In this document: piece by piece, positions 1 through 64,000 of the stretch
How positions within the stretch are numbered: the first letter of the stretch is position 1
Layout of the letters: the number at the start of each line of letters is the position of its first letter
Origin: an uncultured bacterium
GTDB taxonomy: Bacteria; CSSED10-310; CAZUFC01
Assembly (NCBI GenBank): GCA_964619725.1
Contig: CAZUFC010000026.1
Span: 9,729-73,728 of the forward strand
Reading direction: 5' to 3'
Length of the DNA stretch: 64,000 nucleotides
The notes under the pieces: generated by a model
Told to the model about the DNA's origin: nothing
The model's input: the letters and a program-made list of their open reading frames with translations, nothing else
The model's database searches: none
Position numbers and translations under genes: made by a program

Positions 1-225
1 CCTGAAGATTTTGGGGAATATCCCGTTTGAAGAATAGAGCATTTCCGTGATTTTAGCGCGTATTCCCTTTAAAAAACCTCAAAAAATTCATTCTTATCTT
101 TATTAACACCGGAAAATTTCGTAAAATATTCGTTTTGACAGGAACTTTTTGTTCCTGCGCATGTTAAAAACTTTGACCCGTGATCAATCGGGGGAGAAAT
201 TACTTAAGGATGTAAGGAAACAAAG

Positions 226-1959
226 ATGACTCAGACTAAAACAAAGCTTTTTTTCGGAGAATTTCTGGTTGAAAAGAAAATCATCACAAAAGAAGACCTG
301 GAAGCCTGTTTGAATCATCAGAAGAACACCAGGAAAAAGCTTGGTCAGATTATAGTGGAGAGCGGATTCGTTTCTTCCGCAGAGATGCTGGAAGTGCTGA
401 GCGATTTTCTGGAAGTTCCGTTAATGCGGTTGAATGATCAGGAGTTCGATCCGCCGAGGAACGAGAGCCTGACGCTTAAATTTTTAAAGCAGTACAAGGT
501 ATTTCCGGCGGAGTTGAACGGGGATGATCAGGTTCTGAAGCTGGTGATGGCAGACCCCAGGGATTATTACACTATTGATACGATAAAGCTTCTGCTTGAC
601 TGCGACGTCGATGTTTATCTGGGCAATGAGAATGAAATCGTGCAGATGGTGGAAAATTATTACGGTTCCGGAGCCAGCACGCTGCAAACGATCATCGACG
701 ACATGACGGAGGAAGATTTAGAGATTTTGGCGATGGAAGAGGATGAGGATGTAGATCAATTGCGTGATATGGCATCGGAAGCTCCCGTCATCAAGCTGGT
801 GAATTTGTTTATTTCGCAAGCCGTGGAAAAACGGGCAAGCGACATTCATATAGAGCCTTTTGAGGGGCAACTGAAGGTGCGATACCGGATTGACGGCGTT
901 TTGCACGATGTGGAGTCTCCGCCTCGCCGTCTGCAGGCTGCCATCATATCCCGCGTAAAGATTATGGCCGGTTTGAACATCGCTGAAAGGCGACTGCCTC
1001 AGGACGGAAGGATACGGTTGCGCGTTCTGGGCAAGAAGTTGGACCTTCGCGTGTCATGCATTCCAACCATGCATGGCGAGAGCGTGGTGATGAGAATACT
1101 GGACCAGAGCAGCATTTTAATGGATTTGAGGGAACTGGGATTCCAGGACAAAGATTTTTTCATGTTTGAACAGATCATTAAAAGGCCTCACGGAATAGTC
1201 CTGGTCACCGGACCGACCGGAAGCGGAAAAACTACAACGCTTTACGGCGCTTTGGACAAGATCAACAACGTGGAGAAGAAGATCATCACGGTCGAGGACC
1301 CTGTGGAATACCAGTTAAAAGGCGTCAATCAGATACAGGTCAATCCCAAAATAGGACTGACATTCGCTTACGGACTCCGGTCCATCGTAAGACAGGACCC
1401 TGACATCATAATGGTCGGTGAGATTCGAGACAGGGAAACCGGCGAAATAGCCATTCAATCCGCTCTAACCGGTCACCTGGTTTTTTCCACGCTTCATACG
1501 AATGATGCTCCCGGCGCCATCACAAGACTCGTCGACATGGGATTGGAAAATTATCTCGTGGCATCATGCCTGGAGTCGGTAATGGCTCAGAGGCTTGTTC
1601 GTATTATCTGTCCTCATTGCAAGAGGGAAGTAGATCCGGACGTCTCGCAATTACGGGATTGCAATTTCCTGGATGAATGTGAAAACGGTTTGAAAGTATA
1701 TGAAGGAGAAGGATGCAAAGAATGCGGCAACACGGGGTACCTGGGTCGTACGGGCATTTATGAGTTGCTGGTGGTTAATGATCCGATAAGGGAGTTGATT
1801 TTGCAGAAAGTCAGCGCCAATATCGTCAGAAAAGAAGCCCGCCGGCAGGGAATGAGGACTCTGCGTGAAGACGGATGGTCTAAGGTGAAGAATGGCATCA
1901 CCACCGTTGAAGAAGTCCTCAGGGTTACTCAGGATGAAGAAGTGGTATTGGAAAAGTAA
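226..1959 (+). CDS. gspE: Type II secretion ATPase GspE
   Basis: Walker A GPTGSGKTT, ASDIHIEP, LPQDGR, RQDPDIIMVGEIRD, TGHLVFSTLHTND and a CxxC..CxxC zinc motif. First gene of a gsp cluster. Confidence 0.95.
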   Translation: MTQTKTKLFFGEFLVEKKIITKEDLEACLNHQKNTRKKLGQIIVESGFVSSAEMLEVLSDFLEVPLMRLNDQEFDPPRNESLTLKFLKQYKVFPAELNGDDQVLKLVMADPRDYYTIDTIKLLLDCDVDVYLGNENEIVQMVENYYGSGASTLQTIIDDMTEEDLEILAMEEDEDVDQLRDMASEAPVIKLVNLFISQAVEKRASDIHIEPFEGQLKVRYRIDGVLHDVESPPRRLQAAIISRVKIMAGLNIAERRLPQDGRIRLRVLGKKLDLRVSCIPTMHGESVVMRILDQSSILMDLRELGFQDKDFFMFEQIIKRPHGIVLVTGPTGSGKTTTLYGALDKINNVEKKIITVEDPVEYQLKGVNQIQVNPKIGLTFAYGLRSIVRQDPDIIMVGEIRDRETGEIAIQSALTGHLVFSTLHTNDAPGAITRLVDMGLENYLVASCLESVMAQRLVRIICPHCKREVDPDVSQLRDCNFLDECENGLKVYEGEGCKECGNTGYLGRTGIYELLVVNDPIRELILQKVSANIVRKEARRQGMRTLREDGWSKVKNGITTVEEVLRVTQDEEVVLEK

Positions 1960-1968
1960 GGAATCGAA

Positions 1969-3192
1969 ATGCCTACATTTACTTACAAAGCGACAGACGT
2001 TAACGGAAAATTGATGGAAGGAACGATCGAGGGCAAGGATGAGAGATCGGTCATCTCCAGGTTGCAGGAACAACAGTATTTTCCTTTGAAAGTTGAGCGC
2101 TCCGCTGAAAAGAAAGGGATTTCCCGCGAATTTTCCGTTAAATCCTTTCTGCAGCGGGTCAAACGTCAGGACGTGGTTACATTCACCCAGCAGTTGGCGA
2201 CGCTTACCGATGCCGGACTGCAACTGGATCGCAGCCTCATGATCCTGGCCGAGCTGAATGAAGGAAACAAGTTCCAGGGCATCATTCAAAGAATAAGAAA
2301 AAACGTGCAGGGAGGCAGCATGTTCGGGGATGCGTTGAGCAAGCATCCCAAGCTTTTCAACCGGTTATACATCAATATGGTGAGATCGGGAGAAGCCGGC
2401 GGCGTTCTGGACGTCATATTGATAAGATTAGCCGGATTCCTGGAAACCGCTCAGCAGTTGCGGAACGATATAATATCCGCGCTGATCTATCCTTTGTTGC
2501 TGATCATGGTCGGCGCTTCGGCCCTGGCCATACTCCTTACTTTCGTTATTCCCAAATTCGCTATGATTTTTGAAGAAATGGGAACGACCTTACCCTGGAT
2601 GACCCAGCTCGTCATTACAGTCAGTGAAACGATAGCTGAATACTGGTATTTCGTGCTGGGCGGCATAGTATTTCTCTATCTGATTCTCAGAAGTTACAGA
2701 AAAACCGATAAAGGTCGATATAAGCTGGACGAACTGAAATTAAAAGTACCTCTTCTGGGTGACCTTTTTCATAAGATTGAAATTGCCCGGTTCGCCAGAA
2801 CATTAGGGACGCTGACCAGAAGCGGCGTTCCCATTCTCCAGGCGCTGGCCATCGTCAAGGATACTTTAACCAACGACGTCATAGCCAAAGCGCTGCTGAA
2901 AGTTTACGGCGACATTAAAGAGGGAGAAGGAATTGCTGATCCTCTGGCTCAGACAAAAGTGTTCCCTCCCCTGGCCGTTCATATGATAAGAGTCGGCGAA
3001 GAGACCGGCCAATTGGAAAACATGCTGATAAAAGTTGCCGACAGTTATGAGAATGAAGTCAAGGTGACGACGAGCCGCATTATGTCCTTGCTTGAACCCG
3101 CGTTGATCCTTTTTATGGGATTGCTCATCGGTTTCGTGGTCATTTCAATGCTGTTGGCGATTTTCAGCATTTCTACGGACGTAGGAATGTAA
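1969..3192 (+). CDS. gspF: Type II secretion inner-membrane platform protein GspF/PilC family
   Basis: Two T2SSF repeats (MVRSGEAGG..L, MIRVGEETGQLE..L..VAD.YE) with three TM segments. Confidence 0.95.
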   Translation: MPTFTYKATDVNGKLMEGTIEGKDERSVISRLQEQQYFPLKVERSAEKKGISREFSVKSFLQRVKRQDVVTFTQQLATLTDAGLQLDRSLMILAELNEGNKFQGIIQRIRKNVQGGSMFGDALSKHPKLFNRLYINMVRSGEAGGVLDVILIRLAGFLETAQQLRNDIISALIYPLLLIMVGASALAILLTFVIPKFAMIFEEMGTTLPWMTQLVITVSETIAEYWYFVLGGIVFLYLILRSYRKTDKGRYKLDELKLKVPLLGDLFHKIEIARFARTLGTLTRSGVPILQALAIVKDTLTNDVIAKALLKVYGDIKEGEGIADPLAQTKVFPPLAVHMIRVGEETGQLENMLIKVADSYENEVKVTTSRIMSLLEPALILFMGLLIGFVVISMLLAIFSISTDVGM

Positions 3193-3210
3193 AAGGAGGT
3201 AAATTGGATT

Positions 3211-3612
3211 ATGCGTTTTTTTGAGGTCATTTTTAAACGGCGTCAGTCGGGTGAAAGCGGTTTTACCCTGGTGGAAATCATGGTCGTCGTGATTATTATA
3301 GGATTGCTGGCGACCGTCGTCGGTCCCAGAATATTTCGACAATTGGGGAAAGCTCAGGAAAAAGTCGCACGTCAGCAGATTAAAGACCTCGAAGTTGCCT
3401 GCGACCTCTATCGACTGGACGTCGGACAATATCCGTCAAGCCTCGATCAGTTGATCAACGGCAGCTCTCCAAACTGGGACGGACCCTATCTCAAAAAAGA
3501 TGAAATACCTGTCGATCCCTGGGGCAATCCCTATCAATACCGGGTCGTCGACGGAGGTGAGATGGTGGAGATATCTTCCACCGGCGGAGGAAAAGAAACC
3601 ATTACCAATTAA
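3211..3612 (+). CDS. gspG: Major pseudopilin GspG
   Basis: Prepilin site G|FTLVEIMVV, LYRLDVGQYP, WDGPYLKK..P.DPWGNPYQY. Confidence 0.93.
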   Translation: MRFFEVIFKRRQSGESGFTLVEIMVVVIIIGLLATVVGPRIFRQLGKAQEKVARQQIKDLEVACDLYRLDVGQYPSSLDQLINGSSPNWDGPYLKKDEIPVDPWGNPYQYRVVDGGEMVEISSTGGGKETITN

Positions 3613-3818
3613 ATCCTGTCTGCGAAGCGTGTGAATCTTCAAAACGCAATGTCGCACGGGATTTTACGGATTCTAATGCGTGAATGAGTTATCCGGAAAT
3701 TAAACAATCAGCCGGCGACCTGAAAGTCGCATCCCGGTAAGATGCTTTATGCCTGTCCGGGTTCGATCCTGTCGCTGTGCCGGCCCAAGGGAATGAAGCT
3801 GAGCCGTTCATCAACGAA

Positions 3819-4394
3819 ATGAATAAAAACGATAAAAAGAATGTTAAAGGCTATACCCTGGTGGAGATTCTGGTCGTTATGGCCATTATCGCTTTAGCGG
3901 TCTCGCTGATAGGACCCGCCATATCCAGGGGCATGAGAGGCACGCAGGTCAAAGCGGTGGTCAGACATACGGCATCCGCCTTGCGTTATGCCAGGAGCAT
4001 GGCCATCACTTACCGCGCCGTCATCGAGGTAGCTTTTAATATGGAAGAATCGCAATACACGGTCAGAGTCCTTCACCGCGCGGAGAGACCTTCGTTTGAC
4101 GGCGCCTTGAATCAGGACCCGGCAGAAGAGGAGCCGGCGTATGAGGAAAGTTACCAAGGCGAAGAAAGCGGCGCGCCTTCCGGAGAAATATATGAAATAG
4201 AGGACCCCGTGGTGCTGCTGGGACTCTCGTTCGGCGATTCGAGGATGATCGATTACGGAGAAGCCTCCATCATTTTTTTCCCCAAGGGAAATTCGACCGG
4301 CGGAACTATCTACATCGGAAAAAGCGAAACTTCCTATTACGCGCTCAGTGTGAATCCGATTACCGGCCTGGTTGAAGTGGAGGCATCTGAATGA
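3819..4394 (+). CDS. gspH: Minor pseudopilin GspH-like
   Basis: G|YTLVEILVV and IFFPKGNSTGG. ATG at 3819 is preferred over GTG at 3777. Confidence 0.8.
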   Translation: MNKNDKKNVKGYTLVEILVVMAIIALAVSLIGPAISRGMRGTQVKAVVRHTASALRYARSMAITYRAVIEVAFNMEESQYTVRVLHRAERPSFDGALNQDPAEEEPAYEESYQGEESGAPSGEIYEIEDPVVLLGLSFGDSRMIDYGEASIIFFPKGNSTGGTIYIGKSETSYYALSVNPITGLVEVEASE

Positions 4395-4528
4395 GTATGA
4401 CAGGGAAAAATAAAGATGCTTTATGCAAAGCGCTGAGTTCCTCAACGCAATTCTGCGCTGAAAATAGGACTGATCCCTTCTCCGCGAGAAATTCAGCCTT
4501 GAATATTGACTTCGCTGATTGGTGAAAC

Positions 4529-4990
4529 ATGTCGTCGATATTTTTCAGATCAAAAAGACAAAGAGGATTTACGTTGCTGGAAGTCATTGTGGCGATGGCT
4601 ATCCTGGGAATTTCGCTGGGCGTCATTATGGATATATTTTCCAACGGCATACGGGGCGCTTTCAAATCCAGACGCCATAATCAGGCGGTATTCCTGGCCC
4701 AGGGCAAGATGGAAGAGCTCCTCATCAAAAAGGACCTGGAAGAGGGAACGGAAGAAGGCGATTTTGAAGGCATGGAAAACTATAGGTGGCAAACCTCGGT
4801 GGAAGAGGTGGAGTTGTTTGAAGACGAATGCCAGCCTGTACCGGAAGATGTTGCGGAGAATATGGATTTTTTCAAGGTGTACGCCCTGACGGTCAGGGTT
4901 TCCTGGGGGCAGGACGAAGCCGACAGTTATAAACTGCAAACCGTTAAGTTATTCAAAAATAGGGAAGAGGAGCAGCTCATTGGTCTATAG
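4529..4990 (+). CDS. gspI: Minor pseudopilin GspI-like
   Basis: G|FTLLEVIVAMAIL, A..LAQ.KMEE, and position in the operon. Confidence 0.8.
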   Translation: MSSIFFRSKRQRGFTLLEVIVAMAILGISLGVIMDIFSNGIRGAFKSRRHNQAVFLAQGKMEELLIKKDLEEGTEEGDFEGMENYRWQTSVEEVELFEDECQPVPEDVAENMDFFKVYALTVRVSWGQDEADSYKLQTVKLFKNREEEQLIGL

Positions 4991-5819
4991 CGCTTTGAAA
5001 AAGTTCGCTCCCGGACGAAAACGAGAGACTGCCGGAATAGCCGGTTTCACGCTTCTGGAAGTGATGCTTGCCGTAACGATTATGGCGCTGATGTCGGTAA
5101 TAATCGTCAGCGGACTGCAGATGGCCATCAAAGCCTGGGAAACTGGCGACAGAGAAATTGAATCGCAGCAGAGGATCAGGATTCTCCTGGACAGGCTCTT
5201 CGAAGAACTTAAGTCAGCCTATAGAATGAGAATCAAGGTCGAAGAAGAATTCAGACGCCGCTATAAACTTGGATTCATAGGCACTGCAGATCGTCTTGAT
5301 TTCATTTCTACGGCAGACTCCCTCACCTCACATTTCCTCTCAACAGGATTGAAAAAAGTATCGCTTTATGTGAACAGTCTCGATGCCGACCTCAGGGGGC
5401 TGGTCCTCGAAGAATCATTCATAGACGGAACGGACTCGTTTTTCGATCCCGACACCGAGATTCCTTCCGTCGCTTATGAAGTGGCTCCGGACGTTACGGA
5501 CATAAAACTTCGTTACTTCGTCTATCCGCCTTTACGCATCAAAAATATCGAAGGTTACGAGGAAGGCGAATGGATGGACTGGTGGGGCGGCGGTCTTGAA
5601 GAAGAGGAGGAGGCTGCCGAGGCTGAAGAAGAAGCCCCGGAAGAGGAAGGAGAACAGGATGACTGGGATACCTTCTTCGACAGGCATTCAAATCTTAATC
5701 TGCCTCATGGAATTGAAATTACCATCACTATGATCGATCCCAGGGACGAAAATAATACGATTACTTATCCTCCGGTCTACTTCAGCATGCCGGACAGCGT
5801 TGCTGAAGCCATGAAATAA
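4980..5819 (+). CDS. gspJ: Minor pseudopilin GspJ-like
   Basis: G|FTLLEVMLAVTI and C-terminal W...LP.GIEIT. The start codon is uncertain. Confidence 0.78.
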   Translation: MVYSALKKFAPGRKRETAGIAGFTLLEVMLAVTIMALMSVIIVSGLQMAIKAWETGDREIESQQRIRILLDRLFEELKSAYRMRIKVEEEFRRRYKLGFIGTADRLDFISTADSLTSHFLSTGLKKVSLYVNSLDADLRGLVLEESFIDGTDSFFDPDTEIPSVAYEVAPDVTDIKLRYFVYPPLRIKNIEGYEEGEWMDWWGGGLEEEEEAAEAEEEAPEEEGEQDDWDTFFDRHSNLNLPHGIEITITMIDPRDENNTITYPPVYFSMPDSVAEAMK

Positions 5820-5829
5820 GGAAAAAAAC

Positions 5830-7032
5830 TTGCGCAACATATCTCGTATAATAATTGCAGCGATTAAAAAAGCGCCTTTTAAAAATCAGAAAGGCGTCGC
5901 GCTTATCCTTACCGTCTGGTCCCTGGCGCTCCTGATGATAATGGCTTCCCAGTTCGCTTTCTCCATGCGCACGGAAGTCAAAATTACGGCTAATTATAAA
6001 CAGGAAGTTCAGTGTTATTATATCGCTTACGCCGGCATACAGGCCGCTTTGGCAGAAATGATAAAACCTTACACCAAAAACGCATTGAACGGCGATAAAC
6101 TGGTTTTTATCCGCCCTTATTCTGACTATGAAACGAACCGGAATGAGGGTAGAGAAGAGGAAGAAGGACTGCCCTGCACTCCCCAACGCGAAAATGTTCC
6201 GCTGGGTCCGGGTTTCTTCAGCTATTATATCACTGATGAAGACGGTAAATTTAACGTCAATTCTTTAATTTCCCGCAGAAGCAATCGAAACGAAAGCAGT
6301 ATAGAAAAATTCAGGGAACTGCTGGTCGCTTCCGGTGTCGAGGACGGGATAGAAGCCGACACTATCATAGATTCGATTGCGGACTGGATGGACGATGACG
6401 ATATGCACCACGCCAACGGCGCGGAACAGGATTGGTACGATAAAAACTATGAAGAAAAAGGCTTCGGTTTCCCCTACAAATGCAAAAACGGTAAACTGGA
6501 TACTCTCGAAGAATTGATTCTCATCAGGGGGATAACGCCTGAGATACTGTACGGATCGGAGAGAGCTTCCAACATGTTTTTGACGGGAGGCCCAAAGAAC
6601 GATACGGGTTATGATGATGACGAAGCCGGCTTCACCGGCATTATTCAATATCTCACGGTTTACTCCTTTAAACGCAATTACAAATCCATCAATAAGGATA
6701 CGGCATCCCTGTTTTTGCTCAATGTCCTTTTCCCTGAAGAATTCGAGGACATCGCCGAATCGCGGGAATCTCAGGCGGAAGGCGAGGACGTTTCCGGACG
6801 GGGAAGACGCTCCAGGACATTCACAATCCAATCGACCGGATGGCTGAAAAATTCGCCGGTAAGCCGGACCATTAAAGCCGTGGTCGATAATTTCGGGTCG
6901 TCCCGGGTTTCGTCGAGCCGTAACGGGAGAATCAGGGTCAGGTTCTGGAAAGACAACGCTGAATTTCTGGAACCGGGAGAAACGTTGACTTTGGATTATT
7001 TTAAAGATACTAAAATATTTTCTTACGATTAG
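5830..7032 (+). CDS. gspK: Minor pseudopilin GspK
   Basis: KG|VALILTVW without E5, DEDGKFNVN, IADWMD.DD, EELILIRGIT. Confidence 0.9.
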   Translation: MRNISRIIIAAIKKAPFKNQKGVALILTVWSLALLMIMASQFAFSMRTEVKITANYKQEVQCYYIAYAGIQAALAEMIKPYTKNALNGDKLVFIRPYSDYETNRNEGREEEEGLPCTPQRENVPLGPGFFSYYITDEDGKFNVNSLISRRSNRNESSIEKFRELLVASGVEDGIEADTIIDSIADWMDDDDMHHANGAEQDWYDKNYEEKGFGFPYKCKNGKLDTLEELILIRGITPEILYGSERASNMFLTGGPKNDTGYDDDEAGFTGIIQYLTVYSFKRNYKSINKDTASLFLLNVLFPEEFEDIAESRESQAEGEDVSGRGRRSRTFTIQSTGWLKNSPVSRTIKAVVDNFGSSRVSSSRNGRIRVRFWKDNAEFLEPGETLTLDYFKDTKIFSYD

Positions 7033-7084
7033 TGAGGAAAAGGGGACGGAAATTTTCAATTTTACAGGTTGAGGAAAGAGTATA

Positions 7085-9067
7085 ATGAGAATCGCCAAAG
7101 ACTATTTGGGAGTTGAATTCACGGAAAAAGGCATTCAGATCGCTTGCATATCCAAAGGGATCAGTCAGGTGCGAATGAAGGCTTCTCGTTTTATACCGCT
7201 TAAGGCCAGGGGCTCTTTTTATGAAGAGAGCGAATCCGCTATTGCGGCTGAAATCAGAAGTTTTATGATCGACAATGATATTGAGCCGACTGAGATTCAT
7301 ATTGGACTGCCGAGAAAAAGGGTTTTGTTTCAGGAGGTGGAAGTTCCGGTCGTCAGCGAAAGCGAAATACGGCAGATTATGACCTATGAATTGGAGAAAC
7401 ATATTCCCTTGAGCATCGATTCTGTTTATTTCGATGTCGTCAGTTTCGGAGAAACGACGGGAACAATGCTCCGGGTGCTTCTGATCGCAGTGCAGAAAAG
7501 AGTGCTTGACAGGTTTTTAAGAGTATTCGAAGAAGCCGAATTGACGGTGCATTCCGTCGACGTCTCCTCGGTCGCCGCAGTCAATTCCTACCTGGCTGCT
7601 GCAGGAGCCAAATCGGCAGAAGTGAAATGCTTCGTCAACATCAAATCAACCGATATCGTCTTAACCCTCTTTCAGGGTAACAAAATCTTGTTTTCCCGCT
7701 CTTTTCCCGTTCCCAGAAGAACATCTTCACCCGCCGCATTGGACGATAAAAGCGTCGATGCCGAACATCGAAGGGAAATTATACATCAAATCGTGCGTGA
7801 ATTGGACGTCGTTTCAGAAAACCTCCGGCTTAAATCGGAAAACAATCCCATCTCTGAAATTATCCTTTGCGGGATCGGGATTAAAGGCCCCCAATGGGCC
7901 GGCGAAATGCTTGAATTCTCGCGTATTCCCGCTTCATTCCACAACCCACTCGAAAACATTAAATCCGATGTGGACCTGTTTGAAAGCTTCAAACTGGTTT
8001 CCGCCTTCGGTCTCGCCCAGAAGAGCCTCATGCGCGACTTTATTCCCGTTAATCTGATACCTCCTGAAAGAAGACCGAAAGTTAAAGACCAGGGGCTCGT
8101 CATTACCGGCGCTCTGCTCGGAATAATTACTGCCCTGTTCACCTTTCTTATTGTCGTATGGTTCTACAGACTCAATATAGACATCAGAGAAGTCCAGTAC
8201 CGCAATGATAAAATAAAAGGCGACGTCACCGAAATCTTGAGAATTACCGAAGAATACAAGAGTATGAAAGAACAGATGGACGTCTTTAAGAAAATGGAAT
8301 TTGAAACTCCCAAAAGATTGGAAGTACTGGGCGAACTCACCAGAATTCTGCCCGTCAGCGAGGAGGATGAAACCAAACGAGTGTGGCTCACCGCATTGAA
8401 CATCGATACTGATGAAGTTGTGTTGAGAGGCGAATCCGAATCGCCGGAGGGACTGATTAAAATTCTTGAAGATTCGGACCTTTTTGAACAGGTGCAATTC
8501 GACAGCCCCATTTCCCGGAATAAATTTGCGATTAAAGTCGTCGTATCACAGAAAATTATGAAGGAAGAAGAGCTGCCGGAAGAATTCTTCCAGTCTGAAG
8601 AAGAGGCTCAACAAAAACAGCAATCAACCGCTCAAGAAGACGTTTCTCCTCCCACTCCTACTCCTGTCGCTGAAGAACTGCCTGATGAAAGAGAAGAATT
8701 GCCCAGAAACAGGGGACCGGCCTACAAGCTTCCCACAAAACCTCCTCAATTGCCGGAAGAAGAGTTTGAAGAGGAACCGATGGATGAAGAAATGCTGCCG
8801 GATGAACAGTTCGACGAAGAGTTGCCGGATGAGCAGCCGATGGAAATGAATGAGGAAATGGAGGCTTTTGTTGATGATTACTTATCGGAAGAGGAGGATA
8901 TGGAGGCGGCTAAACAAAAACTGTTTGACATTTTACAGGGAGACCAAGATAATCAGTTTTTCGACGGCGATTTGCCGCCGGAAGCCGAAGATTTTATCGA
9001 ATTCCTTCAGAATCAGGCTGAGGAAGAGGACATTCCTTTTGAAGAAAATATGGACGAAGGATATTGA
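7085..9067 (+). CDS. GspL/PilM-PilN-like assembly protein with an acidic C-terminal tail
   Basis: Actin-like PilM-type N-domain, VNLIP motif, one TM segment, PilN-like periplasmic domain (VWLT.L...LRGES), then an E/D/P-rich tail. Confidence 0.8.
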   Translation: MRIAKDYLGVEFTEKGIQIACISKGISQVRMKASRFIPLKARGSFYEESESAIAAEIRSFMIDNDIEPTEIHIGLPRKRVLFQEVEVPVVSESEIRQIMTYELEKHIPLSIDSVYFDVVSFGETTGTMLRVLLIAVQKRVLDRFLRVFEEAELTVHSVDVSSVAAVNSYLAAAGAKSAEVKCFVNIKSTDIVLTLFQGNKILFSRSFPVPRRTSSPAALDDKSVDAEHRREIIHQIVRELDVVSENLRLKSENNPISEIILCGIGIKGPQWAGEMLEFSRIPASFHNPLENIKSDVDLFESFKLVSAFGLAQKSLMRDFIPVNLIPPERRPKVKDQGLVITGALLGIITALFTFLIVVWFYRLNIDIREVQYRNDKIKGDVTEILRITEEYKSMKEQMDVFKKMEFETPKRLEVLGELTRILPVSEEDETKRVWLTALNIDTDEVVLRGESESPEGLIKILEDSDLFEQVQFDSPISRNKFAIKVVVSQKIMKEEELPEEFFQSEEEAQQKQQSTAQEDVSPPTPTPVAEELPDEREELPRNRGPAYKLPTKPPQLPEEEFEEEPMDEEMLPDEQFDEELPDEQPMEMNEEMEAFVDDYLSEEEDMEAAKQKLFDILQGDQDNQFFDGDLPPEAEDFIEFLQNQAEEEDIPFEENMDEGY

Positions 9068-9128
9068 GAATAAAGAAGCGCTTTGTGGGCAGAAGCTGTA
9101 AAAAAAGCGGAAAGGTTTTACAGGTCCG

Positions 9129-9731
9129 ATGTTTGAGAATATAAGAAAAAGGTTTGCTCAGTTTTCAATCAGGGAAAGAAGAATCATTATCGCCGGGATC
9201 GTCATTATCGTTGGATATTTAGCCTATGTCGCCGTTTTTGAACCGCTTTACCGGATGTACCAGCTTGATAAGGATAAGTTGGACCAGGAAATGCGGTTAT
9301 TTGAAAAAAACCTGACCATTCTCAGAAAAAGAGAACAATCCCAGTATAAATTGCGACAGGTTGAACGGATGCGGCGAATGGTGGAATCAGGATTGCTCTC
9401 CGGCGAAAGCGCTGAACTGGCTTCGGCCAATCTTCAGGCCATCATCAAAAATTACGCCAGAGAAATCGGCATCGATATAGATCGCGTCAGTCCCAGTCCC
9501 CCCAAGGTCAGAAACGGGTATAAGGAAATCCGTATCAAATTGCCCTTCAGATGCGATGTTGAAAAATTGAAGAATTTCCTTTTTATGATTGAAAATTCCG
9601 AACGTTTTCTGTTCGTGCCGACATTAGACGTCAGCGTTCCAAATCCGCGAAATCCGAAAACGCTTCGCGTCAACCTGGAAGTCGCCGGTTTCATCCAGCA
9701 GGAAGAGGAAGAAACCGCGAGCGACACCTAG
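9129..9731 (+). CDS. gspM: GspM/PilO-like protein
   Basis: S.RER before a TM segment, a coiled coil, L..FLFMIEN..RFLFV..L; lies between gspL and gspD. Confidence 0.8.
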   Translation: MFENIRKRFAQFSIRERRIIIAGIVIIVGYLAYVAVFEPLYRMYQLDKDKLDQEMRLFEKNLTILRKREQSQYKLRQVERMRRMVESGLLSGESAELASANLQAIIKNYAREIGIDIDRVSPSPPKVRNGYKEIRIKLPFRCDVEKLKNFLFMIENSERFLFVPTLDVSVPNPRNPKTLRVNLEVAGFIQQEEEETASDT

Positions 9732-9898
9732 AAAAAATAATCTACAAAATGAATACGAAAAGAAAGAACGAGACCAAACGCAAACAAATCAGTCAATGGA
9801 AAAAAAGATTTTGCGATGTTGATCTCCACAATTATAAAATAATTAAAACTTTGAAACTCCTCGAAAACATTATTCCAGGCAGTTAGAGGGAGGCTTTA

Positions 9899-12337
9899 AT
9901 GGTGCGCAGAAAAGAACTCCTTGTTTTTGTGTTGTTGATTGCGATTTTACTATCAGGATGTGCAGTGTTGAGAAAGACATCCGAACCGGAGATGCCGGAT
10001 CAAACCGGGAGTGAGATGGAAACGACTCCAGAAACGGAGCAGGAAACGGGAGAGCTGGGGGCTGAAGCAGAGGCTGAAGCAGTTGGCGAAGAAGCGGCGG
10101 AAGAAGGGGCCGCGGCCGAAGAAACTGAATTTGAAACGATTGGTACGGAAGGTGAGGCGGCGGCAGCAGATGAGGAGTTGGGAGAGGAACCGGATCAGCA
10201 GACTTTGGATGAAAAAACCGCCAGAGAATTGGAAGAGCTTTTTCGTGAATTGACGAAAGAGGACGAGATGATGGAGGAAGCGGAAGAAGAGGGTGAGGAA
10301 GCTGAAGAAATGGCCGGAGAAGATGCTGCGTCGGATGAGGACGCGGATGAGACGCCGGCTGCGGCTGGTGTCGCTGCCGGGACGGAAACCGTTGCTGCTG
10401 CTGACGCTGAGGCTGAAGAGGAGGAAGACAAGGGTATCATCATCAATTTTGAGAATGCCACGGTTCTTGAGGTATTAAAGGCAATCTCCGACATTATCGG
10501 AATAGATTATATTCTGGCGCCGGGAGTCGCAGGCGGTGAGGTGACGATCAAGTCCGCCAAGCCGATCAAGAAGGTAGACCTGTTTTATGTATTGCAATCC
10601 ATTCTGGAGTTGAACAACCTGGTCGCCATAGATGTTGGACCGTATTATAAAATCGTTCCTTCGCCCGAAGGCAAGCATCGCCCCATAAGGACGCAAATAG
10701 GAAAAATAGCCTCCAAAATAACGCCGACAGATGAAATGATCACGCAGATTATACCCCTGGACTATATAACGCCTGATGAGATCATCAACACTCTGCGCCC
10801 TTTAATAGCTGACGATGCGGTGTTGATTTCGCATCCGGGAACCAATCTGTTGATTATGACGGGATTGGCATCCAATATACAGAGAATTTTGAAGCTTGTT
10901 CAAATGCTCGATGTCGAAACCGCAGTTCTGGAACTGGAGATTTTCCAGATACAATATGCTGACGTCAATGATATCGTCACTATCCTGGAAAGGATATTCG
11001 AAAGCCAGAGAACAGGTACGGCATCGCTGGCGCGGGCGCCCAGAGGACGGGCTACGAGGAGGCGAACGACAGGCGGCGTGACGCGTGGCGGAGAAAAGGA
11101 TGTGCTGCTTATTCCCGACCTCAGGTCCAATTCCATCATCGTTTTCGCTCAGAAAAAAGACCTGGAATTCATAAGAGAAATCATCACAATGCTGGATGTC
11201 GACATATACGTCAGTCAGAAAACTTACATCTATTACATGGAGAACGCCAGGGCGACCGATATGGCGCAGTTGCTGGGTTCAGTCTTCAGCGGGACGGGCA
11301 GGGAACAGCGGACAGCGCCCCGGCCCAGAACGAGAACCTCTCGTACGCGTCAACCCGGTGGGACCGCATCCCTGGGCGCAATCGGCGAAGGCGCAGTGGA
11401 AGGTGAAGTGAACATCATTGCCGATGAAAGGACGAACGCACTGGTTATCGTCACTTCACCCGTGAATTATCCCAACATTTTAACAATAATAAAAGCGCTG
11501 GACATTATGCCGAAACAGGTGCTTATCGAAGTGCTGATCGTCGACGTCAAGCTTGAAGACAATACTCAGTTCGGCGTAGAATGGTTGCTGAAAAGCCAGG
11601 GACATCTTGATGTCGGCGGCGATACCTACTACTACGATGGAACGGCTCAGCAGAACCTGGGTATCGGCGACAATACGTTAGGTTTTACTTACAATGTGTT
11701 TGAAGCTTCACGATTTAAAAGCTTTTTAAGGGCTTACGCCAGGGATTCCAAGCTGGAAGTGCTTTCCAATCCCCATATCCTGGTCGCCAACAACATGGAA
11801 GCCGCCATTGATGTGGGTAATGAAGTGCCAATCGTTACCGCTGAGCAAACCTACGATACCGATTATACTGCCGACCAGCCCAGGAGAACGTTTAACCGCA
11901 CCATCCAATACAGAACGACAGGTATTCTTCTGCAGGTTGTCCCTCATATTAACGAAGAACGATACGTCAGCCTGGAACTCAGCCAGGAAGTCAGCAACAT
12001 ATCGAATATAACCGTGGCAGGCATTGATTCGCCGGTTATCGATAAAAGGACGGCCAACACTTCGGTCGTAGTCAAGGACGGTCAGACGCTGGTGATCGGC
12101 GGAATGATGGAAAGAAAGGTCAATCCTTCACGAGAAGGCATACCCTTCTTATCAAGAATCCCCATATTGGGCTCTATATTCGGAACGAGAAGCAAGACTG
12201 AAAGCACTTCAGAACTGCTGATCTTTCTGACGCCTCACGTCGTCGCATCGCCCGAAGAAGCGCGACTGCTTTCAGAGGAACTTCAGGATAAAACAAAGTC
12301 TAAATTGTTCGATGTGAGTCCCTTGTCGTATTATTAA
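9899..12337 (+). CDS. gspD: Type II secretion secretin GspD (lipoprotein)
   Basis: Lipobox LLSGC, N-domains (INFENA, D.RSNSIIV, ADERTNALVI), secretin core PKQVLIEV..., GQTLVIGG, IPFLSRIPILG.IF, ELLIFLTPHVV. Confidence 0.95.
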   Translation: MVRRKELLVFVLLIAILLSGCAVLRKTSEPEMPDQTGSEMETTPETEQETGELGAEAEAEAVGEEAAEEGAAAEETEFETIGTEGEAAAADEELGEEPDQQTLDEKTARELEELFRELTKEDEMMEEAEEEGEEAEEMAGEDAASDEDADETPAAAGVAAGTETVAAADAEAEEEEDKGIIINFENATVLEVLKAISDIIGIDYILAPGVAGGEVTIKSAKPIKKVDLFYVLQSILELNNLVAIDVGPYYKIVPSPEGKHRPIRTQIGKIASKITPTDEMITQIIPLDYITPDEIINTLRPLIADDAVLISHPGTNLLIMTGLASNIQRILKLVQMLDVETAVLELEIFQIQYADVNDIVTILERIFESQRTGTASLARAPRGRATRRRTTGGVTRGGEKDVLLIPDLRSNSIIVFAQKKDLEFIREIITMLDVDIYVSQKTYIYYMENARATDMAQLLGSVFSGTGREQRTAPRPRTRTSRTRQPGGTASLGAIGEGAVEGEVNIIADERTNALVIVTSPVNYPNILTIIKALDIMPKQVLIEVLIVDVKLEDNTQFGVEWLLKSQGHLDVGGDTYYYDGTAQQNLGIGDNTLGFTYNVFEASRFKSFLRAYARDSKLEVLSNPHILVANNMEAAIDVGNEVPIVTAEQTYDTDYTADQPRRTFNRTIQYRTTGILLQVVPHINEERYVSLELSQEVSNISNITVAGIDSPVIDKRTANTSVVVKDGQTLVIGGMMERKVNPSREGIPFLSRIPILGSIFGTRSKTESTSELLIFLTPHVVASPEEARLLSEELQDKTKSKLFDVSPLSYY

Positions 12338-12355
12338 TAATAAGGGGTACGAATT

Positions 12356-13480
12356 ATGAGAGTTTACATATACGCGATATTGAGCATTACAGCGGCTGCG
12401 CTTATGTGCTATGTCATCGGAGGGTGCGACAAACCTGATCCGACCGGACCGGCCTCCCAGGCTCGATTAATCCTGGTGCCGGGCGCGGATACGCTTCCGG
12501 CCGACGGCGCTTCCACGACAACGGTTTTCGCCCATGTAAGAAATCCGGACGGAACAGCGGCCGACGGAGCGCCCATTTTCTTCACTGCTTCATGCGGCAC
12601 TATTCGTTCAGAAGGAACTGCCGTATCAGGAGGAATGGCCACGGTTACCATCGAAGCCCCCAGTTACCCATGCACAGCGCTCATTGAAGCGGACTTGCCG
12701 ACAATGCAGTTGCACAACTCCACGACAGTTGAATTCAAGCCGATAGATTCGGCCACTTTGTCCCTGACGGCTTCTCCCAAAAGCATACCTGCTGATGGAG
12801 AAGCGCATTCGGTGCTGACTGCCAGAGTTTTCGACGAAGAAGGCAAGCCGGTCATTGACGGGACTATAGTGCATTTTACGACTAACCTGGGAACCATTGA
12901 CGACGTTGATGTGGAAACCAGCCTGGGTGAAGCCGTGACCAATCTGAACAGCGGTTATATATCGGGAATTGCAACCGTCAACGCTGCAGCCGATACAGTT
13001 TCCAATACTACCACAGTCGATTTTTATTCCACGGAAGTCGGATCGATCGAATTAAGAGCGCATCCCGATGAAATACCGACGGGAGGAAAAAGCATCATCA
13101 CCGCCACCGTTTACGATCGTAACAGACGAAAAGTTCCCGACGGCACCGTCGTCTATTTCGTTACTACGCACGGCTCGGTCGACGGCTCCAAAACTACAGA
13201 CCTGGGTATTGCAACAACGTCGCTCACAGGCGTGTATAATTCCGCAGACGTTTTCATCACGGCTGTCAGCGGTCAACAAAGCGCTTCCGTTATGGTCAAG
13301 GTCAGAGGCGATACTCTGCCCACGCCGTCAGAATCGGCTACGCCCACTCCTTCACCCTCTTCCACGCCGACAGGCACCATTACGCCTGAACCGTCCGGAA
13401 CTCCTACCCCTTCCCCCACCGATACCCCGGAAGCCACGATTACGCCTACGCCCACTCCTTCAGCCACACCGACGTTTTAA
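12356..13480 (+). CDS. Lipoprotein with invasin/Big_1-like Ig domains and a Pro/Thr tail
   Basis: Lipobox IGGC, repeated 'A.P.SIPADG...S.LTA.V.D..G.PV.DGT.V.FTT..G' modules, PT-rich C-terminus. Confidence 0.8.
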   Translation: MRVYIYAILSITAAALMCYVIGGCDKPDPTGPASQARLILVPGADTLPADGASTTTVFAHVRNPDGTAADGAPIFFTASCGTIRSEGTAVSGGMATVTIEAPSYPCTALIEADLPTMQLHNSTTVEFKPIDSATLSLTASPKSIPADGEAHSVLTARVFDEEGKPVIDGTIVHFTTNLGTIDDVDVETSLGEAVTNLNSGYISGIATVNAAADTVSNTTTVDFYSTEVGSIELRAHPDEIPTGGKSIITATVYDRNRRKVPDGTVVYFVTTHGSVDGSKTTDLGIATTSLTGVYNSADVFITAVSGQQSASVMVKVRGDTLPTPSESATPTPSPSSTPTGTITPEPSGTPTPSPTDTPEATITPTPTPSATPTF

Positions 13481-13600
13481 TATGATGGCGTATCCAGAAA
13501 TATATCGATCAATACTCAGCGTCCTTACATCTCTGCATGATCGATATGATTATCAATATCTCAAAGAAAATCAGCCACTTTTCACTCAGAAGGTGACGGC

Positions 13601-14839
13601 ATGAAATTATTTAAAACTCTTTCGACTTTCCTGGTCATTTTCGGAACAGCCATTCTGATAATCAACGGTTGCGATAAACCGGACCCCACAGGTCCTGCTT
13701 CAACCGCCAGACTCATACTGGTTCCCGAAAACTACGAAGCGCCTGCCGACGGCATGACCACGACGAACGTAGTAGCATACGTCAGGAATCCCGATGGAAC
13801 GGCCGCAGACGGCGCTCCCATCTTTTTCTCCGCCTCCTGCGGATTGATCAGGGAAGGAGAGGCCGCAGTCGCAGGCGGAACCGCAACGATGACCATAGAA
13901 TCTTCCACTTATCCCTGCACATCAGCCATTACCGCCAGTCTGCCCACAATGTCCCTGGAAAATACCACCCATATTGAATTCACTTCCATTACATCGGAAA
14001 CGTTAATATTACATGCGTCGCCGACCAGCATTCTGGCTGACGGCGTGGCACAGTCAACCATCACGGCCAAAGTTTACGGCGAAGACGGCAACCCGGTCAT
14101 TGACGGCACAACAGTTTATTTCAGTACCGATATGGGAACGCTGAGCGCTGAGTCCGCCGAAACCTCTCTAGGTAAAGCGCACGTTATGCTGACAAGCAGT
14201 GAAATTCCCGGCACCGCCACGGTTACTGCCGTTTCGGGCGTCGTCTCCGATTCCGTACAGGTCCGATTTTCTTCCACAGACGTAAAATACATAGAACTGA
14301 CCGCCAGTCCCTATACGATTGGAACAGGTCAGCAAAGCATAGTAACCGCTACAGTCTACGATCAGAACAACAGGAAAAAAGCAGGCGTCACCGTATACTT
14401 CACGACAAACCTGGGCAGCATAGACTCATCAGCCACCACCGATCAATACGGTACAGCCACTGTGAAATTTTCCTCCTCAACCGCAGGATCAGCCCTCATC
14501 ACAGCCGTTGCCGGAGACGTCAGCGCCTATATCGTCATTGAAGTTGAAGGAGGCACAATACCCAGTCCCACTCCAGGCGACGGACCAATAGAAATAACGC
14601 CGGGAGCCGCTATCCTTACGGTAGGAGAATCAGAAACTTTTCAGGCCACAGGAGGTTCAGGCTCATACTACTGGTACCTCGACGACGCAGGAGCCGCAAG
14701 AAGCATAGGAACCCTCTCAGCAGACTACGGAAAAAGCACCATCTTCACCGCAGAAAACGAAGGCGAAGGCGACCTCTACGCCGTAGACACAAACAATTAC
14801 GATAACTATGGGTCAGCTTTCATCAGCGTAACAGAATAA
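13601..14839 (+). CDS. Paralogous lipoprotein with invasin/Big_1-like Ig domains
   Basis: Lipobox INGC, the same CDKPDPTGPAS start and Big_1-like repeats as the upstream gene. Confidence 0.8.
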   Translation: MKLFKTLSTFLVIFGTAILIINGCDKPDPTGPASTARLILVPENYEAPADGMTTTNVVAYVRNPDGTAADGAPIFFSASCGLIREGEAAVAGGTATMTIESSTYPCTSAITASLPTMSLENTTHIEFTSITSETLILHASPTSILADGVAQSTITAKVYGEDGNPVIDGTTVYFSTDMGTLSAESAETSLGKAHVMLTSSEIPGTATVTAVSGVVSDSVQVRFSSTDVKYIELTASPYTIGTGQQSIVTATVYDQNNRKKAGVTVYFTTNLGSIDSSATTDQYGTATVKFSSSTAGSALITAVAGDVSAYIVIEVEGGTIPSPTPGDGPIEITPGAAILTVGESETFQATGGSGSYYWYLDDAGAARSIGTLSADYGKSTIFTAENEGEGDLYAVDTNNYDNYGSAFISVTE

Positions 14840-14903
14840 ATAGCATAATCTACAAAAAATCCGGAATCAAACCTCCAGTGTGAATGCCCCTACGATTCCT
14901 ATC

Positions 14904-14990
14904 GTCCTTTAAGTCCCTTAAGTCCCTTAAGTCCCTTAGGTCCCTTAGGTCCCTTCGTCCCTTTGTCCCTTCCTCCCTTAAGTCCTTTAA
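14904..14990. repeat. Tandem 8-9 bp GTCCCTT(AA/AG/T) repeat
   Basis: gtcccttaagtcccttaagtcccttaggtcccttaggtcccttcgtccctttgtcccttc read directly. Confidence 0.9.
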
Positions 14991-15028
14991 TTCCATTAAA
15001 TCGAAAAACAAGACCAAACAAAAAAACA

Positions 15029-15212
15029 GGGACTGATCAAACCGGGGTTACACTTTTTACAAAACCTTCGACAGTTAGTTTCAGTAATCGGAGTCGGTAT
15101 CGGGTTCGTAATCGCAATCGCAACCCAAATCGAAATCAAAATCGAAATCGAAACAAAATGATAGAATATTCCGAAAAATGTAACCTCAAAAGATGCATTT
15201 TTGATCCATGCC
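15029..15212 (+). repeat. MITE-like dispersed repeat, family A
   Basis: Begins GGGACTGATCAAA, has internal ATCGNN hexamers, ends TTTGATCCATGCC. Confidence 0.85.
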
Positions 15213-15305
15213 GAAAAAACAATAAGGGGATGCCCGAAAACAAAATTCAACCGCCATTTTACAATTTCAATGAATTTTAGTACCCTGTAGTAACGTGGAC
15301 AGTTT

Positions 15306-17156
15306 ATGAACCTCGAACAGGGGAGGAACTCAATGAAAGGGCTAAAGATTTTATTTTTGTTAATGATTCTGTCGACATGCGTTGGAGAAGGCGTTTTTTC
15401 CGCAGTAATCGAAATCCCGGCAGATTACCCGACCATCCAGGAAGGCGTTGACGCGGCCGGCAACGGCGATACGATTTTGATCGCCAACGGAACTTACCTG
15501 GGCGCCGGCAACAGGAATATTGAACTGCAGGGCAAATCCATAACGGTCATGTCTGCCGGCAGCGCCCTGTTGTGCATGATCGATTGCGAGAAAACAACGG
15601 TGGGTTTCAACATTCATCAGGGTGAAGATCAAAATACGGTCCTGGAAGGTATAACCGTTAAAAACGGATTAGGCTTGAACGGCGGAGGCATTATATGCGA
15701 CGGGGCATCCCCGACGATAAGAAATTGCTCTATTACAAGAAATACCGCATTGATCCAGGACCAGGGCAGAGGCGGCGGTATTTATATAAATAACGCTTCT
15801 CCGCAGATTATGAATTGTCTGATCAGAAGGAACATATCGAATGAAGGCGGCGGCCTTTACATGCAGAATTCCGCGGCAGTAATAGAAAACAGCACGATAT
15901 TAGGCAATACGAGCGGACTGTCGGGCGGAGGCATTAAGATGATTCAATCTGTTCCCATGTTTGACGGATGCATCATTTCCGGTAATTCTTCCTCGTCAGG
16001 CGGCGGAGCATACATCACGCAGGGAAGCGATCCGTTATTCTCGACATGCGTTTTTTCCGGCAATAGCGTACCGCAGAGTTTCCCGGTATATTACGGAGGA
16101 GGAGTTCATTGTTATGAGGCTTCGGCCATGGTTTTGAACACTCTGTTCCGGGACAACGGCGCGTATTACGGCGGCGGCATAGCCTGGGAATCATCAACTG
16201 ACGTTTCAGTTATCAACTGCATTTTTACGGGTAATCAGGCATTCAGCGGGGCGGCATTATATTGCGAAGAAACCGGCCTGCAATTGCTGAACGTGACGGT
16301 AGCGAGCAACCTGGCGACAGACGCCGGAGGAGGAATAGATGCCCTGGGGACCTGCAATGCGAATATCGTCAACAGCATTTTCTGGAACAACATGCCGGAA
16401 TCGATAGGCGGCGAAGGTTCGCCGGCGGTAACTTATTCCGACATACAGGGAGGCTGGCCGGGCGAAGGCAACATAGACGCCTGGCCTGAATTCGTCAACG
16501 GACCGGTAGGCGGTTACTACCTGAGCCAGATAGCCGCAGGACAATTACTGGACAGTCCCTGCGTGAATGCCGGCAACGACGCGGCAGCGAATATACTCCT
16601 GCCTTTCCCGGAAGGCGACGTCCCGTTAAGCGAACTGACCACAAGAACAGACGAAGTCCCTGACGCAGGGCAGGCGGATATGGGTTTTCACCTCATCCCG
16701 TCGACCCCGACCAATATACCGACGAATTCCCCAACGCCCACCAGGTCTCCCACGGCAACGCCGACCCAGGCTGCAAGTTACACGCCGACGGCTGAACCCA
16801 CGATAACCATGGGCGTAAACTTAACCTTATCCGAGGAAATATTCTATCCCAACGACCAGTTTATCCTGAATGCGATAATATCCAATCCGGGCCCTGAAAC
16901 ATACACCCAAATACCCTTCGCCGTATTACTGGACGCCTACGGACTCTATTTCTGGTATCCCGCCTGGACTAGCGAATTCAACTACGAAAATATATACTTG
17001 GGCATACAGTCCTTCACCAAAGAAATTCTAAACTTCCAATGGCCCAACGAACAAAGTACAGGCTCAGGACTGATCTTCTACGGAGCCCTCCTCACCGAAA
17101 ACTTCACCGGCATTATAGGTGAACTGGGAACCGTTCAGTTCGGCTGGGCCTATTAA
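15306..17156 (+). CDS. Secreted right-handed beta-helix repeat protein with PT linker and globular C-terminal domain
   Basis: Signal peptide, IPADYPTIQ...GDTI.IA.GTY, repeated GGGI motifs, YYLSQI.AGQ..DSPCV, PT linker. Confidence 0.8.
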   Translation: MNLEQGRNSMKGLKILFLLMILSTCVGEGVFSAVIEIPADYPTIQEGVDAAGNGDTILIANGTYLGAGNRNIELQGKSITVMSAGSALLCMIDCEKTTVGFNIHQGEDQNTVLEGITVKNGLGLNGGGIICDGASPTIRNCSITRNTALIQDQGRGGGIYINNASPQIMNCLIRRNISNEGGGLYMQNSAAVIENSTILGNTSGLSGGGIKMIQSVPMFDGCIISGNSSSSGGGAYITQGSDPLFSTCVFSGNSVPQSFPVYYGGGVHCYEASAMVLNTLFRDNGAYYGGGIAWESSTDVSVINCIFTGNQAFSGAALYCEETGLQLLNVTVASNLATDAGGGIDALGTCNANIVNSIFWNNMPESIGGEGSPAVTYSDIQGGWPGEGNIDAWPEFVNGPVGGYYLSQIAAGQLLDSPCVNAGNDAAANILLPFPEGDVPLSELTTRTDEVPDAGQADMGFHLIPSTPTNIPTNSPTPTRSPTATPTQAASYTPTAEPTITMGVNLTLSEEIFYPNDQFILNAIISNPGPETYTQIPFAVLLDAYGLYFWYPAWTSEFNYENIYLGIQSFTKEILNFQWPNEQSTGSGLIFYGALLTENFTGIIGELGTVQFGWAY

Positions 17157-17484
17157 TTTTCGCAAGCAAAAATTAATCGGTCCGCTTCGCGGACGCTCAT
17201 AAATAAAACTGTTCTAACGAAAATAAATGAACTGATCAAACTCAGATTAAGGGACTGATCAAAACAGGATAAAAGTTTTTGCCGGCAAAAAAATTTACTG
17301 AGTGAAATCCCCCCTATAGGGTCCGTTGATTTAATCGAAAATGAAAGCGCTTCAAAATCATTAGGCATCATCTCTCATAATATTTTCTTATTCCCATGGT
17401 TCGAATCGAATTTCGATTAAATCAAAGCTCGTCTAACGGATACAGCGGGGGCTTTATAAAGTCAAAGTTTTTTCTGACCTTTCA

Positions 17485-17693
17485 GCTTGTTTTTGTCCAT
17501 AAACGGCGAATTTTACCTAATACTGCGTCAGGCTACGGATTGGGTCAGTCAACGTACAAGCAATCCCCCTACTTCGCAAATCCCTGCCTTCCTTGCCTTA
17601 AGAAAAATTCGCCCGTTCATGGATCAAAAACCCAAGTGGCTGTCCAGCATTAAATTTTGAATCAAGATTTGAGTTCGTGGGCAGACACTAGCT
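17485..17693 (+). repeat. 209-bp palindromic repeat, family B, copy 1
   Basis: Reverse-complement similarity to 30514-30722, with an internal inverted repeat. Confidence 0.8.
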
Positions 17694-17878
17694 TAATAAC
17701 TCCTTGTATTTGATGTATAAAATGAAAATTATCAAAGCGATGGAAAAAACAAGCCAGGAAGAATGAATAGAAATAAGACCCAGGAACTTCCGTCAGGATG
17801 AATGCCGACCGGATAATAAAGTAGACCTCATTCCCAAAAAAAGGCTGATAAAAAAATTGAGTCGTTCAATATCCAGAA

Positions 17879-17938
17879 AGTCCCTTCCGTCCCTTAGGTC
17901 CCTTTGTCCCTTTGTCCCTTTGTCCCTTTGTCCCTTCG
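17879..17938. repeat. Tandem GTCCCTTT repeat
   Basis: gtccctttgtccctttgtccctttgtccctttgtcccttc. Confidence 0.9.
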
Positions 17939-18084
17939 TTTCTATGACCTTTCCAAGGCCGAAAAACCAGGAACAAAAAATTTTTAAAAAAAGAAACAAA
18001 TTCAATAACTTAAAACAAACATGCTCAACAAAATACCATAATAATTCAATTCATTGCTTCAATTTGAAAAAACACAAAAAGTTA

Positions 18085-18238
18085 GGGACTGATCGAACCA
18101 GGGTTAACTTTTTTCAAAACTTTTGACAGGTTGTTACAGTAATAGGGGTCGGTATCGAAATCCAAATCGAAATCCAAACAAAATGAATGGATATTCGGAA
18201 GAATCACAACCTAAAAAGACGCATTTTTGATCAATGCC
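18085..18238 (+). repeat. MITE-like repeat, family A
   Basis: GGGACTGATCGAA ... AAAAGACGCATTTTTGATCAATGCC. Confidence 0.85.
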
Positions 18239-18307
18239 GAAAATTCCACTTTTAAAGTTCATCCTGGTAAATAAACAAACCCAATCCAAAGACCGATCAA
18301 AAAAACA

Positions 18308-18336
18308 TTGACGCAATCCAAGCACAACCGTATCAT
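18308..18336 (+). promoter_or_regulatory. Putative sigma70 promoter of DGR target 1
   Basis: TTGACG-N17-TATCAT. Confidence 0.55.
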
Positions 18337-18372
18337 AAAAATCAACAAACCAACCGCTGGAAAGGAAAAAAA

Positions 18373-21300
18373 GTGACTTCATTTTCCAGGATAAACGATA
18401 ACGAATCGCCCAAACGTATGCTGAACATATTCATATCATCCACGGCAGAAGACCTGGAGACTCACAGAACCAGGCTGATCAACGCAGTCCAGCGTTCCGG
18501 TCACCATCCCTCGTATATGGAAACATTCGGCGCAAGACCCGATCAGCCGGTAGAAGGATGCCGGAAATTAATAAAAAAGTCTGACGCCGTAATAGTCATC
18601 GTCGCCTATCGTTACGGTTACGTGCCGGACAGAGACGAAGGCGGCGACGACAAACATTCCATGACCTGGCTGGAGGTCAAAGCGGCTGAGGAATTCAACA
18701 AGCCGGTATTCGCTTTTCTGGTCGATGAAAAAGCGCCCTGGACGAAAATGCGGGAAGAAAATTTGTTGAATGAGGTCCTGGAAGATGTTGAAGCATCACA
18801 ACGAATTCTGAGTAACATGCGATCACTAAGGGAATTCAAAAAATATTTAGAAAAAAAATGCATGCGCGATAAATTCCGATCAGAAGACGACTTGGCCGAA
18901 AAAGCGATTTCAAGCCTGTCCCGATGGATTAATGAAGAATTCGGACTTCGGACGAGCATCCCCGCAAGCGACGCCGTATCCGAAACGGAAATCCTGGAAG
19001 GTTATCTGAACAAACTCCTCCCGGAAACAAGATGGATCGATATAAGAGGCATAAGCGCGGAGCGGGGATCATCAAAGGACATGTGGCGTTTCCCCATTGA
19101 GGAACTTTTCACGCCGTTGAAAACCACAGGCTTCGCTAATAAAGCCGGCGGGTTCAAACCCGACATGGAAAAACGCCGACCGGATGATATGCCGCTGAAA
19201 ACGGAGGAACAGGACCAGCGACCGGAACTGTCGGATTTTCTGAAAGATAACCGCAAGCTGCTCCTGATAGGCGCGCCGGGAGGCGGAAAAACCACCTTCC
19301 TGCGCCTTATATCATGTGTGCTCGCAAAGGACCTCCTGGGAGAAAAGCATGGTTTCACTCAACCGGGCCGCTCGGTTCACCTGGGATTACACCTGACCGA
19401 TGAACCGCCGGTCCCGGTCTTCATCAGGCTGGCTCTACTGGCATCTTACATGAATAAGGATGATGACGTCCCCTGCAACGATCACATATCCCGTATACTG
19501 AATCTTTTTCAAAAACTGTACGGCGAGCAAACCAGGGATATACTCGAAAAACGCCTGAACGAAGGGCGTTGCGCCCTTTTGCTAGATGGACTCGACGAAG
19601 TGGCCGACACCGACATGCGATGCCGAATCACAAATCTGGTGGATGAAATACTGCAGAAATGGGGAGAGAACCTGGTGATAGTCACTTCCAGACCGCACGG
19701 TTACAAGGAGGTCGAAGGATTAAAAGGCGTCGTAAAACTTGAAATAGACGAGTTTAACGAAAAGGACACGGCCGAATTCCTGAATAAGTGGGTCAACGTC
19801 ATCTACTCTGAGCAGGATATGGAATCGCGGAACAGTTACCATCAGGAGCTGGAAGCGGCCATAGGATCATCCCGCAACATAAGAAGAATGGCCCGGAACC
19901 CCGTCATGCTGACCTGCCTGTGCGTGGTTCACTGGAACGAACGAAAGTTGCCGGAGGGCAAGGCTGACCTGATGAGCGCGGTATTACGATGGCTGGTGGA
20001 CGTCAGGAAAGAACAGAGGAAAAACGAAGGTTACACCAACACCTTTGCCGAAGAATGTTTCAAGTCGCTGGCCCTGGGCATGACGAATCATCCCGGAGGC
20101 AAAAAAAGCGTGGTCGACATAGCCTGGGCAGCCGAACAATTAGCCAAACCCTTCCATACCGAACAGGGAATTGACGACCTGGAAACCGTCCGAAGAAAAG
20201 GAAGTCATATCCTGGAATCAGAAATGATCTTCAGCGGCATTATAGAACGGGTCGGCCTGGGACAGTTAAGATTCTGGCACCTGACTTTTCAGGAACATTA
20301 CGCAGCCAGGCGCATTTCTGAACTGAGCGACCTGGACGATGAAACAGGATGGTGGCCTCTGATTAAACCTCATATTTACGACCAGCAATGGTTCGAACTC
20401 CTGGACCATTTCGCGGGTTGCCTCTCCAGAAAAGGAAGGGAAAAACTCAACCTGCTCGTTGAAAGGTTTCTGAACGATTGCGATGACTCAGACCTGGCTT
20501 CAGTGGCTAAAACAGTCGGCATCCTGGGACGCCTGTTGCGAGTGCTCGAAGAATACGAATATACTCCGCCGCCGCAACTAGGCTGGGAAAAAGCACGCGA
20601 ACGGGTCATGGAAATATTTAAAGTGGAAGGCGCAAAAAAAGTGAAAATCAAGCAAAGAATCACCGCAGCAGAAGCCCTGGGACAAAGCGGAGACCCCAGG
20701 TTAGAATTGCGTGAAAGGAAAAAGAATTTTAGACCGATTCCAGGACTCGAAAAGATAAAATTGGGAATATATCCCGTCACCGTGGAAGAATACAAAGCCT
20801 TTGTCGAGGATGACGGTTACCGGAAACAGGATTTCTGGGGCGAATACTGGAGGATTCGTGAAAAAAATGAATGGAATGCGCCCGATAATTGGGAGCGACA
20901 GTTGGACAAACCGAACCGTCCCGTCGTCTATGTGTCATGGTACGAAGCCAAAGCATACTGCCGCTGGCGATCCAAAACAGAACGCAGGGAGTATCGCCTG
21001 CCTGCGGAAAAAGAGTGGGAAGCGGCTGCCGTTAATCCTGACGGACCCTATCCATGGGGTAAAGAAGAACCGAATAATGAATTGGCGAATTATTATTTTG
21101 CGGGACCGAGAGAAACGACGCCTGTCGGTGTTTACCCGGCGGGCGCCACGCCTGAAGGTCACCTGGATATGGCGGGGAATGTCTGGGAATGGTGCGAAGA
21201 TGACGTTACAAAAGAATACAAGGGCGATCGCCCTCTGCGGGCGCTGCGGGGCGGCTGCTTTTGGCTCGATGCTGTTTGCCTTCGCTCGACGGACCGTGAC

Positions 21301-21375
21301 TGGCTCGAGGCTGATTACCGGAGCGACGACCTCGGCTTTCGGTTGGTCGTCGCCGCGAGCACGGTTGATGTTTGA
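18373..21375 (+). CDS. DGR target protein 1: DUF4062 + NACHT NTPase + FGE-sulfatase-type C-type lectin (CLec) domain
   Basis: IFISST.EDL...MEtFGA...AYRYG.VP..S.TW.E (DUF4062); GAPGGGKTT, LLLDGLDEV, FWHLTFQEHYAA (NACHT); PVVYVSWYEA.AYC.W, YRLP.E.EWE.AA, DMAGNVWEW, RGG, GFRLV (FGE/CLec). The start may be ATG 18418. Confidence 0.92.
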   Translation: MTSFSRINDNESPKRMLNIFISSTAEDLETHRTRLINAVQRSGHHPSYMETFGARPDQPVEGCRKLIKKSDAVIVIVAYRYGYVPDRDEGGDDKHSMTWLEVKAAEEFNKPVFAFLVDEKAPWTKMREENLLNEVLEDVEASQRILSNMRSLREFKKYLEKKCMRDKFRSEDDLAEKAISSLSRWINEEFGLRTSIPASDAVSETEILEGYLNKLLPETRWIDIRGISAERGSSKDMWRFPIEELFTPLKTTGFANKAGGFKPDMEKRRPDDMPLKTEEQDQRPELSDFLKDNRKLLLIGAPGGGKTTFLRLISCVLAKDLLGEKHGFTQPGRSVHLGLHLTDEPPVPVFIRLALLASYMNKDDDVPCNDHISRILNLFQKLYGEQTRDILEKRLNEGRCALLLDGLDEVADTDMRCRITNLVDEILQKWGENLVIVTSRPHGYKEVEGLKGVVKLEIDEFNEKDTAEFLNKWVNVIYSEQDMESRNSYHQELEAAIGSSRNIRRMARNPVMLTCLCVVHWNERKLPEGKADLMSAVLRWLVDVRKEQRKNEGYTNTFAEECFKSLALGMTNHPGGKKSVVDIAWAAEQLAKPFHTEQGIDDLETVRRKGSHILESEMIFSGIIERVGLGQLRFWHLTFQEHYAARRISELSDLDDETGWWPLIKPHIYDQQWFELLDHFAGCLSRKGREKLNLLVERFLNDCDDSDLASVAKTVGILGRLLRVLEEYEYTPPPQLGWEKARERVMEIFKVEGAKKVKIKQRITAAEALGQSGDPRLELRERKKNFRPIPGLEKIKLGIYPVTVEEYKAFVEDDGYRKQDFWGEYWRIREKNEWNAPDNWERQLDKPNRPVVYVSWYEAKAYCRWRSKTERREYRLPAEKEWEAAAVNPDGPYPWGKEEPNNELANYYFAGPRETTPVGVYPAGATPEGHLDMAGNVWEWCEDDVTKEYKGDRPLRALRGGCFWLDAVCLRSTDRDWLEADYRSDDLGFRLVVAASTVDV
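21227..21363 (+). repeat. DGR variable region VR1
   Basis: 137-nt ungapped match to TR with 18 mismatches, all at TR adenines. Confidence 0.97.
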
Positions 21376-21407
21376 ATTATTGAATATTGATCTTTATTCT
21401 TGGGGTT

Positions 21408-21426
21408 CCAGGGGCGGAGCCCCTGG
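21408..21426 (+). promoter_or_regulatory. DGR target-recognition hairpin downstream of VR1
   Basis: CCAGGGGC-GGA-GCCCCTGG, 32 nt after the stop codon. Confidence 0.85.
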
Positions 21427-21514
21427 CGAACGCAAAAACGTAATTATGTCATTTTGTAAACCCCGCCATGCAACCAAAACGACAAAATGACAAACAAAAT
21501 GACAAGCGTGACAA

Positions 21515-22522
21515 TCATTGACGGATTGCCGCAAAACCGGTCAAACCGCGATAAGAAGACAACGAACGGTAAAAATCCTCCGGTCTTCCATGTCCGGCCA
21601 GATACCGGAGCCTTCTCCTCATCCTCACCAGCATTCGCCTGGATGGTCTTATGCCGGAACGTGAAACATGATATCCCAGATAAATGAAAGCGCCCGACGT
21701 CCGCCTGGGTTGAACAGAGGGATTCTTTATCCGCAGTCGCCTATTTTTCATCAACCAGTCTACGGCTGCTTCCTTCGCCTCGGCCAGGCGCCGGCGGGAA
21801 TCGGAAAAAAGAGCTGTATCGTCCATGTAACGTTGAACGTGAGGTATTTTCAGCTCCCGTTTAAGGAAGTGGTCGAAGCCCGACAGGTAATGATTTCCCC
21901 ACCATTGACTGGTTAAGTTGCCTATCGGCAATCCGCAATCGTAAGGCGGATACCCTGGCGGCAAATTCAGCTTTTCGGAAACGTCGCGCCTTCTGTAAAT
22001 CCCACGCCCGCTGTCAGCGATTAATCTCAGCAACCATAAAAAATCATCGTCTTTTATTTTTTTCCTCATTATCTGCATCAATATGTTAATATCAATGCTC
22101 AGAAAATAATGAGCGATATCCATCAAAAGAGCAAAACGATATCGCCTGACAGCGCCGAGAAAACGAATCACGGCCCTGTGCGATCCTCTGCCCGGAAGGC
22201 ATGCGTAAGTTGTATCGATCAATCCCCTGTCCATGAACGGTGCGATAACTCTGTGAACTGCATGATGAACGATTCTGTCACGTACCGAAGCGGCAGAAAT
22301 CAGTCTTATCTTAGGGTCATTAATGAAAAACAGATGGTATCCTCCGTGACTATAATTTTTCTGCTCCAAATCACGACTCAATTTAATAATTTCTCGATCC
22401 GCTTCGGCCTCGAATCGTCTGACCGAGGGCCGGTTCCGTTTCCCGCGACGAAATTGCCGCCAGGCACGCCAAAGATTCCTTATTTCTGCCGTTTTATGAA
22501 AGAGGTCGCCGGCTCTTTTCAT
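21515..22522 (-). CDS. DGR reverse transcriptase
   Basis: PK.R.I.A..VRDRIVHHA, YAC..GRG.H.A, DI..YF.SID, GLPIGNLTSQ (DGR-type SQ motif), RYMDD, YLGY. 335 aa, with no maturase or endonuclease domain. Confidence 0.96.
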   Translation of the reverse strand: MKRAGDLFHKTAEIRNLWRAWRQFRRGKRNRPSVRRFEAEADREIIKLSRDLEQKNYSHGGYHLFFINDPKIRLISAASVRDRIVHHAVHRVIAPFMDRGLIDTTYACLPGRGSHRAVIRFLGAVRRYRFALLMDIAHYFLSIDINILMQIMRKKIKDDDFLWLLRLIADSGRGIYRRRDVSEKLNLPPGYPPYDCGLPIGNLTSQWWGNHYLSGFDHFLKRELKIPHVQRYMDDTALFSDSRRRLAEAKEAAVDWLMKNRRLRIKNPSVQPRRTSGAFIYLGYHVSRSGIRPSRRMLVRMRRRLRYLAGHGRPEDFYRSLSSYRGLTGFAAIRQ

Positions 22523-22709
22523 TTTCTGCCCCTATGCGGTTTTGTTTCTGGAATCCTTATCCCTGTATGAACATTGGACGGCTTTACAGAAACGGAAAGC
22601 CCGGCCGGACGTTCGGCGCTTGCCTACCAGAACGGCCGGGCGAAGGTTAATTCGGCATGCCGCAGCACGCCCGGATTCCTCCTGCACGGTGATCATCATC
22701 TTTCGTCAG
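22523..22709 (-). ncRNA. DGR spacer (3' part of the TR-containing RNA)
   Basis: Non-coding gap between TR and RT, with stem GCCCGGCCG(22599-22607)/CGGCCGGGC(22633-22641). The role is inferred from its position. Confidence 0.6.
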
Positions 22710-22846
22710 CGTGTTCGCGGCGACGACCAACCGAAAGCCGATGTTGTCGTTCCGGTTATCAGCCTCGTTCCTGTTACGGTTCGTTGAGCGAAGGTTATCA
22801 GCATCGTTCCAATAGCTGCCGCCCCGCAGCGCCCGCAGAGGGCGAT
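22710..22846 (-). repeat. DGR template repeat (TR)
   Basis: Lies between avd and RT, has 31 adenines and nine in-frame AAC codons, and matches both VRs at every non-A position. Confidence 0.97.
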
Positions 22847-22873
22847 ACTTTTCAGAGAAACCCTCGGTCATCA

Positions 22874-23206
22874 TTATATCTCTTTCTGCTTTTTCAACCA
22901 ACCGCCGATTTGCCGTCCTATAAGGTCCGCCTGCTGCGAAAATTCCAGGTAACTCATCTCTGTAAGTAACCCAAGCTCGAATCCCAACGCCATATATGCC
23001 CTGAGCAGACGCAGATCGCAGTCGGCATCGGTCAGGCTCTCGAACCTGTTGCGGCCTTGTATCGCAAGCGTTATATCGTCAAGAAGATGAAAGCTTGCAT
23101 TTATCAGTCTATTTTTCAATAAAGTGTAGCGCGGCAATGATTCCAGTTCCTCAAGAAGTACTCCGCATAAGGCCATAACATCTCTGTACAAAGGCGATTC
23201 TTTCAT
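22874..23206 (-). CDS. avd: DGR accessory variability determinant (bAvd-like four-helix bundle)
   Basis: 110 aa, helical, L..AD.DL..LR.Y......LG.L...Y......IGRQIGGW; directly upstream of TR. Confidence 0.9.
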   Translation of the reverse strand: MKESPLYRDVMALCGVLLEELESLPRYTLLKNRLINASFHLLDDITLAIQGRNRFESLTDADCDLRLLRAYMALGFELGLLTEMSYLEFSQQADLIGRQIGGWLKKQKEI

Positions 23207-23210
23207 CAGA

Positions 23211-23837
23211 CTAATAACCCGTCGGATCGCGGCGGCTGCCGAATCCTTGAAAACGCTTCCTGTACGATCTCTTTTCAGTACTCCTCACCAGCGATGATAA
23301 AAAAGGGATGTAATCCTGCTCTATCCTGTCCGCAAATTCAATACGCATCGATTCATCCGCTCCGTTTTTTATCAGAAGTTGAATGACCGCAGAGGCCGCC
23401 GCTTTCCGGGCTTCATTATAATGCAGCGACTTGTTGTTCGGTTGATACTCGTGACACCCCCGGCAAAGCGCCGTTAGAGAATCCTCAAGAAGACGGCTCG
23501 CCGGATGCTCCTCTCCCAGACGCAAACTGGTCTCTTTGTATATGATTATCCCCGACTTGTAAGCCCGCAGATCACGAACTGAATAATACCTGCCCTTTTT
23601 CACTTTGCCCACGGAACGGCCCACAGGGGAAATCGCCTCATCCGCCGCATCCTGCAGATTCTTCAGTCGCATGGCCGCCGCTGTCCTCTGCGCATTACTC
23701 AAAGGCAGAACTTCAGAATCGATGACCCAGCGGCCGCCCTTTTTTCGTGCCGGCAATTCATTCTTCTTAATGGCGTAACGCAACTGCCTCACGCTTTTAC
23801 CCAATAAGTCAGCAGCCTCTGATAAGGACAGTTCCAT
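23211..23837 (-). CDS. Excisionase-like HTH protein with a helical (probable four-helix-bundle) C-domain; candidate DGR accessory gene
   Basis: LSLSEAADLLGKSVRQLRYAIKKNELPARKKGGRWVI resembles HTH_17. ATG 23837 is preceded by AAGGGG. The gene ends 4 nt before avd. Confidence 0.75.
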   Translation of the reverse strand: MELSLSEAADLLGKSVRQLRYAIKKNELPARKKGGRWVIDSEVLPLSNAQRTAAAMRLKNLQDAADEAISPVGRSVGKVKKGRYYSVRDLRAYKSGIIIYKETSLRLGEEHPASRLLEDSLTALCRGCHEYQPNNKSLHYNEARKAAASAVIQLLIKNGADESMRIEFADRIEQDYIPFLSSLVRSTEKRSYRKRFQGFGSRRDPTGY

Positions 23838-23978
23838 AAGTTCCCCTTTTGTCAAGATTGTTTCAATATCGGCAGTTTGTCAATGCTGTCTTTAACAAAA
23901 CTGCTGTAATTCTTACATATTGTCAGTAATTTGTCAAGTTTAAACGGTGAAAATGACGAAATTTCGAATTTGTCGCGG

Positions 23979-23997
23979 CCAGGGGCTTCGCCCCTGG
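23979..23997 (-). promoter_or_regulatory. DGR target-recognition hairpin downstream of VR2
   Basis: CCAGGGGC-GAA-GCCCCTGG on the minus strand, 32 nt after the stop codon. Confidence 0.85.
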
Positions 23998-24029
23998 ACC
24001 CCTGAAAGACAAGAACAATTATCAATAAA

Positions 24030-27000
24030 TCAAACATCAACCGTGCTCGCGGCGACGACCAACCGAAAGCCGACGAGGTCGTCCCGGGGACCAGCCTCGC
24101 TCCAGAGACGGTGCGGAGAGCGAAGGTTACCAGCAACGTCCCAATAGCCGCCGCCCCGCAGCGCCCGCAGAGGGCGATTTGAACTCCCCCCATATTCTTC
24201 AGTAACATCATCTTCGCACCATTCCCAGACATTTCCCGCCATATCCAGATGACCGGCCGGCGCAGCCCCTTTCGGATAAATTCCCACTGGTGTGGGGCTG
24301 TCCACGTTACTGTAAAAATTCGCCAACTCAGCATCAGGCTCATCTTTCCCCCAGGGATACGGACCGTTCGAGTTCCGCGCCGCATCTTCCCATTCTTCCT
24401 CGTAGGGCAGCCGATAATTCCGTTTCCGCTCCAGTTTAGAACGCCATCGGCAATAGGCCACGGCTTCGTACCAGGAAACTTCAACCACGGGTCTATTGGG
24501 CGTTTCCAACTGGTCCTCCCAACTGTCGGGTTTAGTCCAGTCGTTATCTTCACGAATTTTCCAGTATTCGCCCCAGAATTCCTCTTTGGAATAACCGCCG
24601 TCATCGACGAAGTCTTTAAACTCTTCGACGGTTACGGGATAAATACCGAGCATAAGATGTTCGCGTCCTGGTACAAGCTCGAAGTTATTAACCCGCTTTT
24701 CCGGCGTCAGGCGAGGGTCTCCGCCCTGTCCCAGTCCTTCGGCCGCGGTAATTCTATCTTTGATTTTGACCTTTTCTGCGCCTTCAACAGTAAATATTTC
24801 CATAACCCTGTCGCGAGCCACTGTCCATCCGATCTGCGGCGGAGGCGTGTATCTGTAGACCTCCAGCACTCGAAGCAATCTTCCCAGGACGCCGACTGCC
24901 CTGGCCGTTCCCGCCAGTCCTTCTTGTTCGCCCTGTTCCAGAATACGTTTAACCAGTTTAGTCAGTCCATCCCTCCTTGTTTTTGCCAGGCACCCGGCGA
25001 AATGGTCCAGCACTTCGGCCCAGTTGCGATCATGCACATGAGGCGATATGATCCGCCACCACCCTTTTTCATCATCTTCATCCCTGCATTGAGCCAGCAT
25101 GACGGCAGCATAGTGTTCCTGAAACGTCAGGTGCTTGAACCGGACCTGTCCTTCATTGACTCTTTCCACTATGCCGCTGTCCATCATTTCACATTCTAAA
25201 AATCGAGTTCCTTTATCGTTCAATTCCCTATGGTCCGTAATGCCGAATTCGTTGTAAAACGGTCCTTTCAGAAATTCAGCCGCTTCCGAAAGATCGGCGA
25301 CGGCCTTTTTACCGGCTTTATGAGTCGTCATTTCAAATGCCAAGGTCTTGAAACACTGTTCAGCGAATTCATTGCCGTAACCCCTGGATTCACGGACATG
25401 CTTGTGGGAATTCAACAACCACTTGAGCACAGCGGCCAAAAGATCGGCTTTACCTTCCGGCAGTTTTCTTTCATTCCAGTGAACCACGCAGAGGCATGTG
25501 AGCATGACCGGGTTTTTCGCCAGTCTTCTTATCGTCGGCGATGAGATGATCGCTTCATTCAGCTCGAACCTGAGCTTACGGCATTCCCTTTGATCTTCGG
25601 GAAAAACCGCTGCCGCCCAGCGATCGATAAATTCGATTATTTCATCTTCGCCGAAATCGGAGATATGAGTGGTATTCATGGTTTCCAGTTCGGAGACTCC
25701 TTCGTATCCGAATGGACGTGAAGTGATGACGATCAGGCTCTTTTTCCATTTTTTGACGGAAGCTTCCACGATATTGATTACCTGCTCCCGTCTTTCCAGT
25801 TCAGGGACCTCATCCAGTCCGTCGAATAAAAGAGCGGCCCGTCCTTTGATCAAACGATTTTCGATAATATTACGCATGGGTTTCCCATGGATGGATTCCA
25901 GGTATTCAAAAAGGCAGCGAACAGGGTTGACGTCTCTTCCCTGGTCATTTCTGGAAATATGCTGGGAAAGCGCGGCCAGGGTAACGAATACAGGCAGCGG
26001 AGCGACTTTCGCCAGGTCAAGCCCCAGGTGGATATGCCGTTCCTTCGCTGTTTCATTTTTCATTTCCGTAAGCATATCTTCCGCGGTAACGCATGCGATG
26101 AACCGTAAAAACGTGGTTTTACCGCCGCCGGGAGCCCCTACCAGCATCAGTTTGCTGCAATCCTTCAGCAAATCTGAAAGTTTGACGTCGCGTTCTCTTT
26201 CCATACCGGCATGCTGCAATTCATCGTCACCGCCGGCGCTGCGTGATCGTCCTCTCCTGACCGCGCACTCCGGTCCCGCCGTTTTTAAAGGCGTAAACAG
26301 TTTTTTGATGGAAAAATGGCTGGCGGCATATCCTTCGCCCGCTCGCGAACCGATCCCCTGTATCTTGATGCGGGAAAATTGTGATACGACCGACTCCAGG
26401 TATTCCCTCAGCGCCTTCCTTTCAGAAACATGGTGCAGTTCTATATCCGGTCCGGGAACCGGTGGCGTTCGATCGCCCGGTCTGAGAACGTCGATTCTCT
26501 CTCGCAGATGGTTTGAAAGCGCTGTTACCACTTTTTTCGCCAGGTTATCCGGGTTCAGGAATGTCGTTAAAGTATGTTTGTCGTTAAGGTGTTTTTTGAA
26601 GTTTTTGAGTTCCTGTATCGCCTTGTAAATATCCTGAATTTCGTGAGGTTTCGCCTCTTCCATACGGTCCTGTTCTTTCGGAAGAAAACGCTTAAGAGAA
26701 TCGTCCGCAATATAAGCGAACACCGGAATGCCTTTTTTCTCAGCCGCTTCAACCTCGAACCAGGTAATGGACTTTGCTCCGTTCCCGCCTTTTTCCGCCG
26801 TAGGGACCCATCCATAACGCCATCCGACGATAACGACCAGCGCATCAGCGCTATCTGCCATGCCCAAAGATTCGTTCAAAGGTGTATCGGGACGCGCTCC
26901 GAAGCTTTCCATCCCGACTGATTGAATGTGAAGATCGTCGACAGCTTCCCGGACTGCATTGCGATAAGGCTTCAGGTCTTCATAAGTAGAGGATATAAAA

Positions 27001-27056
27001 ACGCGAAAAGCCCTGTGCCTGTCAAACGTGTTATCAGGATAACCATTTCGGTTCAT
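24030..27056 (-). CDS. DGR target protein 2: DUF4062 + NACHT NTPase + FGE-sulfatase-type CLec domain
   Basis: VFISSTYEDL..GMESFGA..GWRYGWVP; GAPGGGKTT; LLFDGLDEV; FKHLTFQEHYAA; DMAGNVWEW; identical C-terminus GFRLVVAASTVDV to target 1. Confidence 0.92.
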   Translation of the reverse strand: MNRNGYPDNTFDRHRAFRVFISSTYEDLKPYRNAVREAVDDLHIQSVGMESFGARPDTPLNESLGMADSADALVVIVGWRYGWVPTAEKGGNGAKSITWFEVEAAEKKGIPVFAYIADDSLKRFLPKEQDRMEEAKPHEIQDIYKAIQELKNFKKHLNDKHTLTTFLNPDNLAKKVVTALSNHLRERIDVLRPGDRTPPVPGPDIELHHVSERKALREYLESVVSQFSRIKIQGIGSRAGEGYAASHFSIKKLFTPLKTAGPECAVRRGRSRSAGGDDELQHAGMERERDVKLSDLLKDCSKLMLVGAPGGGKTTFLRFIACVTAEDMLTEMKNETAKERHIHLGLDLAKVAPLPVFVTLAALSQHISRNDQGRDVNPVRCLFEYLESIHGKPMRNIIENRLIKGRAALLFDGLDEVPELERREQVINIVEASVKKWKKSLIVITSRPFGYEGVSELETMNTTHISDFGEDEIIEFIDRWAAAVFPEDQRECRKLRFELNEAIISSPTIRRLAKNPVMLTCLCVVHWNERKLPEGKADLLAAVLKWLLNSHKHVRESRGYGNEFAEQCFKTLAFEMTTHKAGKKAVADLSEAAEFLKGPFYNEFGITDHRELNDKGTRFLECEMMDSGIVERVNEGQVRFKHLTFQEHYAAVMLAQCRDEDDEKGWWRIISPHVHDRNWAEVLDHFAGCLAKTRRDGLTKLVKRILEQGEQEGLAGTARAVGVLGRLLRVLEVYRYTPPPQIGWTVARDRVMEIFTVEGAEKVKIKDRITAAEGLGQGGDPRLTPEKRVNNFELVPGREHLMLGIYPVTVEEFKDFVDDGGYSKEEFWGEYWKIREDNDWTKPDSWEDQLETPNRPVVEVSWYEAVAYCRWRSKLERKRNYRLPYEEEWEDAARNSNGPYPWGKDEPDAELANFYSNVDSPTPVGIYPKGAAPAGHLDMAGNVWEWCEDDVTEEYGGSSNRPLRALRGGGYWDVAGNLRSPHRLWSEAGPRDDLVGFRLVVAASTVDV
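24042..24178 (-). repeat. DGR variable region VR2
   Basis: 137-nt ungapped match to TR with 19 mismatches, all at TR adenines. Confidence 0.97.
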
Positions 27057-27094
27057 AACATCACCGCCCTTGTTGATGGCTGTTTAACAGGATA

Positions 27095-27124
27095 AATTTA
27101 ACCAGACGTATGACTTTGTGTCAA
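27095..27124 (-). promoter_or_regulatory. Putative sigma70 promoter of DGR target 2
   Basis: TTGACA-N18-TAAATT on the minus strand. Confidence 0.45.
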
Positions 27125-27140
27125 TATCTTAAAGGGATTC

Positions 27141-27301
27141 GGGACTGATCACACACGGGTTACACTTTTTTCAAGTCTTGTGAAAGTTTGTTTGATTAAT
27201 CGGAGTCGGTATCAGGATCGAAATCTAAATCGAAATCGAAACAAAATTATGGGATATCCGGAATAATTGTAACCTCAAAAGACGCTTCTTTGATCAATGT
27301 C
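27141..27301 (+). repeat. MITE-like repeat, family A
   Basis: GGGACTGATCACA ... TTTGATCAATGTC. Confidence 0.85.
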
Positions 27302-27554
27302 GAAAAACGTCAGGCGAAAGCTTCAGGAAATTGAGCCACGGATTTTCACGGATCGAACACGGATGAAATGAATTTGAAATATGAAAAATGAACCGGACGG
27401 CGAAAACGCTGAACCAAAAGCTTACGCGTCTTCGCCGCCGCCGGTTATACGCATGACGATATGTTTTTGCCGTTTCCGCTGGACGTGCATGAAATCAAAT
27501 TGCTTTTTTCAGCATGTGATGCTAGATTAAAACTTAGGAATGGGTGGAGAAAAG

Positions 27555-28427
27555 ATGATGAAATTTGTTGATCCTAAAAATGATGTAGCGTTTAAAAAGA
27601 TTTTTGGAGATGAGAACAAAAAACAGATACTCATCAGTTTCCTCAACGCCATTCTGGACTATATCGGCACCGACAAGGAAATCGAAAGCATCGACATTTT
27701 GAATCCTTACCAGATTCCGAAGCTGCCGGGGCTTAAGGAGACTATTCTGGATATTCGGGCCGTAGACAGGCGCAAAGTCAGCTATATCATCGAAATGCAA
27801 GTTTTTCACACGCCTGCGTTTGAAAAACGAGTTCTTTACTATGCAGCCAAGTCCTACGCCATGCAGTTGGAAAAAGCCGAAGATTACCCCCGGCTGAACC
27901 AGGTGATCTTCATAGGTTTTCTGGATTTCATAGTATTTCGAGATGATCCTCGATACATGACGCGTCATCTGGTCCTGGAAGAAAAAACGAACGATCACTA
28001 TTTGAAGGACTTGGACTTTCGGTTTATAGAATTACCGAAGTTTACCCGGGAGCTGGATGAAATAAAAGACGTCAAAGAGAAGTGGATATATTTCGTGAAA
28101 AATGCGGCGGACCTCCAGATTATACCCGCCAATATGAAAGAGCCTCCTGCTTTGCGCGAAGCTTTCGAGTCAGCGGATCAGATGAGTTGGAGCAAGGAAG
28201 AATTGCACGCTTATGATGCGAAGGGCATTTACATCCAGGACGAACGGGGCAGAATTGAACTGGCGCTGAGGCAGGGTGAAGAGATCGGCATGGTTAAAGG
28301 CGTAAAGATCGGAGCAGAAAGGGAAAAATTACAAACAGCCCTGAAAATGAAAAGGGAAGGTCTGGATGTTTCCATTATCATGAAGGTTACCGGGCTTTCA
28401 CGTAATGATATTGCCGGATTGAAGTAA
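27555..28427 (+). CDS. Rpn family recombination-promoting nuclease (PD-(D/E)XK_2)
   Basis: DPKNDVAFKKIFG, ILDI, IIEMQV, RVLYY, FIELPKF, C-terminal ALKMK.EGL....I.KVTGLS. GGAG precedes ATG 27555. Confidence 0.92.
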   Translation: MMKFVDPKNDVAFKKIFGDENKKQILISFLNAILDYIGTDKEIESIDILNPYQIPKLPGLKETILDIRAVDRRKVSYIIEMQVFHTPAFEKRVLYYAAKSYAMQLEKAEDYPRLNQVIFIGFLDFIVFRDDPRYMTRHLVLEEKTNDHYLKDLDFRFIELPKFTRELDEIKDVKEKWIYFVKNAADLQIIPANMKEPPALREAFESADQMSWSKEELHAYDAKGIYIQDERGRIELALRQGEEIGMVKGVKIGAEREKLQTALKMKREGLDVSIIMKVTGLSRNDIAGLK

Positions 28428-28483
28428 TCTGACGGAAGATAAACGTCCGCTTCGGTTGCCGTATTTTTTTTCTTGAATTATTC

Positions 28484-28637
28484 GGGTCTGATCAAACCGG
28501 ATTACACTTCTTTCAAGTCTTTCGAAAGTTTGTTTCGGAAATCGGTGCCGGTATCGCAATCGGTATCGGAATCGTAATCGAACGAAATGATGGAATATTC
28601 GGAAGAATTCTCAAAAGACGCATTTTTAATCAATGCC
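28484..28637 (+). repeat. MITE-like repeat, family A
   Basis: GGGTCTGATCAAA ... TTTAATCAATGCC. Confidence 0.85.
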
Positions 28638-28645
28638 GATTATTC

Positions 28646-30064
28646 TTACTGCAAGTACCCCAGCGATTTCAAGTTTTCGATGAGTTCCTCGCCCATTTTT
28701 TCCTCATCAAAACTCTCCTTGAAGTAGGGGATACGATGTATGCGGGACCAGCTCTGCAACTGTTTCAGCATCTGCATGGCTTTTTGCCGGTTCTGGAAGG
28801 AGATGTTGTTTTTTTCTTCCGGGTCGTTTTCCAGGTTGTACATATTAACCCGGCATCGCTGAGGTTCCAGGCGCCAGTTGTGTATATCGCTGCGGTCTAT
28901 TCCTGTGAGTTGAACGATCAGTTTCCAGGGGTAATCTATGATGGAGAAGAGGTGACTGTCTTTCGTGTAGAAGAAGCGCTGGGCGTAACCGGTCGTTCTT
29001 GCTCCGGCGTCTTTACGGTTCATTATATCCAGTAAACTGCGTCCTTGAACGCTTTGAGGAATTTCCAGTCCCAGAAATTCCATGATCGTCGGCGCTATAT
29101 CCACCGATTCGACGACATTCGCTTCGTCCTTGCCGGGTTTGATGACTCCCGGCGCATGAAATATCAGCGGTATTCGCAACAATTCATTATATAACGTGTG
29201 ATCATGGCCCATTTTGCCGCGGTCCTGCAACTCTTCGCCGTGGTCCGCCAGGATGATTATAAGCGTATCATCGTTGAATCCATAATCCTGCAGCATTTTA
29301 AATATGCGGCCGACAGCATCGTCGCAGTATCTTATTTCACTGTCGTATGCTGCTTTGACGAACGTGAGTTCTTCAGGGCTGAGCAATTTTGTCTTATCTT
29401 TATAAAGGTTCACCATATCATTGGTAAAAGTGAAATAGGGACCGTCGTAATCCGGAAGAAATTCTTTCACATAGGGTTCATGCGGCAAAAAATCCGCATG
29501 CGGCTCCAGGTAATGCAGCCACAGAAAAAACGGTCCTTCCTTTTGCCGCAGCAGCCAGGCGCGTATGGATTCTTCTACATTGGATTCGGTTATCGAAACC
29601 CTGGAGTGGTAAAAATCATCGAAACCCCGAGTGAAACCCACTTCTTCGGATAACCAGAAATTCTGTACGAACGCTCCAGTGCGGTAGGAATGCTCACCCA
29701 GCATCCCGGCAAGCATCCGGGAATCATCCTCAAGCAGGCGTGAACCGATTACAGAATTGTGCCGCAGGGGGTAAGTTCCCGTCATGACAGATGCCAGGGA
29801 ACTGTGAGTATGCGGCGCCTGAACGAAAGCCTTATTGAACAGGAATCCGTTTTGGACCGCCTGGTCGATGCAGGGCGAAGTATTGCGTTCATACCCATAG
29901 CAACCCAGATGATCGGCCCGAAGAGCATCAATGGATATCATAACGATGTTCCAGCCCTTTCCGGGCCCCGGCGTAGAAGGACCGGAACAACCGGCGCCGG
30001 ACAAAAATGCGACAATGACCGCTAAGATAAAAAAAACAAATATTTCAAAAATGCGATAACCCAT
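28646..30064 (-). CDS. Exported sulfatase-family protein
   Basis: NIVMISIDALRADHLGCYGY, FLWLHY.EPH, YD.EI...D, ADHGEE, GHDHTLY, D.APTI, C-terminal LKSLGYL. Confidence 0.9.
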   Translation of the reverse strand: MGYRIFEIFVFFILAVIVAFLSGAGCSGPSTPGPGKGWNIVMISIDALRADHLGCYGYERNTSPCIDQAVQNGFLFNKAFVQAPHTHSSLASVMTGTYPLRHNSVIGSRLLEDDSRMLAGMLGEHSYRTGAFVQNFWLSEEVGFTRGFDDFYHSRVSITESNVEESIRAWLLRQKEGPFFLWLHYLEPHADFLPHEPYVKEFLPDYDGPYFTFTNDMVNLYKDKTKLLSPEELTFVKAAYDSEIRYCDDAVGRIFKMLQDYGFNDDTLIIILADHGEELQDRGKMGHDHTLYNELLRIPLIFHAPGVIKPGKDEANVVESVDIAPTIMEFLGLEIPQSVQGRSLLDIMNRKDAGARTTGYAQRFFYTKDSHLFSIIDYPWKLIVQLTGIDRSDIHNWRLEPQRCRVNMYNLENDPEEKNNISFQNRQKAMQMLKQLQSWSRIHRIPYFKESFDEEKMGEELIENLKSLGYLQ

Positions 30065-30205
30065 GGAACAAGCCTAAATTCCTCAATGAATGAAAAAGAC
30101 CCAGCCCTTGTGAAAAATAAAATGTTAAGAAACGAAAGTCAATTAAACGGGAGAAACCGGGTATCATTACTACAGTCTGCCGACTCCAGAGTTCAAAAAA
30201 CGAAA

Positions 30206-30362
30206 TTGATCAAAAATGCGTCTTTTGAGGGAACAATCTGACAGAATCACCCGTCATTTTGTTTCGATTTCGATTGCGACCCCGACCCCGAATCTATACC
30301 GATTACTGAAATAAAACGTCAAAAGGTTTTTAAAGAAGTGTTACCCCGGTTTGATCAGTCCC
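30206..30362 (-). repeat. MITE-like repeat, family A
   Basis: TTGATCAAAAATGCGTCTTTTGAGG ... TTTGATCAGTCCC on the + strand. Confidence 0.85.
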
Positions 30363-30513
30363 CAAAAAACGTTAAAAATGGATTCGTTGTCGTGATCATT
30401 GTCGTTGTCGAATTCAAACTTGACGCCCCTTCAGTAGAAATTGAATTTAAAACTCATTTCGCACGATACTCAGGCAACGGCAACCGCTTCGCTGACAAAG
30501 ACAACGATTCATC

Positions 30514-30722
30514 AGCTAGTGACTGTCCACTAACTCGATTCTCGATTCAAAATTTAATGCTGGACAGTCACTGCGGTTTTTGATCCATAAACGAGCGAAT
30601 TTTTCTTAAAACAAGGATGGTGAGGATTTGCGAGGCAGGGGCGGCGCTTATACGTTGCCTGAGCAAATCCGAATACTGACGAAGAATTGGGGAAAATTCG
30701 CCGTTTATGGACAAAAACCAGC
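30514..30722 (-). repeat. 209-bp palindromic repeat, family B, copy 2
   Basis: Inverted relative to 17485-17693; includes the 12-bp inverted repeat AGTGACTGTCCA...TGGACAGTCACT. Confidence 0.8.
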
Positions 30723-31065
30723 GAACATATTTAGAAGTAATGAGGTAAGGCTTATCCTGATACGTATTCCGGTTGCGTGGGGATATGGGGGGCTGAAAAT
30801 TGCATAATTACTATGCCAGGTTGCAATGCAGGAAAATCAAATTTTTTCAATATATTGAGACCTCATTGTTTAGAGTTGTGAAATTATCATTTTTACGCGT
30901 ATATTTTACAGGCGCCCGTATTAGGTCATTTGACACTTCAAACGAAAACTCGCATAAATGAAGTGAGAAGTGGACGAAGATGTTATGAAAGGAAGAAATG
31001 GATACAGAAGAGATTAAATTTAATTGGAAGAATAAAAAACGAAAAAAAGCGGGGAGGCAAACAAG

Positions 31066-32721
31066 ATGAGAAGACTCTTTTCTGTCGGGGTAACGATGTT
31101 ATTGTATTTATCGATGCCAGAATCGGCGTTGCTTGAAGTAAAAAATGTTCCGTCCGTATATCCGACCATTCAGAGCGCCATTGACGCTTCAAATAATGGC
31201 GATACTGTGCTGGTCGCTGCGGGAACTTATTCTGAAAAGTTAAATTTTAACGGGAAGGCGATAACTGTGATAAGCAGCGCAGGCGCGGTCGAAACCATAA
31301 TCGATGCGAGTACGGTCATGAAGTCTGAAGGACAACGCGTTGCTTACGACAGTGTAGTCACTTTTCAGAACGGCGAGGGTTCTGATTCTGTTCTTGAGGG
31401 TTTTACTCTTCAGGGAGGCAGCGGGTATGGCGGCGGCAACTGGTATGGAGGCGGCATAGTATGCCTTTCTTCTTCATCGCCGACCATAAAGTATAATATC
31501 ATCAGGAATAACGCTGTTCCCTGGGGACACGGCGGCGGCATAGGAATTATGTCCAATTGTAATCCTCTGGTCGCCGGAAACATAATCATCAATAACGTGA
31601 TAACGTCCGGCGACCAGAATTGCGGGGGAGCTGGTCTTTACATTAATTGGGCCGGCCCGGTTTTAATCAACAATTTAATTGCATCGAATTCCGGAAACGG
31701 ATCGGGAGGCGGCATTCATTTAAATTCATCAAATGCGGTCCTGATCAACAACACGATATGTGATAACAGTATCTCCTATTACGGAGGAGGAATATATTGC
31801 AGGGGAAGCTCAGCCGTCAATGCGGACTTCAGTAACGGCATCATATGGTCGAACGGCGCATCGACCGGCGGTAATATTCATGTTGCGGCAGTTTCTCAAC
31901 TGACGGTGAGTTACAGCGATGTGGAAAGCGGAGCCGGTTCAATACATGTAAACTCCGGCAGCGATCTCAACTGGCTCGAGGGCAATATTGACGGCGATCC
32001 AATGTTCGTGACGGGTAATCTCGGAGGTTATTATCTGAGTCAGATACAGGCCGGACAGGCGTTGACGAGTCCATGCACAGATGCAGGCGGTTCGCCGGCA
32101 TGCGACGTATGTTTCGGCGAACCAGGCCATACCATATGCCTGAATTTTTTTACCACAAGAACAGACGATGTGCCAGACTCAGACATAGTAGATATGGGAT
32201 TCCATTACCAGACGCAACTAATCCCAACGCAAACGCCGCCGCCGACGCCGACCGTTGTGCCCACGGAAACGCCGACATCCACACAGACCTTTTCTCCCAC
32301 AGAAACGCCGACCTTCTCACCCACGGTTACATACTCACCCACTGACACGCCGACAATGACGCACAGCACAACGCCGACCCTTACCAGCACAGCGTCCTCA
32401 ACATTAACTCCCACCAGTACGGATACGAAGACTCAAACGCCCACACAATCGCCAAGCCTGACGCCCACAATTACTCCAACGCTATCACCGACATTAATTC
32501 CGACTGAAACCCAAACGCCTACCGGGTCGCCGACTGCCTCTCAAACATTCACGCCCGCAGAAACAATGACGCCGACAAACACTCCCATCCCTCCGCCCAT
32601 ACCCATTCTTAACCCAGGTTCCATGTGGTTCAAATTGCTGCTCTTAATGTTTACGGCGAGTATACTGTATAGCAGAAAACATCATCGATGCCCGGATAAT
32701 CGGTCACCAAGGTCGATGTAA
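31066..32721 (+). CDS. Secreted beta-helix repeat protein with PT linker and IPTL-CTERM-like anchor
   Basis: VPSVYPTIQSAI..GDTVLVAAGTY, GGGI repeats, YYLSQIQAGQ..SPC, long PT tract, IPILN-hydrophobic-RKHHR. Confidence 0.8.
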   Translation: MRRLFSVGVTMLLYLSMPESALLEVKNVPSVYPTIQSAIDASNNGDTVLVAAGTYSEKLNFNGKAITVISSAGAVETIIDASTVMKSEGQRVAYDSVVTFQNGEGSDSVLEGFTLQGGSGYGGGNWYGGGIVCLSSSSPTIKYNIIRNNAVPWGHGGGIGIMSNCNPLVAGNIIINNVITSGDQNCGGAGLYINWAGPVLINNLIASNSGNGSGGGIHLNSSNAVLINNTICDNSISYYGGGIYCRGSSAVNADFSNGIIWSNGASTGGNIHVAAVSQLTVSYSDVESGAGSIHVNSGSDLNWLEGNIDGDPMFVTGNLGGYYLSQIQAGQALTSPCTDAGGSPACDVCFGEPGHTICLNFFTTRTDDVPDSDIVDMGFHYQTQLIPTQTPPPTPTVVPTETPTSTQTFSPTETPTFSPTVTYSPTDTPTMTHSTTPTLTSTASSTLTPTSTDTKTQTPTQSPSLTPTITPTLSPTLIPTETQTPTGSPTASQTFTPAETMTPTNTPIPPPIPILNPGSMWFKLLLLMFTASILYSRKHHRCPDNRSPRSM

Positions 32722-32924
32722 GCATCGCAACCGGACATTCGATAAAAAGAACGGCGATATTTGGTCGCATTTATCAAGTGTGTTCAAAATTGACCTTTCA
32801 AAGTTTTATGTAATATTGCAAACTCCACTATTCTCATTTGATATGAATTTAAAAAGCCGATACTCGTCTACGGAGGCGAAACCAGGCGAATGAGAATGAA
32901 AAAATGGATTCTAAAAAAATAAAC

Positions 32925-32996
32925 TCGAAATCGAAACAAAATTAATGGATATTCGGAAGAGTTGTAACCTCAAAAGAGGCATTTTTGATCAATGTC
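32925..32996 (+). repeat. Family A repeat, right half only
   Basis: TCGAAATCGAAACAAAA..GTAACCTCAAAAGAGGCATTTTTGATCAATGTC. Confidence 0.8.
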
Positions 32997-33131
32997 TGGT
33001 CGTCCCGTTTCCGTCTGATCTCTCGACAAAGGCGATTTGGTTTTCTTACTCCCTAAAATGTTCCTTTCAGTTATCAATCAAAAGTTTTTATGCTATTAAA
33101 TCAAGGGATATCTTTTTGAATGTGATATGAT

Positions 33132-33316
33132 ATGCCGAAAAATCTTTAAAAAATTGAGCAAATGCCCTGAATTTACCGACGCAGCAACGGGCATTCCTTG
33201 CTGACCGTCTTCTTAGTTCGCTCGACTGTGAAATCCTGAGCGATGTTGATGCCGCCTGGGTTGCAGAGGCTGAGCGCCGTTATAATGAATATAAGACGGG
33301 TAATTTAAACGCCTGA
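33132..33316 (+). pseudogene. Degraded addiction-module antitoxin (TIGR02574-like)
   Basis: Hand translation gives MPKNL*KIEQ, then a frameshift to ALNLPTQQRAFLADRLLSSLD...VDAAWVAEAERRY.EYKTG. Confidence 0.7.
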
Positions 33317-33709
33317 AAATGGTTATAAATGATCCAATTAATCAACTTCTAACCTCAAAAAATCGAAAGAGAATACTGTAAGACAACTCAGCCCCGTGTT
33401 TTCAGTCGCCCGGCAGGAGGAAAGCAGCCTGGGATTAAAGTCACGGTCGTGATGAAACGTCGCCTTTCCCTCACCGATACGGGAAGAGGAGCCGGGGAGC
33501 AAAATAATATCCGCAGTAAGACGCTGGCTCCTTCTCTACAGTATGGAGAGGGAACCGTGAGGTGAGGTAACCCGGAAATATTTTGACAACCGGCGCGGAA
33601 TCAGGGTATTTTTAAGAAGATTTTCGTTTCGACTCGGCGATCTTATGCAGAAGGATAAACGGAATGCACTGGGATGGAAAATTTAACGGATATTTGATGG
33701 GAGGCTGAA

Positions 33710-34045
33710 ATGAAAATAAATAAAAGGAAAGTGAACGATGTGACAGTGCTTGATCTTTCGGGAGACATCACGATTGGGGAAGGCGACGTCAAGTTGCGTG
33801 ATACGGTTAAGGAATTGCTGGAACAGGGTGAAAAGAACATCATATTGAATCTGGGCAATGTGAAGTATATCGACAGTTCGGGCGTGGGCGAGCTGGTGCG
33901 TTGTTTTACCAGCGTCAAGAACCGCGGCGGCGAATTGAAGCTTCTTAACCTGATGAAAAAAATCCGGGAGGTTCTGACCATAACCCAACTGATAACTATT
34001 TTTGATATTTATACTGACGAAAAAGAAGCGGTCGAGAGCTTTTAA
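33710..34045 (+). CDS. STAS-domain anti-sigma factor antagonist
   Basis: [30 protein letters not shown]. Confidence 0.93.
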
Positions 34046-34054
34046 ATCGGTATC

Positions 34055-34498
34055 GTGAGTAAAAAAGCTGACAGCGAGCTGATTAACAAGAGAGCAGCGA
34101 TCGGGGTTCGTATGCCCAGCGATCTTCAGTATCTGCCTATAATCGGACGTTTCATCAGGGAGCTTTCGATTGAATGGGGACTGGACGAAGAGTCGGCGGA
34201 AAACTTAAAATTCGCCTGTCATGAAGCGTGCGTCAATGCGATCAAACACGGCAACAAATTTTCGGAATCGCTTGAAGTGGCCCTGGAAATGAGGAATACT
34301 GCAGACAGCGTATCGGTCGAAATTACGGATGAGGGAGAAGGATTCGATTTAGCATGCATCAGAAATCCTACAAGTAAGGAATGTCTGCTTCTTCCTCAGG
34401 GCAGGGGAATTTTCCTGATGAAACATTACGTTGACAATGCGGAAATTACGGCGAAACCGGGAAGCCCCACGAAAGTCAAACTAATAAAAAACAAATGA
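34055..34498 (+). CDS. Anti-sigma factor / Ser kinase, RsbW-like
   Basis: EAC.NAIKHGN, ITDEGEGFD, GRGIFLM...VD. Confidence 0.9.
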   Translation: MSKKADSELINKRAAIGVRMPSDLQYLPIIGRFIRELSIEWGLDEESAENLKFACHEACVNAIKHGNKFSESLEVALEMRNTADSVSVEITDEGEGFDLACIRNPTSKECLLLPQGRGIFLMKHYVDNAEITAKPGSPTKVKLIKNK

Positions 34499-35604
34499 CC
34501 GAGAGTGAAAAGCCGCAACAGACGGAACAGAGGGAATGCCGCAAATGCGGCTTTCAGTTTCCGCAATCCTATCTTTACTGTCCCGAATGCGGCAAGCCTA
34601 ATCGATATAAAGCGGCAGTCTATTTTTTCCGGTTTCTGGTAAAGATACTTGAAGTTTTTTTATTTATCCTGTTCGGGATCGTTCTGATTTTTGCGTTTGT
34701 TTTCCGATTTATTTTCAAATGGCTCAGGAAAGCGGGAAAGAAGCGTAAAGATGCCGTTGACGCAGATTCAGAGAAGATATATCCGCCTGAAGATAATGCC
34801 GCGACCGTAAAAACTGTAGCTTTGACCATTCTGCGTACGCCGGAAAATATTTTTAATTTTCTGCCCTTGTGTTACGTTCTTGAATCACATTGGTACGACG
34901 GCCAGGGAAAGATCATCTGGAACGCCTCTTTTTTCGAAAAAACAATGAAATTATTCTGCCCCTACAACACGGTGATTTACATGATTCGCCGCACCGGGGA
35001 TATTGCGCCCGAAGAATTCGATTTCTTCAACAAGAAGGATATTCACTTTGAAGTGGAAAAGAAGAAGGAGTATCAATTGCCGGGATTCCTGGAAAAATAT
35101 ATTCCGCAGTACAAGGACAAATACGGCGGGCTGATGGTTCGGTTCAACGGTTTAAGCTCGCTGATAGAATATTACGGTTTTTTTCCTGAGCGGATAATAT
35201 TTGAAGAATCCGACATATTTTTTGCGTTTCGTGACAGGTTGATGCCGGTTTTCGGCAGGATAGACTTCAATACATTGAATCAGATGGACCGTTTTATATT
35301 TCCGGCAGATTCGACGGAAAATCCCGATGATATTTTTTCCAACTACTCCGCCTTGTTAAAGACATCGGGAGAAAAAGAGGTTGACCTGCCGAAAAGCGAA
35401 TTATGGGACAAGGCAAGACGATTGCATTTTTACGGAACTTTTCGAGTGAATGCCTATTTGAATAAAGCGCAGATGATTGCATTCACTGGCGCTGCGGCAC
35501 CAGACGATGTTGAAAGGGAGTTAAGAAAGAGCGCCGAGGAAGAGGGTTTGAATTTCCGCATGCGAGAAACTGAACACAGGGATGAGGATAGAGTCCGGGC
35601 GTAG
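34495..35604 (+). CDS. Hypothetical membrane protein with an N-terminal zinc ribbon
   Basis: CRKCG..YCPECG followed by a TM segment; overlaps the upstream stop codon by 4 nt. Confidence 0.7.
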   Translation: MTESEKPQQTEQRECRKCGFQFPQSYLYCPECGKPNRYKAAVYFFRFLVKILEVFLFILFGIVLIFAFVFRFIFKWLRKAGKKRKDAVDADSEKIYPPEDNAATVKTVALTILRTPENIFNFLPLCYVLESHWYDGQGKIIWNASFFEKTMKLFCPYNTVIYMIRRTGDIAPEEFDFFNKKDIHFEVEKKKEYQLPGFLEKYIPQYKDKYGGLMVRFNGLSSLIEYYGFFPERIIFEESDIFFAFRDRLMPVFGRIDFNTLNQMDRFIFPADSTENPDDIFSNYSALLKTSGEKEVDLPKSELWDKARRLHFYGTFRVNAYLNKAQMIAFTGAAAPDDVERELRKSAEEEGLNFRMRETEHRDEDRVRA

Positions 35605-35654
35605 TCCTGGAATTCACTGGACAGGTTTGTGTTTGATATAAGGGAGTTGAAGAA

Positions 35655-36662
35655 ATGCGCGTATTGATAATCGGCGGTACGGGATTCATAGGGCCTTATG
35701 CGGTACGTATGCTGCATGAGCAGGGGCATGAGTTGGCGTTGTTCAATCGATGTCGTTCGGAAACCGGTATTCCCGGGGATATAAAGCGCATCTGCGGGGA
35801 CCGCAGGGAGTTATCCGAACACAGGCAGGCATTTAAAGATTTCGGTCCGGATGCCGTTCTGGATATGTTTCCCATCGGCGAAGAAGATGCGGAAGCCGCC
35901 ATGAAAGTATTCCGGGATCTGACCGAACGGGTTATTGCGGTCAGCAGCCAGGATGTGTATAAAGCCTGGGGGATACTTATCGGAAGCGAAGAAGGAGAGC
36001 TACAGGAGTTACCTTTAACCGAAGAATCGCGGTTGAGGGAGAATTACTATCCATACAAGGACAAAATGCCCCTCGGCGACAGGTATGACAAGATACTGGC
36101 GGAAAGACAGGTCATGAATGATCCGCACATCAAAGGGACAGTCCTGAGATTACCCATGGTTTACGGACCGGGCGATCAGCAGCGCCGGTTATTCCCTTAT
36201 TTGAAAAGGATGGACGACGGCAGACCGGCTGTTATACTGGATCAGAACCTGGCAAACTGGAAATGGACTAAATGTTATGTTGAAAACGCAGCAGCAGCAG
36301 TATCGATGTCCGTAACCGATTCCAATGCTGCAGGAAGAATATACAATGTGGCCGAAAAAAACACGGCGTCGATGCTGGAATGGATCGAAGCAATAGCTGA
36401 AAAAGCGGGTTGGAATGGAAGAATTATAGCCGTCCCCGCGGATAAATTGTCCGATAAATTTAAAGCCGGTATGAGGACCGAACAGGATATTATTGCGGAT
36501 TCTACCCGGATACGGGATGAATTGGGATTTGAGGAAATAACCGGGTTCGATGAAGGGCTCAAAAAAACGGTCGAGTGGGAAAGGTCTCACATGCCGAAAG
36601 AATATCCAGCGGAGATGTTTGATTACGAAGCGGAAGACGAAGTATTGCGTCAGTTAAGTTAA
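35655..36662 (+). CDS. NAD-dependent epimerase/dehydratase family protein
   Basis: GGTGFIG, SS.DVY, Y.K...E, LRLP.VYGPGD. Confidence 0.9.
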   Translation: MRVLIIGGTGFIGPYAVRMLHEQGHELALFNRCRSETGIPGDIKRICGDRRELSEHRQAFKDFGPDAVLDMFPIGEEDAEAAMKVFRDLTERVIAVSSQDVYKAWGILIGSEEGELQELPLTEESRLRENYYPYKDKMPLGDRYDKILAERQVMNDPHIKGTVLRLPMVYGPGDQQRRLFPYLKRMDDGRPAVILDQNLANWKWTKCYVENAAAAVSMSVTDSNAAGRIYNVAEKNTASMLEWIEAIAEKAGWNGRIIAVPADKLSDKFKAGMRTEQDIIADSTRIRDELGFEEITGFDEGLKKTVEWERSHMPKEYPAEMFDYEAEDEVLRQLS

Positions 36663-36724
36663 ATGCCGCTGAATGGTTTACGATTCATTGCAGGAGCAGG
36701 TTCCCCTGTTTGAAGAGGATTAAA

Positions 36725-36770
36725 TTCTGAACTCCCGTTATTTGGAGCGCCGCATAACGGGAGTTCAGAA
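36725..36770. terminator. 17-bp perfect hairpin between convergent genes
   Basis: TTCTGAACTCCCGTTAT-N12-ATAACGGGAGTTCAGAA. Confidence 0.7.
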
Positions 36771-36778
36771 CCTTAATT

Positions 36779-39217
36779 TTAATGTTTCCGGTAAATAGCG
36801 ACTCCCATGCCTGCGATCAGGATAACAAGGCCCACGGCGCTGAAAGCGGGAATGGGCGCTCCGACGGTGAAAGTGTAGGGATCGGCTTCTGCGGTTGAGC
36901 GAGCGGTAGTTTTGGCGTTTCCGTCATGCAGGAAAGTTGTGTCGTAACCGGGGTTCCACAATTCGAGGTAGTATTGTATTTGGTCTCCGGACTGGTAGGG
37001 ATTGGCGAAGGATGCCATCCAGTATTCGTTGCTGCTGTTGTTGCTGTCCCAGTGTAAATCGGAGCTTGACCAGATCGGATTGCCCTGTTTGCGGTAATAC
37101 AATTTACCGGAATAGAGGGTGCCGGCAGGATAGGCGCCGGTATAAATGTATACGGGCGAATCGCCTTCACCGACGTTCAGGGGATTCCTCATGGTGACGC
37201 TGGGCGGTTCTTCATTCGCGGGAATATGCCATACGTTCGGAAGAGGATTCGATTCGGGCGTAGCAGTGGGTTCGGTGGGAGTAGGCGTAGGCGTCGACGA
37301 AGGCAGCGTATAGGTGTAGGGATTGGAGGCGGCATGGTCCAGATCGGCTGTCGTCTGGGAAGTATCGTCGGTACCGTAAACATACGTCGTGTCATATCCC
37401 GGATTCTCCGCGCTGATGAAATACTTTAACGTATCGCCGGGATTGAGGAAATTTTCGAAACTGGCTATGAAATACTCGTTGTCGCCCGGATTAGAGTCCC
37501 ATGCAAATTCAGCGGTGTTCCACTGCGGCATATTGTTTTTCCGGTAATACAGCGTAGCGTAATGAATGGTTCCCTGCGGCCATCCGCCCAGGTAGACGTA
37601 AATATTTTCGTCGGTTGCCGAAGGATACAGGGGATTTCGCATGTGTACGGTCGGAGGTTCTTCATTTGTGGGAATGTGCCAGACGTTCATCAAGTTCGGC
37701 GCGGAAGTGGGCGTCGGCGTCGGTGATGGAACTCCCGACTCCTGAATGGTGAACTCAAATGGATTCTCCTGAGCCTCCGACTGTTCCGTTGAATTGAAAC
37801 TTTGAGAATCCGAGCCGTAAACATAGGTTATGTTGTATGCCGGATTCTGAAGTTTCAGGTAATATTCCACGGCATCTCCGGCATCATAATTATTGGCGAA
37901 ACTTGCCATCCAGTATTCATTGGGATACTGATTCACGTCCCAATTGAACGATGATTCATTCCACATTGCGGTCCCGGCCTCACGGTAATAAAGCGTTCCG
38001 GAGTAGATCGTTCCCATCGGATAGGCGCCGACATAAAAATATATGTTTTCGGCGTTGTCGTCAGGAGACAGCGGATTACGCATCGTCACCGAGGGCGGTT
38101 CGATATTGGAAGGAATATGCCAGCAGTTCATCATGTTGGCGACTCTGCGCGCCACGTATATTTCCTTGTCGTTTCCGTCGAATCCGTGCCAGGCGATGCG
38201 TCCGTTTTTAATTTTAGGTTTTTCGTCCCATCCCGGTTTATTCGAAACGTTTACCGTGTAAACGCCGTCATAATATTTTATTTCAAAATCGTAATTTTCT
38301 CCCTGCGAGCTCCATACGATTTCGCCTCCGTCAATATCCGGGTCCACGCTGGGATTGTAGAAGTTGGTCAGTTTAGTTTTTTCACCGTCTGCCCACATAT
38401 ATATCTGCCACCCGGCATTGTCTGCGCCCATCCAGACTATCTTGCCGTTACTCACTTCCGGGTTCCAGTCAGTCCATATCTTATCGGAAATGTTGGCAAT
38501 AGTCGTTCCATCCCAGTAATAAACTTCATCTGCGTAAGTTCCCTGCGGAAATCCATGCCATACTAAATTGTGTCCGTCAAAACGGGGCCGGCGTCCCATC
38601 ATCTCATCGGTGGTTATCTTCTGAGTCGTCGTTCCGTTCCACAAATAAAGATCGACTCTCTGTTCGCCGTCATTCCAACGGCTCCACGCTGCCCACCCGT
38701 CTTCAATATCCGGTTCCTCATTCACCGCAGAATCATCCGTCAGTTGATTGATAGTCGATCCGTTCCAGTAATAAATCTCCGTATCATCTTCGCCCTCGCG
38801 TCCGACCCATACCGCCTCTCCCATGTTCGTCCTGGGTGAAAACTGTTCTATTCCATCGTCGGTCAACTCGGTCGCATTCGTGCCGTCCCAGAATACCACT
38901 TCCGCTGCCGAACCTTCACCCGTTATCCAGACCGCTTTGCCGTCCTCCAGGTGAGGTGAATGATCGTTTATCCCATTGTCCGTCAATGCTGATACGGTTG
39001 ATCCGTCATAAAGATATATCTCCAGATCATTCCCGTCATATCCCGTCCATATGATGTATTCCTCGTCCATTACTACGTCGTAATCGTCAAAATCATTGAA
39101 CGTCAGTTGTTCCACTTCAAAAGTCACAGCACTGACGCTTAAAACAGAAAATAACATTACGCTTAACACGATTAACCAGGTTTCTAATAATTTCATCTTA
39201 ATCCTCCCGTCTGTCAT
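36779..39217 (-). CDS. Secreted protein with propeller-like repeats, three tandem repeat domains and an IPTL-CTERM-like anchor
   Basis: Signal peptide, 'EIY.WDG....LTD....D..P.I' repeats, three WHIP.N.EPP.V.MRNPL domains, IPAFS-hydrophobic-RKH. Confidence 0.8.
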   Translation of the reverse strand: MTDGRIKMKLLETWLIVLSVMLFSVLSVSAVTFEVEQLTFNDFDDYDVVMDEEYIIWTGYDGNDLEIYLYDGSTVSALTDNGINDHSPHLEDGKAVWITGEGSAAEVVFWDGTNATELTDDGIEQFSPRTNMGEAVWVGREGEDDTEIYYWNGSTINQLTDDSAVNEEPDIEDGWAAWSRWNDGEQRVDLYLWNGTTTQKITTDEMMGRRPRFDGHNLVWHGFPQGTYADEVYYWDGTTIANISDKIWTDWNPEVSNGKIVWMGADNAGWQIYMWADGEKTKLTNFYNPSVDPDIDGGEIVWSSQGENYDFEIKYYDGVYTVNVSNKPGWDEKPKIKNGRIAWHGFDGNDKEIYVARRVANMMNCWHIPSNIEPPSVTMRNPLSPDDNAENIYFYVGAYPMGTIYSGTLYYREAGTAMWNESSFNWDVNQYPNEYWMASFANNYDAGDAVEYYLKLQNPAYNITYVYGSDSQSFNSTEQSEAQENPFEFTIQESGVPSPTPTPTSAPNLMNVWHIPTNEEPPTVHMRNPLYPSATDENIYVYLGGWPQGTIHYATLYYRKNNMPQWNTAEFAWDSNPGDNEYFIASFENFLNPGDTLKYFISAENPGYDTTYVYGTDDTSQTTADLDHAASNPYTYTLPSSTPTPTPTEPTATPESNPLPNVWHIPANEEPPSVTMRNPLNVGEGDSPVYIYTGAYPAGTLYSGKLYYRKQGNPIWSSSDLHWDSNNSSNEYWMASFANPYQSGDQIQYYLELWNPGYDTTFLHDGNAKTTARSTAEADPYTFTVGAPIPAFSAVGLVILIAGMGVAIYRKH

Positions 39218-39423
39218 GAGTTGACTGTTGCCGTAACATTAATAAAAAATATGAACCATAGCAAGAGATCGACAGGCGATCTGCCAAAGGATTTATACAG
39301 ATTTTTTTGGAAAAATCAAATTCACGTACTGTTTCGAAAGAGATACCTATACCGACCCCGATTACAGCCGGTTACTTCTTCTGATTTGAAAAAGCAGGAC
39401 GATCTTCGACGAATAGATTTTTA

Positions 39424-39572
39424 GGCATTGATCAAAAAAGCGTCTTTTGCAGTTACGATTCGAAAGAATAGTTCATCAACTTGTTTCGATTGCGATTGCG
39501 ATACCGATCCCGATTAATGAAACAAACCGTAAAAAGTTTTGAAAGATGTGTAACCCCGATCTGATCAGTCCC
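39424..39572 (-). repeat. MITE-like repeat, family A
   Basis: GGCATTGATCAAA ... CTGATCAGTCCC. Confidence 0.85.
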
Positions 39573-39825
39573 GATTTTTATGGGTTATGAACAACTCGGA
39601 AAAGCTGCGAAGAATAGACGCGGGGCCGTCTTGTAAGAGGTTATTCGTAAAGGTCTAAGAAGTGTTTCGCTGAACAGTAAATCGCAACGGGAAGTTGGTT
39701 TCAAGCCAGACGCTGATCTTGTTTTAGGTGAGTAAACAGCATCATCACCCCCAATTTGTGCTATTGGGTTTCGGGCTATCCCGCCTCGCTGCGGCTTGGC
39801 GCTTGCACCCCCTGTCTCTTCCTTT

Positions 39826-40360
39826 TTATTCATCCTTGAACTTGATTGTGTAAGCATGATTGGCGACGTGAATCCGCCCGACGAATTGCCTGAACCTTGC
39901 CGGCAATTCCTGAAAATCTTCGTAACTCTTTGTGAAGGAACGCCTGGGTTCATGCACTATATCGCGCCCATCTGCGTACGATTCGTTTGTAGGCCGAATC
40001 AATGACCCGCCGGAGACTTCACTCTATATCCGATAAAAGGTTCTTCCTGATCTCCAATCCCTGAGATAAACTGATACGCTCTCCACGGTATTCGATTTCA
40101 TGAGCGAAATTAGACGCCTGTATGGCCTGGTTCACCATGACCCGTTTCGTCTGCAACTTTTTTAATTCCTCCCCTGCAGCATCAGGGTAAAAATCCGCAC
40201 TGGGTTCCCGCTCCTCCTCATCCCTCCTGCTCAGGAACCCTCGCTCCTTCTCAAAGCCCTTTTCCGTGATTCTCTCTATAACTTTTATGTGACGGTCATG
40301 TTGGTTTCGCAATTCAATGGCTTCGTAAATATAGAGATTCTGCTTCTCGTCAGGCATCAA
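39826..40360 (-). pseudogene. Disrupted coiled-coil protein, DIP1984-like
   Basis: YEAIELR..NQAIQ.SN..ISLSQGL..R. TGA at 40019-40021, then protein-like sequence SLRRVIDSAYKRI and a frameshift to RDIVHEPR..IHVANH..IKFKDE*. Confidence 0.55.
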
Positions 40361-41324
40361 AAAGTTCTTTTTAGAAACGCTGCAATTTTCCGGGGCGTTA
40401 TACTAAATTTAAAATTTTACTAAAAGCAAAAAGTTGACGATCACATTTTCTCTGAATTCAATCATCGTTCAAAGCAACCGGTATTAACAGCGACGAATCA
40501 GCCGGATAATTATGAAAACGAACAAAAATTGTCCCGAAAGAAATGAGACGGGCTAAGCTATTGAAATAAATGATAAACCATGCCCCATCGTTTCGGGCCC
40601 TCCCCCACGTCCGGTTTCGGCTCGGACTCCACCTCCACGGGCATTATCCGACTCCTGAAGCGCTGCTGCTTTTCAGAAGCATGCCCCCAGCCTTCCTTCG
40701 GACGTAAGATTGTCTGCTTTCGGACCGAAGCCGACGGAAAGAATTTAAGCATTTTACATGCCAAAAAAAATAATTCCTTATTCTACAGTAACTTGAATTT
40801 TAAGGGCATAGAATCCTGCTTGTTTTTGCGCCCTGAGGGTCAAAAATTTTGAATTTTTTTCAAATTTTTTGAATATTCGAATTCAAATAAATATGAAAAA
40901 GCCTTCCCCCGGATTCCAAATACTTAATGAAATTGTTTATTTTACAAGTAAATAAAGCATCATTCGAAGTTCCGGTTTTTAACCCGGAAACAAACCTGAA
41001 CAATTCAAATTTTTTGATTCCGGAAACGAAATGCGCCCCGGGAAAGCGGCAGGATGCCGCTTCTCCCTTTTCTTCTTTGATTTTTATTGAGGTTCAAAAA
41101 AATTGTTTTTATAGTGTAGAGGCAGCATACTGCCGCATTTAAGCCGGTTCTATATATACCGGCCATAGAACCTAATGAAAACGGGAGTACTGCCGTGCAT
41201 CATCCGGCCTCGAAAAAGGGACAAAACCCTTCGCAGACTAAAACGGTTAAAAATCCGATTATGGACGTCATAAAGGCATACAATATCCCAAGGCCGTCGA
41301 GCCGATCAACAGTTTTCGATGATT

Positions 41325-41672
41325 ACTGGGAGCGCAGGCTTCCAGCCTGCCTGCGCATCGTATACGGTTATGAAACGAAAAGCCTGCTGTCAGGCTGGAC
41401 CTGTAAATCAACCGAAATTGACGACTCAGGCGGCAAAATTCTTCCATAAAAAATAAATAAGGCATTACACCGGGAGCTGATAGACATGCCATCCTTCGAA
41501 AGACCTAACGAATTCCCATTCAAAATGAAAAAAAGAGGACGAATCATTCCACGAGTGTTTTAATTCGCTAAGGGTTGCAAAGATGGTTTTCTTAAAGCGC
41601 CGGGTCCTTTGATCGTAAACTGTTATCGGAAGCCTCGATTTAGAAGGCAGGCTGGAAGCCTGCGGTCCCAGT
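41325..41672. repeat. Inverted REP-like pair
   Basis: ACTGGGAGCGCAGGCTTCCAGCCTGCCT (41325-41352) and its reverse complement at 41645-41672, 27/28 identical. Confidence 0.8.
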
Positions 41673-41720
41673 GCAGCGTTGCCTTCATTTGAGCATTCCC
41701 ATCTTTTCAGCCATTCGGAA

Positions 41721-41749
41721 TTGACAGTTCAGGCTTTGATTTTTAAACT
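41721..41749 (+). promoter_or_regulatory. Putative sigma70 promoter of the nagZ-ABC operon
   Basis: TTGACA-N17-TAAACT. Confidence 0.55.
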
Positions 41750-41785
41750 TCAGGGGAGATGCAGGTGAGTTAGGGAGGTGCAGTA

Positions 41786-43273
41786 TTGGATAACAGAGAA
41801 GCAGGGCGCATAATGATGATCGGATTTGATGGTACAGATGTTGATCCTGAGGTCAGACGATTGTTTGAAGCGGTTCGTCCTGCTGGGGTTGTGCTTTTTC
41901 AAAGAAACATCATTACTGTTGATCAGACGAAAGCGCTGGTCGGTCAATTGCGTGAAACGGCACGCCAATACATGGACGAAATGCTGTTGATTGCCGTAGA
42001 TCATGAAGGCGGGCAGGTACACCGTTTCGGAGGAGAACTCACTCAGTTTCCCGGCAACCTGGCGCTGGGTCGTCTTGACTCCGAAGCCACTGCTGAGAGC
42101 GTGGGTTACGGTATGGGAATGGAGTTGAATCTATTGGGAGTCGACATCAATTTCGCCCCTGTTCTTGATTTGCTTTCGCTGCGTGAGAATCCTCAGACCC
42201 TGACGCGATCCTACGGAGGAGCCCCCATCAAAACAGCCCGTCTCGGCGCCGCATTCATCAAAGGATTGGAAAAGGCAGGCATACCGGCGACAGCGAAACA
42301 CTTTCCCGGACTCGGCAACTGCAGAATCGACAGTCACATTCAAAGACCCGTCATCGAGTCATCATTTGATGAACTAATGAAAAATGACCTTGTACCTTTC
42401 CGCATTGCCGTGGATAAGGGGGTTCCTCTTGTCATGACGGCTCACGCAGCTTATCCCGCTCTGGATGATTCGGGAAGTCCCGCCACGTTTTCCCGCCCGG
42501 TGATCGAAGGCATACTGCGCGAACGGCTTGAATACAAGGGAGCGGTTATCACCGATGCGCTTGAAATGGGAGCTGTTACGGAAACCCTGTCTCCGGAAAA
42601 AGTCGCTCCGGCCGCTTTTTCTGCCGGTTGCGATCTGCTGCTGGCATGCAGGGATCATCAATACATCCTGACGCTTCATGATAATCTCCAGAAATTTCTG
42701 GAGTCCAATGAGATGCCGGAGCGAAGATGGATGAATTCAATAAGACGAATTGAGGATTTGAGAAACAGAATAAAAAAAACGAGCATAAAGAAGGTTGACT
42801 GGCGAGAACTTCTGGACAAAAATGCAGAACTGGCGCAATCGGTCGCCTTGAATTCTTTGGAGCTGATCAGAGATACTGAAGGTCTGATCCCCTTGAAGCC
42901 CGGCACGACGTTGCTCGTTTCGAAGTTAAATGAGAAAAGAACTAGTGAAGTATTTGAAAAAGGGACTTTTGCAACGATATTCATCGATTATTTAAGAAAA
43001 AAAGGCTTCCATATTAATGAATCGATTGAGAGAGACGTTACACCCGATGATTCGAAAAGCGTTCGGGTATTATTGAACGAACGCCCTCTAAGCCGGCGGA
43101 GGCTTCGGGAATTGAGCGAAACTGCCGGTCCAGGTTCTGAAACGATTTTCATAGATGCAGGAGTTCCTGTGGATAATGAGAAGCTTCCTGACCACTGGAC
43201 GGTGATCAATACATACAGCAGTTGCCGTTTCAGTATGGAAGCGGCAGCCGGACTTTTATGCGGGGCTGATTAG
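41786..43273 (+). CDS. nagZ: GH3 beta-N-acetylhexosaminidase
   Basis: AVDHEGG.V.R, NFAPVLD, KHFPGLG....DSH, ITDALEM.A. Confidence 0.88.
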   Translation: MDNREAGRIMMIGFDGTDVDPEVRRLFEAVRPAGVVLFQRNIITVDQTKALVGQLRETARQYMDEMLLIAVDHEGGQVHRFGGELTQFPGNLALGRLDSEATAESVGYGMGMELNLLGVDINFAPVLDLLSLRENPQTLTRSYGGAPIKTARLGAAFIKGLEKAGIPATAKHFPGLGNCRIDSHIQRPVIESSFDELMKNDLVPFRIAVDKGVPLVMTAHAAYPALDDSGSPATFSRPVIEGILRERLEYKGAVITDALEMGAVTETLSPEKVAPAAFSAGCDLLLACRDHQYILTLHDNLQKFLESNEMPERRWMNSIRRIEDLRNRIKKTSIKKVDWRELLDKNAELAQSVALNSLELIRDTEGLIPLKPGTTLLVSKLNEKRTSEVFEKGTFATIFIDYLRKKGFHINESIERDVTPDDSKSVRVLLNERPLSRRRLRELSETAGPGSETIFIDAGVPVDNEKLPDHWTVINTYSSCRFSMEAAAGLLCGAD

Positions 43274-43312
43274 CCAAGAGAGAATTTATGTAATGAAGAA
43301 AGAGAGAATACA

Positions 43313-44920
43313 ATGAAAATAAACTTCAGGAGCGAACTCAGCGTCGGCGGTTCAGTAAAAAGGCGCTTGACGATGATCATTGCGATTTTATTTTTTTGCA
43401 CAGCATTGATCGCCGGCACAGGATGCAAATCCGACAGGGATGACCGGATAACTCTGCACATCGGCATCAACGGCGATCCCAGGAGCCTTGATCCCCGGAC
43501 GGCTACCGATGCGGCGTCGTCCCGGGTCAATCAACTTATTTATAATTCACTGATCAAAAAGGACATTCATTCTGACCTTGTTCCTGATCTGGCCGAGTCC
43601 TGGAGTATGCCGGACGATTCCACTTATGTTTTCAAACTGAAACAAGGAGTCAAATTCCATGACGGTTCGGATTTGACGGCTGAGGACGTCGCTTTCACAT
43701 TCAACAGCCTGCTGGACCCTGAATTCAGGTCGCCGAAACGAGCGGCATACGAAAAACTGGAATCGATCAACGTCAAGGACCCTTATACTATCGTTTTCCA
43801 TTTGAAAGAACCTTTTGCACCGTTTCTGATCAATATGGTACTGGGAATAGTTCCGAAACCGGAAGGGGAAGAAGGATTACGCGACCTTAATGAGAATCCC
43901 GTGGGGACAGGACCTTTTCGTTTTGTTTCTCGCCGATCAGGTGAAGAGATCGTGCTGGAGCGGTTCACGGATTACTTTTCGCCGTTTGAGGAACCTGGTC
44001 GTTTGGAAAGGCTGGTTTACAGGATCATACCCGATGACACCATCCGCATCCTGGAGCTGGAGAAGGGCTCGATAGATTTCGTGCAAAATAATATTCCCCG
44101 CGATATCGTCGGCAGAATGCGTGAAAAAGATGAGTTTGAAGTTTCGGTTAAGCCGGGCACGAATTTTTATTATATGGGCTTCAACATGCAGGACGATATT
44201 TTGAAATCGGAAAAGGTGCGGCAGGCTATATGCCATGCGGTAGACCGCGACAGCATCATCGAGAATCTTCTTTACGGTTTTGCAACGCCTGCAGGAAGTT
44301 TATTGCCGGAAGGCCATTGGGCTTATGAACCCGAAACGATCGAATACGGTCATGATCCTGAAAAGGCTGAACAACTTCTGGAAGAGGCGGGTTATGAACT
44401 AAAACAGCTTGAAGGCGCTGACGAACCGGCACGCTTTAAATTACTGTATAAGACATCTCAGAACAAGCTTTCGCGGCAGATAGCGGAAGTATTCCAGGCC
44501 AACCTGAAGCAAGTCGGCATTCATGTGGATATAAGGTCGTATGAATGGGGGACCTTTTACGATGACATCATAAAAGGAAATTTCCAGTTGTATTCCCTGT
44601 CCTGGGTAGGCATAACCGATCCCGACATTTATTATTCCATATTTCATAGTTCCAGCGTGCCGCCTAATGGAAGGAACAGGGGACGATACTCCAATCCCGA
44701 ACTGGATGAATTGCTGGAACAGGGTCGCCTGACGCTCGATCAGGATAAAAGGGCGCGTATTTATTCAAAGGTGCAGAAGATATTGTCGGAGGAGGTCCCT
44801 TATTGCTGCTTATGGCATGAGGATAATATCGTCATAATGGAGGAAGACTTCCGGGGTTACAGGATATACCCGGCGGGGGATTTCGATTCATTGAGCCAGG
44901 TAGTGTATCGACCATCCTGA
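43313..44920 (+). CDS. Peptide/nickel ABC transporter substrate-binding lipoprotein (family 5)
   Basis: Lipobox GTGC, PDLAESW, F.LK.GVKFHDG, PVGTGPF, VRQAI..AVDR. Confidence 0.93.
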   Translation: MKINFRSELSVGGSVKRRLTMIIAILFFCTALIAGTGCKSDRDDRITLHIGINGDPRSLDPRTATDAASSRVNQLIYNSLIKKDIHSDLVPDLAESWSMPDDSTYVFKLKQGVKFHDGSDLTAEDVAFTFNSLLDPEFRSPKRAAYEKLESINVKDPYTIVFHLKEPFAPFLINMVLGIVPKPEGEEGLRDLNENPVGTGPFRFVSRRSGEEIVLERFTDYFSPFEEPGRLERLVYRIIPDDTIRILELEKGSIDFVQNNIPRDIVGRMREKDEFEVSVKPGTNFYYMGFNMQDDILKSEKVRQAICHAVDRDSIIENLLYGFATPAGSLLPEGHWAYEPETIEYGHDPEKAEQLLEEAGYELKQLEGADEPARFKLLYKTSQNKLSRQIAEVFQANLKQVGIHVDIRSYEWGTFYDDIIKGNFQLYSLSWVGITDPDIYYSIFHSSSVPPNGRNRGRYSNPELDELLEQGRLTLDQDKRARIYSKVQKILSEEVPYCCLWHEDNIVIMEEDFRGYRIYPAGDFDSLSQVVYRPS

Positions 44921-44924
44921 TATT

Positions 44925-45860
44925 ATGCAGCAGTTCATAATCCGCAGAATTTTACTTATAATCCCGGTAGTCTGGGGCGTCTCCACACTCGTATTTCTGT
45001 TCATCCACTTTATACCGGGAGACCCTGCGGTCATAATGCTGGGAGAATCAGCGCAACCCGCGGATATTGAGAACATGCGCAGGACCCTCGGACTGGATAA
45101 ACCTTTGCACGAACAATACTGGACATTTTTAAAGGGATTAGCGACGGGCGATCTCGGGGATTCCATACAAACCGAAGGTCCGGTGGTGCGCATGGTGCTG
45201 GAGCGTTTTCCGGCCACGTTGCAGTTGACGCTGGCGAGTATGCTGGCGGCTGTGCTTATCGCTTTTCCGTTGGGTGTAATGTCCGCTGTGAAGCAGGGAT
45301 CATCCATTGACCAGTCGAGCCGTTTTTTATCATTGCTGGGCATATCCATACCGAATTTCTGGCTGGGTCCCATGCTTATAATCATTTTTTCCCTTAAACT
45401 GGATATTTTTCCCGTATCAGGCAGAAGAGGCATATCCTATTATATTCTTCCAGCGGTGACGCTGGGGACGGCCATGGCGGCCATACTCACCAGGATGATC
45501 CGGGCGAGCCTGCTGGAGATCATCCGGTCCGATTATATCATAACGGCAAGGAGTAAAGGCGTTTCTGAAAAGGTCGTCGTTTTGAAGCATGCCTTGAGGA
45601 ATTCTCTTATTCCTGTGATCACGGTGATCGGTTTACAATTCGGGGCCCTTCTGGGCGGTTCGATCATAACGGAAAAGATATTTTCCTGGCCGGGAATCGG
45701 CAGCCTGCTGATCAGCGCCATCAGCCAGAGGGATTATCCCGTGGTACAGGGCTGCGTTCTCCTTATATCTTTCAGTTACGTACTGGTCAATCTTTTAACG
45801 GATATCACCTACGGATTCCTTGATCCGCGCGTCAGAATACTGACGTCGAAAAGCTCATGA
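44925..45860 (+). CDS. Peptide ABC permease (DppB/OppB family)
   Basis: IPGDPA, ITARSKG, HALRN.LIP, RDYPVVQG. Confidence 0.93.
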   Translation: MQQFIIRRILLIIPVVWGVSTLVFLFIHFIPGDPAVIMLGESAQPADIENMRRTLGLDKPLHEQYWTFLKGLATGDLGDSIQTEGPVVRMVLERFPATLQLTLASMLAAVLIAFPLGVMSAVKQGSSIDQSSRFLSLLGISIPNFWLGPMLIIIFSLKLDIFPVSGRRGISYYILPAVTLGTAMAAILTRMIRASLLEIIRSDYIITARSKGVSEKVVVLKHALRNSLIPVITVIGLQFGALLGGSIITEKIFSWPGIGSLLISAISQRDYPVVQGCVLLISFSYVLVNLLTDITYGFLDPRVRILTSKSS

Positions 45861-46690
45861 AACACCGTAAATTTAGAAAACTCATGAGAAACAAAACCGC
45901 GCTGATCGGCGCGGTTATTACGATTGTTTTTATCTTCACAGGCATTTTCGGCAAATTCCTGACTCCCTATGATCCCCTGGAACAAAACCTCGATCTTAAA
46001 AAAGAAGGCCCGTCCTGGAAGCATCCCTGCGGCAGAGACCATCTGGGCAGGGACATCTTCAGCAGAATACTGGCCGGAGCCGGCATATCACTTAAAGTAG
46101 GCTTTATCGTAGTTTTCGTTTCCTGCCTGGTCGGACTTCTTGTCGGAACTGCAGCGGGTTACTTCGGCGGACTCTTCGATGAAATCATCATGCGCATAAT
46201 CGATATACTGCTGGCCTTTCCCGGCATATTGCTCGCCATCGCCATGGTCGCTGTTCTGGGACCCAACATCAATAACGTCATTATCGCTCTCTGCATAATG
46301 GGATGGGTAGGCTTCGCCAGGCTGGCCAGAGGACAAGCGCTGCTCATCAGGGAGCTGGAATACGTCGAAGCAGCCAGGGCTATGGGCGCAAAACCACTAA
46401 GGATAATCATCAGCCACGTAATACCCAATCTTACTGCCCCCATCCTCGTGCAAGCCACTCTGGGCATAGCCGGCGCCATCATCGCCGAAGCAGGCCTCAG
46501 CTTCCTGGGTCTGGGCGTCGAACCCCCGGCGCCGAGCTGGGGCAGCCTCCTGGACGAAGGGGTTGCTCAAATACTGACCTCTCCGCATATGACAGTCTTT
46601 CCGGGAATAGCCATCGCTCTGACCGTTATGGGCCTTAATTTCGTCGGCGACGGTCTCCGGGACGTCCTGGACCCAAAACAGGCAGATTGA
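45857..46690 (+). CDS. Peptide ABC permease (DppC/OppC family)
   Basis: GRD.LGRDIFSR, EYVEAARAMGA, LSFLGLG..PP.PSWG, GDGLRD.LDP. Confidence 0.93.
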   Translation: MKHRKFRKLMRNKTALIGAVITIVFIFTGIFGKFLTPYDPLEQNLDLKKEGPSWKHPCGRDHLGRDIFSRILAGAGISLKVGFIVVFVSCLVGLLVGTAAGYFGGLFDEIIMRIIDILLAFPGILLAIAMVAVLGPNINNVIIALCIMGWVGFARLARGQALLIRELEYVEAARAMGAKPLRIIISHVIPNLTAPILVQATLGIAGAIIAEAGLSFLGLGVEPPAPSWGSLLDEGVAQILTSPHMTVFPGIAIALTVMGLNFVGDGLRDVLDPKQAD

Positions 46691-46807
46691 ACCGCAGCGC
46701 AACCTTGATTTCAAGAGTCCGCTGTTGACATAATACAGACCGTTATATAATAATTTTACGCGGGATTTATTCAGGGGCTGGAAAAAAATTGTTTAAAGGC
46801 TCAAATA

Positions 46808-47152
46808 ATGAAAAAAGCATTATCCAATCTGAAAAGTTATGAAAAGGAAGCCCTCTTTAAATTTCTGAAAGCCGTCAGACGAAAAACCGGAGGAAAAATT
46901 TTAGAAGTCAGGCTGTTCGGTTCAAAATTCCGCGGCGATTATAATAAAGATTCGGACATCGACATTATGATGATAGTGAAAGAAAGAACTGACGATTTGA
47001 TGGATGCTGTATACGACGAGCTGGTGGAGATAGAATTGATCTATGACTCAAAAATTTCTCTTACTATTTTTTCAGAAAAAGAATACCATATGAATATTGA
47101 AGCGCACACTCCTTTTATTGAAAATCTCCAAAAAGAAGAAATTAAAGTGTGA
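46808..47152 (+). CDS. Minimal nucleotidyltransferase (MNT) antitoxin
   Basis: LFGSKFRGDY..DSDIDI. Confidence 0.88.
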   Translation: MKKALSNLKSYEKEALFKFLKAVRRKTGGKILEVRLFGSKFRGDYNKDSDIDIMMIVKERTDDLMDAVYDELVEIELIYDSKISLTIFSEKEYHMNIEAHTPFIENLQKEEIKV

Positions 47153-47557
47153 CGGAAACAGATAAAAAGGAAACCCTTATTCGATATAGACTGCAAAGCA
47201 GTAAAGAGAGATTGAAATCGGCGAAATACTTCTTGAGAATAATCAACACGACGATTCAATATCGAGGTCCTATTATGCAATGTTTACTGCTGCCAGAGCG
47301 CTTTTGGCATTCAGACAACTCGACAGCAGTAAACATTCGGGTGTGATTTCGCTTTTTAACAGATATTTCGTTAAAACCGGGATTTTAGAAAAGAAATGAG
47401 TAGAATTCTGATGAAATCAAAGGGTCTCAGGCAGAATGGAGAGTACGAAGATTTTGTGAAAAGCACTAAAGAAGAAGCTGAAAAACAGTTCAAGGAAGCG
47501 GAATATTTTGTAAATGCCGTTTTGAGAGTCCAGAAGAGAAGCCCGGAGATCGAGTAA
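47149..47557 (+). pseudogene. HEPN-domain gene with two frameshifts
   Basis: Three frames join as ..SKERLKSAK / ILLENNQHDDSISRSYYAMFTAARALL..SKHSGVISLFNRYFVKTG / ..LRQNGEYEDF..A..FV*. Shifts occur near 47225 and 47395. Confidence 0.8.
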
Positions 47558-47606
47558 GGTCAACCGTAATCGACATCCATTGACACAGTTCAGGTAATTG
47601 CGGTTA

Positions 47607-47636
47607 TTGACCCGGCATAGACCGTTACGCTATAAT
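47607..47636 (+). promoter_or_regulatory. Putative sigma70 promoter
   Basis: TTGACC-N18-TATAAT. Confidence 0.5.
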
Positions 47637-47741
47637 TAAATAGAAAAACATGGAATGTCGCTTCGAAACTGAAGCAGAAGAAACATCAGTGACGTTAATG
47701 TTGGTTTTGAATCAATAATTGGATGAAGGAGGAATGAAGCA

Positions 47742-48363
47742 ATGAAAAATGTTAAGAAAATAAGCATGATGTCTGTAATGGCGGCAATTGCGCTGATCGC
47801 GTCAATGTGGATGACATGTTCCATCGTTCAGGCTGATGATTTTGATCCCTACAGAATATACGTATACGCCGACGATTTTGATACGGACAAAGCCAGGGAA
47901 GACAGCTACGATCATTCAGTCTTCTGGCCGGAAAACGCATTCCCGCCGCCTGAACCGTATCTCTTTTATTCCTCCATGTACGGGATACCGCCGTCAGGAC
48001 CGAGGGGACTGGCGTTTGCGGATTATTATGGCGAGCCGGCTCATCTGAATTACTGTTTTCCAGTTCGCAATTCGCATTTTTTTTTCACAGGAGTTTGCCA
48101 TGGAATGCCGGCGAGTGAGGGGATACATAGAATTCGACGTTTTATTCAATGAGGACGGATATTTCTGTTATTCGATTTCGCATGACGGCATTCACTGGAC
48201 TTTTCCCATTCCGGTAGAGCCCGGACATCAGCAAATAAGAATCGGCTCAGACCAGGGTACATGTTACGTGAGATTGATGGGTGAGAGAGCATTAATGGAT
48301 AATCTGCGGGTCGTGCTGAAGAAAATGGAGGTCCAGGAACCATCGCACTTCTTTTTTCCTTGA
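47742..48363 (+). pseudogene. Secreted hypothetical protein split at a T9 tract
   Basis: A signal-peptide ORF (47742) and ORF 48100-48363 fuse into 206 aa if one T is removed from 48077-48085. Confidence 0.6.
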
Positions 48364-48502
48364 GACCTCACCTCCTGACCCCCTTTCCTTCACCAGACTA
48401 TTACACACACGTGACACAAGAGTTCGATTGGCTCTATTCTGTATATTTGATTTAAGATTGCGATGCCTATACCGACCCCGATACCCGACAGAGGCTGCGT
48501 GG

Positions 48503-48634
48503 GATCAAAAATGCGTCTTTTGAGGTTACTGTTCTTCCGAATTTCCCATCATTTTGTTTCGATATCAACCCCTGATTATCGAAACAAAATGTCAAACGTT
48601 TTGAAGGAAGCGTAACCCCGGTTTGATCAGTCCC
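48503..48634 (-). repeat. MITE-like repeat, family A
   Basis: GATCAAAAATGCGTCTTTTGAGGTTAC ... TTTGATCAGTCCC. Confidence 0.85.
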
Positions 48635-48697
48635 GAATGATCCATTGTTTAAATATGAGCCTGCCCACCCTAAATCTAAACAAAATCCCATCTGACT

Positions 48698-48736
48698 CCC
48701 CCTCTCCAGCCATGGAGAGGGGGCCGGGGGGTGAGG
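48698..48736. repeat. REP-like hairpin CCCCCTCTCCA-GCCA-TGGAGAGGGGG..GGTGAGG
   Basis: Perfect 11-bp stem; a degenerate relative lies at about 33528-33570. Confidence 0.65.
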
Positions 48737-48742
48737 TAAAAA

Positions 48743-51280
48743 CTAAGATGGATCGACAAGCCGGTGCAATTTTATCCCGGGTTTCAATTTTTTCCGTTCA
48801 TCGTCCGGACTATCCTTCGTCTGGTCAATACGGCGTTTCGCCTGGAGATACTCATTGTAAGCTGCAGATTGAGCGTCAGAAATCGATTCCGGTTTCCCAG
48901 TTCCGCCGGAAATGTTTTCAGCGTAACATAAAGCGCTGAAATAAAGCCTCTGCGCAGTCGATTCAAACTGGAAAAAATCAGCGATATCCGCCAGGGTATC
49001 AAGAGCTGCAGTTGCCGTGGAGTTACCGGGAAACCATCTTATTTTATTGATGAATAGGGAGGACGAAGCGTTTTCATCAACGCTGACGATAACGATTCTC
49101 GATTCTACCCTCTGATGAAATTCGATCATCACGTGGGACCATTCTGCTTTTTGAACGGAGAATTCCACTGTTCTTTCATCATTGAATGTAATTTTACCAT
49201 GGGCATCGACGCCGGCATTTTCTGATTTGACCGACAGCAGCATTTTTTTATAACGGGAGCCGGGCGGCAAATGAAATAGAATTTCCGCGCCAGGGGTAAG
49301 TTCCCGGCCGTATTGCGTCTGAAAATGAAAATAGGGATCGATGGGATAAGGGTAGACTTTTCCGCCCCTGTGAGTAATCCTTTCACGGTCTTCCGCTTCC
49401 ATTTTTGATGAAAAGACGCCGCACCATCCGAAAGTTTGCATGATGATTGAAAGGCCGAGGAGGAAAGCAAGTGATAATTTGAATGCAATGCTGATGAGTT
49501 TTCGTTTTTTTGCGAGCAGGATGAAATCGACCAGCAACAGCATCAGAACGAAAGACCATATCCATGTCATTTTGGAGGGTCTGACGACGGAGGGGAGCAA
49601 TTGAGTCAAAGAAAGATGGAGCGTGCTGCCCAGCGTTTCTATGGCATCATTGGCGCCGTCGGCGAAGTTGTAACGCCATTCGGGTTGTATGAACAACGCG
49701 CATGTCCATAGCACAGGTATGAACAGGCCCATAAAAACCAAGGGATTTTTAATGGTTTTATTTTTATATTTTCTTGCTGCATGAATGCTTATCAGGGGTA
49801 TCCAGAGAGGAATGACCGGCAGAAGGTATCTCAATGGCGGGGTGGGAAGACTGTGCCAGGTCCTGTGTCCCGATATGGCGATAATGTATGGCAGCGTAAG
49901 AACAAGTAGTCTGGAGACGGTATACTCTTCGCCATATCCCTTTTTTTTCAACCGCTTTCTGCGTTCCATCAAACCCGGAATAATCAGGATATAAAGAGGA
50001 GAAAAAAAGAGTAAGCCTGATTCCTGATCAATTAAGAGTCCGATAATGACTTTTGGAAAATCCGAGCCGGGCAGGAAAGCCGAAATTTTGCGTAAGCTGC
50101 CGAAACGATTGAAAAACAGGTCGCCTTTGAGCAAAAAATAATCGATACTTAAATAGACGGCGACGATGACTGCGATCAGGAGGGAAAATCGCAGTAAGCG
50201 AGCTTTATTTCTCATTAACGACAGGATAAGAAGCAGCGCAAAAGAGCAGCAGATCGGGGCATAGCGGAATTTCAGAAACAGCAGAATTGCGGTTATGGAT
50301 ATGATTATGGAGAAAGACAGTATTGTCTGTTTTCCGGCGGAAAGCTTCATGAAACAGATAAAGCCGACGAGGGTCAAAAGCGCTGCGAGCATATCCGGGT
50401 AAACCTGTGATGAGTAGACACTGATGGGCAGCGCCAGGCAGGCGGCAGCAGTCGTCCCAAGAGAGACGGCGACGTTATGAGTCGTTTTGAGGCAGGTTTT
50501 AAATATCAACAGAGCCAGAAAAGCGCTGATAAGGCACATTTCGATCAGGACCCCGTTATATCCGAATATGATATAGCCGGGAGCGAGCAGCAGGGGAAAA
50601 AGGAAGCCCAATCCCTGAGAATAGATTTTTCCAGGGCTTACGATGTCGGAGGGTTTGGTTTCCAGTTCATGCCTGTAAAAGGAACGATAATCCTCATCAT
50701 GGTAATTATTATATTGATTCATATCCTGGTCGTGAATCATGCTGTGCGTGATAAGCAGATAATGAGGTTCGTCTCCGAAAGTTGTGCCGGCTCCGCCGAA
50801 CCATCCGGCAGCCCCAAGAAAAAAGAGAAATGCCACAGTGAAAATGACCGCTGATTTCGGCTCAGGGAATTTTTCTTCCGGTTTTTTCAGCCCCCGGTTC
50901 GGATGCATCGTAAGAGAGAGAACGGCAGCAGTTTTAAAAAGAAGTCCGGCGAAGTAAAAAAAACCGAGGAACCATTCTTTTTCAACCTGATCGCTGAACA
51001 GAACAATCAGAATGGCTGATGAAAAGGCTATTGCATTGAACAGGAGGTCAATTATGAGCAGCAAGTCGCAGCGCGTTCTCCTTGAAACATTGATTTCCAG
51101 GGAAATCAACTTAAGCAGGAGCGAAAGCGAGAGATAAACGAAAGGCAGATAGAACAAAAGAAGAGGCGTCCATTGAAAATCAAAAGGGGCTGACGTTCTT
51201 AAGATAAGCGTCCTGTAAAACAAACTGAAAAAGAGGGCTAAAGCGGTATAGACGATAATATTTGAGATGCTCTTTTTCAT
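48743..51280 (-). CDS. Polytopic membrane protein, probable GT-C glycosyltransferase
   Basis: Many TM segments, GDEPHY in the first large loop, YSSQVYPD, GLLIDQE.GL..FSP, RYLLP. Confidence 0.7.
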   Translation of the reverse strand: MKKSISNIIVYTALALFFSLFYRTLILRTSAPFDFQWTPLLLFYLPFVYLSLSLLLKLISLEINVSRRTRCDLLLIIDLLFNAIAFSSAILIVLFSDQVEKEWFLGFFYFAGLLFKTAAVLSLTMHPNRGLKKPEEKFPEPKSAVIFTVAFLFFLGAAGWFGGAGTTFGDEPHYLLITHSMIHDQDMNQYNNYHDEDYRSFYRHELETKPSDIVSPGKIYSQGLGFLFPLLLAPGYIIFGYNGVLIEMCLISAFLALLIFKTCLKTTHNVAVSLGTTAAACLALPISVYSSQVYPDMLAALLTLVGFICFMKLSAGKQTILSFSIIISITAILLFLKFRYAPICCSFALLLILSLMRNKARLLRFSLLIAVIVAVYLSIDYFLLKGDLFFNRFGSLRKISAFLPGSDFPKVIIGLLIDQESGLLFFSPLYILIIPGLMERRKRLKKKGYGEEYTVSRLLVLTLPYIIAISGHRTWHSLPTPPLRYLLPVIPLWIPLISIHAARKYKNKTIKNPLVFMGLFIPVLWTCALFIQPEWRYNFADGANDAIETLGSTLHLSLTQLLPSVVRPSKMTWIWSFVLMLLLVDFILLAKKRKLISIAFKLSLAFLLGLSIIMQTFGWCGVFSSKMEAEDRERITHRGGKVYPYPIDPYFHFQTQYGRELTPGAEILFHLPPGSRYKKMLLSVKSENAGVDAHGKITFNDERTVEFSVQKAEWSHVMIEFHQRVESRIVIVSVDENASSSLFINKIRWFPGNSTATAALDTLADIADFFQFESTAQRLYFSALCYAENISGGTGKPESISDAQSAAYNEYLQAKRRIDQTKDSPDDERKKLKPGIKLHRLVDPS

Positions 51281-54200
51281 GGAGATTCAGCTTTTTCATG
51301 CAATATATCGATTTTAAGCGGCCTTACGCTGAATTTTTCATTCTTTTGAGGTACAGGCAGGAATGCGGCGACATCGACCTGGAAGACTCCCTTTCCGAAA
51401 GCTGAGGCAAATGTGACTTTTTGGGGAATGACAGGTTCGTCTAAAGTAATGCGGGTCAGGTAGTTATGTGCGGTATAAGGGATATCGAATTCAACGGCCG
51501 GCCAGGAGCTGAAGATGTCGGGTCTGCTGTGCGGCAGTTTACCTTTCACTGTAGGAAAGTCGTAAGCCTCTTCCGCCGTATTTCTTCCGATGATAATGGG
51601 AAATTTAAAATTACGATCTTCGCCCACGAATGTAACTTCAGCTATTTTAGTGTTAAAGGGTATCACGGACAGTACATGGGAAACCCGGGAAACCAGCACA
51701 AATTCACTGGACAAATGCGCGGCCGGCATCTTTAACTCTATCTGATCGTAACCGGCTATGGCCACGGTATGAGGTAAAACGAAAACAGCGGACTTCAGCA
51801 TATCTTTAAGTTTACGAACTGCTTTTTCATCCGGTTTTGGACCTTCGCCTGGAGAAACTTCTATAGAATTCAAAACCATTACATTATCAAAAAACATGGT
51901 GCGTTCAGACACTTTTATTACAGATTCGGGATCGGCAGGATTGATTTTCAAACCTGTGAAGAAACGTCCCGTCCCCATATCGAAAGGCAATTCCAGTTGT
52001 CTGTCGTATTGTAAGTTTTTGCCTTTCTGCAGAGTGATGGGGACAGAGCAGGAACGTTCCCCGGAGAAGAGACAGATTTCATAATCATGTTCTCCTGGGG
52101 AAGTTTCAGATGAGCGGGAATATTGAAAGGAGAAATTAAATCCCTGGCCTTGACTTATGCCGGCGGGAGCCAGGTTGGAACGGAATATCCTGACGTCATT
52201 AAGCGTGCCGCGTGGGGTATCTTCAAATTCGATGGGATTGGGAAGCGAATTCTTGGATATCAACGGTTCGTCTCGCCTTTTCAGAAGATTTCCGAGAAAC
52301 GGCCAGACGGGTGAAGGATTTACATTGACATAGTCGATGTCGATCGGACGATCTTCATTGCTCTCGCAACGCAATACCGCTTGACCGTTTCCCCGGGTAT
52401 TTTGAGTTTTAAAGGAGTATGATTTCCAGATATCCGTATTTATTTTTTTTCTGTCTATCATTTTACCGTTGATGAACAGAATCAAATCAACGGATTTCAG
52501 GCCGGGTTCAGGGCACCTGGCATTGACCAGGACTTGAGGATCAACTCCAGCCGCTATCAGGGGGAATTTGATTTCTTCCATTGGAGGCAATCGCCAGCTT
52601 GTTTTATAAGGCCAGATTTTCGAAAACGTTGAATGCCAGACCTTGCGACCCCCGGTGCGGACAGCCTCAGGGTCCTCTGCCTCAATTATCGCCGTTGATA
52701 TTTTGGTTCCCATTATGCCCATACACAAAAGAAATACCGCAAATAAGCATATTAAAGGAAACGGAGGAACGTTCCAGCGCGATAAAATATCCTTTTTTTC
52801 TTTTAATTTAAAATAGATTACCAGGATTCCCACGCCTGCCAGAGCCAGTCCCGTCAACTGGAAAATCAAAAAAGTATCCGGACGATCGAATAGGGGAAAT
52901 AAACGGTGAAGACGCAATTCGGTCATGTAATAGAGCCACTCGAAAAATTTGTTCGTCTCTCCGGGAACGTTAAACTGGAATGAAGGATTGATGAGAAAAA
53001 CGGCAGACCAGCCCAGGCTTAATCCCAGGGCGCTTTGAAACACAATTCCTTTCTTGCCGATTGCAAAATAGCCGACCAGCGGCAGGGATGCTAGAGCCAG
53101 CCAGACGACCATGAAACGACCTGGAGAACTGTAACCCCCGATCAATTCTGCGGAACTGGCTATAACTAAAAAATAGGGAGCCAGGAGGAAGATGCCTTTC
53201 AAGGTTTGAAATAAAATTTTATGACTTTGCGTTTCGTTTTTTACCCTTGAGATTCCCAATAAACGGCTGATTCCTGCAAGTGTAAACAGGAGAACGGGAG
53301 AATAAAAAAGTATGCCGTACTGCTGATCGAGCAGCAAAGCCAGGGAACCGAGCGCCAGACGGATCGGCGATGACATTAAACTATCCAGGTTGTGCCCGAA
53401 CAAGAGGGTTCCGAAGCGGTAAATATTGTATCCCGCAAGAAGAGATAGAAGCAGTATGAAAATGGCGGCGACGATGAGGGTAATTTTGCGGGGGAGTTTT
53501 TTTTTCGCTGCAGACAAAATCAGTAAGGGTATGGAGATCATCAGGTATCTCATTTTCAGAAGCCCTGTAACTGTCGTCAAACAGATCGATCCCGCTATGC
53601 GCGCCAGTCCCCTCTTAGTCATCATTAAATACAAATAAAATAATCCCATGATAGCGGCAGCTCCGAAAATTTCCGTATATATTCTTCTGGTATAGGGAAA
53701 CAGAGGAACTGTGAACATGAGAACGCACAGCGCCTTAAAAACGGCGTCGGCATTTCTGAAAATAAGCACGGCGGAAGAAAACCAGAGCAAGGCGAAAACC
53801 GCGCCTGTGATCGCCGGGGTAACAGCAGCGCCGGTTCTTCCCGCAAGGATGAAAGCCGGTAAAATAATCAGGGATGGAAGCGGGCTGTGACGCGAATATA
53901 AACGGCCGTCTCGATTGGGGTCCCAATCCTGGGGTCCCAGGGCCCGGCTCATGAACTCAAGAGACGTTTTCCGACGGTACTCATCCGTCAATTCAAGATC
54001 GCCATCCTCATACAGGCTGTGCGCCATGAGGATGAAATAAGGCTCATCCCCGGTCAGCTCGGAAAAGCGGCTTTCATATACGGCAAAACTGCTTAAGCAT
54101 AAAGCGAAAAACAGAAAGACCGCCGTCCGGTTTATGACTGGATTTTTTTTCTGATGAACGCTCGATAGGTATTTTGATGTAATAATGAAAAGTAAAATTG

Positions 54201-54546
54201 CATCGGTCGCGATAAATATCAGAACAGCGATTTTTAATAAAATAATCAGCGCAGCAGGTCCGATATTGATAAAAACAGGCGGTATCAAAGCGAAAAGGAA
54301 CCAGGTCGAAAAAAGACGTTTTTTTAAGAAATCGGATACCGGGGCCGCAGGCTGGAATAAAGCCTTTATAAAAAGTCCCATCCATGTGAATAAAATGAAA
54401 AATATGGAGGGATATATCGAAAACCACAAGACAAGGCCCCGGTTTTCGATTATTCCAATACGATCGTGAAGAAGATAAAAAATTATGGAAAAGAACAGAC
54501 AGATTAGAAGCTGAAGCAGTAACAGCATTGCAATGCGTTTTTTCAT
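51277..54546 (-). CDS. Paralogous polytopic membrane protein, probable GT-C glycosyltransferase
   Basis: GDEPYF..AHSL..DGD, Y..RIYTE, LLLDQQYG...YSP, GRF, and a large soluble C-terminal part. Confidence 0.7.
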   Translation of the reverse strand: MKKRIAMLLLLQLLICLFFSIIFYLLHDRIGIIENRGLVLWFSIYPSIFFILFTWMGLFIKALFQPAAPVSDFLKKRLFSTWFLFALIPPVFINIGPAALIILLKIAVLIFIATDAILLFIITSKYLSSVHQKKNPVINRTAVFLFFALCLSSFAVYESRFSELTGDEPYFILMAHSLYEDGDLELTDEYRRKTSLEFMSRALGPQDWDPNRDGRLYSRHSPLPSLIILPAFILAGRTGAAVTPAITGAVFALLWFSSAVLIFRNADAVFKALCVLMFTVPLFPYTRRIYTEIFGAAAIMGLFYLYLMMTKRGLARIAGSICLTTVTGLLKMRYLMISIPLLILSAAKKKLPRKITLIVAAIFILLLSLLAGYNIYRFGTLLFGHNLDSLMSSPIRLALGSLALLLDQQYGILFYSPVLLFTLAGISRLLGISRVKNETQSHKILFQTLKGIFLLAPYFLVIASSAELIGGYSSPGRFMVVWLALASLPLVGYFAIGKKGIVFQSALGLSLGWSAVFLINPSFQFNVPGETNKFFEWLYYMTELRLHRLFPLFDRPDTFLIFQLTGLALAGVGILVIYFKLKEKKDILSRWNVPPFPLICLFAVFLLCMGIMGTKISTAIIEAEDPEAVRTGGRKVWHSTFSKIWPYKTSWRLPPMEEIKFPLIAAGVDPQVLVNARCPEPGLKSVDLILFINGKMIDRKKINTDIWKSYSFKTQNTRGNGQAVLRCESNEDRPIDIDYVNVNPSPVWPFLGNLLKRRDEPLISKNSLPNPIEFEDTPRGTLNDVRIFRSNLAPAGISQGQGFNFSFQYSRSSETSPGEHDYEICLFSGERSCSVPITLQKGKNLQYDRQLELPFDMGTGRFFTGLKINPADPESVIKVSERTMFFDNVMVLNSIEVSPGEGPKPDEKAVRKLKDMLKSAVFVLPHTVAIAGYDQIELKMPAAHLSSEFVLVSRVSHVLSVIPFNTKIAEVTFVGEDRNFKFPIIIGRNTAEEAYDFPTVKGKLPHSRPDIFSSWPAVEFDIPYTAHNYLTRITLDEPVIPQKVTFASAFGKGVFQVDVAAFLPVPQKNEKFSVRPLKIDILHEKAESP

Positions 54547-54552
54547 GGAATC

Positions 54553-55341
54553 TTAAGTCATGAAGGTTTTACCCGATTTGAGTATATTCAACATCTCCTG
54601 GTGAATCAACCCGTTATTTGCAACGATTTGCGGTTTAAAAGGAGAAAAGACGCGTCCTTTCAAATCCGATACGATTCCGCCGGCCTCCTGCACAATCAAA
54701 GCTCCTGCAGCCATATCCCAGGGTTTGAGTTTCACTTCCCAGAATCCGTCGAACCAGCCGCAGGCTACGAAGCACAGATCGAGAGCTGCAGCTCCGCATC
54801 TTCTGATACCCTGGCACTTTACCGCAAAATTGGAGAAATGGTCCAGGTTGTTATGAGGATCATCCCGGATATCATAAGGAAACCCGGTAGCCAGCAAACT
54901 GTCGTTCAAAAGTGAAGTTTGCGAAACGCTTATTTTGCGATTGTTTTTATAAGCGCCGAACCTGCGGGCTGCATAAAACAGGTAATCGAAAAAGGGATTA
55001 TAGACGGCGCCGGCCATTACTTCATTTTTAACCTGGAGCGCCACGGACACGCATACGACGGGAAAGCCGTGAGTGAAGTTCGTTGTTGCATCAAGAGGGT
55101 CGATAATCCATCGATGAACTGATCCGGTGTCTCGATCCGCCGATTCTTCGGTTATAATCGTGTGATCGTGATGTCGGGAGATGATATATTCTTTAAGAAG
55201 TTTTTCAGAAGCCTTATCCACTTCGGTAACCAGATCGATGTCTCCTTTACGTTCAATCTGAAAATTTTTACCGTAACTATCCTTTATCAAGGCGCCGGCT
55301 TTTACAGCCGCCGTTTTTGCCGTCTCCAGAAATTCCTTCAT
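54553..55341 (-). CDS. suhB: Inositol monophosphatase family protein
   Basis: DLVTEVD, WIIDPLDATTNF.HG.P, LATGFPY, WE..LKPWDMAAG.LIV.EAGG. Confidence 0.92.
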   Translation of the reverse strand: MKEFLETAKTAAVKAGALIKDSYGKNFQIERKGDIDLVTEVDKASEKLLKEYIISRHHDHTIITEESADRDTGSVHRWIIDPLDATTNFTHGFPVVCVSVALQVKNEVMAGAVYNPFFDYLFYAARRFGAYKNNRKISVSQTSLLNDSLLATGFPYDIRDDPHNNLDHFSNFAVKCQGIRRCGAAALDLCFVACGWFDGFWEVKLKPWDMAAGALIVQEAGGIVSDLKGRVFSPFKPQIVANNGLIHQEMLNILKSGKTFMT

Positions 55342-55404
55342 AGAAGTCCTCCCTCTATTTTACAAGCCCGCCTGCAATGATGAACGGTTACGATTTTTTA
55401 TGGA

Positions 55405-55716
55405 TCAAGCCTTTCTTTCCTTAACCCGCTGCCTGATTTCATCAACGAGATTGAAAAGCTCCGATGCTTTGGACACTTTCTTGAGACGGTTTCCATAATT
55501 CATCAGATCGCTGTTGCTTACCGTTCTTTCTGAAGCGTCTTTCGCCCATTCGGGAGCGATCATCTTTCCGAGCTGATCCAGTTCGGTTTCCAGACGTTCT
55601 GCATGCTGGGGGAATTTTTTGATCAGCCGTTCGGTAATTTTGTTCCATCCGGGCACGAAAAATGTGCCGTTATAGAAGAGCTTTATTCTTTTTTCATAAT
55701 CTTGTTGCGTCGCCAT
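55405..55716 (-). CDS. Hypothetical protein
   Basis: 103-aa ORF with an AAGGGG RBS; helical and hydrophilic. Confidence 0.65.
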   Translation of the reverse strand: MATQQDYEKRIKLFYNGTFFVPGWNKITERLIKKFPQHAERLETELDQLGKMIAPEWAKDASERTVSNSDLMNYGNRLKKVSKASELFNLVDEIRQRVKERKA

Positions 55717-56182
55717 AATGGACCCCTTGAGATAAAGATAATGTTTGAACGGTCATCGGGGTAACCGTCGGCGCTCGTCGGAGTATACCTTACATAAGGG
55801 CGAATGCAAAGGATGGAATGGGAGACATTTCTAATATCCCGCATGCCTGGAGAATTCGAGTCATCCCGTTTTGAACGCTGAAGACCTTCTGAACAATATC
55901 CTCCGACGGCTCACATTATTCAGTATTGCATTTTCACGGCATATAATTTATCAGTCATCCTCCTCTCAATTTATCCTCCAACAGCCAAAAAGAATTAATC
56001 AATCATCCCTGTCGCGCTTTTCCACGAATTAAGACGCAGTGAAAACCTTCCACTCCAGAAAAAAAATATCCGACAGACAGCATCAGGGATCGAACAAACG
56101 GCATTCGCCGTCAAACATCTGAAATGATTAGTGATTTAACGCTTTCATGAGCAAAATTAACATGCCTCGTTAATATGTTGTC

Positions 56183-56211
56183 TTGACATTACGGCTGCTC
56201 AAAAATAGGAT
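56183..56211 (+). promoter_or_regulatory. Putative sigma70 promoter
   Basis: TTGACA-N17-TAGGAT upstream of the GH13 gene. Confidence 0.55.
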
Positions 56212-56282
56212 TCTGAGTCCTGATCGCTGCAGGACCATGAGTGCGATAATTTTCATAATCATGGATTCTTCGAGAGGTTGTT

Positions 56283-59200
56283 ATGAGCATAAAAAAGAAT
56301 TTCGATAAACCGGATTTTGAATTTCATATTTCCCGTAAGGCGCGTGACCGGTATGAATTTTCCGATCGTATGTTTTCCATGACGGGACGAGTCATAATCG
56401 CTGATTTTCATGCGGCGCGTCTACTGGCGCAGAAAATGAACGAAAAGCGCGATCTGTTGCATTACCCTGAAAAGGCTGTAAGGGCAGGTCAAATCAACGC
56501 CATGGGATTGATGGATGAAATTTTTCATTATGTCGCTTCTCTTTTTCGGGAACAGAGGAATCCTGAGACGATAAGGAAGGCGCTGGACCGGCTTGAGCGA
56601 AATATCGGTAAAGATGAAACGGATAATGTATTGCGTGTATTTACGGAAGAATTTCCGCCGGTTTCGGTTTATCGGGGTGAGGAGACAGTTGAAGAATATC
56701 TGGCGGGACAATCGGATGACCGGCCCAATCGTGAGGCGGCATTGGAAGAGCTGCTCATGTTGTGGCTGAGTTCCGTGAATCCGGGTTTAAAGGCTTATGA
56801 CGAACTTTTCGATGTCAGGCGCATGGAAAAGCTGACTCATTTCAGGCAAGCTATAGAGGAACTGAAAAGCTATTTTACTGAAGAGCCGCGTTTCGGACCG
56901 GAGAACAAGGACCTGATCGAGATGCTGATGACTCCGGGCAGGAAGGTTCCTCATTCGATTGAAGGGCAGATTGAATATATCCTGAAGCACTGGTCATATT
57001 TACTGGGAGAATTCGCTTACAGAGCGTTGAGGGCGTTGGATTTACTGAGTGAAGAAGAGAAGATGTCGTATAAGGGATTGAAGGGGCCGGGACCTTCCCT
57101 GGTACCGGATTACCTGCAGTTTGATGCAGCATACGAGCCTGAAGCTTACAGTTCTGATCTTTTCTGGATGCCGCGCCTGGTGTTGCTGGCAAAAAACACT
57201 TATGTATGGCTGGATCAGTTATCCAGGCAATACGGCCGTGAGATTCGCCGCCTGGACCAGTTGCCGGAGCAAGAGCTGGAGATAGCCGCCAGGCGGGGTT
57301 TTACAGGCTTGTGGCTGATAGGCATTTGGGAAAGAAGCGCTGCATCACGCGTGATCAAGCAGGCCTGCGGCAACCCGGAAGCCGTGCCGTCGGCCTATTC
57401 AATTTATGATTATACGATTGCTGAGGACCTGGGCGGAGAAGAGGCTTTCGCTGAACTGAAGGAAAGGGCCTGGAAATACGGATTAAGATTGGCGGGCGAT
57501 ATGGTCCCGAATCATATGGGGATAGACTCACATTGGGTCATAAATCATCCCGAAAGATTCATCTCCTCAGACCGGTGTCCCTTCCCGGTATACTCTTTCA
57601 CCGGCCCTGATCTCTCCTCGGACCCGCGAGTCAGCATATACATCGAAGACCATTATTACAGCCGCTCGGATGCAGCCGTCACCTTCAAACGAATCGACAA
57701 TCAAACGGGCGAAGTGAAATATATTTATCACGGAAACGACGGTACGGATATGCCGTGGAATGATACCGCGCAACTGGATTACTTGAAGGACCATGTCCGG
57801 GAAGCAGTGATACAAAAAATAATTGAAGTAGCTCGCAAGACGCCCATAATTCGTTTTGATGCCGCCATGACGCTGACAAAGCGCCACTATCAACGATTAT
57901 GGTTTCCAGAACCGGGCTCAGGCGGCGATATTCCTTCCAGAAGCGAATACGGTATGACGAAATCAGAATTCAATAATATGATGCCGAAAGAATTCTGGAG
58001 GCAAGTCGTAGACCGCGTGGCTGAAGAAGCCCCTGATACGTTGCTGCTGGCTGAGGCTTTCTGGCTTATGGAAGGTTTCTTCGTCAGAACTCTGGGTATG
58101 CATCGCGTCTACAACAGCGCGTTCATGAATATGCTGCGGGATGAAGACAATGCGAAATACAGGAGCGTGATGAAGAATACCCTGGAGTTCGATCCTGAAA
58201 TTCTTAAACGGTTCGTCAATTTCATGAATAATCCGGATGAAAAAACCGCTGTCGAACAATTCGGCAAAGACGATAAATATTTCGGCGTGTGTATTATGCT
58301 GGCGACATTGCCGGGATTGCCCATGTTCGGCCATGGACAACTGGAAGGATACCGGGAAAAATACGGAATGGAATACAGGAGAGCCTATATGGATGAACAA
58401 TCCGATCAGTGGCTTTTGGAAAGACATGAACAACTGATTTCGCCGCTCCTGCACAGCCGGTCTCTTTTTGCTGAAGTGCAAAATTTTCTATTGTACGACT
58501 TCTATACGGAACAAGGCAGCGTTGATGAAAACGTTTTCGCTTATTCCAACAGCTTCAATGATAAAAATTCCCTGGTGGTCTATCATAACAAATACGCTGA
58601 AACTGCCGGCTGGATCAAAACTTCCGTATCTTTTGCGGTTAAAGAGGAGCATCAGAAAGAACCCAGGCTGGTTTCAAGAGGATTGGCCGAAGGGCTGAAT
58701 TTAAGCGGGGAAGCGAACAAGTTCTGTATTTTCAGAGATCACGTTTCCAATTTGCATTATATTCGCAGGAGCGGCGAGCTTGCTGAGAAGGGTCTCTTTT
58801 GTGAGCTGGGCGCCTACCAGTATCATGTTTTTCTGGATTTTAAGGAAGTCCGGGATACGGAGGACAAGCGGTATTCGCTGTTGAACGATTACTTGAACGG
58901 CAGAGGCGTGCCCGATTTGAATGAAGCTACTGCCGAAGTCCTGATTCAGAAGATTCGAAGTCCTTTCGCACGATTATTCGATGCTGAGTTCATGGATGCG
59001 CTGGTTGAAACGAGGTCGTTAATAAAGGCGGTTGAATTTTTAGAAGAGGGCGGCATGAAGATATTGGAAAAGAATTACCTGATTTTCCTGCATGCTGCAG
59101 CCCGGCATTTAGAGTTGCCTTCGCTTTCGTCGACCGTATTCGAAAGTTATATAAAGACGCTGAGAAATTGCGTCGAAATATTTTCTGGACTGGATAAAGG

Positions 59201-59816
59201 AAAAAGCAAAAGACCGAAGGAATTGAAAGAAACTCTTGGAAACGTAAAATCCGCTATGAAGAATGACGCGGATCACTGGATCATTCTTCTGGGTTGGTTG
59301 AATATTCAGAACCTGGGACGAATCGTCGGCGACCGCAATCATGAAGGCGACCCGGAGCAGATCAGTCTAAGCTGGATGGATGAATGGAACCTGAACAAAG
59401 TAATCTATGAAGCATTAGGCCGTTACGGGGCGAATGAAGAGGACATGTTCCGTTCCGTCGCCGTAGTCAAGATACTTGTTTCTCACGGGAAACTTTTGGG
59501 GAACAGCGAAAAAGACAACAAAAAGATTCTTAAATTATTAAAACTGCTGTTCGGCGATCCCAAAATGCACAGGTATCTGGGCTTAAACAGGCATAAAGAT
59601 ACTCTGTGGTATAACCAGGAATCATTCGAAGAGCTGATTCACTGGTTATATCTGGTTAATCTGATTCAGATGCGGGTTGAGACCGGAGGAACAAACGAAA
59701 TCTTCCAGGAGAAGGCAAATAAAATGAATCGCCTGCTCGCAGAACTCCTGAAACTTTCCAGACAATCCGAATTCCAGGTGGAAAAACTCCTGGATGCCGC
59801 TGAAGAACGTGATTGA
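56283..59816 (+). CDS. Alpha-amylase family (GH13) glycoside hydrolase
   Basis: D.VPNH, W.DTAQLDY, IRFDAAM, LLAEAFW, F.NNPDE. Confidence 0.88.
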   Translation: MSIKKNFDKPDFEFHISRKARDRYEFSDRMFSMTGRVIIADFHAARLLAQKMNEKRDLLHYPEKAVRAGQINAMGLMDEIFHYVASLFREQRNPETIRKALDRLERNIGKDETDNVLRVFTEEFPPVSVYRGEETVEEYLAGQSDDRPNREAALEELLMLWLSSVNPGLKAYDELFDVRRMEKLTHFRQAIEELKSYFTEEPRFGPENKDLIEMLMTPGRKVPHSIEGQIEYILKHWSYLLGEFAYRALRALDLLSEEEKMSYKGLKGPGPSLVPDYLQFDAAYEPEAYSSDLFWMPRLVLLAKNTYVWLDQLSRQYGREIRRLDQLPEQELEIAARRGFTGLWLIGIWERSAASRVIKQACGNPEAVPSAYSIYDYTIAEDLGGEEAFAELKERAWKYGLRLAGDMVPNHMGIDSHWVINHPERFISSDRCPFPVYSFTGPDLSSDPRVSIYIEDHYYSRSDAAVTFKRIDNQTGEVKYIYHGNDGTDMPWNDTAQLDYLKDHVREAVIQKIIEVARKTPIIRFDAAMTLTKRHYQRLWFPEPGSGGDIPSRSEYGMTKSEFNNMMPKEFWRQVVDRVAEEAPDTLLLAEAFWLMEGFFVRTLGMHRVYNSAFMNMLRDEDNAKYRSVMKNTLEFDPEILKRFVNFMNNPDEKTAVEQFGKDDKYFGVCIMLATLPGLPMFGHGQLEGYREKYGMEYRRAYMDEQSDQWLLERHEQLISPLLHSRSLFAEVQNFLLYDFYTEQGSVDENVFAYSNSFNDKNSLVVYHNKYAETAGWIKTSVSFAVKEEHQKEPRLVSRGLAEGLNLSGEANKFCIFRDHVSNLHYIRRSGELAEKGLFCELGAYQYHVFLDFKEVRDTEDKRYSLLNDYLNGRGVPDLNEATAEVLIQKIRSPFARLFDAEFMDALVETRSLIKAVEFLEEGGMKILEKNYLIFLHAAARHLELPSLSSTVFESYIKTLRNCVEIFSGLDKGKSKRPKELKETLGNVKSAMKNDADHWIILLGWLNIQNLGRIVGDRNHEGDPEQISLSWMDEWNLNKVIYEALGRYGANEEDMFRSVAVVKILVSHGKLLGNSEKDNKKILKLLKLLFGDPKMHRYLGLNRHKDTLWYNQESFEELIHWLYLVNLIQMRVETGGTNEIFQEKANKMNRLLAELLKLSRQSEFQVEKLLDAAEERD

Positions 59817-59965
59817 AGGAATAGAGAAGAGTTTTGGACTGACCGAAGAACGGTTATAATTCGTCCTTACAGAAAAAACCGCGTATGAAAGTTCCCCGCA
59901 GCAACGGCTGACTATTTCACACACTTGACATAAGAATTCTGTCGGGAACATTGTTTGCGTATAAT

Positions 59966-60131
59966 GTTCGATTTCGATTGCCGGCGAGATACCGACTCCG
60001 ATTTCGATTCCGAGCCCGATACCGATACCGATTCCGATTCCGACGCCGATCCCGACGCCGATACTGATACTCATTACCGATAAAAACCGTCAAAAGTTTT
60101 GAAAGTAGTGCAACTCCGTTTGATCAGTCCC
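59966..60131 (-). repeat. Family A repeat with an expanded hexamer tract, one end missing
   Basis: Long CCGATN hexamer run, then CAAAAGTTTTGAAAG..TTTGATCAGTCCC. Confidence 0.8.
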
Positions 60132-60156
60132 ACAAATATTAATGTCTTATGATTTC

Positions 60157-60204
60157 GGGCTGATCAAAAATGTAACCTTCAAATAGTGATATTTGATCAA
60201 TGTC
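60157..60204 (+). repeat. Miniature (48-bp) family A derivative
   Basis: GGGCTGATCAAAAATGTAACCTTCAAA..TTTGATCAATGTC; overlaps the stop codon of the next gene. Confidence 0.6.
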
Positions 60205-61639
60205 CTGGAATTTTCCCGGTCGATTCTTCATTCAGCCAATCCAGAGGAAAATCGGGATAAAGGCGAACGAGCTCGAAGATATTGGCTGTAAGGTTATTGT
60301 TTTTTCCCGTTCGGAAAGGGTTAATGAATTCCCAGACAAGGAATTTTTCCGGTGTCAGCTCAAATGCCCGTCCTCCGTCAGATTCTGTAACGAGAGTATT
60401 GCCGTTGGGGAGTCTTTGAACGGTTCCGCACGTATCGGAAAAGAACGGCGCATCAGGTTTTCCCTGGTATTCCCAGATAATGTTCATTGTTGCGGGGTCG
60501 TATTCAAGAATTCTGGATTGGGTCTGAGGCGTTATCGTTTCATCAAGGCCCCTGTGATTATCGAACAGGATCAGGTTGCGTTTGTCCACGATTTCAGCAT
60601 CGTGCTGCCGCAGGAAGGAATCCTGATATAACCACACAACCTGTTCCAGAGATAAATCAATCACGGCTACTGCATCAAGATGGCACATGCTGATAAGGAT
60701 ATTTCCCTTTTTGAAGGCGGGAACGCGATCAGCGATGCTGCCGTCAAGTATCTGGAGGGAATTAGTATGAAAAATGTCCAGCAGGTCAGGATGTTCTTTC
60801 AATCGATTGCGCGATACGGCTCTGTATTCAGGCGAATTTTCAAAACAATCCAGGATGGATACGCGCTTTTTCTCCTTGCCTTTCTCATCAAGAATAGTAA
60901 TAAAATCCTCCAACAGAGGCTTGTAATAATTTAATTCTGGAAAAATATCGCCTTTTCGCGTCAATACATAGATATCGCCGTTTTCAGCCACCTTCAGATC
61001 GTGATGCGCCTTGTTTTCATTTATCCAGAGGAGATTGGATTTTTTGTCGAGTTTAGCGACGGCTATTCCTTCAAAAATGACCAGGATATCACCGTTCGGC
61101 ATCAGGTGAGCTTTACGCCAGAAGTGAGTAAATCCCCGATAAGTAGGCAACCCCGTTGCTTCCAACTGTCCGTCATCCATGGACCAGGTATGCATTATAG
61201 CGCCTTCCATGTCCATCAAAGCGGCATAGGGGCTATGCCCGGAAACGAAAAAATTGAAACCCGAAAAAGCCTGTTCGGGCACATGAACAGTAACGCCTGT
61301 TTTATCCTCTGCCTCTCTGGTTCCGGCAAGATATCCGATGGCTTCCAGCTTTTCGATCATCTCCTGTTGTTCCCGGGTGAATTCACTCGAATCCTTCCGA
61401 TTTAACGATCTTCCCTCCGGCGAATCAACAGGTGATTCAGATTTCTCCAATTCATGAATTCCATGACTATCAGCGTTTCTTTCATCGGGCGAACCGGCTT
61501 TTTCAATATTTAAACCGGTTCCCCTTATCACATAGGACAGAATAATCCCTGCAAGAAGGAACAGAAGAACAAGAGGGACCCAGATACTTTTCTTATGCTT
61601 CAAAACCCGGAATTTTTCAGTAATCATAATATGTTGCAT
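60197..61639 (-). CDS. Arylsulfotransferase-family beta-propeller protein
   Basis: N-terminal TM segment, AHHD, HTNSL, QHDA, FDN, Q.LPNGNTLVTES..GRAFE. Confidence 0.85.
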   Translation of the reverse strand: MQHIMITEKFRVLKHKKSIWVPLVLLFLLAGIILSYVIRGTGLNIEKAGSPDERNADSHGIHELEKSESPVDSPEGRSLNRKDSSEFTREQQEMIEKLEAIGYLAGTREAEDKTGVTVHVPEQAFSGFNFFVSGHSPYAALMDMEGAIMHTWSMDDGQLEATGLPTYRGFTHFWRKAHLMPNGDILVIFEGIAVAKLDKKSNLLWINENKAHHDLKVAENGDIYVLTRKGDIFPELNYYKPLLEDFITILDEKGKEKKRVSILDCFENSPEYRAVSRNRLKEHPDLLDIFHTNSLQILDGSIADRVPAFKKGNILISMCHLDAVAVIDLSLEQVVWLYQDSFLRQHDAEIVDKRNLILFDNHRGLDETITPQTQSRILEYDPATMNIIWEYQGKPDAPFFSDTCGTVQRLPNGNTLVTESDGGRAFELTPEKFLVWEFINPFRTGKNNNLTANIFELVRLYPDFPLDWLNEESTGKIPGH

Positions 61640-61766
61640 CCGCCTCAGGTTAATTCCGCAAGAGACCGTCTCGACGCTGTATTTCGAGCGGCGATACCGA
61701 ACGCCTTTATTCGAAAGACGCCCTCACCCCTTTCAGATTTTAACACGGTTGACCATGAAAAAAAAC

Positions 61767-61921
61767 GGCATTGATCAAATATGCATTTTTTGAGGTCCCA
61801 TTGCGAGGGAATATCCCATTATTTTGTTTCGATTGCTATTGCTATCCCGATACCGTTCCCGATTATTGAAACAAACTGTCAAAAGTTGTTAAAGAAGTGT
61901 GACCCCGGCTTGATCAGTCTC
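61767..61921 (-). repeat. MITE-like repeat, family A
   Basis: GGCATTGATCAAA ... CTTGATCAGTCTC. Confidence 0.85.
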
Positions 61922-62079
61922 CTAAAAATATCTCCGCATGCGGGCCTTTTTCTTTACTGACGGAGGCGCTCAGTTCAACAGGGCTATAACAATGAGTGAA
62001 CAAATGAGACCGTTTTTTCGCCGGCGCCTTCGGGCGAATGATTAAGCTTGTCATCAGGCGACGGGTGTGAGAGACTCTA

Positions 62080-62685
62080 ATGGATGAAGGGACTGTCTTC
62101 GGGCAGAAACCAGGGAGTAGGGCAACCGAAATGAACGTAAATCATGTTGCATTTTTGACTCACGAACTGGAATCCATAACAAGTCAGTTGCCGGATTTTT
62201 GCAGGCCTCTGTCGATCGAAAACCAACCATCCGAAGGAACACGAGAACAATACGTTGAATTTGCCGGTGAAGGTGCGCCCAGGTTGCTGCTGATGCAACC
62301 CGTCGCAGAAGGACCCTATAGGCGCGCGATGAGAAAAAGGGGTCCTGGCCTTCACCATATCGGCGGCGCTGTAGAATCCATCAGAGAGTTGTTGCCGCGT
62401 ATCGAGCAACACCGGCTACTGGTGCATCCTGCTTCTGTAACAACTTTCGACAGGAAGATGCTCTGGCTCTGTCGACCGGGGGTGCCTTTCTTGATTGAAG
62501 TATTGGAAGACGATTGCGGTGACAGCGAGAATGTCATGTGCAGTTTGAGAATTCCCCCCACGCGGCCGATACCGAAATTTATTCGTGGATTTTTCTCAAA
62601 CCTCGATATTCAAAATTCTGATGATGATCGATTTTATTTTGGCGTTGGGAATAGAATTATTTCGTTTAATATGGCGCCGGGCTAG
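62080..62685 (+). CDS. VOC/glyoxalase family protein
   Basis: NHVAF, LMQP...GP......KRGPGLHHI..AV, LIEV.E. Confidence 0.7.
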   Translation: MDEGTVFGQKPGSRATEMNVNHVAFLTHELESITSQLPDFCRPLSIENQPSEGTREQYVEFAGEGAPRLLLMQPVAEGPYRRAMRKRGPGLHHIGGAVESIRELLPRIEQHRLLVHPASVTTFDRKMLWLCRPGVPFLIEVLEDDCGDSENVMCSLRIPPTRPIPKFIRGFFSNLDIQNSDDDRFYFGVGNRIISFNMAPG

Positions 62686-63878
62686 CGCTCGTCCGCTGTT
62701 TCATCATCCGATTCGGTATATTTCGACAATGTCCCGTTTTGGTAGTAGAAATCTCCTTTTCTGCCCTTGGCGTCGAGGTAGGTTTTATTTTTAAAGAGGC
62801 TATGGAAGGTGATACGCGCTTTCACTGAGCGGCCTTGCATTTTTGAATTCAAATTCCAGACTATCGTGCAAGTCGCAGCCTTGGGGTCAGGCAATTGCCA
62901 GTCGTCAAATCTGTTTGCCGGTCCGAAAGTATGATAGGATTGCCCTGCCACCTTATTTCCGTATGCTCCGGACCTTGTGAGGAAAATTTTGGAGTTGAGG
63001 TCTATGCCGGTTCTGGGAGAAGAGGTTACTTCATTTGCCGGCCAGGGTTCTGAGGCAAAATCAATTTCATCCCATACGGCATTTCGGTGATCGTCACCAC
63101 AGAGGAAAACAAGAGTCCTGCGATTTCCGTAACCGTAGTCCACAGCGTATTTGAATAATTCGTTTCGTTCAGCTTTATAATACAACCCGAAACTGTCGCG
63201 AACTCCCCAGAACGTTGTAGGAGGATAGTATACGGTTCCGTCGCCGATGTTATCCAACGGCAATGTTGAACTCACGAAAAACAATAATCCTTTTAGTTTG
63301 TATTTATCGAGCTGTTTTTTTATCCAGGTGTGTTGTTCCTTCCCGAAAATCGTATTCTTTTCTGTGCAGGGTTCGTTTCCTTTCAAGTTGTCCGATTTGA
63401 AAGGGTTGTATGATGTCTGTCCGGTTCTGGCGGTTCGCTGATCGGATACGATAAAGGGAATGCCGGCGATTTCATAAGAATAGGCATACGTATTATCCAG
63501 CGGTTTCGGATGGTCGCGAACCGTCCAGTCCCAAACCGTCGGGGGAACGGCCGGATCATCGGCGCGAGGCAGGTAAAAGCGTCCTGCAGAGTTCCCCCCT
63601 CCATAATCATGATCATCCCACATGTATAACAGCGGAATATGCTTGAATACATCTCCGGTCATCGACAGACTCTTCAGAAACTGGTCTGTCCGCGATTGTG
63701 CGCTGAAAGGAGCGGGAACATGAGAATAGAAATCTCCAACGGATATAATGACAGCCGGGATATTTTCCTTCGCATAATGTTTATTGTAATGTTCCAGGAT
63801 TGCAGGAACATACATGCCTTTCCTGTGAAGGTCTGCAATCTGGTATAGGATAAAGTGTCCGCCTGACGACGGGGGCAT
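62682..63878 (-). CDS. PhoD-like metallophosphatase, apparently 5'-truncated
   Basis: ADLH, SVGDFY, MWDDHDY, D.RT.R, FG.EQ..W, GDDH. The frame stays open only to 63953. Confidence 0.7.
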   Translation of the reverse strand: MPPSSGGHFILYQIADLHRKGMYVPAILEHYNKHYAKENIPAVIISVGDFYSHVPAPFSAQSRTDQFLKSLSMTGDVFKHIPLLYMWDDHDYGGGNSAGRFYLPRADDPAVPPTVWDWTVRDHPKPLDNTYAYSYEIAGIPFIVSDQRTARTGQTSYNPFKSDNLKGNEPCTEKNTIFGKEQHTWIKKQLDKYKLKGLLFFVSSTLPLDNIGDGTVYYPPTTFWGVRDSFGLYYKAERNELFKYAVDYGYGNRRTLVFLCGDDHRNAVWDEIDFASEPWPANEVTSSPRTGIDLNSKIFLTRSGAYGNKVAGQSYHTFGPANRFDDWQLPDPKAATCTIVWNLNSKMQGRSVKARITFHSLFKNKTYLDAKGRKGDFYYQNGTLSKYTESDDETADER

Positions 63879-64000
63879 CGTAACAGTCCGGTATCTGGCT
63901 TTTTCTACATTGTCTAGTTTTACTCGATATTCGTCACGGTATCGGCAAAGTAATTAGCATTTTTTTGAATTGATTTTTTGAAAAAAATCAATTCAAAAAA

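Follow-up and report, generated by a model that had tools for sequence, protein, structure and literature searches.

How a bacterial chromosome comes to hold a reverse transcriptase (RT) cassette between two large inverted paralogues, and what that cassette may be diversifying, is the question raised by the locus described here. It lies at positions 18,373 to 27,056 of the window, a stretch of 64,000 nucleotides from an uncultured bacterium (GCA_964619725.1, CAZUFC010000026.1:9729-73728). Diversity-generating retroelements (DGRs) with two STAND-lectin targets have already been published (Kaur et al., 2021, PMC8195603; Doré et al., 2024, PMC10907252), and the present locus is one more example of that kind, with an extra, undescribed helper gene. 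Very probably it is a chromosomal DGR rewriting the ligand-binding tips of two NLR-like, probably intracellular anticipatory sensors. Its features are collected in Table 1.

Table 1. Features of the DGR locus, in window coordinates
Feature	Position	Strand	Details
Target gene 1	18373..21375	plus	1000 aa from GTG 18373; alternative start ATG 18418
VR1	21227-21363	plus	In target gene 1, just before the final 4 codons; inverted repeat relative to TR
Hairpin 1	21408..21426	plus	CCAGGGGC-GGA-GCCCCTGG; GC-rich, 44 nt beyond VR1; presumed target-site hairpin/cruciform
DGR reverse transcriptase	21515..22522	minus	335 aa; Pfam RVT_1; motifs IGNLTSQ and YMDD; phrog_1423 at 1.6e-88
TR RNA structured spacer	22599..22713	minus	19-locus alignment; stems P1 and P2
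TR	22710-22846	minus	137 nt, 31 A; mutagenised tract at positions 30-105, 27 A; 9 AAC codons
avd accessory gene	22874..23206	minus	110 aa; Pfam bAvd 46.9 bits (cut-off 40); phrog_3206 'Avd protein of DGR'
HTH plus four-helix-bundle gene	23211..23837	minus	208 aa from ATG 23837; ORF reaches TTG 23855
Hairpin 2	23979..23997	minus	CCAGGGGC-GAA-GCCCCTGG; 44 nt beyond VR2
Target gene 2	24030..27056	minus	1008 aa; same DUF4062-NACHT-lectin architecture as target 1
VR2	24042-24178	minus	In target gene 2; direct repeat relative to TR

The repeats and the adenine-only pattern

Computed alignment reproduced the TR, VR1 and VR2 coordinates of the original prediction, with TR running gap-free against each VR over 137 nt and differing at 18 positions from VR1 and at 19 from VR2. 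As had been claimed, all of these differences fall at TR adenines (37/37); no non-A mismatch was found, the 106 non-A positions being the same as TR in each VR (106/106), and the crude chance of an adenine-only pattern of this size is (31/137)^37, or ~1e-24. VR1, on the plus strand, matches TR solely as the reverse complement (a same-orientation comparison fails), so that the two targets stand in inverted orientation on either side of the cassette. Since both VRs have been homogenised with TR at every non-A position in targets that are only 50% identical as proteins, they were rewritten after the targets diverged; that both were copied from TR since the divergence of the paralogues is well supported.

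The 37 mismatches had been read together as a signature of mutagenesis. That reading holds for the 35 within the mutagenised tract (17 in VR1 and 18 in VR2), but not for position 133, which accounts for one mismatch per VR: TR has A there, and each VR has G. All VRs of the 14 related loci listed (26/26) differ from their TR in this way, as does VR-A of the genome's second DGR; position 133 is a fixed boundary difference at the 3′ edge of these repeats, not random mutagenesis. Nearly all variable-tract TR adenines (26/27) occupy codon positions 1 or 2, and a codon check found no stop codon reachable by adenine mutagenesis of TR. Fifteen codons are changed in VR1 and 16 in VR2, with a single synonymous change in each (1/15 and 1/16), and the 19 variable codons of the sensor allow ~2e15 possible protein forms. 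The 27 nt after the last variable position are identical between TR and the VRs, a GC-rich 3′ identity that is a DGR target-site signal.

Each VR, but not TR, is followed by a near-invariant hairpin of the general form CCAGGGGC-N3-GCCCCTGG, with an 8-bp stem and a 3-nt loop; hairpin 2 sits within the 174 nt that separate target 2 from the longest HTH ORF. In the 9.17 Mb genome the motif has only three occurrences, all of them following a DGR VR; it is present in 16/80 related loci, where the distance from VR to hairpin is 25-75 nt.

The retrohoming cassette

DGR-type RTs are recognised by motif 4, [LIV]GxxxSQ, together with YxDD. The best NCBIfam RT match here is the group II intron model, at 85 bits (cut-off 300), and the retron model reaches 25 bits (cut-off 235); with both far under their cut-offs, the RT is not assigned to either type. 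The avd product is unusually acidic (pI 5.1), and its match to the NCBIfam model DivGenRetAVD (47.5 bits) is under that model's cut-off of 80. ORF calls and domain matches confirmed that avd, TR and RT form one minus-strand cassette, and the RT motifs, Avd, the TR/VR codon design and the placing of both VRs at the C-terminal ends of lectin folds bear out the claim of a complete DGR. Between TR and RT, RNAalifold predicts 19 pairs in the alignment of 19 loci, with compensatory changes in 13/19. Stem P1 would pair the 3′ end of TR (22713-22706) with 22692-22685, and stem P2 would pair 22641-22633 with 22607-22599, enclosing a small hairpin.

A search by the pattern IGNLTSQW found 539 confirmed RT relatives. 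Relatives of the RT adjoin avd, TR/VR pairs and lectin targets, and their hosts include Magnetococcales, Planctomycetota and Myxococcota. The whole module is conserved in other phyla, and over a dozen unrelated genomes show the adenine-biased pattern as well.

The target proteins

Both targets have a tripartite effector-STAND-sensor layout. In target 1 this comprises DUF4062/NIR (aa 19-104; Pfam 1.8e-18), NACHT (aa 296-474; 1.7e-10) with an intact and conserved Walker A motif (GAPGGGKTT, aa 300-308), and an FGE-sulfatase/C-type-lectin fold (aa 796-992; 4.5e-40; 2e-39 in target 2), at the C-terminal end of which VR1, like VR2 in its own target, is placed. Among the PDB sequence matches of the lectin fold are FGE/EgtB and TvpA (2y3c), a Treponema variable protein, and as a sensor this fold differs from the repeat sensors of characterised Avs/bNACHT proteins. 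Scores from defence models are low: NCBIfam antiphage NACHT models give the targets 16-18 bits only, and PADLOC calls no defence system for them, its best match being mad8 at 15.7 bits. In relatives the N-terminal domain is swapped for Metallophos, TIR, SEFIR or SAVED-linked domains (target A of the second DGR, on contig C9, is included in this comparison).

Three 2026 bioRxiv preprints report DUF4062 to be a TIR-like NADase that acts as an antiphage effector, its catalytic Glu lying near residue 87-108. The two targets score 66.9 and 65.7 bits against DUF4062 (Pfam PF13271), and target 1 matches the KpSwz DUF4062 at E 2.3e-5 (PDB sequence match). The motif S96-x-T98-x-x-E101 is conserved in target 1, with E101 in 49/50 homologues, and target 2 has it too. 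By position and motif E101 would correspond to the published catalytic Glu, the alignment with the KpSwz PDB entry ending at residue 87. The targets may thus be NADases with a role in defence. DGR-linked STAND-lectin proteins have been proposed as hypermutating antigen sensors (Kaur et al., 2021, PMC8195603; Doré et al., 2024, PMC10907252), and according to the latter no DGR-diversified STAND-lectin protein has so far been examined experimentally.

Genomic setting

Around the element lie a type II secretion operon together with genes for a sulfatase, for an Rpn-type transposase and for Ig-like and PMP-repeat proteins. A scan of 15 neighbouring ORFs turned up no phage structural gene, which supports the original view of a cellular, not a phage, element; the lone 'head and packaging' match is a secretin resembling M13 protein IV. 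The same genome holds at least three DGR loci with TR/VR pairs; on C9 lies a second DGR with a matching layout. It also holds decayed pieces, namely partial DGR-type RTs on contigs C226 and C27 and, on C155, an HTH fragment with lectin ORFs and without an RT. Among the related loci that carry the HTH gene, 19/23 have two lectin ORFs, one upstream in the orientation of the RT and the other downstream in reverse orientation, and most have two A-biased VRs.

A basic HTH gene beside avd

Between target 2 and avd lies a further member of the cassette, overlooked in the original prediction. Its stop lies 4 nt before avd, and its product is basic (pI 9.8), matches Pfam HTH_17 at 9.9e-10 and is modelled by AF2 as a helical bundle (pLDDT 91.9). 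The family comprises 522 cluster representatives, and the position beside avd is conserved: in nearly every related locus the HTH stop abuts or overlaps the start of avd. Across five whole genomes, all nine strong full-length copies (9/9) are just upstream of an RT of the same subclade, and no full-length copy stands beside any of the weaker RT matches (0/11). Avd is acidic or neutral in 16/21 loci with the HTH gene and basic in 32/32 loci without it, which suggests that the two proteins share a task.

The best fold match of the HTH protein is 2gsc (Z 14.5, rmsd 2.0, 103 aa), a PF05635 representative homologous to Avd (PMC10053308). Against bAvd chains it scores Z 10.8-11.1, while unrelated four-helix bundles score Z 12-12.7, and hhalign gives a probability of 0.4 against the avd of the window and of 0.25 against 21 Avds.

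DGR accessories beyond Avd include HRDC, MSL and CH1 (Wu et al., 2018, PMC5758913). MSL shares its position (TG-MSL-AVD-TR-RT) with the HTH gene, is of like size and also occurs with avd (PMC5758913); it has been assigned to PF01624, the MutS mismatch-recognition domain (PMC10053308; Bacteroides preprint). An MSL (MutS-like) identity was rejected, as 23211-23855 gave no PF01624 match at E <= 0.01 and matched only HTH_17, MerR and HTH_8. By its published descriptions MSL is set apart, with a neutral pI of 7.2, from the present protein, a basic helical bundle with HTH_17 only. CH1 is acidic and occurs without avd (PMC5758913), unlike the basic HTH protein beside avd. A basic HTH gene upstream of an avd with an acidic product was not found described in the literature searched, nor were the near-invariant hairpin, the fixed A/G 3′ edge and the covarying spacer stems. 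Each of these, the HTH gene with acidic Avd included, recurs in related loci of several phyla.

Comparison with known systems

A close published likeness is to clade 5D DGRs (Roux 2021; Doré 2024), to which the element may belong, judging by the build of its targets and by the hosts in which relatives occur. These too are cellular, with two targets that have a central NACHT/STAND and a single C-terminal lectin fold holding the VR, varying N-terminal effectors and several DGR loci per genome; inverted targets, a hairpin and an acidic Avd are not discussed in the main-text sections covered (PMC10907252). Kaur, Burroughs, Iyer and Aravind (2021, PMC8195603) described the same effector-STAND-FGS layout with an RT and a 'four-helical domain accessory protein', in at least two copies per organism with different N-terminal effectors, as here, and proposed the STAND-FGS systems as analogues of hypermutating immune receptors. 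The effectors that they give are TIR, DRHyd, calcineurin, caspase, trypsin and kinases, and the parts covered mention neither DUF4062 nor a second, HTH accessory.

With the Bordetella phage BPP-1 element (Guo et al., 2011, PMC3240598) the locus shares the avd-TR-RT core, adenine mutagenesis, a lectin fold whose C-terminus holds the VR, GC-rich 3′ homology and a hairpin beyond the VR. BPP-1 is, however, a phage element that targets a tail fibre, with a hairpin directly after the VR whose stem sequence can vary, whereas the present element is cellular and has two targets on opposite strands encoding cytoplasmic NLR-like proteins, an acidic Avd, an extra HTH gene and hairpins 44 nt off whose stem sequence is near-invariant across phyla. 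The defence proteins Swarozyc, NIR-Avs2, Vulcan, Vesta and Evangelion (2026 bioRxiv preprints) share the N-terminal DUF4062 and its S-x-T...E motif, but have fixed sensors (TPR, HEAT, auxiliary regions) where the sensor here is hypermutable. The term 'diversity-generating' is absent from the main texts of all three DUF4062 preprints, as are 'sulfatase' from two, 'FGE' from the third and 'lectin' from the one in which it was searched.

Proposed mechanism and alternative explanations

In the mechanism proposed, the order of biochemical steps is taken by analogy from BPP-1. The minus-strand operon HTH-avd-TR-RT would yield an RNA holding TR and the structured spacer, which the RT with Avd would copy into cDNA, placing random bases opposite template adenines. 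This cDNA would replace the homologous 3′ end (VR) of both inverted flanking paralogues, marked as targets by the GC-rich identical stretch and the hairpin downstream of each VR, and the fixed A/G at position 133 may mark the 3′ edge and spare TR from being a target itself. Each NLR-like target would join a DUF4062/NIR NADase effector and a NACHT oligomerisation switch to a C-type-lectin sensor, the likely role being to sense invader molecules intracellularly and to deplete NAD+ in response.

Ordinary gene conversion or a recent duplication of the paralogues, without reverse transcription, would fit the rise in similarity between the targets toward the 3′ end (37-65% DNA identity over most of their length, 56-84% in the last 700 nt). 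Gene conversion could not limit all the differences to adenines of a single non-coding copy and would leave the RT and avd beside it unexplained, and the same pattern is seen in the unrelated genomes, so that this explanation is exceedingly improbable. Whether the DGR still works is a separate matter. Of the recent or ongoing activity originally suggested, retrohoming into both targets after their divergence stands; the present-day part is weakened by the finding of the same VR alleles in Logan contigs from other samples. VR1 is identical to the window, with no differences among those listed, in X3 (21191-21381) and over VR positions 1-104 in X2, as is the variable part of VR2 in X4, and the locus was not found in any RNA run. 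A fossil, rewritten in the past and now silent with both alleles fixed, would account for this, and for the decayed DGR pieces elsewhere in the genome. Yet X2, X3 and X4 are three other runs of the same study at a depth of ~3-8x, the four runs perhaps sample one population, and contigs conceal rare variants. Every ORF is intact, as are the RT catalytic motifs, spacer stems, both hairpins and the boundary position, and there are zero non-A differences over 2 x 106 positions. A fossil is thus unlikely, and the DGR may be active today.

The diversified proteins might serve kin or self recognition, or cell-cell signalling in a mat community, instead of antiviral defence. The ORFs scanned in the window include no phage gene or known defence island, PADLOC offers nothing past the mad8 match, and Doré et al. 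(2024, PMC10907252) tie this DGR lineage to multicellular life styles. Against this, characterised DUF4062 effectors act in abortive-infection defence via NAD+ depletion (2026 bioRxiv preprints), and the N-terminal domain swapping in relatives is typical of defence NLRs; a non-antiviral role appears improbable beside that of immune sensors. The HTH gene, for its part, could merely regulate the transcription of the cassette or be the remnant of an excisionase-like mobility gene, with no part in retrohoming, as its HTH_17/excisionase and MerR-type matches would allow. One palindromic hairpin 124 nt upstream of the HTH start is a possible operator site, and the recognition helix RQVRY is unchanged where the target-site hairpin differs, so that HTH and hairpin do not covary. 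That role is nevertheless rather doubtful given the junction with avd, the confinement of strong copies to the subclade RT and the association with Avd charge set out above, and no integrase lies nearby.

Because most loci carrying the HTH gene encode an acidic or neutral Avd, we tentatively suggest that the HTH protein is an undescribed, lineage-defining DGR accessory that replaces the basic nucleic-acid-binding role of Avd, and that may work with the hairpin, the A/G boundary and the spacer RNA. If so, this lineage would have its own means of target recognition, by which one cassette rewrites two immune-sensor genes on opposite strands, and its components could be transferred to other hosts as a tool for targeted mutagenesis.

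Layout of the cassette and its neighbourhood

The locus is a textbook-clean, intact DGR that lies on the chromosome, has two targets and belongs to the STAND-lectin class (effector, NACHT/STAND NTPase and C-terminal lectin, or FGE-sulfatase, fold). It is compact, at ~8.7 kb, and fully intact. As had been proposed from the sequence alone, avd, TR and RT lie together on the minus strand. This cassette is flanked on both sides by targets, each directed toward it. The RT carries IGNLTSQ and YMDD motifs and matches phrog_1423 (1.6e-88). It falls short of the group II intron and retron types alike, reaching 85 of 300 bits with the NCBIfam group II model and 25 of 235 with the retron model. Avd lies above the Pfam bAvd cut-off and below the stricter NCBIfam model (47.5 of 80 bits). 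Scans of the window with Rfam at gathering thresholds and for tRNA gave no match.

Coordinates of features at the locus and of further DGRs in the source genome (window coordinates unless a contig, C, is named)
Feature	Position	Strand	Remark
Type II secretion operon	226-12337		upstream of locus
~155-nt repeat copies	17250-17280 (partial), 18084-18243, 27140-27306
High-copy sequence	17384-17767
Small ORF	17396-17653
Short tandem repeat	~17880-17940
Target 1	18373-21375	+	ORF; convergent with RT
VR1	21227-21363	+	in target 1
Hairpin copy	21408-21426		44 nt past VR1
RT	21515-22522	-
TR	22710-22846	-
avd	22874-23206	-
HTH gene	23211-23837	-	208 aa
Hairpin copy	23979-23997		44 nt past VR2
Target 2	24030-27056	-	upstream of cassette, RT strand
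VR2	24042-24178	-	in target 2
Rpn-family transposase	27540-28427		adjoins target 2
Second DGR	C9:100822-108800 (L009 323-8301)		two targets, same inverted layout; RT 59% identical
Third DGR	C280, TR 364-491, VR 2517-2644		TR downstream of RT

No phage structural genes were found among the neighbours scanned, in agreement with the original prediction that the element is cellular. The type II secretion operon upstream looks complete (GspE, F, H, K, L/PilM-like, M and secretin), and Ig-like and PMP-repeat proteins are encoded between it and the locus. On the downstream side are the Rpn-family transposase, a sulfatase gene and genes for the transport of sugars and peptides. The 'transposase' is a PD-(D/E)XK protein (TIGR01784, 3.3e-46) and may bear on how the DGR module moved.

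Direct repeats of 95-160 nt (D2-D4) upstream of both targets were considered as shared promoters, a role that was rejected because the repeat is genome-wide and not specific to the DGR. The ~155-nt family, which has an internal ATCGAAATCCAA-like short repeat, gave 639 blastn matches (332 of at least 100 nt) on 227 of the 344 contigs. It stands upstream of both targets in direct orientation despite the inversion of the genes, has no Rfam match at gathering scores, and may represent a MITE, a REP-like element or a family of small RNAs. Close by, a high-copy sequence of the mat metagenomes overlaps a small ORF without a Pfam match; its Logan depth is ~2000x in X1, one of four microbial-mat runs of one study (X1-X4), against ~8x for the locus. 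A short tandem repeat of GTCCCTTT-like units follows.

The source MAG (344 contigs, 90.9% complete, 6.5% contaminated), in which the window is C26:9729-73728, has DGR-type RT motifs at five places. The genome is large (9.2 Mb) and comes from a thinly sampled lineage of microbial mats. In the second DGR the order is target A (Metallophos-NACHT-lectin), HTH, avd, TR, RT and a convergent target B, which is a DUF4062-lectin protein without NACHT. In both of its VRs most departures from the TR are at adenines; VR-A also has 3 nt deleted and differs at a few non-A positions. Partial DGR-type RTs were seen on C226 and C27. C155, which has no RT, carries lectin and NACHT ORFs and, beside a 155-nt repeat copy, an HTH-family gene reduced to its N-terminal half, and more STAND-lectin paralogues are found on C8, C324, C23 and C6.

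Adenine-only variation and the history of the targets

A script count reproduced the ungapped 137-nt alignments to the TR, with 18 mismatches in VR1 and 19 in VR2, and placed all 37 at TR adenines, as had been claimed. For VR1 the alignment stands as a reverse complement only, there being no match in the orientation originally implied; the repeat finder likewise reports VR1 and TR as an inverted repeat (I3, 137 nt, 87%). The TR holds 31 adenines in 137 nt, giving a crude chance of ~1e-24 for an adenine-only pattern, and the 106 non-A positions are the same in TR, VR1 and VR2. The replacing bases are a mix of C, G and T. The variable tract covers TR positions 30-105, with one further mismatch per VR at position 133.

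The VR forms the closing part of the FGE-sulfatase/C-type-lectin fold. Read in frame, the TR has nine AAC codons, and 26 of the 27 tract adenines fall at codon positions 1 or 2. No substitution can produce a stop codon. The 19 variable codons allow ~2e15 possible proteins per target. Among the changed codons, one of 15 in VR1 and one of 16 in VR2 are synonymous.

The two target proteins are 50% identical. Their DNA, compared in 100-nt windows, shows an identity of 0.37-0.65 along the greater part of the gene, rising to 0.56-0.84 within the final 700 nt. Zero non-A differences between the TR and either VR, in genes that have diverged this far, can only reflect copying from the TR into both, and on the evidence of these alignments the rewriting of both targets postdates their divergence. 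Of the recent or ongoing activity that had been suggested, retrohoming after target divergence stands; homing may or may not still take place, and contigs of X2-X4 show no differences in VR alleles where they cover them. The public runs holding the locus are the four microbial-mat runs, as contigs. Logan contigs identical to the window cover all of VR1 in X3, VR1 positions 1-104 in X2 and the variable part of VR2 in X4. The X1 contigs (records 3, 4 and 5) break at the VR edges, where sequence is common to VR1, VR2 and TR, which we take to be an effect of repeat assembly and not variation. None of the public sequencing runs listed as containing the locus is RNA data. An orthologous locus is absent from the 40 relatives examined, which at their closest share the phylum, itself represented by 14 genomes only.

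DUF4062-NACHT-lectin targets

Both targets have the Pfam architecture DUF4062-NACHT-lectin. The accessible parts of three preprints (10.64898/2026.05.01.722283; 10.64898/2026.09.04.749371; 10.64898/2026.06.25.731849) describe DUF4062 as an effector of antiphage systems, a TIR-like NADase with a catalytic Glu at residues 87-108 adjoining an 'SYT' region. The N-terminus of target 1 matches the solved KpSwz DUF4062 over residues 16-87 (E 2.3e-5). Of 50 homologues, 48 keep its motif residue S96, 47 its T98 and 49 its E101, and target 2 has all three residues too. The Walker A motif, GAPGGGKTT, is unbroken in both. Of the 120 top homologues listed, 43 share the same three Pfam domains; others have Metallophos, TIR, SEFIR or SAVED-linked N-termini in place of DUF4062.

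A conserved HTH-bundle gene

The gene upstream of avd encodes a 208-aa protein with a Pfam HTH_17 match and no other. Exhaustive HMMER searches gave 522 cluster representatives of its family at E <= 1e-3 (267 at E <= 1e-10), mostly full length at 180-210 aa. The AF2 model (pLDDT 91.9, 101-row alignment) predicts a winged HTH at residues 1-45, followed by a long helix at 48-76 and, at 91-199, a bundle of four helices. Foldseek with this model gave no match at E <= 0.001. In fold comparison the top match was 2gsc (Z 14.5, rmsd 2.0, 103 aa), followed by plant pectin-methylesterase inhibitors (Z 12-12.7), 2rld of the S23/IVS family (12.6) and bAvd chains (10.8-11.1), all Z values in the range typical of generic bundles. 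2gsc is a PF05635 representative homologous to Avd (PMC10053308). As a sequence homologue of Avd the C-terminal bundle was rejected, no relation being detectable by hhalign. Prediction of a complex with Avd scored 0.01 against a mark of 0.32, and is uninformative either way. A tblastn search of plasmids gave no match, and the ESM Atlas clusters matched are named 'HTH domain protein' or 'hypothetical' only.

The association with DGRs was followed in 80 related loci from named genomes, fetched with the RT alignment and searched with the HTH-family HMM. The family is present in 23 of these, all of which rank among the loci closest by RT: L042, L045 and 21 of the 26 from L013 to L038. Of the five misses in L013-L038, four (L015, L017, L030 and L033) have no sequence upstream of the RT, and L036 lacks both HTH and avd. 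L036 (CAYQDX010000223.1) retains RT, TR, two VRs and the hairpin, with no avd or HTH match between upstream target and TR. The gene lies between upstream target and avd in 22 of the 23 loci, its stop abutting or overlapping the avd start in nearly all related loci. The exception is L019 (JAKSDA010000629.1), in which both lectin ORFs are on the RT strand and the HTH gene is downstream of the RT. In 19 of the 23 loci one lectin ORF lies upstream of the RT on its own strand and a second follows it on the other strand; NACHT accompanies the lectin fold in nearly all of these ORFs, and most loci have two A-biased VRs. Hosts of related loci include Planctomycetota, Phycisphaeraceae, Myxococcota/Nannocystis, Magnetococcales, Acidobacteriota, Thermoanaerobaculia and Gemmatimonadota.

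In five whole genomes, all nine strong full-length HTH copies lie 0.6-1.4 kb upstream of the nine top-scoring RTs (at least 299 bits). None of the 11 weaker RT matches there has a full-length copy, and one partial RT abuts a 36-residue remnant. A split, weaker copy is found on contig C29 of one of these genomes (G042), with no RT on that contig at E <= 1e-20.

Charge is split between the avd product and the HTH-bundle protein. The median pI across 101 HTH-family members is 9.9. Avd has a pI of 5.1 here and a median of 6.1 in HTH-bearing loci (n=21; 16 below 7, five at least 8.6), against 9.1-10.6 in 32 of 32 loci without the HTH gene, a contrast that counts as one evolutionary event and not 21 independent ones since the HTH-bearing loci form one clade.

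Target-site signals and spacer RNA

Beyond each VR lies a hairpin with an 8-bp GC stem and a 3-nt loop, CCAGGGGC-GRA-GCCCCTGG; none was found downstream of the TR. A loose pattern of the motif occurs at only three sites in the 9.17-Mb assembly, namely past both VRs here and past VR-A of the second DGR. Among the 80 related loci 16 have it, 12 with the HTH gene and the other four belonging to the truncated or reduced close relatives among the misses above. Reading of the hairpin sequence by the HTH was considered and is unsupported, as the recognition helix is nearly invariant where hairpins differ or were not found.

At position 133 the TR has A and the VR has G in all 26 VRs of the 14 related loci printed, and this fixed difference places the end of the homed tract between positions 105 and 133. 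A 100-nt RNA 3' of the TR is alignable in 19 loci and is predicted to form two stems; 13 of their 19 pairs show compensatory changes.

Relation to known systems and implications

Effector-STAND-FGS proteins with an RT and a four-helical accessory have been proposed as hypermutating receptors, in the accessible text of Kaur et al. (2021, PMC8195603), and two targets with STAND and lectin domains are described as common in clade 5D, a DGR RT clade, in that of Doré et al. (2024, PMC10907252). Given these two descriptions, the system is of an already known kind. In the accessible portions of Doré 2024 (with its non-PDF supplementary files), Wu 2018, Roux 2021, PMC11661182, PMC10053308 and PMC8934634, the sole mention of an HTH gene beside a DGR concerns DGR 8 of clade 5A, a locus of another type. 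The MSL gene of Bacteroidetes DGRs, as far as described there, occupies the same position but encodes a MutS_I-domain protein; the HTH gene here has no MutS_I match in Pfam and is set apart from MSL by domain content.

Among bacterial proteins, those of the STAND-lectin type diversified by DGRs come closest to hypermutating antigen receptors, and according to the available text of PMC10907252 none has been tested so far. A simple read-out is at hand, NADase activity of DUF4062/NIR having recently been demonstrated in other work, and it can be asked here whether particular VR alleles trigger NAD+ loss upon particular phage proteins. The means by which cellular DGRs locate their targets can be approached through four conserved extras: the HTH-bundle gene with its acidic Avd, the sequence-conserved hairpin, the fixed base at the TR/VR boundary and the spacer RNA with its covarying stems. 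To our knowledge, most work on how DGRs locate a target has dealt with a single phage element. With its targets inverted relative to each other, the locus offers a natural control and shows that homing works whichever way a target points. What recommends the locus for experimental work is its set of lineage-specific extras together with its predicted NADase effector.

Follow-up and report, generated by a model that had tools for sequence, protein, structure and literature searches.

A complete diversity-generating retroelement with two NLR-like DUF4062-NACHT-CLec targets, candidate hypervariable immune sensors

Introduction

The closest described systems are diversity-generating retroelements (DGRs) whose targets combine a STAND NTPase with a C-type-lectin (CLec) domain. 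Dore et al. 2024 (PNAS, PMC10907252) present STAND-CLec DGR targets as putative antigen sensors, describe two such targets as common in related DGRs, place DGR 3 and DGR 6 of Thiohalocapsa PB-PSB1 in RT clade 5D, and state that experiments on any CLec-STAND sensor are lacking. The NTPase-FGS conflict systems set out by Kaur et al. 2020 (PMC7159879) belong to the same class. A further body of work, comprising three 2026 preprints, concerns the DUF4062 (NIR) domain. Two of them (10.64898/2026.09.04.749371; 10.64898/2026.05.01.722283) show DUF4062 to be a NADase that acts against phages, also where it heads an Avs STAND protein, and the third (10.64898/2026.06.25.731849) likewise reports a NADase with anti-phage activity. 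The catalytic glutamate is E97 in KpSwz and E108 in PsAvs2. The terms 'retroelement', 'DGR', 'FGE', 'lectin' and 'sulfatase' are absent from the main texts of these three preprints, and the literature searched yielded no paper containing both 'DUF4062' and 'retroelement'.

Here we analyse a locus within a window of 64,000 nucleotides, the whole stretch of DNA under study. The locus shares with the systems of Dore et al. and Kaur et al. a cellular DGR, two targets (here T1 and T2), a central NACHT/STAND module, a single C-terminal CLec domain carrying the variable repeat (VR), a predicted cytoplasmic location of the targets and variable N-terminal effectors. It is unlike them in that DUF4062/NIR, a term missing from the main text of either paper, forms the head of T1 and of T2, in that an HTH_17 gene is fixed in the cassette, and in that no EAD adaptor or separate protease partner is seen adjoining it. 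PsAvs2 (NIR-STAND-TPR) similarly uses DUF4062/NIR as the head of a STAND NTPase, and T1 and T2 share the Pfam DUF4062 domain with PsAvs2, Swarozyc (KpSwz), Evangelion and Vulcan/Vesta, KpSwz also being matched by sequence; T1 and T2 have a conserved glutamate in this domain. However, the sensor of T1 and T2 is a DGR-rewritten lectin fold, whereas in the DUF4062/NIR defence proteins this place is taken by repeats, TPR among them, or by an 'AUX' domain. As in T1 and T2, effector, NTPase and sensor follow one another in the anti-phage bNACHT/Avs proteins, whose N-terminal effectors are likewise swapped, but their sensors are germline-fixed, whereas that of T1 and T2 appears from its sequence to be somatically rewritten; PADLOC models gave T1 and T2 a weak P-loop match and nothing else.

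Results

Organisation of the retroelement

The locus extends from 18373 to 27056, exactly the outer ends of the T1 and T2 genes, and is a complete chromosomal DGR with two NLR-like targets. The minus strand carries, in order, T2, the HTH_17 gene, Avd, the template repeat (TR) and the reverse transcriptase (RT), with T1 convergent to this cassette. The RT (P0003, 335 aa, 21515..22522, minus strand) matches Pfam RVT_1 with 43 bits and PADLOC RT at 5.8e-36, and contains YMDD at residues 240-243 and IGNLTSQ at residue 200; the DGR-type RT motifs are YxDD and I/LGxxxSQ. It has 5320 homologues, the closest about 60% identical, and no named reference RT occurs among the 120 best. In NCBIfam, no DGR-RT model was passed, and the top match, to a group II RT model, fell short of the cut-off. 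The accessory protein Avd (P0004, 110 aa, 22874..23206, minus strand) exceeds the Pfam bAvd cut-off of 40 with 46.9 bits and scores 47.5 bits against NCBIfam DivGenRetAVD, under the cut-off of 80.

The TR (137 nt, 31 adenines, 22710..22846, minus strand) was compared with two VRs of the same length, VR1 at 21227..21363 on the plus strand (codons 953-997 of T1) and VR2 at 24042..24178 on the minus strand (codons 961-1005 of T2). All mismatches fall on TR adenines (18/18 in VR1, 19/19 in VR2, 37/37 in total), with 0 of 106 non-adenine positions changed, and the chance that all 37 would fall on A, given 31 of 137 TR bases, is about 1e-24. Since the mismatches are restricted to adenines although the gene bodies are 50% identical in protein, both VRs were overwritten from this TR after the divergence of the paralogues. 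Genome-wide blastn found VR1 and VR2 as the only A-specific mismatch partners of the TR in this assembly. When 48 in-frame codons were compared, 31 of 32 TR adenines occupied codon position 1 or 2, with ten AAC codons, and the potential diversity of each VR is about 1e17 peptides. At the 3' end of the VR (IMH), the last 32 nt are the same as in the TR apart from one A>G. A GC hairpin of the DGR target-recognition type, CCAGGGGC-GGA-GCCCCTGG (21408..21426, plus strand; DNA fold z -2.71), lies 45 nt past VR1, and its counterpart, CCAGGGGC-GAA-GCCCCTGG (23979..23997, minus strand), lies 45 nt past VR2; after the TR there is no comparable fold (z 0.00, no better than shuffles).

Domain structure of the two targets

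T1 (P0001, 1000 aa, 18373..21375, plus strand) consists of a DUF4062/NIR module, a NACHT NTPase, a helical linker and a CLec (FGE) domain, and T2 (P0002, 1008 aa, 24030..27056, minus strand, shared with the HTH-Avd-TR-RT genes) is 50% identical to it over the full protein length. The original prediction of DUF4062, NACHT and FGE-type CLec domains in both targets was borne out by HMM scanning, in which all three exceeded the Pfam cut-offs (DUF4062 24.7, NACHT 26.7 and FGE-sulfatase 23.3 bits): DUF4062 at residues 19-104 of T1 (66.9 bits) and 18-104 of T2 (65.7 bits), NACHT at 296-474 (41.4) and 394-481 (31.5), and FGE-sulfatase at 796-992 (138.6) and 800-1000 (136.3). On the DNA, these correspond in T1 to 18421..18942 for the TIR-like module (residues ~17-190), 19258..19794 for NACHT and 20758..21348 for CLec, all on the plus strand, and in T2 to ~26487-27008, ~25614-26150 and 24057-24659. 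Walker A (GAPGGGKT) is found at residue 300 of T1 and 307 of T2, and Walker B at 402 (LLLDGLDE) and 409 (LLFDGLDE), respectively, which together with the domain order agrees with the effector-NTPase-sensor layout that had been proposed. Neither protein has a TM segment or a signal-peptide-like N-terminus (maximum 19-residue hydropathy 1.11 and 1.57), so that T1 and T2 are predicted to be soluble cytoplasmic proteins, as had also been anticipated.

The DUF4062/NIR head

The head of T1 has 7024 phmmer homologues, mostly matching residues ~14-190, and was modelled by AF2 with a pLDDT of 92.5. The modelled fold is a TIR/N-ribosyltransferase-like flavodoxin fold; its best structural matches (Z 11-13 over ~120-135 residues, also found by Foldseek) are DNPH1, MilB, nucleoside deoxyribosyltransferases and the TIR domains of SPARTA, SARM1, TIR-1 and RPS4. 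By VIA Z, nucleotide N-glycosidases rank first (DNPH1 13.0, MilB 12.3) and TIR domains slightly lower (SPARTA 11.9, SARM1 11.3), so that the fold alone leaves NAD+ as the substrate unfixed. The same spectrum of structural matches is reported for PsAvs2 in the 2026 NIR preprint. By sequence, the only PDB matches of the head are TEP1 and the DUF4062 domain of KpSwz (chain 10wc; E 1.3e-5, or 9.6e-12 with a profile).

Within the motif S-M-T-W-L-E, Glu101 is invariant (48/48 aligned sequences, and 16/16 in another alignment), while E50 is present in 44 and E128 in 47 of the 48. The equation of E101 with the published catalytic glutamate rests on its conservation rather than on a residue-level alignment, because the HMMER alignments of T1 to the KpSwz chain end at residue 87. 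All three glutamates are nevertheless retained in T1 and T2, the heads of which keep every invariant acidic residue of their family, so that the catalytic glutamate is present whichever of them it is. By analogy with the published proteins, the heads of T1 and T2 may be NAD+-cleaving effectors; the earlier proposal of a TIR-like effector thus finds support in the modelled fold and in the NADase role that the three 2026 preprints assign to DUF4062.

Among the 120 best homologues, the NACHT-CLec body is constant despite changes of the head, which is NNH5 in 20, Metallophos in 19, DUF4062 in 18, HD-CE in 13 and SIR2_2 in 6, more rarely TIR/SEFIR (4), Trypsin_2 (2), PNP_UDP_1 (1) or Mrr_cat (1), and none or another in 36. 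Effector swapping usually takes this form, a constant chassis bearing exchanged heads.

The CLec/FGE domain

The CLec domain of T1 was modelled with a pLDDT of 90.0, and the VR occupies the last ~45 codons of each target, as the original prediction had placed it. The VIA Z scores of the modelled domain are 24.0 for EgtB (4x8b), 21.1 for TvpA (2y3c), 19.6 for human FGE and 14.8 for Mtd. Superposition on TvpA gave an rmsd of 3.0 with 190 residues aligned and 30% identity, and TvpA was also recovered by sequence (E 6.1e-6, the alignment covering positions 101-223 of a query of 231 residues). TvpA and Mtd (1yu0-1yu3) share with T1 a CLec/FGE fold with a C-terminal VR; however, they are surface or phage-tail binders with no NTPase or effector, whereas in T1 and T2 the fold is the predicted sensor of an intracellular switch. 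The 18 variable codons of T1 (962-987) correspond to model residues 193-218, which form a short helix, a strand and loops. The region equivalent to the two catalytic cysteines of human FGE (C336/C341) is in T1 and T2 the VR itself; the two Cys that T1 happens to have there correspond to Ser and Asn codons in the TR, and T2 has none. The NCBIfam equivalog scores of the domain fall far under the cut-offs for EgtB (86 vs 360), SenA (76 vs 420) and PvdO (57 vs 500), and likewise for OvoA and GldK.

The HTH_17 gene and recurrence of the layout

Between T2 and Avd lies a gene for an excisionase/MerR-like HTH_17 protein (P0005, 214 aa, 23211..23855, minus strand; Pfam HTH_17 39 bits). The identical gene order recurs at a second locus of the same genome (contig C9) and in a MAG of another phylum (L010), where the genes at the same position encode proteins 44% and 41% identical to P0005, respectively, over ~200 aa. 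At three loci in two phyla, the HTH_17 gene keeps this place, with Avd on one side and the co-oriented target on the other, and the atlas clusters contain HTH_17 proteins of 184-205 aa.

Discussion

The DGR-diversified DUF4062-NACHT-CLec pair is a clean, complete example of an already described class of candidate hypervariable immune sensors. That the class was known had been stated from the outset, in agreement with Dore et al. and Kaur et al. The suggestion that the layout of the locus might be new does not hold, because two-target DGRs were described by Dore et al. 2024 and the same gene order is found at the contig C9 locus and L010. The idea of two specificities is consistent with the difference between VR1 and VR2 at 15 of 43 residues.

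We consider it likely that the DGR diversifies the lectin tips of two NLR-like cytoplasmic sensors, in which ligand binding leads to NACHT assembly and NAD+ depletion. In this mechanism, RT and Avd would make copies of the TR RNA that carry errors at adenines and replace VR1 and VR2, thereby providing two binding sites from one template. The ligand recognised by the CLec tip would be cytoplasmic and non-self, probably a protein from a phage or mobile element, and its binding would release NACHT-driven oligomerisation. The clustered DUF4062/NIR heads would then hydrolyse NAD+, stopping or killing the infected cell (abortive infection). The patchy distribution of the system also speaks for this reading: a search of 30 further genomes, 12 of them from this phylum, gave a match of NACHT-CLec length in 1 and a full-length match in none.

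The same device might serve a purpose other than anti-phage defence, such as self/non-self or kin recognition, or programmed death in a consortium or filament, comparable to the fungal NLR-type het loci; we regard this as unlikely. The genome contains 27 matches to T1, including ~12 NACHT-containing and ~16 CLec-containing stretches, and at least 4 DGR-type RT loci, an abundance of paralogues that fits a large recognition repertoire. A non-defence purpose would also be in keeping with the absence of a defence island around the locus, the neighbouring genes (a secretin, Big_1 surface proteins, a PDDEXK_2 transposase-like gene and, 1.6 kb away, a sulfatase at 28646-30064) including no known defence gene, and with the link to a multicellular habit drawn for such systems by Kaur et al. 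2020 (PMC7159879) and Dore et al. 2024 (PMC10907252). However, receptors predicted to be cytoplasmic are better suited to sensing intracellular invaders than to cell-cell recognition, and all characterised bacterial DUF4062 proteins are anti-phage according to the 2026 preprints.

That the DGR is now inactive, the receptors being fixed alleles and the adenine pattern a historical footprint, seems to us quite improbable. It would account for what is seen in other samples of this mat study, where one contig (X3 record 18) spans VR1 and another (X4 record 29) most of VR2, each with 0 differences, and no VR variants are listed in the contigs of the four runs of this single microbial-mat study. Yet these contigs have depths of 3-8 and drop minority alleles, so that rare variants are lost, and all parts of the element are intact, namely the RT ORF with YMDD, Avd, both hairpins and both target ORFs. 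The identity of all 106 of 106 non-A positions in both VRs with the TR argues for recent copying.

Instead of triggering the NADase, the CLec domain might act as a neutralising binder or effector, or else be a genuine enzyme of the FGE/EgtB type that works for the nearby sulfatase. Such roles would fit the classing of FGS domains as 'neutralizing' effectors by Kaur et al. 2020 (PMC7159879), the proximity of the sulfatase gene and the enzymes at the top of the structural matches, but are made very improbable by the hypervariability of the catalytic-cysteine region, by the equivalog scores and by the three-part arrangement, in which the enzymatic heads at the N-terminus are swappable and CLec takes the sensor position.

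For the preferred reading, that of two diversified NLR-like sensors, the HTH_17 protein probably regulates the DGR cassette or serves it as an accessory factor. More speculatively, and with little expectation on our part that it will prove correct, it might be a dedicated fifth DGR component that gates transcription of TR-RT or of the receptors, making rewriting inducible. In a weaker variant, T1 and T2 could co-assemble as a sensor pair, by analogy with paired plant NLRs. If true, HTH_17-gated rewriting of NADase-armed NLR receptors would be a step nearer to a regulated adaptive immune system.

A convergent pair of candidate receptors and its template repeat

The whole locus spans about 8.7 kb and comprises two intact receptor genes, one template repeat (TR) and genes for a reverse transcriptase (RT), the accessory protein Avd and an HTH_17 protein. 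It is bounded on one side by the start of target 1 (T1; 18373-21375, forward strand, a 1000-codon ORF) and on the other by the start of the convergent target 2 (T2; 24030-27056, reverse strand, a 1008-codon ORF). Between the targets, and all on the reverse strand, lie the HTH_17 gene (23211-23855), the Avd gene (22874-23206), the 137-nt TR (22710-22846) and the RT gene (21515-22522), whose product carries the motifs YMDD and IGNLTSQ. The DUF4062-NACHT-CLec layout claimed in the original prediction is borne out by a Pfam scan, which places DUF4062, NACHT and FGE-sulfatase in this order on both proteins, each above its gathering score. End to end, T1 and T2 are 50% identical.

The variable repeats VR1 (21227-21363, in T1) and VR2 (24042-24178, in T2) align to the TR without gaps, and all of their differences (18 of 18 in VR1, 19 of 19 in VR2) fall at TR adenines, with 0 of 106 non-adenine positions changed. 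By arithmetic from the mismatch counts, the probability of such an adenine-only pattern arising by chance is about 1e-24. In a comparison of 48 in-frame TR codons, ten of them AAC, 31 of 32 adenines occupy codon position 1 or 2, and the approximately 18 variable codons (962-987 of T1) would yield on the order of 1e17 peptides. Within the final 32 nt, VR and TR are the same but for one A>G, a near-constant 3' end as expected for an IMH. An identical 8-bp GC stem (CCAGGGGC-GNA-GCCCCTGG) lies 45 nt beyond VR1 and VR2 alike; the TR flank folds no better than shuffled sequence. Across the 9.17-Mb assembly, only VR1 and VR2 match the TR with the adenine pattern. Since the non-adenine VR positions still equal the TR, although the bodies of the two genes now encode proteins only 50% identical, both VRs must have been rewritten from this TR after the T1/T2 split.

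The locus is also present in four runs of one microbial-mat study, as contigs only, at depth 3-8. VR1 is spanned by a contig of another sample with 0 differences, and part of VR2 (24064-24228) is covered by another contig, again with 0 differences. The mat contigs break at the VR and TR, as would be expected at repeats, and no variants, joints or indels are listed across the contigs of the four runs at this depth.

The NACHT domain has the Walker A motif GAPGGGKT and the Walker B motif LLLDGLDE or LLFDGLDE. The structural model of the sensor (residues 770-1000; pLDDT 90.0) matches EgtB (Z 24.0), FGE (Z 19.6) and Mtd (Z 14.8), and the DGR protein TvpA aligns to it at Z 21.1 over 190 residues with 30% identity. 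A catalytic role as an EgtB/FGE-family enzyme is rejected: NCBIfam equivalog scores lie far under their cut-offs, and the stretch in which FGE has its cysteines is here the VR itself. T1 and T2 are both devoid of hydrophobic segments and of an N-terminus resembling a signal peptide, in keeping with the cytoplasmic location that had been proposed for them.

The DUF4062 head and its exchange among homologues

A phmmer search of 1.8 billion representatives returned 7024 homologues of the head, with matches typically spanning residues ~14-190, so that the head module is about twice the length of the Pfam model. Its AF2 model (pLDDT 92.5) is an alpha/beta fold with five strands. The top structural matches are DNPH1 (Z 13.0), the CMP N-glycosidase MilB (12.3) and nucleoside deoxyribosyltransferases; TIR domains follow in SPARTA (Z 11.9), TIR-1 (11.8), SARM1 (11.3) and RPS4 (11.2). 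The suggestion of a TIR-like effector thus finds support in matches at Z 11.2-11.9. The same spectrum of structural matches as for the T1 head is described for PsAvs2 in the NIR preprint. In the PDB, the only sequence relatives of the head are TEP1 and the DUF4062 chains of KpSwz; KpSwz (10wc) is absent among the Foldseek and VIA matches listed (structure library to 2026-04-08).

Three 2026 preprints (10.64898/2026.09.04.749371, 10.64898/2026.05.01.722283, 10.64898/2026.06.25.731849) show that DUF4062, now called NIR, splits NAD+ into ADPR and nicotinamide and brings about abortive infection, one of the cases described being the head of an Avs STAND protein. Glu101 of T1 is kept by every aligned sequence (48 of 48 and 16 of 16), and T2 retains its equivalent together with E50 and E128. 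HMMER alignments to KpSwz stop before this position, and we therefore infer, rather than read from the alignment, that Glu101 corresponds to the published catalytic glutamate.

Heads vary widely among the best 120 full-length homologues, all of which keep the NACHT-CLec body. NNH5 (20 of 120), Metallophos (19), DUF4062 (18) and HD-CE (13) are the most frequent, followed by SIR2_2 (6), TIR/SEFIR (4), Trypsin_2 (2), PNP_UDP_1 (1) and Mrr_cat (1); the other 36 have no recognised head or another one. This variety on a constant NACHT-CLec body follows the effector-swapping pattern known from bacterial NLR-like defence proteins.

Dispersed repeats and the surroundings of the locus

Direct repeats at 18107-18243 and 27164-27306 flank the cassette. 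They could be taken for the ends of a mobile cassette, a reading that we reject, as copies of this ~165-nt intergenic repeat are dispersed genome-wide (543 HSPs on 156 of 344 contigs, with about 250-300 close to full length). Near-full-length copies are 70-83% identical and equally frequent in both orientations. Besides the copies next to the targets (18076-18250 and 27138-27306), others lie at about 15020-15217, 28481-28645, 30205-30365, 32922-32994, 39416-39572, 48503-48637 and 61766-61925, and copies are found upstream of T1, of T2 and of a target in a second locus of the same genome, on contig C9. The consensus starts with GGGACTGATCAAA and finishes with TTTGATCAATGCC, so that its ends are short inverted repeats, and it includes TTGACA as well as an ATCGAAATCGAAA tandem. 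Rfam has no match for it, and RNAalifold gave no consensus structure on either strand from 60 of 248 copies. The repeat could be MITE-like, or it could serve as a protein-binding element.

The genes neighbouring T1 and T2 encode a type II secretin, Big_1 proteins, a PMP-repeat protein, a PDDEXK_2 transposase-like protein and a sulfatase, among which no defence island is recognisable. The PD-(D/E)XK 'transposase' family gene (PDDEXK_2; 27540-28427, forward strand) directly adjoins the cassette, with the sulfatase gene (28646-30064, reverse strand) next; neither has an evident connection to the DGR. Five long ORFs of 369-1089 aa (31066-32721, 34495-35604 and, on the reverse strand, 36779-39217, 48743-51280 and 51277-54546) give no Pfam hit at E <= 1e-3 or 1e-4. 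Positions 17886-17940, within the long intergenic stretch ahead of T1, hold a brief series of GTCCCTTT-like units (tcccttaggtccctttgtccctttgtccctttgtccc).

Promoter-like sites lie upstream of T1 (18308-18336), T2 (27124-27095) and the HTH gene (23937-23909); they are hints only, the total of 12 such sites not exceeding that in shuffles (9.9 +/- 3.6), and terminator-like sites show no enrichment either. Rfam yields nothing at gathering score over the window, and its sole match on 17900-18400 is at chance level (E 0.94). In PADLOC, T1 and T2 are unmatched apart from mad8, on the P-loop (E 0.002).

Related loci and their templates

The order target, HTH_17, Avd, TR and RT, then a convergent second target, is repeated on contig C9 (100822-108800), outside the window, in a sister DGR whose RT is 59% identical to that of the window and whose TR/VR matches are at 88%. 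Its targets are a Metallophos-NACHT-CLec protein of 1206 aa and an ORF of 617 aa that is reduced to residues ~10-71 of the DUF4062 head and the C-terminal half (500-994). With neither a NACHT domain nor the invariant glutamate, the shorter protein is a deletion derivative or else a decoy-like receptor. The same gene order occurs in locus L010 of a Ca. Multivoradales MAG (RT 53% identical). The idea that the locus layout might be unreported does not hold, given these recurrences and the two-target arrangement of such DGRs already described in Dore et al. 2024 (PMC10907252).

The HTH_17 protein, ~200-214 aa long, is sited between the co-oriented target and Avd in all three loci (23211-23855, reverse strand, in the window; C9:104619-105239; L010:12253-12849, reverse strand). 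The three proteins are mutually 38-44% identical over ~200 residues, share a conserved C-terminal EKRS..RF..GRR tail and have no similarity to Avd (best E 0.067). We know of no description of this protein as a DGR accessory gene.

Among 80 related loci surveyed on contigs from one genome per species, 14 have a DUF4062 head, 10 an RT within the flanks and 9 convergent CLec pairs; an RT is adjacent in 1 of the 14 DUF4062 loci (L022). In at least eight cases, RT homologues and NACHT-CLec homologues with a different head come from contigs of equal length, a hint that the RT lineage and the NACHT-CLec chassis travel together. The source genome (90.9% complete, 6.5% contamination) has a large repertoire: T1 is matched by 27 stretches, of which about a dozen include NACHT and about 16 include CLec, on C8, C23, C155 (three), C280/C324, C226 and other contigs, and there are at least four DGR-type RT loci (C26, C9, C280, C226). 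A DUF4062-NACHT paralogue at C6:15020-16510 is broken and contains an in-frame TAG. Thirty other genomes, a set without a same-family relative, contain 0 full-length matches and 1 of NACHT-CLec length.

In five other genomes with DUF4062-NACHT-CLec genes, no TR is present at the two RT loci sampled per genome. Whole-genome DNA searches for a cognate TR covered three of them. For locus L044 of a Ca. Methylumidiphilus alinenensis MAG (G004), the TR is found beside an RT on another contig (C128:3567-3705), and 17 of the 19 positions at which the VR differs are TR adenines. This genome matches the L044 VR stretch at 22 further places spread over many contigs, and 14 of these matches are 75-90% identical over ~140 nt or more (L107-L109 belong to the same MAG). 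On this comparison at least one DUF4062 locus besides that of the window, L044, is a target in trans, and it looks as if a single TR serves a large set of targets in trans in this MAG. For L012, the whole-genome search found no cognate TR, and for L020 just an 87% match in the neighbouring target, which is not adenine-specific.

Two DUF4062-NACHT-CLec paralogues on one 12,815-nt metagenome contig (P0007 and P0012, alignment A2) have identical C-terminal VR-region peptides despite clear divergence elsewhere (their identities to T1 are 48% and 47%). The same cDNA may have overwritten both, or neither may have diversified.

Discussion

To the extent that sequence and models allow, our data support the overall reading of the locus. 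In the mechanism that we infer from well-supported parts, the DGR would programme the specificity of a cytoplasmic sensor, which would trigger NACHT assembly and, through it, NAD+ depletion.

The class has been published before, as have the two-target arrangement and the effector family, and the discovery value is small. In the literature searched, no paper brings DUF4062 together with a retroelement, and none brings bNACHT together with diversity-generating. The main texts of the three 2026 DUF4062 preprints are without DGR, FGE or lectin, and DUF4062 goes unmentioned in those of Dore et al. 2024 (PMC10907252) and Kaur et al. 2020 (PMC7159879); DUF4062-CLec architectures may already appear in SI Fig. 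S10/S11 of Dore et al. 2024 and in the figure data of the NIR preprint. Modestly new are the explicit pairing of a DGR with a head of the newly characterised DUF4062/NIR NADase family and the conserved HTH_17 cassette gene.

Among bacterial proteins, DGR-diversified NLR-like proteins come closest to immune receptors that are diversified somatically, and the locus described here is a candidate both compact and complete. Since the 2026 work on DUF4062, the activity of its output domain family, NAD+ hydrolysis, is known and easily assayed, which makes the locus a practical construct with which to ask whether a DGR is able to set the specificity of a switch for abortive infection.
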